NCBI RefSeq assembly: GCF_019947135.1
Contig: NZ_JAGSHT010000004.1
Coordinates: forward strand, 3-32,002
Reading direction: 5' to 3'
From: Occultella gossypii
GTDB lineage: Bacteria; Actinomycetota; Actinomycetes; Actinomycetales; Beutenbergiaceae
Length of the DNA stretch: 32,000 nucleotides
Positions 1 to 32,000 of this stretch are shown here, in pieces (the stretch's first letter is position 1; each line of letters begins with the position of its first letter). The position numbers and the translations under genes are program-made. The notes under the pieces are model-generated. The model ran no database searches and was not told the DNA's origin. It saw only the letters and a list, made by a program, of their open reading frames with translations.

Positions 1-20
1 GGCCCCCCGGGGGCGGCCGC

Positions 21-31
21 GGGGGGGGGGG
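21..31. repeat. Homopolymeric G tract (11 G), preceded by C6 and G5 runs, at or just before the pglW start
   Basis: Read directly: positions 21-31 are all G. The last G is the first base of the GTG at 31. Frame 1 has no stop from position 1. Confidence 0.9.
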
Positions 32-2721
32 TGGTGCACCCCGGCGCGGCCCCGCGCGCCCCCACGCTGGGGGGCCGCTTCGTGGTTCGCTCCCGCCGTG
101 GCCGGGGATCCACCGGCACGGCGTTGCTCGTTGACGATCTCGACGAGGACCGTGAGGGAGTTGTCCTCAAGATCGCCCGCGACAAGGCTGCTGGGCTTCG
201 CCTCGGTGCCGAGGCGCGCGTGCTGCGTGAGTTTGACCATCCCCGGATCGTCGAGTTGCTCGAAGGGCCGATCGAGGTCAACGGGCGGCAGGCGCTGGTG
301 CTCTCCGATGCGGGCAGATCAACTCTCGCGGACCGACTCTCCGAAGAGGGTCGCGCGACGATCGAACAACTCGAGAACTACGGTCGCGACTTCCTCGAGT
401 CCGTCGAGTACCTCGAAAGCGTCGGCGTGTTCCACCGCGACATCAAACCGGGCAACCTCGGCATCGCCCCGGACCGAGGCACCCGTAAGCCCCGGCTGAG
501 CCTCTTCGACCTGTCCCTGGCGAGCGTGCCGCTCGAGGATGTCACCTCCGGTACACCCGGCTACGTGGACCCGTTCCTCGGCCAGGGCAGGCGGCGCCAG
601 TATGACCGCGCGGCCGAGCTCTACGCGGTGAGCGTCACCCTGTTCGAGATGGCCACCGGCGATCTGCCGACGTGGCGCGACGGCGACGCCGGGCCCGCGT
701 CGGAGCGGGACCGTGTTGTCCTGATGCCAGAGCAGTTCGATCCAGCGATAGGTCCCCAGCTTGTCGGCTTCTTCACCCTTGCCTTCGACCCGGTAGCGTC
801 GCACCGCTTCGCGAACGCCGCGGATCTCGGCGATGCGTGGCGGCAGGTCTTCGCGAAGGTGGACGTCCGTGGGCAATCGGACGCACAGCGCACCGACGTA
901 CAGGCGGAGCTCGACGCACGTGCCGTCGCGGCCGGCCGATCGACCCCGCTGACGGACTCGGGACTCTCCGCGAGGGCCCTCTCCGCGCTCGCCAGGCTTG
1001 AGGTCGCCACGGTTGGTGAGCTCATCGCCCGCAAGGGAACCGAGATCAACTCGATCCCTGGCCTGGGTGAGCAGTACCGGCGCGAGATTCAAGCACGAGT
1101 GCGCCAATGGCGGAGCGCATTGCTCGCCAAGTCCGAACTCCCGGCCGCGGATGAGCCAACCGAGCCCGACGGCGCACGGCTGGGTGTAGAGGTCATCGCC
1201 GGGAAGCTCATCCCGGCCAAGACCGCCGCGAACAGCATCGAGGTCCAGGTGCTGACCCTGCTGCTCGGGCGACTTTTGACCGCGCCGGGGATCTGGCCCA
1301 CCACGCAGGACCTGGCGAAACAGGTGGGCGCCTCCCGTCTCGAGGTCGAGGACGCCCTGGACAACGCCGCACGGCGCTGGCGCGCGCAAAAGACCTTCAA
1401 GCAGGTGCACAACCTGCTCGTCGACGCAGTCGTCGGCCGTGGGGGAGTGATCGCACTCCACGAGGCTGCCGCGGCGCTAACCTTCCCGCTCGGCTCCACA
1501 CTGGAGGGCGACGAACGCACCCGCGCCGCCGCGGGGCTCGTACGTGCAGTTGTCGAAGCGGACGTACGCGCCGCTCAACCCCGACTGATCACTCGCCGTC
1601 TTCTCGACCCCAGCGGGGATACCTACGGTGTACTCATCGCCCTTGCAGCGGGAGGATCTGCCTCCGGCGAAGCCCTGGTAGACGGCGACCTGGCCTTGGA
1701 CCTGGCCGAGCAACTCGGCGCCCGGGCGGACGGGTTGGTCGCCGAGCGGGACGTCACACCGGCGGGAGCTGCACTCGGAGAGCTGCGGGCAACACTCATC
1801 TCCGCGGCCGGCGACGATCTCGATCAGTCCCAGCTGGACGACGATCACCTGCTCCGACTCGCGGTGTCCGCGGCGAAGCATGCCGCGGCGTCTTCGCGCG
1901 GAGAGGTCTATCGGCGCGGCCTCGATGCACGCGAGGCGGTCCTGCTCGCGCTACGCGGCGTCACCACCCAGACCCTCACGAAGGAGCGCGTCCACCAGCG
2001 CGTGCTCGGTCGATTCCCCGAGGCAGCCGATATTCCTGACGGCCCAACTCTGGACGAGCTGGTCACCACAGCGGTCCCGAGCCTCAAGTGGGACGGTGAA
2101 CAGTACAGCCAGCGAGAACTGACCCGCCCGGCATCCTCAACAGCCACCATGACATCCGTTGGCGGGGGAGCAAGCGCACCGGCCATCGACCGGCGTCTCA
2201 CGGAATCGGTCCGGCGCAGGTCCGCACTGACCCTGACCGTGCATCCCAGTAAGCACGCGGAAGCGATCACCGCCCTGCGGCACCTGCAACCGGTCCAGGT
2301 GCTAGATGTCGGCGAACTCGTGGTGCACGCGTTGCGCTCGGGTGCCGCGGCGCATGGTGCGAACTGGGACGACGTCGCGAACCTCGACAGCCACCCGGCA
2401 GGCTCGCAGCCCTTCTCCATCCTGCAGACGCTCGCCCGGGAGTCGGTTACCGGCGCGTGGAAGAACGTCGCTTCTAGCACCGAACCGCTGCTGTTGGTTC
2501 ACGCTGGCCCGCTCGCTCGGTACGGGCTGATCCACCTACTCGCCGAAGCGTTTGATTTGGCGTATCCCCGCCCTGCGGCACGTTGGCTCCTGGTGCCGCG
2601 GCGGGGATCGGACCGTGCGCCCACCCTGGACGGCCACCCCGCTCCCCTCGGTCCTGACGGCTGGGTGGAGCTGCCCACTTCCTACCTGCACTACGACAAC
2701 CTCACGGAGTCTCACGCATGA
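31..2721 (+). CDS. pglW: BREX type 2 / Pgl serine-threonine protein kinase PglW. The frame is open to position 1, so the 5' end may be truncated by the window.
   Basis: Hanks-type kinase motifs at the N-terminus: G-rich loop GRGSTGTA, VVLKIA lysine (nt 169-171), HRDIKPGNL (nt 433-459), FDLS in place of DFG, and TPGYVDPF. An RpoA alpha-CTD-like helix-hairpin-helix follows (GLSARALSALARLEVATVGELI...IPGLGEQYRREI, nt ~949-1101). The stop overlaps the pglX ATG (ATGA at 2718-2721). Confidence 0.85.
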   Translation: MVHPGAAPRAPTLGGRFVVRSRRGRGSTGTALLVDDLDEDREGVVLKIARDKAAGLRLGAEARVLREFDHPRIVELLEGPIEVNGRQALVLSDAGRSTLADRLSEEGRATIEQLENYGRDFLESVEYLESVGVFHRDIKPGNLGIAPDRGTRKPRLSLFDLSLASVPLEDVTSGTPGYVDPFLGQGRRRQYDRAAELYAVSVTLFEMATGDLPTWRDGDAGPASERDRVVLMPEQFDPAIGPQLVGFFTLAFDPVASHRFANAADLGDAWRQVFAKVDVRGQSDAQRTDVQAELDARAVAAGRSTPLTDSGLSARALSALARLEVATVGELIARKGTEINSIPGLGEQYRREIQARVRQWRSALLAKSELPAADEPTEPDGARLGVEVIAGKLIPAKTAANSIEVQVLTLLLGRLLTAPGIWPTTQDLAKQVGASRLEVEDALDNAARRWRAQKTFKQVHNLLVDAVVGRGGVIALHEAAAALTFPLGSTLEGDERTRAAAGLVRAVVEADVRAAQPRLITRRLLDPSGDTYGVLIALAAGGSASGEALVDGDLALDLAEQLGARADGLVAERDVTPAGAALGELRATLISAAGDDLDQSQLDDDHLLRLAVSAAKHAAASSRGEVYRRGLDAREAVLLALRGVTTQTLTKERVHQRVLGRFPEAADIPDGPTLDELVTTAVPSLKWDGEQYSQRELTRPASSTATMTSVGGGASAPAIDRRLTESVRRRSALTLTVHPSKHAEAITALRHLQPVQVLDVGELVVHALRSGAAAHGANWDDVANLDSHPAGSQPFSILQTLARESVTGAWKNVASSTEPLLLVHAGPLARYGLIHLLAEAFDLAYPRPAARWLLVPRRGSDRAPTLDGHPAPLGPDGWVELPTSYLHYDNLTESHA

Positions 2722-5700
2722 TTGACTCGAAGCTGCTGCTGGCCGACCTGAAGAAGCAGCTGGTGCTGCTCACGACGGATCTCCGGGCTCGCGCCGAGGA
2801 GCCGGGTCTGGAGTGGGCCGCGGAGTTGCGCGCGCAGCACAGCGCCGCGGTGAGGCGGGGTCGGACGGCCTTCACATGGTCGGTCTGGCGCGATGGCCGG
2901 GTGGATCAGGCCGCGGTGGCCTGGTTGGTGGCATGTGCGTTCGTGCGGTTCGGTGAGGACAACGGCCTGCTCGACGGCGCAGCGGACTCCTCCGGACGGG
3001 CGGTGGCCGTGCCGTGGCTCGCCGGCCCCACCGACGGCCCGCTTGGGGACCGGCTGGCGCGCGCTAGCGAGAACGAGACCGTGTTCTACCGCGGAACCCC
3101 GACGGCGAACGCCCGCGATTGGTTGCAGGAGGCGTTCGCGGTGCTCGCCTCGCTCCCCGCGGGCCGGTTGCTGGTGGACCGTGCGCACAACCCTGTGTGG
3201 AAGGCCCCGATCAGCGCCGAGGCCGCGGGCCACCTGCTCTCCTTCTGGCGCCGCCACGACGACGACGGCGCACTGGTTCACGACTTCACCGACACCTCCC
3301 TGGACACGCGCTTCCTCGGCGACCTCTACCAGGACCTCTCGGAACACGCGAAGAAGACCTACGCGCTCCTGCAGACGCCAGTGTTCGTCGAGGAGTTCAT
3401 CCTGGACCGCACGCTGCAGCCGGCGATGCTGGAGTTCGGACTCGAAGGCTTGAAGGTGATTGACCCAACCTGCGGCTCCGGGCACTTCCTCCTCGGCGCG
3501 TTCGCACGCTTGGACGCGGCTTGGCAGCAGGAAGCCCCAGGCATGGAGTCGCGGGATCGGGTACAGACGGCGCTCGACTCGATCCATGGCGTAGATCTCA
3601 ATCCGTTCGCCATTGCCATCGCCCGCTTCCGACTCACAGTCGCGGCCCTGAAGGCCGCAGGGGAGACGTCGCTGGTCGGCGCACCCGACTTCGACTACCA
3701 CCTGGCGATCGGTGACTCGCTGCTCGCGGCGCAGGGTCATCAGGACACGCTCAACGTCCACGGGGACGAGGAAGACGTCTTCACCTATGCGAGCGAGGAC
3801 GTGGCCGAGTACCAAGACATCCTGGAACAAGGCCGATATCACGTGGTGGTAGGAAATCCACCGTACATCACGGTCAAGGACAAGGCGTTGAACGAGAGGT
3901 ATCGAAAGGCGTACCCCGGCAGTACCAAGGGCAAGTACGCGCTATCGGCTCCGTTCATGGAGTTGTTCTTCCGACTCGCCCGGCGCGCGGGACCAGCCGG
4001 CGGCGCTGGTTTCGTCGGGCAGATCACCTCGAACTCATTCATGAAGCGGGAGTTCGGCTCTAAGGTCATCGAGAACCTGCTTGCGGGGAACGATCTGGAC
4101 AACCCCGTAGACCTATCTGAAGTGATCGATACCTCCGGTGCCTACATCCCCGGGCATGGCACGCCCACGGTGATCCTCGTCGGACGCCGCCGTCGTGCGG
4201 TCGGTGACACCGTCCGTGCGGTCCTCGGTGTTCGCGGCGAGCCAGGGCAACCCGTGGACCCCGCGAAGGGCTTGGTCTGGACAGAAGTCGTCGAGCACTT
4301 GGATTCGGCGGGGTTTGACGGTATCTACGTCACCGTGACCGACCTCGACCGTGCTGTCTTGGCCGTGCATCCTTGGTCCCTGAGCGGCGGTGGGGCGAAG
4401 GCGGTTCTCCAACTGGTCGATAATGACACCCGTGGCCGAGTCGGTGATCACGTTGCTCGGATCGGGTTCTTCGGGATCATGGGAGCGGAGGACGCGTTCA
4501 TGACCACGGCGAGTGACGTGAATCGGCTCGGCGACGTGGGTTCGCATCGCAATTTGGTGATCGGCGACAAAGTTCGCGATTTCGCTGTGCAGAGTGCCAA
4601 TCCGACATTCTTCCCATACGACCGGGAGCATGTGCTCAAGGCGCTTTCGCGTTATCCTGCAATGGAACATCGACTCTGGCCGCTCAGGTCCGAGCTCGGA
4701 AATCGCGCAACCTTTGCGAAGGGCACATATTTCTCAGAGGGGAGACCGTGGTACGAGTGGCACCAACTTCCTAAGGATGTTGACGTGCATTCTTGGTCCA
4801 TCACCTTCGCGTTCGTCTCCACGCACAACCACTTCGTGCTGGACCGGGGCGGGAAGGTGTTCAAGCAGTCAGCGCCGGTGATCAAGTTGCCGGCGGACGC
4901 CACCGAGGACGAGTACCTCGACCTGCTCGGCGTGCTGAACTCGTCGACGGCTTGCTTCTGGCTCAAGCAGGTCTCCCATGACAAGGGCAACGGCGGCTAC
5001 GGTGGAGGGATTGCGGACCAAGAGTGGGAGCGCTTCTTCGAGTTCACCGGCACCAAGCTCCAGGAGTTCCCGCTCCCCCCTTTGCTCCCACGGGAGCGCG
5101 CCAGGCTACTGGATCGACTTGCCCAAGATCTGAACGAGGTCTCGCCGGCGTCGAGCGTCCCGGCCGCACTCGCTGCGGCGGATGCCGATCTTGCGCACGC
5201 GGTGGAGGAGGCACGCGGCCGGTGGGCGTCGCTTCGGCGACGGCTCTTCTTCGAGCAAGAGGAACTCGACTGGGAGGTTTACCGCCTCTACGGCCTCATC
5301 GATGAGGACCTGACCTATGCCGGGGGTGGGATCGACCACAACGAGCTCGGCGATCGAGCTTTCGAGGTTACCCTCGCACGTGCGGTTGCTGCAGGAGTCG
5401 AAGAGACCGCATGGTTCGATCGGCACGGCTCCACGCCGATCACTGAGTTGCCAGCCGAATGGCCGCAGGACTACCGCGACCTGGTGCAGCGACGCCTGGA
5501 TCTTATCGCGAGCGACAAGCAGATCGGGCTACTGGAGCGGCCCGAGTACAAGCGTCGCTGGCAGACGCCCGGCTGGGACGTCCAACTCAAGGCCGCCCTC
5601 GAAACGGCGGTACTCGACCGGCTCGAGAGGCCAGAACTCTGGTCGGACCCCGCCGGTGTCACCACCCGAACCGTCGGCCAGCTCGCCGAGCTCGTCAGTG

Positions 5701-6350
5701 GCGATGCCGCGCTTCTCGAGGCACTGCGCCTCCTGTCTGGCACTCAGGATGTGAATGTTGTTAAGGCGGTGACTGCGCTCCTCACGGACGAAGCCGTCCC
5801 GTACCTGGCGGCGCATCGGTTCAAGGAACCGGGCCTGGAGAAGTTCGCCGAGTGGCAGCGCGTATGGGATCTGCAACGCCAGGAGGATGCACCGAAGACG
5901 GCGGATGCGCCGAAGAGTGTGGACATCCCGGTGCCGCCGAAGTACGGGCAGGCGGACTTCCGGCACGTGAGCATCTGGAAGGCGCGCGGCAAGCTGGACG
6001 TGCCGAAGGAGCGCTTCATCTCCTATCCGAGTGTCTCCTTCCCCGATGACCCGACGCCGGTGCTCGGGTGGGCGGGTTGGGATCACCGTGACCAGGCCAT
6101 CGCGCTCGCCCGCCTGATTGGCGAGCAGCAGGCAGATGCCCCGAGCCGGACGCCTCTGGTCGCAGGACTGGTGGAGCTCGAACCGTGGCTGCACCAATGG
6201 CACGGTGAGATCGATCCGGCCTCCGGCGTAGTGCCGGCAGACACGATCACCACCATGATCGACAGTGAACTTGATGCTCTGGGCGCAACCCGAGACGATG
6301 TGGCCGCCTGGCGGCCAGAACCAGCTCGACGCGGACGCCGTCGGGCCTGA
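2718..6350 (+). CDS. pglX: BREX/Pgl N6-adenine DNA methyltransferase PglX (1210 aa)
   Basis: SAM-binding motif I VIDPTCGSGHFLLGAF (nt ~3456-3503). Catalytic motif IV VVGNPPY (NPPY at nt 3855-3866). Size and long C-terminal extension are typical of PglX, and it sits between pglW and pglY. Confidence 0.92.
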   Translation: MIDSKLLLADLKKQLVLLTTDLRARAEEPGLEWAAELRAQHSAAVRRGRTAFTWSVWRDGRVDQAAVAWLVACAFVRFGEDNGLLDGAADSSGRAVAVPWLAGPTDGPLGDRLARASENETVFYRGTPTANARDWLQEAFAVLASLPAGRLLVDRAHNPVWKAPISAEAAGHLLSFWRRHDDDGALVHDFTDTSLDTRFLGDLYQDLSEHAKKTYALLQTPVFVEEFILDRTLQPAMLEFGLEGLKVIDPTCGSGHFLLGAFARLDAAWQQEAPGMESRDRVQTALDSIHGVDLNPFAIAIARFRLTVAALKAAGETSLVGAPDFDYHLAIGDSLLAAQGHQDTLNVHGDEEDVFTYASEDVAEYQDILEQGRYHVVVGNPPYITVKDKALNERYRKAYPGSTKGKYALSAPFMELFFRLARRAGPAGGAGFVGQITSNSFMKREFGSKVIENLLAGNDLDNPVDLSEVIDTSGAYIPGHGTPTVILVGRRRRAVGDTVRAVLGVRGEPGQPVDPAKGLVWTEVVEHLDSAGFDGIYVTVTDLDRAVLAVHPWSLSGGGAKAVLQLVDNDTRGRVGDHVARIGFFGIMGAEDAFMTTASDVNRLGDVGSHRNLVIGDKVRDFAVQSANPTFFPYDREHVLKALSRYPAMEHRLWPLRSELGNRATFAKGTYFSEGRPWYEWHQLPKDVDVHSWSITFAFVSTHNHFVLDRGGKVFKQSAPVIKLPADATEDEYLDLLGVLNSSTACFWLKQVSHDKGNGGYGGGIADQEWERFFEFTGTKLQEFPLPPLLPRERARLLDRLAQDLNEVSPASSVPAALAAADADLAHAVEEARGRWASLRRRLFFEQEELDWEVYRLYGLIDEDLTYAGGGIDHNELGDRAFEVTLARAVAAGVEETAWFDRHGSTPITELPAEWPQDYRDLVQRRLDLIASDKQIGLLERPEYKRRWQTPGWDVQLKAALETAVLDRLERPELWSDPAGVTTRTVGQLAELVSGDAALLEALRLLSGTQDVNVVKAVTALLTDEAVPYLAAHRFKEPGLEKFAEWQRVWDLQRQEDAPKTADAPKSVDIPVPPKYGQADFRHVSIWKARGKLDVPKERFISYPSVSFPDDPTPVLGWAGWDHRDQAIALARLIGEQQADAPSRTPLVAGLVELEPWLHQWHGEIDPASGVVPADTITTMIDSELDALGATRDDVAAWRPEPARRGRRRA

Positions 6351-6368
6351 TCAGCGGAGAAGCAACAG

Positions 6369-9300
6369 ATGAGTACAGACATCCTCGACACCCCGCTCCG
6401 CGATGTCATCAATGTCCCGGAGGTCGTCACCGCCGGCGACTTCGTGCTGCAGCTCCAGAACGGCGTCGCGGACGCAGAGGGCACACTCGGCCACTACGTG
6501 GTCACCGAGGGCGTCGCCGAAGCGATGGATGAGGCCCTGGACCTCGTCGAGAAGACCGTGCGAAGCGGCACCAGTGCCGGCGCCTTTGTGCACGGTTCGT
6601 TCGGCTCCGGAAAGTCGCACTTCATGGCGGTGCTCCACCTCATCCTGGCGGGCAACGTGCACGCTCGGAGCCTGCCCGGTCTGCAGCAGAGTGTTGCAGG
6701 TCATCACGGCGTGCTCGGCAAGCAGTTCCTCGCCATCGACTATCACCTGCTCGGCAAACCAAACCTCGAGTCCGCAATCTTCGACGGCTACCTGAATACG
6801 GTCCGCGACCGTCACCCTGGCGCACCCCTGCCGTTGCTGCACCGATCCGACAACCTCCTGAACGACGCCGTCACGCAGCGTCGTCAGTACGGGGACGACG
6901 CGTTCTTCGCGGCGCTGAATGGCGCCGCCGCTGCGCAGAGTGCCTCGATGGGTGACCTTGGCAACCTGGGGAACCTCGGCGGATCGCTCAGCGCTGAGAC
7001 CGGCTGGACCGCCGCGCGATTCGAGGATGCGCTCACCCAGCCGGTTGGCGGGACCGAGCGGGAACTGCTTGCCCAGCAACTCGTCGGGACGATGTTCGCC
7101 GGCTACACGGCATCGGGGGAGTGGCTCGACATCGCCGCCGGGCTCAAGGTGATGACCACGCACGCGCGCACCCTCGGCTATGACGCGATCGTGCTCTTCC
7201 TCGATGAACTGGTGCTCTGGCTGGGTCAGCACCTCTCCGACACCGCGTTCATCCAGGAGGAGACCTCCAAGGTCGCCAAACTCGTCGAATCAGAGATGGG
7301 CGCGCACGCCCTCCCGATGATCTCCTTTGTGGCCCGGCAGCGTGAGCTCAAGGACTTCCTCGGCAACACCGCAGACGGCGCTGAGATGGTGGCCGTGGGA
7401 CAGTCCTTCCAATGGTGGGAGGACCGGTTCGACGCAATCACGCTCAAGGCTGCGGATCTGCCGCAGATCGTCCACCAACGGCTCCTGCAACCACGAGATG
7501 ACGCCGGTGCGGCCGCGATCAAGGCGGCAGTCCAGCGTGTGAAGGCGGACAGCAGAGCCTGGTCCCACCTCCTCACCGACGAGGCGCTCTCCTCGGAATC
7601 GGACTTCGCGCTCGTCTACCCGTTCTCGCCCGCGCTTGTGGATGCCATGGTGGCGCTCTCCTCGCTCATGCAGCGGGAGCGAACCGCGCTCAAGATCATG
7701 AGCGAACTGCTCTCGAACGGTCGCGACTACCTTCGCGTGCGCGACGTGATCGGCGTTGGAGAACTCTTCGACGTCATCGTGCTCAGCCAGTCGAAGCCGT
7801 TGACGAAGGAGATGCAGACGCGGTTCGCCGTGGCGGAGAACTTCTACGCCACCAAGCTGCGCCCGTACCTGCTCGACAAGTACGGGTTGGACCAGGCGCA
7901 AGCGGATGCGTCCCCACGCCACTCACCGTTCCGCACGGAGGATCGGCTCGCCAAGACGTTGCTCATCTCCTACATCGCGCCGGGCACACCATCACTGAGC
8001 AATCTCACCGCGGGCAAACTTGCTGCTCTCAACTTCGGAACCGTCACCTCGCTGATCCCAGGGCAGGAAGCAGCACAGGTGACCACCTGGGCACGGGAGT
8101 GGGCGCGAAACTTCGGGGACGTCGTCGTTGGCACGGAGACCAACCCACTCATCAGCCTTCAGCTCTCCGGTGTGGACTACGAGTCCGTCATCGACCGGGT
8201 GCAGACCGAGGACCATCCGAGCAACAGGCGCGCCCTGGTCAAGTCATTGCTGGCCGAGGAACTGGAGCTCGTCGAGTCGCAGAACATGGTTTCCGATCAG
8301 ACGCTCGGTTTCGTGTGGCGTGGGAGCCGGCGCCTTGTGGACGTACTGTTCGGCAACGTACGTGAACGCCCCACGATGCCCACGGACCAGCTCCGGGCAG
8401 CTCCCGGTCGGTGGAAGGTGATCATCGACTATCCGTTCGATGAGCCGGGTCACTTCCCGTCCGACGATCTGCTCCGGATCAACCAGGAACGCGAGGCCGG
8501 GCTCGAGACCAATGCGATCGTCTGGCTGCCACACTTCCTGGCATCCACCCGAATGCAGGACGTTGGGCGGCTCGTGGTCCTTGAGCACCTCGCGAAGGCT
8601 CGGCAGTTCGACGCGAACGCCTCCCACCTCGCCCCCGCCGATCGCGAGCCGGCGCGCCAGGCACTGGAGAACCAGCGCCGCGCATTGCGAGAACAACTGG
8701 TCGCCACACTCCGTCAGGCGTACGGGATCAGTACACCGAAGGATGACGTTGACACCGGGGCGATCAAGGCCCAGGAGATCTTCACGACGCTGCGGCCAGG
8801 ACTCACGTTCCGGCCACCGGTGGCCGCGACGCTGCGCGACGGTCTGGTCAAGGTGCTTGATCAGGCACTCGGCGACGAGTACCCGGATCACCCACAGTTC
8901 CAGCCCGCTGACAGCGAGGTGCGCCGCGCCGAGATCCGTCACGTCCTGGACACTGTGCGCGAGACGATCGCCGCAGGTGGGCGGCTCGACGGGATCGATC
9001 GTGCCCGCGCGGCGGAGCTTTGGCGCGTCGCTGAACCTCTTGGGCTGGGCACTCCTCGCGAGAACGTCTACGCCCTGAGCGCCACGACGTTCCGTTGGCA
9101 GCCCGACTTCACGAAGGCAGTCACCGAGGCCGGTCGCGGTGGCGACGTGACCGTCGCCGACCTTCGGGCACGACTGGCAGGCACCGGCATCACAACGGAC
9201 CTCCAAGACCTCCTTGTGCTCTCCTGGGCCGGGCTCGCGGACCGAGAGATCCTGCGCGGGGGAGTGCCCGCCGGCGAGCCTGGGATCGGGGGACTCACGC

Positions 9301-10046
9301 CGGACATGACGCTGCGCCAGCCCGTCCTGCCTGACGACGAATCCTGGGAACGGGCCCAGCTGCGTGCCCAAGGTCTGTTCGGTATCGCGCGAGAGGTCAA
9401 CCTGACCTCGGCTGCGTTACACCGCTTCGGTGAGGCCCTACGCCGCCAATTCACTGGCTTCGTTGCTTCCGCACAGGGACTTGAGCGGGCACTCCACGAC
9501 CACCGAGACTCGCTGGCACTCGACGACACGAGTCCGCGTGTGGTCACCGCACGGGCTTCGAGGGAACTCGTCGATTCGCTGCGAGGCGCGAAGGACGACG
9601 TTGAACTGGTCCGTGTGCTTGCCGGTGCCAAGTTCACCACCGAACCCGCGGTGATCGGCCGGTCGCTGGCCACAGCCGCGGACGTGACCCGAGCACTGGG
9701 TCAGGCCCGGTGGCAGATTCTGCAGCGCGTCGAGTCGATGGACGGCGGGAAGCAGGTCCTCGCGGACCTGCGAATGGCCGCCGCCACGAACGAGTCTTCG
9801 GCCGGGCTGCAATCTGCCCTAGCCCACGCTCAGCGGCGTGCGGATGAGTTGATCATTGTTGTTCCGCCAAGCGTGGTCCCGCCACGGCTGCCCCAGCACC
9901 CGCCGGAAGGGGTGGACTCGATCCTTCTCGACATCGACGCGAGCGGCGATGTCGGTCGCTTACTGACGTCACTCACCCCGGAACTTCGGAACTTCGTCGC
10001 GGCCAACCCGGGCAAGCGGGTGCGTGTCAGCTGGAGGCTGGAGTGA
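6369..10046 (+). CDS. pglY: BREX type 2 P-loop ATPase PglY (1225 aa)
   Basis: Walker A GSFGSGKSH (nt 6594-6620). Large ATPase in the canonical position after pglX. GGAGA Shine-Dalgarno 8 nt upstream of the ATG. The stop overlaps the pglZ GTG (GTGA 10043-10046). Confidence 0.85.
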   Translation: MSTDILDTPLRDVINVPEVVTAGDFVLQLQNGVADAEGTLGHYVVTEGVAEAMDEALDLVEKTVRSGTSAGAFVHGSFGSGKSHFMAVLHLILAGNVHARSLPGLQQSVAGHHGVLGKQFLAIDYHLLGKPNLESAIFDGYLNTVRDRHPGAPLPLLHRSDNLLNDAVTQRRQYGDDAFFAALNGAAAAQSASMGDLGNLGNLGGSLSAETGWTAARFEDALTQPVGGTERELLAQQLVGTMFAGYTASGEWLDIAAGLKVMTTHARTLGYDAIVLFLDELVLWLGQHLSDTAFIQEETSKVAKLVESEMGAHALPMISFVARQRELKDFLGNTADGAEMVAVGQSFQWWEDRFDAITLKAADLPQIVHQRLLQPRDDAGAAAIKAAVQRVKADSRAWSHLLTDEALSSESDFALVYPFSPALVDAMVALSSLMQRERTALKIMSELLSNGRDYLRVRDVIGVGELFDVIVLSQSKPLTKEMQTRFAVAENFYATKLRPYLLDKYGLDQAQADASPRHSPFRTEDRLAKTLLISYIAPGTPSLSNLTAGKLAALNFGTVTSLIPGQEAAQVTTWAREWARNFGDVVVGTETNPLISLQLSGVDYESVIDRVQTEDHPSNRRALVKSLLAEELELVESQNMVSDQTLGFVWRGSRRLVDVLFGNVRERPTMPTDQLRAAPGRWKVIIDYPFDEPGHFPSDDLLRINQEREAGLETNAIVWLPHFLASTRMQDVGRLVVLEHLAKARQFDANASHLAPADREPARQALENQRRALREQLVATLRQAYGISTPKDDVDTGAIKAQEIFTTLRPGLTFRPPVAATLRDGLVKVLDQALGDEYPDHPQFQPADSEVRRAEIRHVLDTVRETIAAGGRLDGIDRARAAELWRVAEPLGLGTPRENVYALSATTFRWQPDFTKAVTEAGRGGDVTVADLRARLAGTGITTDLQDLLVLSWAGLADREILRGGVPAGEPGIGGLTPDMTLRQPVLPDDESWERAQLRAQGLFGIAREVNLTSAALHRFGEALRRQFTGFVASAQGLERALHDHRDSLALDDTSPRVVTARASRELVDSLRGAKDDVELVRVLAGAKFTTEPAVIGRSLATAADVTRALGQARWQILQRVESMDGGKQVLADLRMAAATNESSAGLQSALAHAQRRADELIIVVPPSVVPPRLPQHPPEGVDSILLDIDASGDVGRLLTSLTPELRNFVAANPGKRVRVSWRLE

Positions 10047-12736
10047 GCGCGCCCGCCACCAGCACCGTCCCGCTGGCGTCCGCGGGCTTGGTCACCGAAC
10101 GGGCGCGGTCCCTCGTGTCGCGGGGCAGCGCCCGAATGCTCCTGCTGCGCTCGGAGCCGCGTTGGGACGGGCCTCCTTCGATCGCTGTCGACGGCACCAC
10201 GGTGCAGATCCGGCCGGGTCGTTCCCAGCTAGCGGTGCTCACGGACTATACGGATCTCCCCGACGACGAGTACCTGGTGGTCCTGACCGACCGGAACGAA
10301 CAGGACCTCGGCAGTGCTGTGATGCTGCGGGCCGCCGGGCAGACCATCGAGCGCCCGGATGACTGGAGCGCAGTCGCGAGCATGGTGGGCGCACATACGA
10401 TCGACCCCGCGCTTCGGAAGCAGGGCCAATGGGCCGCTGGCGCACTGCTGGAGCACCGGCCACGCTCGGGGTGGCCACAGGTCACCACCGGTGTGCTCAC
10501 CGCAGATGCCGCCTTCGGCAATCTGCTGGCTGAGCTGCTGGGTGAGCTGCTGCCAGCCCGTTGGGATGCCTCGCGGCTGACCGAGGTGCTGCACGGTGCC
10601 TCGGCCCGGGCAGTTTGGGCCGCGACGGACGAGGACCTGCGGAAGCACCTGACCCGCTGGGCAGGCGACGCACTCGGTCCGCAGACCGTGTTTGTGCTCG
10701 CCGCTGCGGCCAGCACTCAAGTCTCAGTGGTGGCGATCGGCCTCGCAATGGATGTGCTGTGGCCGGCGCAGCCCCCGGCCCAGATCGAAGCAGATCGGAT
10801 CAGCGCACGCACGCGGATCGAACGCTACGTGGGCGGGCGGCCCGTGGAGAGTCTTCACGCGCGCGCCTTGGCCCTGGATGCCCGCGACACGCTCGAGCGC
10901 ATGCTCGACGCGGATGATCCCGACCACGCGAACGTGCTCCGCCAGGCGGAGGCGCTGCTCGGTGATCTCGGCTGGCCCGACGGCGCCCTCCTGTCCTCGG
11001 TGCTGCCCGCAGGCAGGTCGGCGCGCAGCGAAGTCCTCGCGCAGGCGATTCAGGGCTTCCTCGCCGGCCGCGGCACAGATGCCGTCGAGGAAGGGCTGCG
11101 CGATGTACTCGCGCACCGGCTCTCCCGGCACGAGGGACGCGAGGTCGAGGCGGCACGGATGGCCACCCGGCTGGTGCGCTGGCTTGAGAGTGAACCCGCG
11201 GACACCAGCGCCACCCTCGGCGACAGCCTGCACCTGCAGGTCGACGACGGCGGCTGGGCGGATCGGGCGCTCGCCTCCATCTGGACCGGCAGCGCATTGG
11301 CACCGGTGGCGCACGCCTACCGGCGGCTGGCGGAGCGGGTCCAGGCGATCCGAGCCAAGAGGGACTTCACCGCAGCGCAACAACTGGCTGCGGTGACCGC
11401 GACGGACGAGCCGACCCCCGCCGTCGTCCTCCTCGAAAACCTCCTCAAGGAGGTGGTGCACCCCCTGACCAAGGCAACCCGCGTGCTGCTCATCGTGCTG
11501 GACGGGATGAGCACCCGAGTGGCGACCGAGATCGCCCAGGGCGCCATGGAAGCGGGGTGGACCGAGCTGATCCCCGCTGCGTCGTCCACCCGTGCCGCGG
11601 GGCTGGCGGTTCTGCCCACGATGACCACGTTCTCCAGGACGTCGCTGCTCAGCGGCGAGCTCCGTGCCGGGACACAAGCGACCGAGAAGTCCCGGTTCCC
11701 CAAGGTGATCGAGGGACCTATATTCCACAAGGATGACCTCCGGCCCGCCGGTGGAGACCTCGTGGCGCAGGTGGTCGGTACCGCGATCGATGATCGCGCC
11801 ACCACGGTGGTGGGCGTGGTGCTGAACACGATCGACGATTCGCTCGCCAAGGATGACCCCGACGGCACCCGCTGGAACCTCGACCGGGTCCAGCACCTTC
11901 GTGCGCTACTCAATCGCGCCACCCTCGCAGGCCGAACGGTGATCCTGACCGCCGACCATGGGCACGTCGTGGAGCGGGGCGGTGAATATCGGGCGACTGC
12001 GGGTGCGGACACGCGGTGGAGACCGGTGAGTACTGGCGCCGCGGCAACCGATGAGATCGAGGTACGCGGCCGCCGGGTACTCGCAGCGGGCGGCGAAGCA
12101 GTGCTGGCCGTAACCGTAGGCCTGCGCTACGGCGCCAAGGCGGCCGGCTATCACGGGGGCGGGAGCCTCGCCGAGATCACGGTGCCGATCATTGTGCTGG
12201 ACCGCAGCAATAGGCCCCAGATCGGCGGATGGAAGATCGCACCCTCGCAGACCCCGAGCTGGTGGAACGAGCCGGCGGTGAAGCACCGCTACGAGTCGGT
12301 GGTCGAGGAGCGGACGGACAAGACGCGACGGCGCCGGCCAAGGGAGGAGGCACCAGGGCAGGGCAGCTTCGACCTGATCCTGGCCCAGCCGCTACCCGTG
12401 GACGGCACCGCGGCTCTCTCCTCTGTGGTGGATCAACTGCTCGACTCCGACGTATACGCGCGGCAGCGCAAGCGCGCCGGCCGTGGCGCTCTTGGCGATG
12501 ACGTGGTCCGCACGCTGCTCACCACGCTGGCAGATCGGGGCGGTCGAGCACACCGGGAGACCCTTGCCGGGCTGGTCGGGTCGAGCCTTCCCGCCGTGGA
12601 GTCAACACTCGCGGCGCTGCGCCGGTTGCTGAACGTGGAGGGCTACGCCGTGCTCTCTGACGACGCCGATGGCGTCACGGTGGTTCTTGACGAGGCGCTC
12701 CTTCGCGATCAGTTCGAGCTCGGCGGCCAACGGTGA
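10043..12736 (+). CDS. pglZ: BREX alkaline-phosphatase-superfamily protein PglZ (897 aa)
   Basis: PglZ/alkaline phosphatase-type metal-ligand motifs: LLIVLDGMS (D at nt 11501-11503) and ILTADHGH (nt ~11941-11964). GTGA overlaps at both ends. Confidence 0.88.
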   Translation: MSAPATSTVPLASAGLVTERARSLVSRGSARMLLLRSEPRWDGPPSIAVDGTTVQIRPGRSQLAVLTDYTDLPDDEYLVVLTDRNEQDLGSAVMLRAAGQTIERPDDWSAVASMVGAHTIDPALRKQGQWAAGALLEHRPRSGWPQVTTGVLTADAAFGNLLAELLGELLPARWDASRLTEVLHGASARAVWAATDEDLRKHLTRWAGDALGPQTVFVLAAAASTQVSVVAIGLAMDVLWPAQPPAQIEADRISARTRIERYVGGRPVESLHARALALDARDTLERMLDADDPDHANVLRQAEALLGDLGWPDGALLSSVLPAGRSARSEVLAQAIQGFLAGRGTDAVEEGLRDVLAHRLSRHEGREVEAARMATRLVRWLESEPADTSATLGDSLHLQVDDGGWADRALASIWTGSALAPVAHAYRRLAERVQAIRAKRDFTAAQQLAAVTATDEPTPAVVLLENLLKEVVHPLTKATRVLLIVLDGMSTRVATEIAQGAMEAGWTELIPAASSTRAAGLAVLPTMTTFSRTSLLSGELRAGTQATEKSRFPKVIEGPIFHKDDLRPAGGDLVAQVVGTAIDDRATTVVGVVLNTIDDSLAKDDPDGTRWNLDRVQHLRALLNRATLAGRTVILTADHGHVVERGGEYRATAGADTRWRPVSTGAAATDEIEVRGRRVLAAGGEAVLAVTVGLRYGAKAAGYHGGGSLAEITVPIIVLDRSNRPQIGGWKIAPSQTPSWWNEPAVKHRYESVVEERTDKTRRRRPREEAPGQGSFDLILAQPLPVDGTAALSSVVDQLLDSDVYARQRKRAGRGALGDDVVRTLLTTLADRGGRAHRETLAGLVGSSLPAVESTLAALRRLLNVEGYAVLSDDADGVTVVLDEALLRDQFELGGQR

Positions 12737-14076
12737 ACGTCTCTCCACGGCGCCGTCGGGACATCATCGACGCGGTGCGCCGCGGCACCGTGCCACAGCG
12801 GGGCCTGGACCTGATGGCGGTGCGGTTGGACCGGTTCGAGGTCACCGTGGACGAGGAACTCGAATCCGTGGCCGGCGGCGGCGCGCAGATGAAGGCGATC
12901 CGCGGTGAGTACGGCTCAGGCAAGACGTTCTTCGCGCGTTGGCTGACCGAGCGTGCGAAGGATCGCGGATTCGCGACGGCGGAGATTCAGATCTCCGAGA
13001 CGGAGACACCGCTGCATCGGCTGGAGACGGTGTACCGGCGGATCGTCGAGAGCCTGACCACCGCAGAGGCCGCACCTTCCGCGTTGCGGGAAGTGGTGGA
13101 CGGTTGGTTCCACATCCTGCGCACCGACGTCATCGAATCGGGTGCTCCCGCGAGCGATGAGACGTCCGTGCAGAGCGGCGTGGAAGCGCTGCTGGAGACG
13201 CGCCTCGCCGCTGTCAGCAAGACCGCGCCCTCGTTCGCGACCGCGCTGCGGGGCTATCGCGTGGCGATGATCGCCGGCGATGTGGCCCAAGCAGAGGGCT
13301 TGCTGGCTTGGCTGGGAGGGCAGCCGAACGTGGCCGCCTCCGTGCGGCGAGGAGCTGGGCTACGCGGAGAGTTGGACCACTTCGGCGCGCTCGGCTTCCT
13401 GCAAGGGCTGCTGACGGTGCTGCGTGACTCGGACTACGCCGGGTTGGTGGTGGTGTTGGACGAGGTGGAGACGCTGCAACGGGTGCGTTCCGACGTGCGG
13501 GAGAAGTCCCTGAATGCGCTGCGCCAATTGCTGGACGAGATCGACTCGGGACGGTTTCCGGGCTTGTACCTGCTGATCACCGGCACGCCCGCCTTCTACG
13601 ACGGGCAACAGGGCATGCGGCGCCTGCCGCCACTCGCCCAGCGGCTGGCCACGGACTTCACCGCCGACGCGCGGTTCGACAATCCTCGCGCACCCCAGAT
13701 CCGGCTTACGGGGTTCACGCAGGACTCGCTCCTGGAACTCGGGTCGCGGGTGCGTGACCTCTATGCGAGCGGCGCCGACGCCGGCGGGCGGGTGCTGGAC
13801 CTCGTGGATGACGGCTATGTTGCGACACTGGCGGATGCCGTCGCCGGAGAGCTCGGCGGCAAGGTGGGCGTGGCACCGCGGTTGTTCCTGCGCAAGCTCG
13901 TGGACGTGATGGACCGTGTGGACCAGTTCGAGGAGTTCCGGCCGCGGCGTGACTATGCGCTGACCGTCGATCCGGGAGAACTGCACGAGACTGAGACCGA
14001 GGCGCGCAATCTCGGCGCCGTCCGCGGTCCGCGGGCCGTGGCGGCCAGTGTGGATGACGTCGACCTGGGCCTATGA
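12733..14076 (+). CDS. brxD: BREX type 2 ATPase BrxD (DUF2791-like AAA/P-loop protein, 447 aa)
   Basis: Walker A GEYGSGKTF (nt 12904-12930) and Walker B VVVLDEVE. Position after pglZ. ATGA overlap with brxHI at 14073-14076. Confidence 0.8.
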   Translation: MNVSPRRRRDIIDAVRRGTVPQRGLDLMAVRLDRFEVTVDEELESVAGGGAQMKAIRGEYGSGKTFFARWLTERAKDRGFATAEIQISETETPLHRLETVYRRIVESLTTAEAAPSALREVVDGWFHILRTDVIESGAPASDETSVQSGVEALLETRLAAVSKTAPSFATALRGYRVAMIAGDVAQAEGLLAWLGGQPNVAASVRRGAGLRGELDHFGALGFLQGLLTVLRDSDYAGLVVVLDEVETLQRVRSDVREKSLNALRQLLDEIDSGRFPGLYLLITGTPAFYDGQQGMRRLPPLAQRLATDFTADARFDNPRAPQIRLTGFTQDSLLELGSRVRDLYASGADAGGRVLDLVDDGYVATLADAVAGELGGKVGVAPRLFLRKLVDVMDRVDQFEEFRPRRDYALTVDPGELHETETEARNLGAVRGPRAVAASVDDVDLGL

Positions 14077-16190
14077 GCGTTGAGAGCGGGCTGAACGCCG
14101 CCGTCGAGTACCACGTGGTGAACTCGCTCGGCTGGAGTTCCCTGCGGCCGCTGCAGCATGCAGCCGTGGCGCCCGTTCGGGCAGGCAAGGACTGCCTGCT
14201 GATCGCGCCGACGGCTGGCGGCAAGACGGAGGCGGCCCTCTTCCCGCTCCTGTCAGAGATGGTCGAGGAGGACTGGCATGGGCTGTCCGTCCTATACATC
14301 ACGCCGCTGCGGGCACTGCTCAACAACCTGTACCCGCGGCTCGAGCAGTACGCAGGGTGGCTCGGTCGGCGGGTCGCCCTGTGGCACGGCGACGTGGGTG
14401 ACTCGGAGCGCCGTCGAATCCTGGGGGAGCGGCCCGACATGCTCCTGACCACGCCGGAGTCGTTGGAGTCCATGCTGGTGTCGCGGCGCGTTGATCACCG
14501 GGCGCTGTTCGCCGGCGTGCGGGCCGTGGTGATCGACGAGGTGCATGCGTTTGCGGGTGCCGACCGCGGCTGGCACCTGCTCGCAGTACTCGAACGGATC
14601 CAGCGACTTGCTGGGCGCCGGATCCAGCGCGTCGGGCTCTCGGCGACGGTTGGAAATCCGGAGTCGATCCTCACGTGGCTGAGGGGGAGCAACGTTTCCG
14701 CGGGGACCGGAGCCGAGGTAGTGACGGGGGAGGACCACCGGACTGTTACATCACCGGTCGATGTGACACTGGACTACGTCGGGTCGCTGGCGAACGCGGC
14801 TGAGGTGATCTCACGCCTCTACCGCGGCGAGAAGAGATTGGTATTCTGTGAGTCGCGGCGCAGGGCTGAGGAACTCGCGTTTGAGTTGCGCGCCCGGAAC
14901 GTGACGACGTTCGTCTCTCACTCGTCTCTGTCGCGTGACGAGCGGCAGGTGAGCGAACGAGCGTTCGCGGAGGCGCGCGACTGCGTCATCGTCGCCACAT
15001 CCACGCTCGAACTGGGTGTGGACATCGGGGACCTGGACCGGATGATCCAGATCGACGCGCCTCGGTCGGTGGCGTCGTTCCTGCAGCGGTTGGGTAGGAC
15101 CGGGCGGCGCGCCGGGACGCAGCGGAACGCGCTCTTCCTCGCCGTGGAAAGCGAGGGGTTCCTCCGCGCTGCCGCGCTCCTACTGCTGTGGGGCCAAGGA
15201 CTCGTGGAGCCCGTGGTGCCTCCGCCTTCGCCGCGACACTTGGCGGCTCAGCAGCTGCTGGCACTGGCGTTGCAGGAAGGCAGGTTCGGGGCCACGACTT
15301 GGCGGTCCTGGTGGGACGGACTTGGGTTCATGGACGAGGCCGCACCGATCCTCGAGTATCTGCGTTCCGAGCAGTTTCTGGTGGAGGACCAGGGCATGGT
15401 GTTCATCGGCCCGCGCGCGGAGAAGGAGTTCGGGCGCCGGTACTTCATGGACCTGCTGGCCTCATTCTCCGCTGACCTCGAACTGCGGGTGGTGGCCGGT
15501 GTGCGTGAGATCGGCATGGTCTCGCCGTTGGCGCTCCAGAGCTGGAAGTCTGGCGGACCGGCGAAGAGGCTGCTGCTAGCAGGTTGGGCGTGGCGGGTGG
15601 AGTCTGTGGACTGGGAGCGGCGAGAGGTCGTCGTGAGCGATGCACCCGATAAGGGCAAGGTGCGCTGGCCAAGCGAAGCCGTCGCCGAGTCCTTCGAACT
15701 GGCACGCGCGCAGCGCGACGTCCTCCTCGGCAGAACTCCCGACGTCGTCTTGTCTCGGCGAGCAGTGGAGCGGCTCGCGCGCATCCGAGATGAGATGGCG
15801 GATGTGGTCGACCCGGATGGTCTCGTGGTGCTCGAGGCGCCAGCGGGACGGGAGTTCTGGACCTGGGCGGGCCTGCGGGCCAACGAGACACTCATCGCCG
15901 CGCTCGGTGCAGGGGATGGTGCGGACAACCATCGATTCACACTGGACGAGGCAACGGGGCTGTCCGATCTGCGTGCTGCACCCGTGGACGTGGCGTTGCC
16001 GGTCATCAGCCCGCAGGCTGTCGACGGCCTGAAGTTCTCGGCCGCGCTCGCTCCGGAGCTAGCGACTGCAACGCTTGCCGAGCGTTTCGTCGACCGGAGC
16101 GGGGCGATGGAGACAATCCAGTCGCCGATTGTGGCCACGTCGATATCATCTCGTCGTGGACAACTGCGCCGATTGGGCGAGGAGCTCTGA
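14073..16190 (+). CDS. brxHI: BREX type 2 Lhr-like DEAD/DEAH-box helicase BrxHI (705 aa)
   Basis: SF2 motif I APTAGGKTEAA (nt 14205-14237), motif II DEVH (nt 14535-14546), motif III SAT, and motif VI QRLGRTGRR. It is the last gene of the canonical type 2 order. Confidence 0.85.
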   Translation: MSVESGLNAAVEYHVVNSLGWSSLRPLQHAAVAPVRAGKDCLLIAPTAGGKTEAALFPLLSEMVEEDWHGLSVLYITPLRALLNNLYPRLEQYAGWLGRRVALWHGDVGDSERRRILGERPDMLLTTPESLESMLVSRRVDHRALFAGVRAVVIDEVHAFAGADRGWHLLAVLERIQRLAGRRIQRVGLSATVGNPESILTWLRGSNVSAGTGAEVVTGEDHRTVTSPVDVTLDYVGSLANAAEVISRLYRGEKRLVFCESRRRAEELAFELRARNVTTFVSHSSLSRDERQVSERAFAEARDCVIVATSTLELGVDIGDLDRMIQIDAPRSVASFLQRLGRTGRRAGTQRNALFLAVESEGFLRAAALLLLWGQGLVEPVVPPPSPRHLAAQQLLALALQEGRFGATTWRSWWDGLGFMDEAAPILEYLRSEQFLVEDQGMVFIGPRAEKEFGRRYFMDLLASFSADLELRVVAGVREIGMVSPLALQSWKSGGPAKRLLLAGWAWRVESVDWERREVVVSDAPDKGKVRWPSEAVAESFELARAQRDVLLGRTPDVVLSRRAVERLARIRDEMADVVDPDGLVVLEAPAGREFWTWAGLRANETLIAALGAGDGADNHRFTLDEATGLSDLRAAPVDVALPVISPQAVDGLKFSAALAPELATATLAERFVDRSGAMETIQSPIVATSISSRRGQLRRLGEEL

Positions 16191-16893
16191 TGCGACCCAG
16201 GATGCGGACAGCGAGGGTCATGGCGGAGGTCTTGGCGGGTGGAAGGGCGACCACGAATTCCGTCCGCGGTCCCAACGCCCGTCCCAAGTGCTAGTCGGCA
16301 AAGAGGGGTGAGGGCGTGCGCGGTCGGGCTCATGGTCCGCTTGCTCGACACCGCCGCCGTTCTGGTGTCGAAGTCATCCTCTACCAGCAATGTCCTTAAA
16401 CTCCAGAACCGGCGCAGGCGCGAGCCGGTCGTCCTTGTAGTCGCTGTCCGCAACCACTGCGTAGCAGTGCTGGTCACCCCGCCAGATGGGTCGAGAACAC
16501 CCCAACTGCCGAGCAGGCCACCCGAGCCGGAATCGCCACGCACGTACCCGTAGATTAAATGGCTGTCAAACACAGGGTGCCGGTTGAGGTGGGGCGGCTC
16601 GCGTTGGCAGTATCGAACTGCGGTTCCTAGTGATCTGCCCGGCGGATCATTGCTGCTGATCGATCTGTGGCAGCGCCTGACTCTCTGATGCGATCGGCCG
16701 GGACGTCCTCATTGAGGTCGCTGGGGCCGCGATCACGGGCCGGCTTCGATTCTGAGCCAATCGACCGTGCACCCCCTTCGGAGCTCCGCAGAACCTGCGG
16801 GGCGTGCTCGTCACGGTCCTCCAGGATGCCCAATGTGCACCGCCCGATAGGCGTCGCTAACTGCTGCTAGCTGGGCCGTGGCATGCTGTCGAT

Positions 16894-17724
16894 GTGCGTC
16901 ACCCAAACATGGACCTGCGGACGGTGTCCGTCCGCGCTCGTCAGATCGCTGTTCCCTTAGAGCACGCGATGAGCCTTGCGATCGACTCGGAGGTGGATGC
17001 CGTCATAGCAACTATGTTCGAGCACCAGTTCGACGCAGCGCCGGTGATGACAGAGGGGGTCCCGGTAGGGGTCTTCGTTCCGGCTTCGGAAGCGGCGCGG
17101 GGACCGGGCGCCGTGGTGGGCGAGCTCATGCTTCCGCTGGCCGCTCCGTTGATCGTGTCTGGCGAGGCAACCCTGGACCATTTGATGGAACGCATGGCTC
17201 GCGAGCCATTTCTGTTTGTGCTCGGGGAGTCAGGGATTACGAGCTTCGTCACCCCGGCGGACCTCGGGTCGGTGCCAGTGCGGACCCATTTCTATCTCCG
17301 GTTGGCACACCTCGAGACTGTCCTCGGGAACTACTTGCGCGTCCGCTACCCAGACCAGTCGCAGATCGTAGCCCTCCTGTCATCGCCGAGACAAGAGTCG
17401 CATGCCAAGATCGCCAATGAGCTGCGCGGAAGAGACACCTTCATTGATGATGTGTCGTGCTTGAGCGTACGGGACTTAGTGCAAGTCCTCGGTAAGGAAG
17501 ACTCCTACAGGAGGGCGACCAAGGAGGCAGGCGTAGGCTGGCGCCGCGCAATCAGCGGTCTCTCCGACTTCCGCAACGACATCATGCACCCGACCCGCAC
17601 GCTGGCGGGCGCGGGCGTCTCCCGTCCCGAGTACCTGCTGGAGCGGCAGCGACGGATCGATGCACTTATTCAGGCTACTCGATCCGTGGCCAATGAGCCC
17701 AGGGCTCTCGCGAGAGTAGATTGA
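16894..17724 (+). CDS. CBS-pair domain protein fused to a C-terminal HEPN-like (RNxxxH) putative RNase domain
   Basis: Two CBS-like repeats: ...DSEVDAVIATMFEHQFDAAPVMTEGVPVGVFV... and ...SGEATLDHLMERMAREPFLFVLGESGITSFVTPADL.... A helical C-terminal half carries FRNDIMH (R at nt 17572-17574, H at 17587-17589), which fits the HEPN Rx4-6H motif. The start is GTG 16894 or ATG 16909. Confidence 0.6.
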   Translation: MRHPNMDLRTVSVRARQIAVPLEHAMSLAIDSEVDAVIATMFEHQFDAAPVMTEGVPVGVFVPASEAARGPGAVVGELMLPLAAPLIVSGEATLDHLMERMAREPFLFVLGESGITSFVTPADLGSVPVRTHFYLRLAHLETVLGNYLRVRYPDQSQIVALLSSPRQESHAKIANELRGRDTFIDDVSCLSVRDLVQVLGKEDSYRRATKEAGVGWRRAISGLSDFRNDIMHPTRTLAGAGVSRPEYLLERQRRIDALIQATRSVANEPRALARVD

Positions 17725-17994
17725 CGGATCGAGGCTCAGGGGTCCCGCCAGCGGCATGAGTCTCAGTTCCATGCCGGGCCGAGTGCGGCAGAGGGCGTGC
17801 ATGTCATCCCCCAGTGCCGGTCAGTCCCGGGTAAGGGGCAACCCTGGAGAGACCAACAGCCGGCCGTGGTGCTCAACGACCCACGCCGCGCCGACATCCA
17901 CGCCTCGGTAGTCACACCCGCACCGTTCGTGCTGGGATGTTGGCTCGAACCCCGCCCTATCTTTGCAGCTACCCTTGTGGCATCGTATGGCGGT

Positions 17995-18135
17995 ATGCCG
18001 AAAGAACCCGCGGGGCTCCACTACTGTCCGGCTTGCGATAAGAACCAGCCGCATACCGAGCACTACAGCAATACGGCGCAAGGCAAGAAGCGCGAGGCGC
18101 TGATTTGTGACGTCTGCAACGCGTACAACGACTGA
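17995..18135 (+). CDS. Small (46 aa) zinc-ribbon protein
   Basis: MPKEPAGLHYCPACDKNQPHTEHYSNTAQGKKREALICDVCNAYND has CPAC and CDVC pairs 23 residues apart. Third-position GC is high in this frame. The ORF track gives 17797-18135, but that N-terminal extension looks non-coding. Confidence 0.45.
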   Translation: MPKEPAGLHYCPACDKNQPHTEHYSNTAQGKKREALICDVCNAYND

Positions 18136-18154
18136 AGGTTCTGGACACGGGCCA

Positions 18155-18697
18155 ATGAGTACCGAAGACGCCGGCCAGGAGGTGCCCGTCGGCGATTTCG
18201 GAGGCGTGCCGAACGCTTGGCTGCCCGACCTCGGCAAAATCGCCGTCTCGTCGGGGCGGATTGAATTCGCCGCTTACCAGATCGCCGTAGCCCTCGATTT
18301 GAAGCAGCCCCGCAACGGTAGGAGCCGCAACTTCAGTTCCCAGTGCGAGGACATCCGGCAGCGGCTGGAGGACCCGTGGCGTCCAGCCTGGTTGAGGGAT
18401 CCGACGTCGTGGAGCGAGGACGTCGCGGCCTGGACTATAGACGCCACGACGGCGATGAATCAACACCGCAACACCATCCTTCACCGGCCGTATTTTCACC
18501 AGCGTACAAATGACGACTGGCTGCTGAAGACGATGAGACGGCTAGATGACTTCAGTTCGACTGTTCCGGCTTCGCACCGGGAGATCGTGGACGCGGTGGA
18601 GCGCTTGAGGCCGATCGCGGGGCGCGGCATCGACCTGTGGATCGCAGGACTTCGAACCATGCCGCCGGAGGGACGTATCGATCTAGTGGAGGATTGA
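18155..18697 (+). CDS. Second HEPN-like (RNxxxH) protein, Abi-type
   Basis: ~180-aa helical protein with NQHRNTILH (R at nt 18467-18469, H at 18482-18484). ATG 18155 lies 19 nt after the zinc-ribbon stop. An alternative upstream ATG at 18107 would overlap that gene. Confidence 0.55.
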   Translation: MSTEDAGQEVPVGDFGGVPNAWLPDLGKIAVSSGRIEFAAYQIAVALDLKQPRNGRSRNFSSQCEDIRQRLEDPWRPAWLRDPTSWSEDVAAWTIDATTAMNQHRNTILHRPYFHQRTNDDWLLKTMRRLDDFSSTVPASHREIVDAVERLRPIAGRGIDLWIAGLRTMPPEGRIDLVED

Positions 18698-18698
18698 C

Positions 18699-19060
18699 GG
18701 CTCTACGCGGCTCGTCGTGAAGGCGCGCTCTGATGGATGCTCGCGCTACTGCTCGAGCGGCGCCGGCGACAAGGATACGGGCTAGGTGGTCGCGGGTGTT
18801 GTGGAAGCTGCGACCGGTTCGTTTGATGTTCTTGATAGTCGTGTTCGCCGCCTCAACGTTCACGTTCGTGGCCCCGGTGACGATGGGCACGTCGATGGCA
18901 TCCCACCAGGTGACGATGGTCTCGTGGAGGCGGTCGGTCTCGGGCATGTTGACGACCTGGAGTCCGCGTCATGGTGGGCGAAGTGACGTACGTACTTGAA
19001 GGACGTGTGCCGTCGAGAGGTGCCGGCCCAAGGATCGTCACGCTGACGAGCATCCTCGCT
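18699..19060 (-). mobile_element. Relic of an ISL3-family insertion sequence: terminal inverted repeat plus a frameshifted, 5'-truncated transposase C-terminus
   Basis: Minus-strand PETDRLHETIVTWWDAIDVPIVTGATNVNVEAANTTIKNIKRTGRSFHNTRDHLARIL matches the conserved ISL3 transposase C-terminus as I remember it (..TNG.TEA.N..IK..KR.G.GFRNF.NYR.R.LL). An upstream piece (..FKYVRHFAHHDAD..) is in a different frame, with a stop between the two. GGCTCT at 18699-18704 resembles the ISL3 IR terminus. Confidence 0.6.
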
Positions 19061-19135
19061 GGCTGACTCCTTCCCGATCCGACGTCGCCCATTCGTCTCA
19101 CCTCGTCTCAGATCGTGAGCATCCCGCCCCCTTCG

Positions 19136-19164
19136 TTGATCGCCCTGTCGGTTCTCCCTAGCGT
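19136..19164 (+). promoter_or_regulatory. Possible sigma-A-type promoter for the ABC operon (-35 TTGATC, 17-nt spacer, -10 TAGCGT)
   Basis: Read directly: TTGATC at 19136-19141 and TAGCGT at 19159-19164, about 55 nt upstream of the TTG start. Pattern match only. Confidence 0.25.
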
Positions 19165-19218
19165 GACCGTTGACTGCGCCGCCCTCACTCGGCGTACCCC
19201 CCACGCATTGGAGCACCC

Positions 19219-20832
19219 TTGTCACGCAGACGTGCCCTGCCCGCGATCGTCGCGGCTGGCCTCGCCCTGACCCTCGGCCTCGCGGCGTGCAGTGCCGGGG
19301 GTGACGAAGGCGGCGGTGGTGGTGACTCGACCACCGGCACCACGGGCGAGCCCCAGGCCGGCGGCACCCTCACCTTTGCCGCGTCCCAGTCGCCCGGTTG
19401 CCTCGACCCCCAGCAGCTGGCGCAGGCCATCACCATGACGGTGGGCCGGCAGATCACCGACTCCCTCACCGTGCAGGACCCCGAGACCGGTGAGATCAAG
19501 CCGTGGCTGGCGAGCGAGTGGGAGGCTTCCGCGGACGGCACCGCGTTCACCTTCACCCTGATCGAGGGCGCCACGTTCTCCGACGGTGCCCCTGTGAACG
19601 CTGAGGCGGTCAAGGCGAACTTCGACGGCATCGTCGAACTTGGCGCCCGGTCGCTGCTCGGGTCGACGTACCTGGACGGGTTGGTCAGCACCGAGGTGGT
19701 CGATCCGCAGACGGTCACGTTCACCTTCGACGAGCCGAACGCGCAGTTCCTGCAGGCGACGGCCTCGATCACGCTCGGGCTGCTGTCCCCGGCCACGCTC
19801 GCGCTCACCCCGGAGGAGCGCTGCGCCGGTGACCTGATCGGGTCCGGGCCGTTCGTGCTCTCCGACTACGTGCAAGACGAGTCGATCACGCTGACCAAGC
19901 GGGAGGGCTACGACTGGCCGAACGCGCTGGCCGAGCACACCGGTGACGCCTACCTGGACACCGTCGTGCTGCAGCTCATCACCGAGCCGGCGGTGCGGAC
20001 CGGGTCCCTGCAGTCGGGTCAGGTGCAGGGCATCCAGGACGTGCAGCCGGTGGACCAGGACCTCTTCGACGGCGGCGAGTTCAGCCTGCTCACCCAGGCC
20101 AACCCCGGGATCGTGACCGGGTTCGTCCCGAACACCCAGCGCCCCGCCATGGCCGACCCGGCCGTGCGGGACGCACTGCAGGTCGCGATCAACCGGCAGG
20201 AGACCGTCGACACCCTCTACAACGACCGGTACCTGCCGGCCACCTCCGTGCTGGCCGGCACCACCCCGGGCTACCTGGATCTGACCGCCGAACTCGCATA
20301 CGACCCGGAGACAGCGATCGAACTGCTCGACGGCGCCGGCTGGGTGGCGGGCGCGGACGGGATCCGCGTCAAGGACGGTGAGCCGCTCACGCTGAGCCTG
20401 CTCGGCGGGGGACCGGAGTCCGCCCTCGTGCAGCAGCAACTGGCAGCCGTGGGAATCGACCTGCAGATCCGGCAGGTGGACGCCGCGCAGTACGTGGAGA
20501 TCCAGTCCAGCGGCGACTACGACCTGGCCGGCTACAACCTCACCCGCGCCGACCCGGACGTGCTCAAGGCGATCTTCTCCACCGAGTACACGAACGTGCC
20601 CCGGCTGGAGGCGAATCCGCTCGATGACACGCTCGCCGAGATGTCGGTGACCCTGGACACCGACGCCCGCAACGAGCTCGCCGGGCAGGCCCAGCAGACC
20701 ATCATCGGCGAGGGCTACAACATCCCCCTTGTGGAGCAGTTCCAGGTGTTCGCGTTCAGTTCCGACGTGCAGGGCATCACCCTTGAGGCGTCCACCCGCC
20801 TCAGTTTCTACGACACGTGGCTGGAGAACTGA
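19219..20832 (+). CDS. ABC transporter substrate-binding lipoprotein, peptide/nickel (family 5, DppA/OppA-like)
   Basis: TTG start with GGAG 6 nt upstream. The N-terminus MSRRRALPAIVAAGLALTLGLAACSAGG has a twin-Arg-like signal and a LAAC lipobox. Size and composition fit family 5 binding proteins, and the permease and ATPase genes follow. Confidence 0.85.
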   Translation: MSRRRALPAIVAAGLALTLGLAACSAGGDEGGGGGDSTTGTTGEPQAGGTLTFAASQSPGCLDPQQLAQAITMTVGRQITDSLTVQDPETGEIKPWLASEWEASADGTAFTFTLIEGATFSDGAPVNAEAVKANFDGIVELGARSLLGSTYLDGLVSTEVVDPQTVTFTFDEPNAQFLQATASITLGLLSPATLALTPEERCAGDLIGSGPFVLSDYVQDESITLTKREGYDWPNALAEHTGDAYLDTVVLQLITEPAVRTGSLQSGQVQGIQDVQPVDQDLFDGGEFSLLTQANPGIVTGFVPNTQRPAMADPAVRDALQVAINRQETVDTLYNDRYLPATSVLAGTTPGYLDLTAELAYDPETAIELLDGAGWVAGADGIRVKDGEPLTLSLLGGGPESALVQQQLAAVGIDLQIRQVDAAQYVEIQSSGDYDLAGYNLTRADPDVLKAIFSTEYTNVPRLEANPLDDTLAEMSVTLDTDARNELAGQAQQTIIGEGYNIPLVEQFQVFAFSSDVQGITLEASTRLSFYDTWLEN

Positions 20833-20834
20833 AC

Positions 20835-21299
20835 ATGACACTGACCCTGCAGGAGATCTCCGACCGGATCGAGATCACCGACACCATCACCCGCTACTCC
20901 TACGGCCTGGACCAGCGCATCTGGCCGGAGTGGGACCGCACCTTCACCCCGGACGCGGTCCTGGACTTCTCCGCCGTCGGGATGTCCGAGCACAGCCCGG
21001 CCGAACTGCGCGCCATCTTCACGCAAGGCGACGCGACCCGGATCCCGGTGGGCCAGCACCTGCTGCACAACACTGTGATCGAGGTGGACGGGGACCGCGC
21101 CACGGCCCGCTCGGAGTACACCATGACCACGCACTCGCGCACCGAGACCGAGGGCAAGGCCCGCCGCGTCCAGGGCGGCGGCTGGTACTCCGACGAACTG
21201 GTCCGAACCGACGCCGGCTGGCGGATCACCCGCCGCACCGCCAACTCCAAGTGGATCGACGTGGTCGAGGTGGACTGGGCCGCACCCGTGTCGGACTGA
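20835..21299 (+). CDS. SnoaL-like / NTF2-fold family protein (154 aa)
   Basis: MTLTLQEISDRIEITDTITRYSYGLDQRIWPEWDRTFTPDAVLDFS... is a typical SnoaL_4-type N-terminus. It starts 2 nt after the binding-protein stop, and its stop overlaps the permease ATG (TGATG at 21297-21301). Confidence 0.7.
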   Translation: MTLTLQEISDRIEITDTITRYSYGLDQRIWPEWDRTFTPDAVLDFSAVGMSEHSPAELRAIFTQGDATRIPVGQHLLHNTVIEVDGDRATARSEYTMTTHSRTETEGKARRVQGGGWYSDELVRTDAGWRITRRTANSKWIDVVEVDWAAPVSD

Positions 21300-22249
21300 T
21301 GGGCCTCTACCTGCTGCGCCGCCTCGGGCAGGCGGCGGTGGTGCTGTGGGCGGCGTTCACGGTCAGCTTCGTGATCTTGTACATGCTGCCCGGGGACCCG
21401 GTCGCGATCATGCTGAACCCGGGCGGCCAGGCCACCTACGTCGACCCCGAGGCTGAGGCGGCGCTGCGCGCGGAACTGGGCTTCGACAAGCCGCTCATCG
21501 AGCAGTACTTCACCCGGCTGATCGCGGCCGTGCAGGGGGACTTCGGCACCTCGATCCGCACCGGTGAACCGGTCCTGAACTCCCTCGGCGGCGCGCTGCC
21601 AGAGACCCTGAAACTGGCCGGGGCGAGCCTGCTGCTCGCGATCACCCTCGGCATGGCGCTGGCCCTGACCGCCACGTTCATGCGGGCGAAATGGCTGCGC
21701 GAGGCGCTGCTGTCGCTGCCGCCGCTGGCGATCTCGCTGCCGGGGTTCTGGGTCGGTCTGATGCTGCTGCAGGTGTTCTCGTTCGGGTTGGGATGGTTCC
21801 CGGCGTTCGGGAACGACGGCGTCGCCTCGCTCGTGCTGCCGGCCATCACCCTGGGTGTGCCGACCGGCGCCGTGGTGGCGCAGGTGCTCGCGAACTCCCT
21901 GGGCGCGACCTGGCGGCAACCGTTCGTGGAGGTGGCCCGCGCGAAGGGCGTCAGCCGGCTGCGCACCCACTTGGTGCACGTGCTGCGCAACGCGGCCATC
22001 CCGTCGCTGACCATCGTCGGGCTGATCGTGGGCAGCTCCCTGGCCGGCGCGGTGGTGGTGGAGACCGTGTACTCGCGCTCCGGCGTCGGCCGGCTGCTGC
22101 AGGGCGCCGTGGCCGAGCAGGACATCCCGATGGTGCAGGGCCTGGTCCTCGTCTCGGCGGTCGCGTTCGTGGTGGTCAACCTGCTCGTGGACCTCACCTA
22201 CCCGCTCGTGGATCCAAGGATCACTACCCGACGGCGGGTGGGCGCGTGA
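21299..22249 (+). CDS. ABC transporter permease (DppB/OppB-like, 316 aa)
   Basis: MGLYLLRRLGQAAVVLWAAFTVSFVILYMLPGDPV... is the classic DppB N-terminus. Multiple hydrophobic spans. GTGA overlap with the next gene. Confidence 0.88.
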   Translation: MGLYLLRRLGQAAVVLWAAFTVSFVILYMLPGDPVAIMLNPGGQATYVDPEAEAALRAELGFDKPLIEQYFTRLIAAVQGDFGTSIRTGEPVLNSLGGALPETLKLAGASLLLAITLGMALALTATFMRAKWLREALLSLPPLAISLPGFWVGLMLLQVFSFGLGWFPAFGNDGVASLVLPAITLGVPTGAVVAQVLANSLGATWRQPFVEVARAKGVSRLRTHLVHVLRNAAIPSLTIVGLIVGSSLAGAVVVETVYSRSGVGRLLQGAVAEQDIPMVQGLVLVSAVAFVVVNLLVDLTYPLVDPRITTRRRVGA

Positions 22250-23208
22250 GCGACATCGTCACCGTTTCCGCGGCGGAAGAGGGCAACGTCGGTGCCTCCG
22301 GCGCCGCAGGCGCCGCAGGCGCCGAACCTACTCGCGGCACCGGCGGCCGCAGCGGGCCTGCAGAACCCAGCCTCCGCCGTCGAGCAGGGTCTGGGGCCGT
22401 TGCGGCATTCCTGCGCCCCGGGCTGATCCTGTCCGTCCTGGTCCTCCTCGTGGTGATCGGGTGGGCGTTGGTGCCGACCTGGTTCACCAGCGTCGACCCG
22501 CTCACCGGCGTGCCCGCGGAGAAGTTCACCCCGCCCGGCGCGGCGCACTGGTTCGGCACCGACGAGACCGGCCGGGACCTGTACGCCCGCACCGTGCACG
22601 GCGCCGGGCTGTCCCTGCAGGCCACCGTGATCGCCGTCGCCATCGCGATGTTCGTGGGCACCACGATCGGGATGGTGTCCGGGTTCGTCGGCGGCGTGGT
22701 CGACGACGTGCTGATGCGGGTGGTCGACGTGCTCCTGGCCATCCCCGGGCTGCTGCTGTCCCTGATGATCGTGGCCGCCCTCGGGTTCGGCACCACGAAA
22801 GTCGCGATCGCGGTCGGCGTGGCCGGGATCGCGTCGTTCGCCCGGGTGGCCCGCGGTGAGGTGCTGCGGGTGCGCAACGCCCCGTACGTGGAGGCGGCGT
22901 TCGCCTCCGGGGTGCGCTGGCCGGGGGTGCTCGCCCGGCACGTGCTGCCCAACAGCGCCGGGCCGCTGGTCTCCCTCGCCACCCTGGACTTCGGCACCGC
23001 GATCCTGTCCGTGTCCGCGCTGAGCTTCCTCGGCTACGGGGAGATGCCACCGACGCCCGAGTGGGGCGTGCTGATCTCCGACGGGCGCAACTACCTCGCC
23101 TCCGCGTGGTGGCTCACCACCCTGCCGGGCCTGGTGATCGTGGCCGTGGTCCTCGCGTTCAACCGGATCAGCCGCGCCCTGAGCGCGTGGAGTGGGGGAG
23201 AGCGATGA
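22246..23208 (+). CDS. ABC transporter permease (DppC/OppC-like, 320 aa)
   Basis: HWFGTDETGRDLYARTVHGA and DDVLMRVVDVLLAIPGLLL motifs are typical of DppC. ATGA overlap with the ATPase gene at 23205-23208. Confidence 0.85.
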   Translation: MSDIVTVSAAEEGNVGASGAAGAAGAEPTRGTGGRSGPAEPSLRRRAGSGAVAAFLRPGLILSVLVLLVVIGWALVPTWFTSVDPLTGVPAEKFTPPGAAHWFGTDETGRDLYARTVHGAGLSLQATVIAVAIAMFVGTTIGMVSGFVGGVVDDVLMRVVDVLLAIPGLLLSLMIVAALGFGTTKVAIAVGVAGIASFARVARGEVLRVRNAPYVEAAFASGVRWPGVLARHVLPNSAGPLVSLATLDFGTAILSVSALSFLGYGEMPPTPEWGVLISDGRNYLASAWWLTTLPGLVIVAVVLAFNRISRALSAWSGGER

Positions 23209-24842
23209 CCGCGGTGCTGACGATCGAGGGCCTGCGCGCCGGGTACCGGACCCGGGACGGGTTCACCGAGGCCGTGCAGGGCGTGGACCTGGAGTTGGGC
23301 GCCGGGGAGGTGCTCGCCGTGGTGGGGGAGTCCGGCTCCGGGAAGAGCACCCTGGCGCAGTCTGTGATTGGGCTGCTGCCAGGGAACGGTGTGGTGACGG
23401 GTGGGCGGATCCTGCTCGGCGACCGGGACATCACGGCGCTGGGAGGGCGGGCCATGGACCAGGTCCGCGGCGCCCAGATCGGGCTGGTGCCGCAGGACCC
23501 GGGGGTGTCGTTGAACCCGGTGCACCGGGTCGGCCGGCAGATCGCCGAGGTGCTCAAGGTGCACCGGCTCGCCCGCGGGGAGGCGGCTCTTGCTCGCGCC
23601 GTGGAGATTCTGGCTTCGGTCGGGATTCCGGATCCGGAGGTACGAGCCCGCCAGTACCCGCATGAGCTCTCCGGCGGGCTGCGCCAACGGGTGCTGATCG
23701 GGATGGCCCTGGCCGCCCGGCCACCGCTGGTGATCGCCGACGAGCCGACGTCCGCGCTGGACGTCACGGTGCAGCGGGTGGTCCTGGACCACTTCGCGCG
23801 GGTGATCGCCGAGACCGGGACGTCGGTGCTGTTCATCACCCACGACCTGGCCGTGGCCGCGGACCGGGCGGACCGGATCGTGGTGATGCAGGGCGGGCGG
23901 ATCGTGGAGACAGGGCACGCGCGGCAGGTGTTGACCGACCCGCAGCACGAGTACACGAGGGTGCTGCTCGCGGCGGCGCCGTCGCTGACTGGCACTCGGC
24001 TGATCGGGACCTCTCCTGCGCCGGGCGAGCGGACGCCGTCGGGCGCTGTTGAACGCGAGCCGGCGCTCGAGGTGAGCGACCTCGTCAAGGACTTTCCGCT
24101 GCCCGGGCGGCGGGAGCCGCTGCGGGCGGTGGACGCGGTGTCCTTCACGATCCCGGCGGGGTCGACGTTCGCGTTGGTGGGGGAGTCGGGGTCCGGGAAA
24201 TCGACCACCGCACGGATGGCGACCCTGCTCGAGCGGCCCACGTCGGGCCAGGTGCGGATCGCCGGTCGAGACGTGACCGGGCTGCGCGGGGAGGCGCTGC
24301 GGCAGCTGCGGGCCAGCGTGCAGGTGGTCTATCAGAACCCGTACGCGTCGCTGGATCCGCGGTTCAGCGTGGAGCGGATCATCGCCGAGCCGTTGCGGGC
24401 GTTCCGGGTCGGGTCCTCCTCGGACCGGGCAGCGCGGGTGGCGGAGCTCTTGGATCAGGTGGCGCTGCCTGCGTCGATGGCGTCGCGGCGGCCTGCGGAG
24501 CTCTCGGGCGGGCAGCGGCAGCGGGTGGCGATCGCGCGGGCGCTGGCGTTGCGGCCGGATCTGGTGGTGCTGGACGAGCCGGTGTCTGCGTTGGATGTGT
24601 CGGTGCAGCAGCAGATTCTTGAGCTGCTCGTGGACCTGCAGACCGAACTTGGGCTCAGCTACCTGTTCATCTCCCACGACCTGGCCGTGGTGCGGCAGGT
24701 GTCGAACACGGTCGGGGTGATGTGGAAGGGGCGGATCGTGGAGGCTGGGGCGACGCAGGCGCTGTTCGATGATCCGCAGCATGAGTACACGCGGGAGTTG
24801 TTGGAGGCGATCCCGGGGCGGGGTGCTGGGGCAGTGCCGTAA
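23205..24842 (+). CDS. Fused double ABC ATPase (DppD-DppF-like, 545 aa)
   Basis: Two complete nucleotide-binding domains: Walker A GESGSGKST twice, signatures LSGGLRQR and LSGGQRQR, and Walker B LVIADEPTSALD and LVVLDEPVSALD. Confidence 0.92.
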   Translation: MTAVLTIEGLRAGYRTRDGFTEAVQGVDLELGAGEVLAVVGESGSGKSTLAQSVIGLLPGNGVVTGGRILLGDRDITALGGRAMDQVRGAQIGLVPQDPGVSLNPVHRVGRQIAEVLKVHRLARGEAALARAVEILASVGIPDPEVRARQYPHELSGGLRQRVLIGMALAARPPLVIADEPTSALDVTVQRVVLDHFARVIAETGTSVLFITHDLAVAADRADRIVVMQGGRIVETGHARQVLTDPQHEYTRVLLAAAPSLTGTRLIGTSPAPGERTPSGAVEREPALEVSDLVKDFPLPGRREPLRAVDAVSFTIPAGSTFALVGESGSGKSTTARMATLLERPTSGQVRIAGRDVTGLRGEALRQLRASVQVVYQNPYASLDPRFSVERIIAEPLRAFRVGSSSDRAARVAELLDQVALPASMASRRPAELSGGQRQRVAIARALALRPDLVVLDEPVSALDVSVQQQILELLVDLQTELGLSYLFISHDLAVVRQVSNTVGVMWKGRIVEAGATQALFDDPQHEYTRELLEAIPGRGAGAVP

Positions 24843-25424
24843 GCAGGTCACCAATCTTGGCTCCAGTTTGGAGGAAGCGGAAACGCCCATGCCTTTGGTC
24901 GCGGTCACGATCAAGCGTCGGTCGTGGCGCTCGGCAACCCAGCCGAGGACGCGTTCGTCGGGCTCGGTGTCACCGGTTAGCGGGTGACGGTTTAACGGCC
25001 GAAATGAACGTTCGGACGACCATCTCGTTGTGGACAATCGTGGAGTCAGCGAAAATCTCGTCGGGAGGAGGCGGCATGCGGGCGGCACGGTGATCACCAA
25101 GAGTGCCTCGTGGGCAGCTCTGGTAGCCGGCCCGGCGCACCGCGCCAGGCAAATGCATCGACCCGGACCGCGAATCAGCAGCGCACGCTCGACCAGCTCG
25201 ACGCCATCGGGACCAAGACCGCTGCCGAGTAGGTACAAGAAGTCATCGCCGAGGACGCCGCCTGTAGCCGTATGTCTGAGGGTCGGGCGAATGAACTACG
25301 ACGCGACGTGCGGGCACCGAGAGTCGGACCAGTCAGAGGGCGACCGTCGGCTGCCGCGGCCGGAATCAAGAAGTGCGGCCAATCTGGCTCACACTCTCGC
25401 GGCCTTCCGGTACGGTCACGTTCT

Positions 25425-25658
25425 GTGAAGCCTTGGAAGGACGACATCGTGGAGTCAGTTCGGGCGTTGGGCGGGGAGGCGGACCTGTCCGAGATCTACG
25501 AACGCGTCGCTCAACGGCGAAACCCGCTGCCGAAGTCTTGGCAGGCGATTATTCGCAACGCAATCGAGTCCCATTCGTCCGACTCGGACAACTTCCGGGG
25601 TGAGGACCTCTTCTATTCCGCCAAGGGCCGGGGCGGCGGACGATGGGGCCTCCGATGA
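25425..25658 (+). CDS. Small winged-helix protein resembling Mrr-N / HARE-HTH-type DNA-binding domains
   Basis: ..IVESVRALGGEADLSEIYERVAQRRNPLPKSWQAIIRNAIESHSSDSDNFRGEDLFYSAKGRGGGRWGLR follows the pattern seen at N-termini of Mrr-like restriction proteins. The start is uncertain: GTG 25425, or GTG 25449, which has GGAAGGA upstream. Confidence 0.45.
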   Translation: MKPWKDDIVESVRALGGEADLSEIYERVAQRRNPLPKSWQAIIRNAIESHSSDSDNFRGEDLFYSAKGRGGGRWGLR

Positions 25659-26043
25659 GCGGACAGCCGCGAACGCTCCCGCAATGAGGGTGTTGTCGGG
25701 TAACGGCGCTCAGACACCGGCGGAGGGACCATTCCCGACCTCGATGCGATCGGCGACCAACTACTGGACTTCCACCGAGTTTTCGACCTGGTGCGCAGCC
25801 GACGTTGGAGGTCGCCCCGGAGCGTGCCGCATTGCGGCTGCGCCGAGTAGTCGCGGAGCTCAGGGACGCGATGGACCGGTCTGACCTCGTCGCAACCGGG
25901 GACGCGCCTACTGACATCACCTATAGGCGGTGTTAGTGCTGCGGTGACCTGGCATTGACCTCGAGGGCGTGGTGCGCGAGGTCCACCAGTCGAACATGAT
26001 CAAGTTTGACTCGCGGGGCGCAACCTTCTGCGGGTGGACGAGG

Positions 26044-26694
26044 TCACGGAAGGATCGTCTCGACGAGAGTTCCTTGGTGCCAGCGCGCGACGTTAACGAC
26101 CGAGGGCGCGACGTCAGCCTGACCGCACACCGTGAGTTCCCGGACTGCGTCCTTGCCGCGCTTCCGCCTCCATGCCTCCCACGGGTACTGCTCAAGTGGC
26201 GTAAAGATACTTGGCCCGCGCTTAGGCATGTTCGGCACATGGATGGATCCGGTGTTGTATGGCGCGAGTTCCACGGCAGGGTGGGACTCGAGGAATATCG
26301 CAGTGTCAAGCGTCAAGACATGTTGTGGGTGTGTTCGGTACATCCGCGCGCGGAGTAGACGTTGAAGGTCGCTCTCGTTTACGTGGAAGAACACCCGGGC
26401 GTTGAGGGCGTTCAGGTAGTCCTGTTCACTCACTCCTGGTTCTAGGCAGACGCTGAGGAACTTCAATGGTCTCTGGTCGCGTACGGTCGCTTCGGGGAAC
26501 CCTGCTCGGGTCAACACGTGGCTGGTGCGTCGGACACTGTCCAAGATCTCAGCGCGGACGTGGACCGGCGGCCGGTACCGGTCGAGTAACGCCCGAGTGC
26601 TGAGCAAACCGTGCTCTCGAATGGAAGGCCACGAGCCATCGGCCGCCGTATGGAAGAGCCGCGGGTACTTGGCTATGAAGTCGGATCGTTCCAT
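26044..26694 (-). CDS. Hypothetical protein with a possible ADP-ribosyltransferase-superfamily fold (DarT/DUF4433- or Tpt1/KptA-like)
   Basis: Intact 216-aa ORF with AGGAG before the ATG. It shows an ordered H...aromatic...E arrangement: RLFHTAADGSWPSIREHGLLS near the N-terminus, ARVFFHVNE mid-protein, and AVRELTVCG near the C-terminus. This is reminiscent of DarT (YHiTh..NL.sI...G.L / YVPFYF / aEFLV). Confidence 0.4.
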   Translation of the reverse strand: MERSDFIAKYPRLFHTAADGSWPSIREHGLLSTRALLDRYRPPVHVRAEILDSVRRTSHVLTRAGFPEATVRDQRPLKFLSVCLEPGVSEQDYLNALNARVFFHVNESDLQRLLRARMYRTHPQHVLTLDTAIFLESHPAVELAPYNTGSIHVPNMPKRGPSIFTPLEQYPWEAWRRKRGKDAVRELTVCGQADVAPSVVNVARWHQGTLVETILP

Positions 26695-26704
26695 GAGCTC
26701 CTAC

Positions 26705-27217
26705 TTGTGTCAGCGTCGGACGGCGCACCAAGCCCGAGAGCAGAGGATGCCGCGTCCGGAAGAAGTTGCGGTCAACGAAACCGCGGCACCGGGGGCGCTA
26801 TCGACGTCCTCGAAGAACTGTAGCGTCCCGGTGAGTTGCTTGTTCCGGTAGGCCTCGGGGTGTTGGACCGAGATGTGGTCCGCGGGCAACGCGCCATCCG
26901 TCCGAGTTCAGCTGGCGGAACGGCGTCGGATCGTCCAGTGGAATGACGCGACGGGACGCGCTCAGGCAGCCAGTCCTTGTTTGCTCGTGGGCTCCCCGGG
27001 CTTTCGCAGTACTTCACCTGGAAGACGTGGTGGCCATCCCACGACGCGCCCACGATGCCTGCACCTCAGCCGACGTAATCCCCGTAAGAGTCGCGTTTCG
27101 ACCGTTGTCCGTGCCTGTACCGAGGATCGTGGCGTCGGGTCCGTAGTGGCAGATGAGTACGGATTTCACCATGCGCTCGAACTCTTGCGCACCGAGTTCC
27201 TCGATTGCGTAGCGCAC
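26705..27217 (-). pseudogene. Decayed N-terminal fragment of an Mrr-like (restriction-endonuclease-fold) domain gene with at least 3 frameshifts
   Basis: Hand translation. Frame 1 gives VRYAIEELGAQEFERMVKSVLICHYGPDATILGTGTDNGRNATLTG.... The next frame gives ..WDGHHVFQVKYCESPG..KDWL (the FE..v..ll / g.g.D.GrDa / W..Q.Ky pattern). Further shifts give ..IPLDDPTPFRQLNSDGW.. and ..HISVQHPEAYRNKQLTGTLQFFEDV... No single frame is open across the region. Confidence 0.55.
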
Positions 27218-27425
27218 AGTTTCACAACCGCCCTTCGGAGGTATTGCATCACATCGCTCAAGCGATCTTCACTTCCCACGGTAGCGATTCTAGGTGAGGC
27301 CCGGTGGACATTGGGGCCTACAACTGGGGCATCTGGGAAAACGCGCCGTCTCAGCGGGCAACGCGTGCGCTCGCCCAAGAGGCATTGTCCTGATCCGGAA
27401 GGTGGTCGCCCGCGAACGTCACTCG

Positions 27426-28187
27426 TCAGCGACCAGGCCGATTCTGCCGAGTAAACAGGGCCCGTTCGATCTCGTCGGCTTGCGTCGGAATGCCGGACTT
27501 GGTGATGGTCTCTGCCCACCGGTGCAGAAGATCTACGTACTCCGCGTACATGTCCGTGTACCAGTTGTAGCTGCCCCTTGGAATCGTGGACCAGCCTGCT
27601 TCGTGCAGGGACGTCGCCACACGAGCGTCGAGGATGAGACACCTGTTGGCGACGGTTCCGGCACCCGCGAAGTAGAGGTACTTCGTGAAGAAAGCGGGTC
27701 CGAGTGAGGGGATCATTCCGCCACCGCGTCTGATGAGAGTGCCGTACGCCTCACGGGGATTCCCGCTACGGGCCGCTCTGGTCGCGTCGCGCAGCAACCT
27801 GACGTTACGGCCTCGGGCATCGCCCTTCACAAAGGCATTGATTCGGTCCAGGTTGTTGCGTCGGCTCGTGCCGCTGCCCCACGAGAGCACGTGCCACAAT
27901 AGCGTCAGGTATGGCGCGTCGTCCTCGGGATCGTTCGCAAGCGGCTGAGCCAACCGGAACAGATCCGACCTCGTGAGGCGCGCGACACCGTCGGGCTCCT
28001 GCGGCGTGAGAATTATGGTGTAGTCGCCCTGCACCCGATCCAGGTTCCTGTCCCACCATTGAGTCCCAAGTTGGGATTCGTCGAACCCATGCCGATCGAT
28101 TACGTTTATGCGGTCCCCCAGCCATGACTTCACGTATTTTGGCCAGACCAGATCGGATGGCGGAGCGAACCGTGTTTCTGTCGTCAT
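27426..28187 (-). CDS. OGG-fold / HhH-type DNA-glycosylase-like protein (253 aa)
   Basis: GGAGA Shine-Dalgarno 8 nt before the ATG. The motif IPSLGPAFFTKYLYFAG and surrounding helical context resemble the family I recall being annotated as 8-oxoguanine DNA glycosylase OGG fold protein. This rests on recall only. Confidence 0.5.
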   Translation of the reverse strand: MTTETRFAPPSDLVWPKYVKSWLGDRINVIDRHGFDESQLGTQWWDRNLDRVQGDYTIILTPQEPDGVARLTRSDLFRLAQPLANDPEDDAPYLTLLWHVLSWGSGTSRRNNLDRINAFVKGDARGRNVRLLRDATRAARSGNPREAYGTLIRRGGGMIPSLGPAFFTKYLYFAGAGTVANRCLILDARVATSLHEAGWSTIPRGSYNWYTDMYAEYVDLLHRWAETITKSGIPTQADEIERALFTRQNRPGR

Positions 28188-28342
28188 CTCAATTATCTCC
28201 AGAGGTCAGTTCCGCGCTCGCCGTACCGCCGAGTTCGGAGATCGGGGTTTGTGGATGTGACGAACAGGGCTCGTGCCCCGTCAAGCCTGAGTGTCCCGTT
28301 AGTCGAGATCTGCGTCGGTTCGGACAGGTGGGTGGTGGAACG

Positions 28343-29590
28343 TCATGACGATTCGGCGTCGGCCTCCTCGTCGTCACCACGCCGGCGACGAGCCCGCTCG
28401 GCAAACTCGCTCGAGAGCCGATCCGTCGCGGTCTTGGCCCGGTCGAGGGTGTCATGACCGAATCGCTTAGCGGCATCAACGCCCTCTGCTCCGGTCTCGA
28501 GCACGTTGTCCCTGACCTCAGCGGCCGCCTCCACCCAGCGCTTTGCCTCCATTGAGCGCTGATCGCCCTCGATCCCGAGCCGATAGTGGAAGTCAATGAC
28601 CGCGACCGAGACGTGGTTGCTTGAGTGCACTACAGCCCTGGCAGGCACTGGCTGAAGCAGTACCTTCCTGTTGGCGGCGCCGGCCGCGGTGTTCATGCGT
28701 GAGATCAGGCGCTCCGTGCTGCGCGAGATCACGTCTAGGCGCTTCTGCCGTGCGGCTTTGAGTGCGATGCGATGCTGGTCCAGGTCCTCGGGGAATGCGT
28801 CTAGAACGCGGTCGAGCTCAAGTACGCCGATCGCCTCTTGCAGTTGGAAGCAACGAGCCAGAATCGTCAACCACTCCTGAACCTTGGCCTCGGCTTCTCT
28901 GGTCGCCTTCGCGAGATCCCCGAGTTTCGTCTTTCGCTCAAGTTTCTCCGCGATCGCATCGAGCTGACGCAACGCATAGGCCTGTGTCCGCGCGATCGTT
29001 ACCGAGGTGGACTGCACTTTCGACCACGTGACCTCGGAGACTTTGCCCACTTGCTCCCGGATGACCATGGCCTCGTCGATGACGAGGTCCACTCCGATCA
29101 TGTCGGCAAGCACCGAGTCTTTCTGGGCCCGAAGTACGTCCTCGACCTTCTCGTCGATCGTGGCGAGGTAGTCGGCGATGTCGTCCATGGTCTGCTGCAT
29201 CGCGAGTTGCGACATGAGAGCACCGGCGCTTGCAAGACTTGCCGGGTTGAGCAATGTCGCGCTCCTCACGATTTCGAGGATCTTGGTCGTCTGTCCGTTC
29301 TGAACGAGGACAGCACGGCCGACGTCGGCCGTCGAACCCCTCATGAGCTGACCGGCCTTGAGCGCCCTGGCTGAGTCTTCGGTCAATTTCACCCAGCGTC
29401 CCGAGTTGGCTGCGAACTCAGATCCTGCGTGCAGGGCGCCCGAGCCGGCGCTGAGTTTTGGTCCGAGTCGTTTGAGTCCGAGGTCCCGCGACGCCAGCCC
29501 TTGAGAGGAGAGAAACCGGTCGATGACCGCTGGATCGCCGAGGATCGCCACGCCATCGCCGTCGCTGATGAGTTCAACTTCGTTGTTCAA
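28343..29590 (-). CDS. Hypothetical 415-aa protein: N-terminal small beta-rich domain, long helical/coiled-coil core, acidic-basic tail
   Basis: TTG start with AGGAG 6 nt upstream. The ORF is clean with high-GC third positions. I recognise no catalytic motif. The C-terminus is RRRRGDDEEADAESS. Confidence 0.6.
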   Translation of the reverse strand: MNNEVELISDGDGVAILGDPAVIDRFLSSQGLASRDLGLKRLGPKLSAGSGALHAGSEFAANSGRWVKLTEDSARALKAGQLMRGSTADVGRAVLVQNGQTTKILEIVRSATLLNPASLASAGALMSQLAMQQTMDDIADYLATIDEKVEDVLRAQKDSVLADMIGVDLVIDEAMVIREQVGKVSEVTWSKVQSTSVTIARTQAYALRQLDAIAEKLERKTKLGDLAKATREAEAKVQEWLTILARCFQLQEAIGVLELDRVLDAFPEDLDQHRIALKAARQKRLDVISRSTERLISRMNTAAGAANRKVLLQPVPARAVVHSSNHVSVAVIDFHYRLGIEGDQRSMEAKRWVEAAAEVRDNVLETGAEGVDAAKRFGHDTLDRAKTATDRLSSEFAERARRRRGDDEEADAESS

Positions 29591-29750
29591 CTTCGGCTCC
29601 TGGGTAGTGGGAGAAAGGTCACTCTTAGCATCAAATGCTTCACCGATGAGCTTGCGCCGTGTGGCGGCTCCACGGTACCTGCGATGCAGTTGTCTTCACC
29701 GAGTTTGTTGTCTGATTACGATCCGTATCTGACCGCCGCACGGTGCCGGT

Positions 29751-32000
29751 CTAACCGCCTCGTCGCGGCGGGCTCAGGTTGATGCGAATCCCCCCAAGTT
29801 CCTCCCGCAGCCCTGGCCCAGCGTCGGCGAACACGTAGTTGAGGAATTCGTCCTGGCGCGGCTGTCCGAAGGCGAGCCGGTACATCGCCACGCTTGCGAG
29901 CAACGGGTCGATCCTCGATCGCTCCCGGGTGTAGGGGGTCAGGGGTAGGTGCCGCTCGATCATCGCCCGGTCCTCGCCCAGCGAGGCCGGCGCGAAGACC
30001 CAGAACGGGATCATGTCCGAGTCGCCCTCGCCGCGAAGTTCCTCCGCCGAGGCGAACAGTTCCCGCCACGGCGCGGGGCCGGTCGGAAACGGGACCGAGC
30101 GGGCCACGTTCTTGCGGACCGCGTGACCCTTGTACCGGTGCACGCGTCCCTCCCGCTGTTCGAGGTCCACGGGGTTGCCCGGCAGGTTCCAGTGGGTCAC
30201 CGCGTGCGAATACACGTGGAAGTCGAGGCCCTCCTGGCCCACGGACGTCGTCGCGAGCACGAACGGCCAGAACGGCGAGTTGAACGCGAGCGCCACGGTC
30301 TCGGCGCGCTGCTCGGCCTTCTCCTCGGTCGATTCCGAGCCGTATCGCATCGCGAAGTGCCCGCGTAGCGGGATCTGGTGCCACCGGAGTTCGGATCCCT
30401 CGCCGTCCGTGGTCATCACCGCAGGGCGGTACACGGGGGTGCGCAACCGCAGCACGGCGAGCACGTCATCGGCGAGGTCGGCCACGGCGGTGTCCGCGTC
30501 GTCAGTGCGATCGTGCCCCCGGTTCTCGACCAGCGTCGCCACGTACTCGTCGATCACCGACTGCAGGTTGCCCTCGGCGCAGTAGCGCAATACCCGGTGC
30601 CAATAGTCGTCATCGCGGGACCCGGAGGAGTCGATCACACGTGTGCCCTCGGGTGAGTTGAACAAGGTTCGGAAGCCGTCGGACGCCCTCACCGCGGCGC
30701 CGACGATCGCTTCGTCGGACGCTCTCGGCAGCACTCGTTCGAAGGCCCGGATCAGCACGGGCACCGGTCCGGCGAGGCTCGCCAACGTGACCATGTCCAC
30801 CAAGTCTGCCGGCACCGGCGGCAGTTCGCCGACCCCGCCCCGCGCGACTTCCCAGAGCCGTTCGAGCTCGGCCCGGTGCTCGGCCAGCAGGCTGCCGTCC
30901 TCCTCGGAGTCGTCCTCGGCCAGGCGGACGCGGTGTGGGCTGTCGCCATCGAGCAGCACGCCGACCAGCGTGTACCAGGCTGTCGAACCACCACCGCGAG
31001 CCACCACCGGTCGATCGGCCACCAGGGGCTCGATCGCTGCCGATACCTGGCCCCGGACGTGCTCGGTGACCGACTCGAGCGTGGGCTCCACTCCGTCGGC
31101 GCGCAGGGCCACGGACGCGGCGTACGGGTCGCCGAGCCGGGCCAGCGCGAGCGCGGGAACCACGAACTGCAGGTTCGCCATCGACTCGGTGTTCGGTGCG
31201 AACCTCAGGTGTTGAACCGAGCGTCGGGTCGCGTCGTAGTCGTAGGTCGGAGCCCCGACGGCGGAGGCCGCCTCGTGTAGCCGTCGTTCGCTCTCGTAGG
31301 TGGTGAGCGTGGCGACCGCGGTGGGCACGAGATTCCACGAGGAGAAGACCAAGCGCTTCGTGAGCCGACGCGCTGCTGGTACCTCGAACGGGCCGCCGGC
31401 CCGGTAGTAGGCCAGGGCCGGGGGGAGCCACAATAGTCGCTCAGCGCCGGCGTCCTCGAAGAAGGTCGACCAGAGCTTGGTCAGACCGGAGTGAGCGGGT
31501 TCGATGCGCTCGTAGATGCGCATCTGCTCCCACGGCAGCACGGCGGCCGACTTCTGCAGTTGCGAGGCCAGGACCGCGTCCACGGGCTGTTCGGCAGATC
31601 CCGCATCGGGTCCGACGAGTTCCCGGAGGTGTCCGGCCAACTTGTAGCCGTGCGCGCCGAGGTAGGAGAGCGTGTATGGCGCCGATTTCCAGAACTCGAC
31701 GATGTCCAGGTCGTGCATCGTCGAGTGCTGGGCGATGTAGGCGGCGGTCCTCGACGCGGCTGCGTACTGCTGCAGCGCCCCCGGATCGGGGATCGCCAGA
31801 TCTTCGCGCACCTCCCGGAGCATGCCGTCCCGGTCGGGCGTGGCGGCCAGCCGTTCGGTCCGGACCATGACCCGCCGCAGCCGAGCGCTCACGGCATCGG
31901 CCGCCGCCCGGGCCGAAGCCACGCCGGCCGACGCCGCGTCGACCAGCGCGCCGCGAAGCCGCGCGAGGTCGCGGCGCAACTCGGCCGTCTCCCGGTCGCG
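29751..32000 (-). CDS. SF2 (SNF2/DEAD-like) helicase-related protein, C-terminal ~750 aa. The N-terminus lies beyond the window end.
   Basis: Helicase C-terminal core: KRLVFSSWNLVP (motif IV region) and FNSPFWPFVLATTSVGQEGLDFHVYSHAVTHWNLPGNPVDLEQREGRVHRYKGH (motifs V-VI). They are separated by an insertion of roughly 350 aa. The minus frame stays open to position 32000. Confidence 0.75.
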   Translation of the reverse strand, partial: RDRETAELRRDLARLRGALVDAASAGVASARAAADAVSARLRRVMVRTERLAATPDRDGMLREVREDLAIPDPGALQQYAAASRTAAYIAQHSTMHDLDIVEFWKSAPYTLSYLGAHGYKLAGHLRELVGPDAGSAEQPVDAVLASQLQKSAAVLPWEQMRIYERIEPAHSGLTKLWSTFFEDAGAERLLWLPPALAYYRAGGPFEVPAARRLTKRLVFSSWNLVPTAVATLTTYESERRLHEAASAVGAPTYDYDATRRSVQHLRFAPNTESMANLQFVVPALALARLGDPYAASVALRADGVEPTLESVTEHVRGQVSAAIEPLVADRPVVARGGGSTAWYTLVGVLLDGDSPHRVRLAEDDSEEDGSLLAEHRAELERLWEVARGGVGELPPVPADLVDMVTLASLAGPVPVLIRAFERVLPRASDEAIVGAAVRASDGFRTLFNSPEGTRVIDSSGSRDDDYWHRVLRYCAEGNLQSVIDEYVATLVENRGHDRTDDADTAVADLADDVLAVLRLRTPVYRPAVMTTDGEGSELRWHQIPLRGHFAMRYGSESTEEKAEQRAETVALAFNSPFWPFVLATTSVGQEGLDFHVYSHAVTHWNLPGNPVDLEQREGRVHRYKGHAVRKNVARSVPFPTGPAPWRELFASAEELRGEGDSDMIPFWVFAPASLGEDRAMIERHLPLTPYTRERSRIDPLLASVAMYRLAFGQPRQDEFLNYVFADAGPGLREELGGIRINLSPPRRGG

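Follow-up and report, generated by a model that had tools for sequence, protein, structure and literature searches.

A probable stand-alone DS-11-like CBS-HEPN protein in the variable 3' tail of the Occultella gossypii BREX defence island

Three open reading frames lie between a type 2 BREX operon and an insertion sequence relic

The window, by which we mean the whole 32,000-nucleotide stretch of Occultella gossypii DNA analysed here, opens with a type 2 BREX (Pgl) operon on the + strand (31..16190), the six genes of which are matched by PADLOC and Pfam: PglW (732 PADLOC bits, with its 5' part cut by the window start), PglX (1548 bits), PglY/BrxC (1259 bits), PglZ (778 bits), BrxD (653 bits) and BrxHI (927 bits). 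A complete type 2 set lies upstream of the genes of interest, and the preliminary description of this DNA was right both about the operon and about the defence-island setting of what follows it. Between the last BREX gene and a relic of an insertion sequence are, as that description had stated, three co-directional open reading frames on the + strand, namely ORF1 (16894..17724), ORF2 (17995..18135) and ORF3 (18155..18697), which are spaced at 700 bp (BrxHI-ORF1), 270 bp (ORF1-ORF2) and 19 nt (ORF2-ORF3).

The spacer between BrxHI and ORF1 (16191..16893, assigned to no strand) was considered as the site of a hidden gene and rejected as such: a six-frame GC-by-position table gives a coding signature in no frame, the ORFs of the spacer have zero Pfam matches and Rfam is likewise empty. 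Most likely the spacer is a decayed or non-coding stretch. On the far side of the three ORFs, at ~18773..18947 on the - strand, only the C-terminal end of an ISL3-family transposase is left, which matches the last 57 positions of the Pfam model DDE_Tnp_ISL3 (positions 184-240 of 240, E 7.5e-6). This relic is the right edge of the island, and core ABC transporter genes begin beyond it at 19219. Searches for RNA elements gave nothing in Rfam at E<=1, the repeats we found were just short ones that probably arose by chance, and promoter and terminator counts were at shuffle level. The three ORFs had also been described as lower in GC than the BREX operon, and the direction of this difference holds (62.5% for ORF1, ~59% for ORF2 and 62.4% for ORF3), but the BREX genes lie at 65-70% and not at ~75%, which makes the contrast smaller than proposed.

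ORF1 encodes a CBS pair followed by a HEPN-type domain

ORF1 encodes a solitary protein of 276 amino acids. Its start at the GTG at 16894 is backed by conservation of the N terminus (MRHPNMDL.. in ORF1 and MRYPELDL.. in its homologues); the NCBI start is placed 25 codons too late. The AF2 model of the protein (pLDDT 92, pTM 0.86) consists of a CBS pair and then a helical domain. The CBS pair, or Bateman module, occupies residues ~12-125 (16927..17268, + strand), and in a Foldseek comparison with the PDB the best 50 matches were CBS-pair proteins, with ~120 aligned columns and target TM-scores of 0.6-0.76. The Pfam CBS model matches ORF1 itself at E 3.9e-4 and 99 of 146 relatives, and within this module the column that contains F46 is aromatic (F or Y) in all, or all but one, of 22 close homologues.

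The C-terminal domain, delimited by AF2 secondary structure and by conservation (residues ~127-272; 17272..17709, + strand), is all-helical and of HEPN type. HEPN domains are recognised by an Rx4-6H motif in which a polar N, D or H follows the arginine, by the position of this motif where a helix ends and a loop starts, and by an acidic residue in an upstream helix (PMC3710099). The FRNDIMH sequence to which the preliminary description drew attention is present in ORF1 and contains the putative catalytic Rx4H motif R227-N-D-I-M-H232 (17572..17589, + strand). In the AF2 model this motif closes helix 223-231 and runs into a loop (232-244) that leads to a further helix (245-266), and E141 lies in the upstream helix 127-151, which is the arrangement expected of a HEPN domain. 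Neither R227 nor H232 varies among 22 close or among 40 diverse sequences, and both are kept in at least 90% of the 146 relatives; E141 is invariant in the family, and R149 and D185 are nearly so. A profile HMM of the family's C-terminal domain found nothing below E 0.2 among PDB sequences, and weak Pfam matches to HEPN_Swt1, STY4199 and MAE_28990 were seen in 5 of the 146 relatives. Overall, the AF2 model, Foldseek and residue conservation agree with the earlier reading of ORF1 as a CBS plus HEPN protein with a conserved R-N-x3-H site. Its close homologues (n=24) are distributed patchily over Micrococcales, Propionibacteriales and metagenomes, and the family comprises 187 cluster representatives at E<=1e-30.

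ORF1 is a divergent short relative of the anti-phage protein DS-11

A catalogue published in 2013 already lists CBS-HEPN fusions of the Swt1-like clade (Anantharaman et al., PMC3710099). Members of this Swt1/Abi2 clade, such as alr3009 and a Pelobacter propionicus protein (gi 118580987), resemble ORF1, which we compared with them by description only, in their combination of domains, a nucleotide-sensing CBS part being predicted to control an active HEPN RNase. They differ in that some carry an extra HD phosphohydrolase domain and in that their description was purely computational and discussed signalling, not immunity (PMC3710099). An anti-phage role in the CBS-HEPN family has been shown only recently and for one E. 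coli protein, DS-11 (WP_000257686.1), a validated single-protein CBS+HEPN system (DefensePredictor; DeWeirdt et al., Science 2026, PMC13092281). HHpred matches the C-terminal domain of DS-11 to HEPN_Swt1 at 0.98, and defence is abolished in its R330A, H335A and Y157A mutants (PMC13092281).

Using hhalign, we found that a profile of the close ORF1 family (A2) aligns to DS-11 at 95.1% (E 3.2e-8) and that a profile of the 146 relatives (A4) does so at 97.6% (E 4.7e-12), over 211 columns that cover both the CBS and the HEPN domain and place ORF1 residues 11-240 on DS-11 residues 122-342. R227 and H232 of ORF1 align with R330 and H335 of DS-11, and F46 falls opposite Y157, which is predicted to contact adenine. 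BLASTP of ORF1 against DS-11 was not significant, and on the NCBIfam model DS11_antiphage (NF053863), which is titled 'CBS domain-containing anti-phage protein' and has an equivalog cutoff of 260 bits, ORF1 reaches 14.1 bits (E 0.019) in the CBS region only, so the relationship between the two proteins depends on profile methods. WP_000257686.1 scores 404.9 bits on the same model and is therefore an authentic DS-11 sequence. The model is also matched by 80 of the 146 ORF1 relatives (best E 4e-12), two of which (P0036 and P0083) cover its positions 72-284 and 47-290 of 305, and no other NCBIfam recurs among them. Judged by these profile comparisons, ORF1 is homologous to DS-11 at the superfamily level across both domains, and the earlier view that no named defence system has this content fails for ORF1, which has a distant homologue in one.

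The likeness between the two proteins extends to their organisation as a single gene, to the order of a CBS pair and then a Swt1-like HEPN domain, to the motif R-N-D-x-M-H (RNDIMH in ORF1, RNDVMH in DS-11), to the aromatic residue at the predicted adenine-contact position and to the helix glutamate, which ORF1 keeps as E141. Their identity, however, is ~18-20%, and whereas DS-11 is an E. coli protein of 365 residues in which the basic partner of the helix glutamate forms ExxxR, ORF1 comes from an actinobacterial host, has 276 residues with only 10 before the aligned region, and belongs to a family with Ex7R in that place. Because ORF1 is without the ~120-residue N terminus of DS-11 and scores far under the NCBIfam cutoff, we regard it as a divergent short form and not as an equivalog. 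An RNase-based role in defence, as the preliminary description had suggested, is the best reading of ORF1. Csm6/Csx1 and Cas13, HEPN RNases activated by a ligand or by RNA, resemble this arrangement in concept, a HEPN dimer being turned on by a nucleotide ligand on a separate sensor domain, but the presumed ORF1 sensor is a CBS pair and not CARF, and there is neither CRISPR association nor sequence similarity.

Relatives of ORF1 stand alone, mostly in islands of differing defence systems

We examined the gene neighbourhoods of 10 distinct loci with ORF1 relatives. Seven of these contexts are defence islands whose systems differ, the genes of this family adjoining BREX 2 (ORF1 itself, in the window), DruE-like, DpdE/DrmD and methyltransferase genes (Druantia/DISARM-like; L006), MzaC/D (L008), GmrSD with Dcm, MvaI/BcnI and Vsr (L009), an MmeI-type RM gene with a helicase and T5orf172 (L011), a CBASS cyclase with S-4TM (L015), and Tiamat TmtA with PLD (L016). 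The three others (L010, L012 and L014) are not obviously defensive. All-against-all BLASTP of the neighbours revealed no family shared across the 10 loci, and this solitary organisation, with no conserved partner, fits a protein that works as a single gene. It also speaks to the proposal that the genes downstream of BREX serve as its backup: nothing links them to BREX functionally, and the relatives of ORF1 adjoin many different systems.

The same contexts can be set against the idea that ORF1 has a housekeeping or stress function, adjusting RNA stability as an RNase in response to the adenine nucleotides of the cell, and came to lie in the island by accident. CBS domains serve generally to sense energy state and nucleotides, a CBS-HEPN signalling role of exactly this sort was proposed by Anantharaman et al. 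in 2013 (PMC3710099), and obvious defence genes are missing in 3 of the 10 contexts. We nevertheless hold this explanation to be quite improbable, given the preponderance of defence islands among the contexts, the patchy distribution of the 24 close homologues, the GC content of ORF1, which is under that of its flanks, the adjacent IS relic and other mobile genes, and the phage protection afforded by the homologue DS-11.

ORF2 and ORF3 are not conserved partners of ORF1

ORF2 encodes 46 amino acids with the pattern CPAC-x23-CDVC, a possible zinc ribbon, and has a coding-like composition (GC1/2/3 = 0.55/0.43/0.77); its longest version begins at a GTG at 17797, and it is absent from the NCBI annotation. 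The cysteine motifs of the CPxC/CxxC mini-protein that had been described between ORF1 and ORF3 are thus present, but a search of 5.8 billion proteins found no homologue of the sequence, which is possibly not a gene. The pattern CxxC-x(8-35)-CxxC occurs once in the window, in ORF2; the frequency of Cys across all six frames predicts ~0.6 occurrences, so the motif on its own is weak evidence. ORF2 is probably a non-gene or a lineage-specific micro-ORF. Since it is in frame with ORF1 and 136 codons are open past the ORF1 TGA, we also considered ORF2 as a severed C-terminal extension of ORF1 and rejected this: the closest homologues stop where ORF1 stops, and longer members of the family bear other C-terminal domains without a zinc ribbon.

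ORF3 (180 aa) is a rare orphan protein, helical in a low-confidence AF2 model, with few homologues; its longest version (196 aa) begins at a GTG at 18107. Its family amounts to only 3 clusters in 5.8e9 proteins, and HRNTILH (nt 18467-18484; R105-H110 in the 180-aa numbering, R121..H126 in the 196-aa numbering) is invariant in 3/3 members, which are themselves 63-69% identical overall. The homologues stand alone in unrelated contexts, with no conserved partner at the 2-3 distinct loci found; tblastn against plasmids and a scan of viral contigs added nothing, and a metagenome scan re-found one known locus. Comparisons of ORF3 with Pfam, NCBIfam, PADLOC and PHROGs returned zero matches, Pfam at E 10 was also empty for all three members, and a search of the ORF3 profile against the PDB was negative. 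Alignment by hhalign with HEPN profiles of ORF1 and DS-11 (A2, A4 and A5) gave probabilities of 0.4-7%, in the motif region only. The AF2 model, built from 3 sequences, has a pLDDT of 44, so the outcome of its Foldseek search, in which nothing fell below E 1, is meaningless. What stands of the description of ORF3 as a second HEPN protein is the presence of HRNTILH, a six-residue motif only, while profile and fold searches lend it no support. We take ORF3 to be a mobile orphan gene, unrelated and seldom encountered; its product may be a minimal HEPN-like protein.

Small Rx4H HEPN RNases act as growth-arresting effectors in HEPN-MNT (HepT-MntA) toxin-antitoxin pairs and in the Abi-type proteins AbiD/F, AbiU2 and AbiV, and an effector of this HEPN-MNT/Abi type is the only model in which ORF3 would make sense. 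These systems differ from the present locus in that no MNT or other recognisable antitoxin lies beside ORF1 or ORF3, and their Pfam, PADLOC and PHROG models match neither protein. The ORFs of 16191-19225 on both strands include no nucleotidyltransferase match, and the earlier remark that there is no MNT partner here was correct.

It is conceivable that ORF2 and ORF3 form a small toxin-antitoxin-like pair, a zinc-ribbon antitoxin or regulator with a minimal HEPN toxin, that is independent of ORF1. They share a strand at 19-nt spacing, the GC3 of ORF2 is coding-like, RNTILH has after its arginine the polar residue typical of active HEPNs (PMC3710099) and falls, in the low-confidence model, where a long predicted helix ends, and an ORF3 homologue (L003-L005) has a small ORF of 92 aa 24 nt upstream. 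The 92-aa protein, however, is without cysteines and dissimilar to ORF2, another ORF3 homologue (L001) has no small upstream ORF, a homologue of ORF2 is found nowhere, and HEPN profile or fold similarity of ORF3 is undetectable. Taken together, these points make such a pair rather improbable.

The preliminary description had gone further and taken ORF1, ORF2 and ORF3 for a candidate new module, possibly an abortive system in reserve behind BREX; spelled out, this is a model of one three-component system made up of two HEPN RNases and a zinc-ribbon adaptor. All three lie on the same strand, with the short gap between ORF2 and ORF3, their GC is slightly under that of BREX, and RNxxxH, which occurs three times in the 52,554 six-frame residues of the window (~0.06 per 1000), is found in both ORF1 and ORF3. 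Comparison of gene neighbourhoods, the check that this description had itself proposed, nonetheless shows no co-occurrence of the trio: relatives of ORF2 and ORF3 are absent at all 10 distinct loci with ORF1 relatives, and relatives of ORF1 and ORF2 are absent at all 2-3 distinct loci with ORF3 relatives. This finding largely refutes the model of a single module that recurs as a unit. ORF2 lacks a homologue, 270 bp separate it from ORF1, DS-11, to which ORF1 is related, is a one-gene system, and ORF3 is not demonstrably a HEPN protein, and we consider a three-component system very improbable indeed.

A proposed nucleotide-gated RNase model for ORF1

We think it likely that the region represents the variable 3' tail of the O. 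gossypii BREX defence island and not a three-gene system, and that ORF1 is a stand-alone DS-11-like CBS-HEPN protein that does not depend on BREX. ORF1 alone, among the three genes, has a supported function. If DS-11 and the biochemistry of HEPN and CBS domains are a guide, the ORF1 protein would dimerise, and its CBS pair would bind a nucleotide that contains adenine and that changes in level or identity upon phage infection. The bound ligand would then activate a composite HEPN site formed by R227, N228 and H232, aided by E141, which would cut RNA and need no metal ion, and the resulting cleavage would stop translation and so abort the infection or arrest the cell. ORF1 would act independently of BREX, next to which it merely happens to lie, just as its relatives lie next to Mza, Tiamat, CBASS, restriction-modification and Druantia/DISARM-like genes.

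A variant that we regard as unlikely is that the actinobacterial short forms (~270 aa, without the DS-11 N terminus and with Ex7R) are a distinct immune sensor for another nucleotide signal, perhaps one made by BREX or CBASS neighbours, and/or that ORF3 is the founder of a very rare family of minimal HEPN toxins without an antitoxin. On our preferred reading, that of ORF1 as a stand-alone protein, what appeared to be a new three-gene defence system becomes a divergent CBS-HEPN family protein from an actinobacterium, and ORF3 a low-priority orphan. The conserved catalytic-motif and ligand-position residues of ORF1 offer ready-made R227A, H232A and F46A mutants for probing the nucleotide that these sensors read. 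The short form without the DS-11 N terminus is common in Actinomycetota, in defence islands beside many different systems, and proteins of the DS-11 kind extend far past the curated NCBIfam model, with full-length family matches in at least ~190 clusters of 50% identity at E<=1e-30 and ~1,550 at E<=1e-10.

Organization of the locus downstream of the BREX operon

In Occultella gossypii (Micrococcales, Ruaniaceae), a complete type 2 BREX (Pgl) set occupies positions 31-16190 and was recognized with PADLOC and Pfam as PglW (732 PADLOC bits, truncated N-terminally at the window start), PglX (1548), PglY/BrxC (1259), PglZ (778), BrxD (653) and BrxHI (927). A 700 bp spacer (16191-16893), with no coding signature in any frame and no Pfam or Rfam match, separates BrxHI from three plus-strand open reading frames, ORF1 (16894-17724, 276 aa), ORF2 (17995-18135, 46 codons) and ORF3 (18155-18697, 180 aa), which are spaced by gaps of 270 bp (17725-17994) and 19 bp (18136-18154). 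These are followed by the C-terminal 57 positions of an ISL3 transposase (about 18773-18947, minus strand, E 7.5e-6) and, from 19219, by the core genes of an oligopeptide ABC transporter operon. ORF1 and ORF3 are each 100% identical to an O. gossypii NCBI protein (P0001 and P0025, respectively). A preliminary description had read the three ORFs as a cassette encoding a CBS-HEPN protein, a zinc ribbon and a second HEPN protein, and the motifs that it quoted (FRNDIMH, CPAC...CDVC and HRNTILH) are all found in the sequence. The lower GC content that it reported is real (62.5% for ORF1, about 59% for ORF2 and 62.4% for ORF3) but modest, with the BREX genes at 65-70% and not 75%.

Within the spacer, one 63-codon minus-strand segment (16377-16565, ..PIWRGDQHCYAVVADSDYKDDRLAPAPVLEFKDI..) appears protein-like and could be the remnant of a gene. 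Around the stop codons of ORF1 and ORF3 (17719-17735 and 18692-18708) lie similar 17-nt strings, GATTGACGGATCGAGGC and GATTGACGGCTCTACGC, whose 82% identity is probably due to chance.

ORF1 encodes a divergent DS-11-like CBS-HEPN protein

The N-terminus of ORF1 (..IRARxLAxPL..) is kept across its homologues, and we therefore place the start at the GTG at 16894; the NCBI annotation (251 aa, starting MSLAID) begins 25 codons too late and omits the conserved residues encoded at 16894-16968. An AlphaFold2 model built from 22 sequences is confident (pLDDT 92, pTM 0.86) and contains two beta-alpha-beta-beta-alpha units at residues about 12-125, followed by helices only at residues 127-272. In Foldseek searches of the PDB, about 120 residues align with CBS-pair (Bateman) modules, including those of CorC/CNNM, CBSX, DarB and the cystathionine beta-synthase regulatory domain; Pfam CBS is sub-threshold on ORF1 itself (E 3.9e-4), yet matches 99 of 146 relatives. 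HEPN active sites consist of an Rx4-6H motif at the end of helix 3, a polar residue after the arginine and an acidic residue in an upstream helix (Anantharaman et al., PMC3710099). As modeled, the helical domain of ORF1 matches this arrangement, with R227 and H232 of R-N-D-I-M-H predicted where helix 223-231 ends and the next loop begins, and the invariant E141 within the long helix 127-151.

CBS-HEPN fusions of a Swt1-like clade were listed as early as 2013 (PMC3710099), and the DefensePredictor study validated one such protein, DS-11, as a single-protein system that guards E. coli from phages (PMC13092281). Its activity is abolished by Y157A in the CBS region and by R330A/H335A in the HEPN domain, and its authors propose that the CBS region binds an unidentified adenine derivative and thereby regulates the HEPN nuclease (PMC13092281). 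The DS-11 sequence used here (WP_000257686.1, 365 aa) comes from the supplement of that study, and its score of 404.9 bits on the NCBIfam model NF053863 'DS11_antiphage' (cutoff 260) indicates that it is the right protein. ORF1 alone did not match DS-11 significantly by BLASTP and matched NF053863 faintly, over the CBS part only (E 0.019). In hhalign comparisons, a 22-sequence ORF1-family profile aligned with DS-11 at 95.1% probability (E 3.2e-8) and a 146-sequence profile at 97.6% (E 4.7e-12, 211 columns), the latter pairing ORF1 11-240 with DS-11 122-342, a stretch that spans the CBS pair and runs on into the HEPN domain far enough to include the catalytic motif. This alignment places R227 opposite R330, H232 opposite H335, F46 opposite Y157 and E141 opposite the glutamate of 'IENHIR'. 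NF053863 also matches 80 of the 146 relatives, as the sole recurrent NCBIfam family, and the matches of P0036 and P0083 take in both domains, since they span model positions 72-284 and 47-290 of 305.

Because the profile alignments cover both domains, ORF1 is homologous to DS-11 at the superfamily level, in agreement with its preliminary designation as a CBS-HEPN protein. It is not a DS-11 equivalog, given its 14 bits against a cutoff of 260, an identity of about 18-20% and the absence of the ~120-residue N-terminus of DS-11. By sequence, ORF1 is thus best regarded as a divergent short-form member of the known DS-11-like CBS-HEPN proteins.

ORF1 relatives occur without ORF2 and ORF3

We compared ten distinct contexts of ORF1 (the window and loci L006/7, L008-L012, L014, L015 and L016-18) and two to three of ORF3 (L001/2 and L003-5/L013). 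Using tblastn with all three proteins, relatives of ORF2 or ORF3 were found at none of the ORF1 contexts and relatives of ORF1 or ORF2 at none of the ORF3 contexts, and all-against-all BLASTP of neighbouring ORFs revealed no conserved partner of either family. The preliminary description had itself named a lack of co-occurrence at other loci as grounds for refutation, and by that standard the cassette hypothesis is refuted within the reach of public data. The three genes do not form a real module; the original observation is confirmed in part and its interpretation supported in part.

Seven of the ten ORF1 contexts are defence islands of differing systems. ORF1 lies beside type 2 BREX, and its relatives lie beside a DruE-like helicase, a DpdE/DrmD SNF2 protein and a methyltransferase (L006), MzaC/MzaD and GmrSD (L008), GmrSD, Dcm, MvaI/BcnI and Vsr (L009), an MmeI-type enzyme, a helicase, T5orf172 and a NucS-like protein (L011), a CBASS cyclase and S-4TM (L015), Tiamat TmtA (1336 bits) and PLD (L016), an HTH/PIN toxin-antitoxin pair (L014), a group II intron (L010) or unknowns (L012). 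This pattern fits an autonomous defence gene and not a BREX accessory; ORF1 is a neighbour of BREX and not its partner.

ORF1 is a solitary gene in a defence-island context; its product is homologous to DS-11 and joins a CBS pair to a HEPN-type domain whose active site is intact. Drawing on the DS-11 mutants and general HEPN and CBS biochemistry (PMC13092281, PMC3710099), we propose that ORF1 would be a ligand-gated RNase acting alone: it would dimerize, its CBS cleft (F46) may bind an adenine-containing nucleotide, and R227, N228 and H232 with E141 would be switched on for metal-independent RNA cleavage, which could lead to translation arrest or abortive infection. ORF1 extends this recently validated family into Actinomycetota and offers clear mutants to test.

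ORF1 has 24 close homologues, among them proteins of Ornithinimicrobium, Tessaracoccus, Brachybacterium and Cryobacterium, and one relative occurs in a Chloroflexia MAG (29% identity). An exhaustive HMMER search using the ORF1 profile returned 2,761, 1,550 and 187 cluster representatives at E<=1e-3, 1e-10 and 1e-30, respectively; most of the best 150 matches are near full profile length and the remainder are short fragments. The architecture of the family is diverse and uncharted: P0062, P0064, P0086, P0109, P0123 and P0147 share a conserved C-terminal extension of ~100 residues (GRIRIP...IFP...LRG...YDPR.GPDR.RSGVL.IGR) with no Pfam match, and further members carry HARE-HTH, DUF429 or HTH_17 fusions. 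Immediately 3' of their ORF1 relatives, Tessaracoccus massiliensis (L010, 10807-11346, minus strand) and Ornithinimicrobium sp. (L014, 4474-4917, plus strand, followed by a PIN_3 toxin) each encode an excisionase-type HTH_17 protein; these two proteins are 37.5% identical and have no counterpart in the window. Searching plasmids by tblastn, ORF1 matched only distant CBS-domain proteins of Halobacteria megaplasmids (H1-H7); the Halarchaeum match (H1) covers residues 21-234 and therefore reaches the HEPN motif, and CBS-HEPN relatives may exist in archaea.

ORF2 and ORF3 as probable passengers

We regard ORF2 and ORF3 as passengers at a decaying, IS-bounded island edge. The 46-aa ORF2 peptide has the two CxxC knuckles of the supposed zinc ribbon and a coding-like base composition (GC1/2/3 0.55/0.43/0.77), but NCBI does not annotate it and no homologue was found among 5.8 billion proteins; its motif occurs once in the whole window against about 0.6 expected from six-frame Cys frequency. 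After the ORF1 TGA, 136 stop-free codons with coding-like GC by codon position (0.68/0.50/0.73) continue in the ORF1 frame and end with the ORF2 peptide (17722-18135). Fusion or read-through was rejected, as the closest homologues stop where ORF1 stops, and longer relatives have other C-terminal modules ('GRIRIP...YDPR.GPDR' domain, HARE-HTH, DUF429 or HTH_17), none a zinc ribbon; the shared frame is an odd coincidence. With no homologue, a motif near chance and no support for fusion, we regard ORF2 as an unverified micro-ORF.

Conservation marks ORF3 as a real gene: comparing loci, amino-acid identity is 62-72% in its plus frame and about 41-43% in the antisense frame. Among 5.8 billion proteins its family comprises just three clusters. 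ORF3 was found in neither plasmid nor viral collections and has no match in Pfam, NCBIfam, PADLOC, PHROGs or the PDB, even at E 10. Its homologues are solitary genes in unrelated contexts, downstream of sugar-metabolism genes and near YhcG/NERD at L001 and among small unknown genes at L003. As for its reading as a second HEPN, HRNTILH is present, but hhalign against ORF1 and DS-11 HEPN profiles gave 0.4-7% probability with the motif region alone aligned, and a three-sequence AlphaFold model is unreliable (pLDDT 44), its Foldseek matches being noise. Since RNxxxH has about a 1% chance of arising in a protein of this size, and it terminates a long predicted helix in the low-confidence model, ORF3 could conceivably be a minimal HEPN, although we lean against it.

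A second stretch of lower GC (60-65%, flanks about 70-73%) lies after the ABC transporter operon at 24500-30000 and may be another island. Its minus strand encodes a DUF7002 protein (26044-26694), an OGG-like putative glycosylase (27426-28187), an ORF without Pfam match (28343-29590) and a large helicase-C protein (29751-31979), and its plus strand carries a further ORF without Pfam match (26873-27454).

What the first reader, a model, noticed from the sequence alone, without database searches (positions are those of the whole stretch)
16894..17724. CBS-pair sensor fused to a HEPN nuclease domain: possible adenosyl-ligand-gated RNase beside a SAM-dependent defence system
The N-terminal ~125 aa read as two CBS repeats. 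The C-terminal half carries the HEPN motif. CBS pairs are established binders of adenosyl ligands (AMP/ATP, SAM, c-di-AMP). A CBS-HEPN fusion would therefore be architecturally analogous to ligand-gated CARF-HEPN RNases. It sits next to BREX, whose PglX methyltransferase needs SAM, and phage SAM-degrading enzymes have been reported to counter BREX. One speculative model follows: the protein monitors SAM or adenylate status and fires when a phage disables BREX.
Basis: inference. Interest (0 to 1): 0.7.

Follow-up and report, generated by a model that had tools for sequence, protein, structure and literature searches.

The report
Short CBS–HEPN defence nuclease beside BREX
The gene is real and encodes a nucleotide-sensor (CBS pair) fused to a predicted RNA-cutting HEPN domain, but it is a shorter, distant relative of the recently validated one-gene anti-phage system DS-11 and sits in many different defence islands, so it is not a dedicated partner of the neighbouring BREX system.

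Summary
The ORF at 16894-17724 (+, 276 aa) is real and coding. Residues ~12-125 form a CBS pair, supported by an AF2 model (pLDDT 92), Foldseek hits to 148 solved structures, and CBS Pfam hits in 17 of 22 homologues. Residues 126-276 are all-helical and carry an R-N-x-x-x-H motif that is near-invariant in 123 diverse relatives (R 121/123, H 122/123). The architecture is not new. CBS-HEPN fusions were catalogued in 2013. DS-11, a one-protein CBS+HEPN system, was shown to stop phages, and its CBS (Y157A) and HEPN (R330A, H335A) mutants lose defence. The window family is homologous to DS-11 over the whole unit (hhalign 97.5%, E 8e-12). F46, R227 and H232 align with the mutated DS-11 residues. The window protein lacks DS-11's conserved N-terminal domain and scores 14 bits against the NCBIfam cut-off of 260, so it is a distinct short lineage, found so far in Actinomycetota, Chloroflexota and haloarchaea. 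In 34 loci no partner gene is conserved and BREX is adjacent only here. Neighbours elsewhere include DISARM-like genes, CBASS, McrBC, R-M systems and mobile elements. Four loci place the gene directly after type I hsdR. The ligand-gated RNase idea is supported by homology. The BREX/SAM-guard idea is not.

The parts
16894..17724 (+). CBS-pair-HEPN gene (276 aa including the GTG start; stop TGA 17722-17724). The true start is 16894 (GTG) or 16909 (ATG, M6), not the ATG at 16969 used in the NCBI 251-aa call.
   Evidence: ORF list; coding GC-frame pattern including codons 1-25; 100% match to an Occultella gossypii protein called from M26; residues 12-25 are conserved in homologues (consensus IRARxLAxPL) and well modelled.
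16927..17103 (+). N-terminal lead strand plus CBS motif 1 (aa 12-70). It contains the F46-D47-x-A49-P50-V51 strand. F46 (nt 17029-17031) aligns with DS-11 Y157, whose alanine mutant loses defence.
   Evidence: AF2 secondary structure; PDB sequence hits 4esy and 2cu0; residue table with F 101 and Y 14 of 123 at this position; hhalign mapping to DS-11; DS-11 mutants.
17104..17268 (+). CBS motif 2 (aa 71-125). It ends in the ribose-binding-type motif G-h-h-T-x-x-D, here S117-F-V-T120-P-A-D123 (nt 17242-17262). The window protein has S where 118 of 123 relatives have G.
   Evidence: Pfam CBS stretch aa 75-124; conservation G 118/123, T 103/123, D 123/123; coordinates. Reading the motif as a ribose-binding site rests on my own knowledge of CBS domains.
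17269..17721 (+). All-helical HEPN-type domain (aa 126-276). Helix 1 starts directly after D123 and carries R130 (122/123) and E141 (123/123). R149, D185 and D194 are also conserved.
   Evidence: AF2 model of the domain alone, pLDDT 92.8; conservation; profile match to the DS-11 HEPN region at 92.2%, E 5.9e-7; weak recurrent Pfam hit to HEPN_STY4199 in 4 of 39 members; HEPN proteins (HepT, Csm6, TM0613) appear among the non-significant top Foldseek hits.
17572..17589 (+). Rx4H catalytic motif R227-N-D-I-M-H232. It aligns with DS-11 R330 to H335.
   Evidence: Coordinates; conservation; alignment to DS-11; DS-11 R330A and H335A strains and loss of defence.
31..16190 (+). Context only, not part of the module: type 2 BREX/Pgl operon. 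PglW 31-2721 (cut by the window edge), PglX 2718-6350, PglY/BrxC 6369-10046, PglZ 10043-12736, BrxD 12733-14076, BrxHI 14073-16190.
   Evidence: PADLOC hits with E from 1e-197 to 0.
16191..16893 (.). Context: 703-nt spacer between the brxHI stop and the CBS-HEPN start. No convincing ORF, lower G+C.
   Evidence: Sequence; GC-frame analysis; no promoter or terminator consensus on the + strand here; composition.
18552..18947 (-). Context: C-terminal remnant of an ISL3-family transposase, consistent with the right edge of the acquired island. ABC-transporter genes follow from 19219.
   Evidence: Pfam DDE_Tnp_ISL3 positions 184-240 of 240, E 7.5e-6; SBP_bac_5 for 19219-20832.

Best explanation
The gene encodes a self-contained, single-protein defence nuclease of the CBS-HEPN kind. 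It is a short, distant relative of the validated anti-phage system DS-11. Shown here: an N-terminal CBS pair is joined directly to a C-terminal helical domain with an invariant Rx4H motif. The whole unit is homologous to DS-11. The residues matching DS-11's three loss-of-function sites are conserved (F46, R227, H232). The gene has no conserved partner and sits in variable defence islands and mobile elements. Inferred: the protein dimerises through its HEPN domains, as typical HEPN RNases do, and is held inactive. An adenine-containing ligand that appears or changes in level during infection binds the CBS pair, most likely at the CBS2 site, whose G-h-h-T-x-x-D motif ends one turn before HEPN helix 1. 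This rearranges the composite R/H site and switches on RNA cleavage, which causes growth arrest or abortive infection. In this genome it landed next to a type 2 BREX operon as a separate cargo gene of the same island, bounded by an IS remnant. It acts as an independent second layer and not as a BREX subunit.
Confidence: 0.65

Rival explanations
1. Guard or backup of the neighbouring methyltransferase-based system, broadened. The CBS pair reads SAM or a related adenosyl metabolite, or the protein is held latent by the adjacent restriction/BREX complex. It fires its HEPN RNase when a phage disables that system, for example with a SAM lyase or Ocr. This would work like the anticodon nuclease PrrC, which is silenced by the type Ic enzyme EcoprrI and released by T4 Stp.
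For: The gene follows a SAM-dependent BREX operon here. In four loci from at least three diverged branches it starts between 4 nt inside and 16 nt after type I hsdR (L013, L017, L021, L028), and in L008 it starts 28 nt after the last gene of an MmeI-type cluster. Some CBS pairs bind SAM; human CBS with SAM is among the structural hits. T3 SAM lyase defeats BREX (bioRxiv 10.1101/2023.02.27.530186). PrrC precedent (PMC1484252). A BREX survey proposes stand-alone HEPN RNases as backup effectors (PMC12839542).
Against: BREX is adjacent in 1 of 34 loci. No PglZ or BrxC appears among the top 25 Pfam families of 81 further neighbours. Most loci have other neighbours such as CBASS, PIN TA, McrBC or mobile elements. 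R-M genes are common in defence islands, so adjacency in about 5 of 34 loci has no tested excess over background. A 703-nt gap separates the gene from brxHI. DS-11 sits on mobile elements without R-M or BREX neighbours and was cloned alone. The BREX survey never mentions CBS.
Confidence: 0.13
2. Housekeeping or stress regulator and not an immune gene. It would be a nucleotide-sensing RNase that tunes RNA stability or enforces dormancy according to cellular energy or alarmone state, as Anantharaman et al. 2013 suggested for CBS-HEPN fusions, and it would sit in islands only because it is mobile.
For: The 2013 proposal. A haloarchaeal plasmid relative lies between sugar-transport and cobalamin genes. 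L007 borders arabinose genes. No phage-specific sensor domain is evident in this short form.
Against: Most informative contexts are defence genes or mobile elements. The distribution is patchy: the strict pattern-based scan of 185,579 species genomes confirmed only 3 loci. Local G+C is lower and an IS remnant is nearby. The homologous DS-11 protects against phages.
Confidence: 0.12
3. Non-catalytic or decayed copy. The helical domain is not an active nuclease, or this copy is impaired by the G117S change in the ligand motif, so the gene is a silent island passenger.
For: No significant structural match to solved HEPN nucleases. S117 replaces a 96%-conserved glycine. No recognisable promoter consensus upstream.
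Against: The ORF is intact and full length, and it keeps every other family-invariant residue (D47, P50, G59, D123, R130, E141, R149, D185, R227, H232). The coding GC-frame signal is preserved. Near-invariance of R and H across 123 relatives argues for catalysis. The promoter scan covers sigma-70 consensus only.
Confidence: 0.06

Closest known systems
DS-11 (WP_000257686.1; NCBIfam NF053863 'CBS domain-containing anti-phage protein'; DefensePredictor, Science 2026, PMC13092281)
   Same: One-protein system with the same order of CBS pair then C-terminal HEPN with an R-N-D-V/I-M-H motif. Homologous across the whole unit (97.5%, E 8.4e-12). The aromatic residue at the DS-11 Y157 position and the R and H at the 330 and 335 positions are conserved. 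No conserved partner gene. Located on islands or mobile elements.
   Different: About 20% identity, and pairwise BLASTP is not significant. 14 bits against the equivalog cut-off of 260. The window protein lacks DS-11's conserved N-terminal ~75-aa domain and ~45-aa linker (276 against 365 aa). Named members of the window family are from Actinomycetota, Chloroflexota and haloarchaea, whereas all source names listed for DS-11 are from Proteobacteria. F replaces Y at the tested CBS position. Four relatives lie directly after hsdR, which was not seen in the two DS-11 contexts examined.
CBS(+HD)-HEPN fusions catalogued by Anantharaman et al. 2013 (alr3009; Pelobacter propionicus gi 118580987; PMC3710099)
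   Same: The same domain combination and the same proposed logic, in which CBS senses a nucleotide derivative and controls a HEPN RNase.
   Different: Those examples were not retrieved or compared here. Some carry an extra HD domain. They were discussed as signalling or RNA-stability proteins, not as validated defence genes.
CARF-HEPN RNases of type III CRISPR (Csm6/Csx1)
   Same: Works alike in outline: a ligand-sensor domain gates a HEPN RNase. Csm6 HEPN domains are among the weak structural hits.
   Different: The sensor is a CBS pair, not a CARF fold. No cyclic-oligoadenylate synthase or CRISPR locus was found among the window ORFs scanned. This is an analogy only, not membership.
PrrC / RloC anticodon nucleases (restriction-linked RNases)
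   Same: A nucleotide-regulated N-terminal sensor with a C-terminal RNase placed in the HEPN superfamily in 2013. PrrC is genetically linked to a type I R-M locus (PMC1484252, PMC3458546), as are four relatives of the window gene.
   Different: The N-terminal domain in PrrC and RloC is an ABC-type NTPase, not a CBS pair. PrrC is always R-M-linked, whereas this family is R-M-linked only occasionally. No sequence similarity was tested.
Auxiliary/backup HEPN endoRNases around BREX loci (PMC12839542)
   Same: A stand-alone HEPN gene next to a BREX operon, proposed as a second-line effector.
   Different: That survey does not mention CBS-fused forms. This family is not BREX-specific.

Membership tests
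CBS pair (Bateman module, Pfam PF00571 x2) | Two tandem beta-alpha-beta-beta-alpha CBS motifs forming one module | tested here: met
   AF2 model with pLDDT 92 shows two such units in aa ~12-125. Foldseek against PDB gives 148 hits at E<=1e-3, and the 50 listed are all CBS-domain proteins, with target TM-scores up to 0.76.
CBS pair (Bateman module, Pfam PF00571 x2) | Pfam gathering score for PF00571 | tested here: inconclusive
   The window protein scores 21.1 bits against a cut-off of 24, with one stretch only. 17 of 22 homologues match at E<=0.1, best 9.4e-10.
CBS pair (Bateman module, Pfam PF00571 x2) | Ribose-phosphate-binding motif G-h-h-(T/S)-x-x-(D/N) (my own knowledge of CBS domains) | tested here: inconclusive
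   The CBS2 motif is near-invariant in the family (G 118, T 103, D 123 of 123), but the window protein reads S-F-V-T-P-A-D. The CBS1 equivalent is degenerate.
CBS pair (Bateman module, Pfam PF00571 x2) | Binding of an adenosyl ligand | not testable with these tools
   Needs ITC or DSF, or co-folding with ligands.
HEPN superfamily | Conserved Rx4-6H motif | tested here: met
   R227-N-D-I-M-H232. R is present in 121/123 and H in 122/123 relatives.
HEPN superfamily | All-alpha, four-helix-core fold matching solved HEPN domains | tested here: inconclusive
HEPN superfamily | Profile similarity to a recognised HEPN family | tested here: met
   The link is transitive. The C-terminal profile matches the DS-11 HEPN region at 92.2%, E 5.9e-7. 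That region is Swt1-like HEPN at 98% and SAV2148-like HEPN at 95.7% by the authors' HHpred. Direct Pfam evidence is weak only: HEPN_STY4199 in 4 of 39 members, best E 0.0018.
HEPN superfamily | Metal-independent RNase activity | not testable with these tools
   Needs biochemistry.
DS-11 (NCBIfam NF053863 equivalog) | Score at or above the curated cut-off (260 bits) | tested here: not met
   14.1 bits, E 0.019, CBS region only.
DS-11 (NCBIfam NF053863 equivalog) | Homology across both the CBS pair and HEPN | tested here: met
   hhalign family against family 97.5%, E 8.4e-12, window aa 14-262 against DS-11 aa 125-365. Family HMM 47.1 bits.
DS-11 (NCBIfam NF053863 equivalog) | Residues shown to be required for defence (Y157, R330, H335) | tested here: met
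   They align with F46 (F or Y in 115 of 123), R227 and H232. Mutant data.
DS-11 (NCBIfam NF053863 equivalog) | Conserved N-terminal domain (DS-11 aa ~1-75, invariant V27, R28, R38, R39 and others) plus linker | tested here: not met
   It is present and conserved in 20 DS-11 relatives. It is absent from the window protein, whose alignment to DS-11 begins at DS-11 residue ~123-125.
DS-11 (NCBIfam NF053863 equivalog) | Single-gene system without a conserved partner | tested here: met
   All-against-all clustering of neighbours in 34 loci found no family shared by more than 4 loci.
DS-11 (NCBIfam NF053863 equivalog) | Protection against phage | not testable with these tools
   Needs plaque assays.
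Type 2 BREX / Pgl component | Match to a BREX component model, or membership of the conserved six-gene set | tested here: not met
   No PADLOC hit for the target. The six canonical genes are all accounted for upstream. A 703-nt gap follows brxHI.
Type 2 BREX / Pgl component | Co-occurrence of homologues with BREX genes | tested here: not met
   tblastn with the window's Pgl and Brx proteins against 8 homologue loci gave only generic MTase and helicase similarity. No BREX family is among the top 25 Pfam families of 81 further neighbours.
PrrC-type restriction-linked anticodon nuclease | Obligatory linkage to a type I R-M locus | tested here: not met
   Only 4 of 34 loci have hsdR directly upstream.
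PrrC-type restriction-linked anticodon nuclease | ABC-ATPase-like N-terminal regulatory domain | tested here: not met
   The N-terminal domain is a CBS pair.

The most novel reading that the evidence does not exclude
The short CBS-HEPN lineage is a restriction-linked guard. It is repeatedly captured at the 3' end of type I R-M, MmeI-type and, here, BREX operons. It is either kept latent by the neighbouring methyltransferase complex or reads the SAM/adenosyl pool, and it unleashes RNA cleavage when a phage neutralises that first line. This would be a CBS-based counterpart of PrrC/EcoprrI and would make 'anti-anti-restriction' sensing of SAM depletion testable.
Probability: 0.12. Interest if true: 0.7.

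Novelty: new variant of a known kind. Interest (0 to 1): 0.3.

Why it matters
The kind is already known. CBS-HEPN fusions were described in 2013, and one of them (DS-11) was validated as a phage-defence gene in 2025-2026, so this is not a discovery of a new system. This analysis adds three things. First, it links a sizeable unannotated family to DS-11 over the full sensor-effector unit: 187 representatives at E<=1e-30, labelled only 'CBS domain-containing' or 'hypothetical', and missed by the PADLOC models, the DS-11 NCBIfam cut-off and every Pfam HEPN model. Second, it shows that the DS-11 N-terminal domain is dispensable for the conserved core. That narrows where the sensing and catalytic logic must reside, to the CBS2 site abutting HEPN helix 1, and it offers a smaller protein for biochemical and structural work on the still-unknown ligand. 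Third, it documents a recurrent position directly after hsdR, which may be worth a proper enrichment test. For annotation, current pipelines truncate the N-terminus of this gene and leave its HEPN domain unrecognised.

Tried and rejected
Searches that returned nothing useful:
- PADLOC and PHROGs gave no hit for the target.
- A PDB sequence-profile search with the C-terminal domain gave only noise, E >= 0.5.
- Foldseek with the C-terminal model gave nothing significant against PDB or BFVD.
- Pairwise BLASTP of the window protein against DS-11 was not significant. Homology appears only with profiles.
- The broad 56-sequence alignment was too diverse for the pattern-based locus scan.
- The genome-contig scan confirmed only 3 loci because its patterns are strict.
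- There were no Rfam families and no tRNAs in the window.
- The promoter and terminator scan was uninformative around the gene.
- No relatives were found in phage genomes.

Readings I considered and rejected:
- The overlapping 180-aa ORF at 16878-17420 as the real gene. Its GC-frame pattern is wrong.
- The downstream ORF196 (RNxxxH-like motif) as a conserved partner or second HEPN subunit. It has no counterpart in any homologue locus, and its own relatives lie elsewhere.
- The target as a seventh BREX gene.
- A toxin-antitoxin pair with a conserved small neighbour.

Full report
**1. What is in the sequence**

An ORF of 276 codons lies at 16894-17724 on the + strand, with a GTG start and a TGA stop. 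Its position-specific G+C is 0.68/0.46/0.74, which matches the flanking brx genes. The first 25 codons show the same pattern. The overlapping 180-aa ORF in another frame does not (0.75/0.70/0.43).

The product is 100% identical to an *Occultella gossypii* protein that NCBI calls from M26, giving 251 aa. Residues 12-25 (SVRARQIAVPLEHA) match the family consensus IRARxLAxPL and are modelled with high confidence. In two homologue loci the similarity also extends upstream of the called start. The annotated start is therefore too short, and 16894 (GTG) or 16909 (ATG) is the real one.

**2. The surroundings**

A complete type 2 BREX/Pgl operon lies upstream. PglW is cut by the window edge, and PglX, PglY/BrxC, PglZ, BrxD and BrxHI follow. 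It ends 703 nt before the target.

The 16-19 kb stretch has lower G+C than its flanks. It contains two further small coding-like ORFs and ends in an ISL3 transposase remnant at 18552-18947 (-). Oligopeptide ABC-transporter genes then begin. The window has no Rfam family and no tRNA.

**3. The N-terminal half is a CBS pair**

The single sequence gives only one sub-threshold Pfam CBS stretch, at 21.1 bits against a cut-off of 24, plus weak PDB sequence hits. The family-level and structural evidence is much stronger:
- 17 of 22 homologues hit PF00571, down to E 9.4e-10.
- The AF2 model (pLDDT 92, pTM 0.86) shows two beta-alpha-beta-beta-alpha units in residues ~12-125.
- Foldseek against PDB returns 148 hits at E<=1e-3. 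All 50 listed are CBS-domain proteins, including ATP-bound CorC/CNNM, AMP-bound CBSX2, SAM-bound human CBS and c-di-AMP-bound DarB.

Across 123 diverse relatives, CBS2 ends in G117-h-h-T120-x-x-D123 (G 118, T 103, D 123 of 123). From my own knowledge of CBS domains I read this as the canonical ribose-binding motif. The equivalent position in CBS1 is degenerate. The window protein has S at position 117, which is a minority state.

**4. The C-terminal half is a HEPN-type domain**

It is all-helical, with pLDDT 92.8 when modelled alone. It carries R227-N-D-I-M-H232. R227, M231, H232 and R235 are invariant in 22 homologues. An R[N/D]xxxH motif occurs in 145 of 169 collected sequences; fragments are a likely reason for the rest. 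In the diverse set, R is present in 121/123 and H in 122/123.

Helix 1 begins immediately after D123 and carries R130 (122/123) and E141 (123/123).

**5. Size of the family**

The word-indexed search found 24 clusters. The exhaustive profile search found 2,761 representatives at E<=1e-3 and 187 at E<=1e-30, and most of the 150 best-scoring representatives listed are 260-280 aa.

Named members come from *Occultella*, *Ornithinimicrobium*, *Tessaracoccus*, *Brachybacterium* and *Cryobacterium*, plus a Chloroflexia MAG. Haloarchaeal megaplasmids carry distant relatives. One of these (WP_123079152.1) keeps the full pattern TRADLN...YLEE...RNDVAH. No phage genome carries a relative.

**6. What is already known**

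Anantharaman et al. 2013 listed HEPN domains fused to CBS, sometimes with an HD domain as well. They proposed that nucleotide sensing by CBS regulates RNA stability (PMC3710099).

[quoted passage not shown] Defence was lost in the CBS mutant Y157A and in the HEPN mutants R330A and H335A. AF3 predicted a dimer binding ATP. [quoted passage not shown]

I took the DS-11 sequence (WP_000257686.1, 365 aa) from their Table S8 and compared it with the window protein and its family:

| Comparison | Result |
|---|---|
| Pairwise BLASTP | not significant |
| Window family profile vs DS-11 sequence (hhalign) | 95.1%, E 3.2e-8 |
| 123-sequence family HMM vs DS-11 | 47.1 bits, E 1.9e-7 at a library size of 1.8e9, covering DS-11 123-362 |
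| Window family vs a 20-sequence DS-11 family alignment | 97.5%, E 8.4e-12 over 221 columns (window 14-262, DS-11 125-365) |
| HEPN-only profile vs DS-11 family | 92.2%, E 5.9e-7 |

In these alignments DS-11 Y157, R330 and H335 fall on F46 (F or Y in 115 of 123), R227 and H232.

The authors' HHpred table assigns DS-11's C-terminal region to Swt1-like HEPN at 98% and to SAV2148-like HEPN at 95.7%.

**7. How the window protein differs from DS-11**

- DS-11 relatives form a large family: 3,643 clusters, ~355-370 aa, and every source name listed is from Proteobacteria.
- DS-11 relatives have a conserved N-terminal domain of about 75 aa followed by a variable linker. The window family lacks both.
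- The window protein scores 14 bits against the DS-11 NCBIfam equivalog model, whose cut-off is 260.

It therefore belongs to the same kind and the same superfamily, but it is not a DS-11 equivalog.

**8. Genomic context and the BREX hypothesis**

I examined 34 loci that carry a relative. BREX is adjacent only in the window:
- The window's own Pgl and Brx proteins find only generic methyltransferase and helicase similarity in eight homologue loci.
- No BREX family is among the top 25 Pfam families matched by 81 further neighbours.

The neighbours differ from locus to locus:

| Neighbours | Locus |
|---|---|
| DISARM-like cluster | L001 |
| Dcm-type R-M with Vsr | L004 |
| PIN toxin-antitoxin pair | L005 |
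| CBASS (SMODS + S_4TM) | L006 |
| Group II intron RT, ISL3 transposase, integrase | L007 |
| MmeI-type enzyme, helicase, T5orf172 | L008 |
| Type I R-M, GmrSD, SIR2 | L013 |
| SMODS/SLATT and a type III R-M | L015 |
| Integrative element | L016 |
| HsdR and a McrB-like gene | L017 |
| TrwC relaxase and an AbiEii-type ATPase | L025 |

All-against-all clustering of neighbours found no partner gene shared by more than four loci. DS-11 itself lies next to an integrase remnant or at the end of a P2-like prophage. The gene therefore behaves as a self-contained cargo gene of defence islands.

There is one recurring arrangement. In L013, L017, L021 and L028, which come from at least three diverged branches, the gene starts between 4 nt inside and 16 nt after type I hsdR. 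I could not test this against a background rate.

**9. Mechanism**

Shown here: the architecture, the conservation pattern, homology to a validated system including its functional residues, the absence of a partner gene, and island context.

Inferred: HEPN-mediated dimerisation; an adenine-type ligand binding at the CBS2 site, which abuts HEPN helix 1; ligand-controlled RNA cleavage; and growth arrest or abortive infection. The ligand is unknown even for DS-11.

T3 SAM lyase does defeat BREX. A restriction-linked nuclease guard, PrrC, does exist. HEPN RNases have been proposed as backup effectors around BREX. However, the distribution of this family does not support a BREX-specific role. A broader restriction-linked guard role remains possible at about 0.12.

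**10. Verdict**

The feature is a short-form variant of a known and recently validated kind. Interest is modest at 0.3. Its value lies in annotating an unrecognised branch, in providing a minimal CBS-HEPN core for the search for the ligand, and in the hsdR-adjacent pattern.

Noticed in passing
window 16894-16968: The public annotation (251 aa, start at M26, nt 16969) cuts off 25 codons that are conserved in homologues and form part of the first CBS motif. Gene calls in L003 and L004 are truncated in the same way.
   Followed up: yes
window 18107-18697 (+): ORF196 has a coding-like GC-frame pattern and is annotated as a 180-aa hypothetical protein. It belongs to a tiny family of 3 clusters with an invariant HRN[T/A]ILHRPYF block, which is an RNxxxH, HEPN-like motif. 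It has no Pfam, PADLOC or PHROGs hit. It is not linked to CBS-HEPN genes elsewhere; one relative sits near NERD and DUF1016 nuclease genes (L010).
   Followed up: partly
window 17797-18135 (+): A coding-like ORF whose C-terminal ~45 residues read like a zinc ribbon (YCPACD...CDVCN). It overlaps the start of ORF196 by 29 nt, so the two may form a small two-gene unit. No Pfam hit.
   Followed up: no
window 18552-18947 (-): C-terminal remnant of an ISL3-family transposase (Pfam positions 184-240 of 240). It overlaps the 3' end of ORF196 and marks the island edge before the ABC-transporter genes.
   Followed up: partly
window 16191-16893: A 703-nt spacer with lower G+C lies between brxHI and the CBS-HEPN gene. 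It has no convincing ORF. A short stretch around 16300-16400 has a coding-like frame pattern and could be a gene remnant.
   Followed up: no
window 17242-17244 (S117): The window protein has serine where 118 of 123 relatives have the glycine of the putative ribose-binding G-h-h-T-x-x-D motif. This could alter ligand affinity.
   Followed up: no
window 25000-30000: A second lower-G+C patch (0.61-0.64) contains a DUF7002 protein (26044-26694, -), an OGG-like putative DNA glycosylase (27426-28187, -), unassigned ORFs of 193 and 415 aa, and a 742-aa helicase-C protein (29751-31979, -). It may be another acquired or defence-type cluster.
   Followed up: no
L013 10001-10804; L017 3277-4089; L021 344-1156; L028 7992-8498: In four metagenomic loci the CBS-HEPN gene begins between 4 nt inside and 16 nt after a type I hsdR gene, which is operon-like. 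In L017 a McrB-like gene follows it. This resembles the known 'restriction-linked ORFs' such as prrC.
   Followed up: partly
L012 7953-8807 (Halarchaeum plasmid NZ_CP054709.1): Haloarchaeal megaplasmids carry distant CBS-HEPN relatives that keep the RNDVAH motif. This one lies between sugar-transport and cobalamin-biosynthesis genes, not in an obvious defence island.
   Followed up: partly
window 31-2721: PglW is cut by the window edge: the ORF matches positions 502-1396 of the 1403-position PADLOC PglW model. The BREX operon therefore extends beyond the left end of the window.
   Followed up: no
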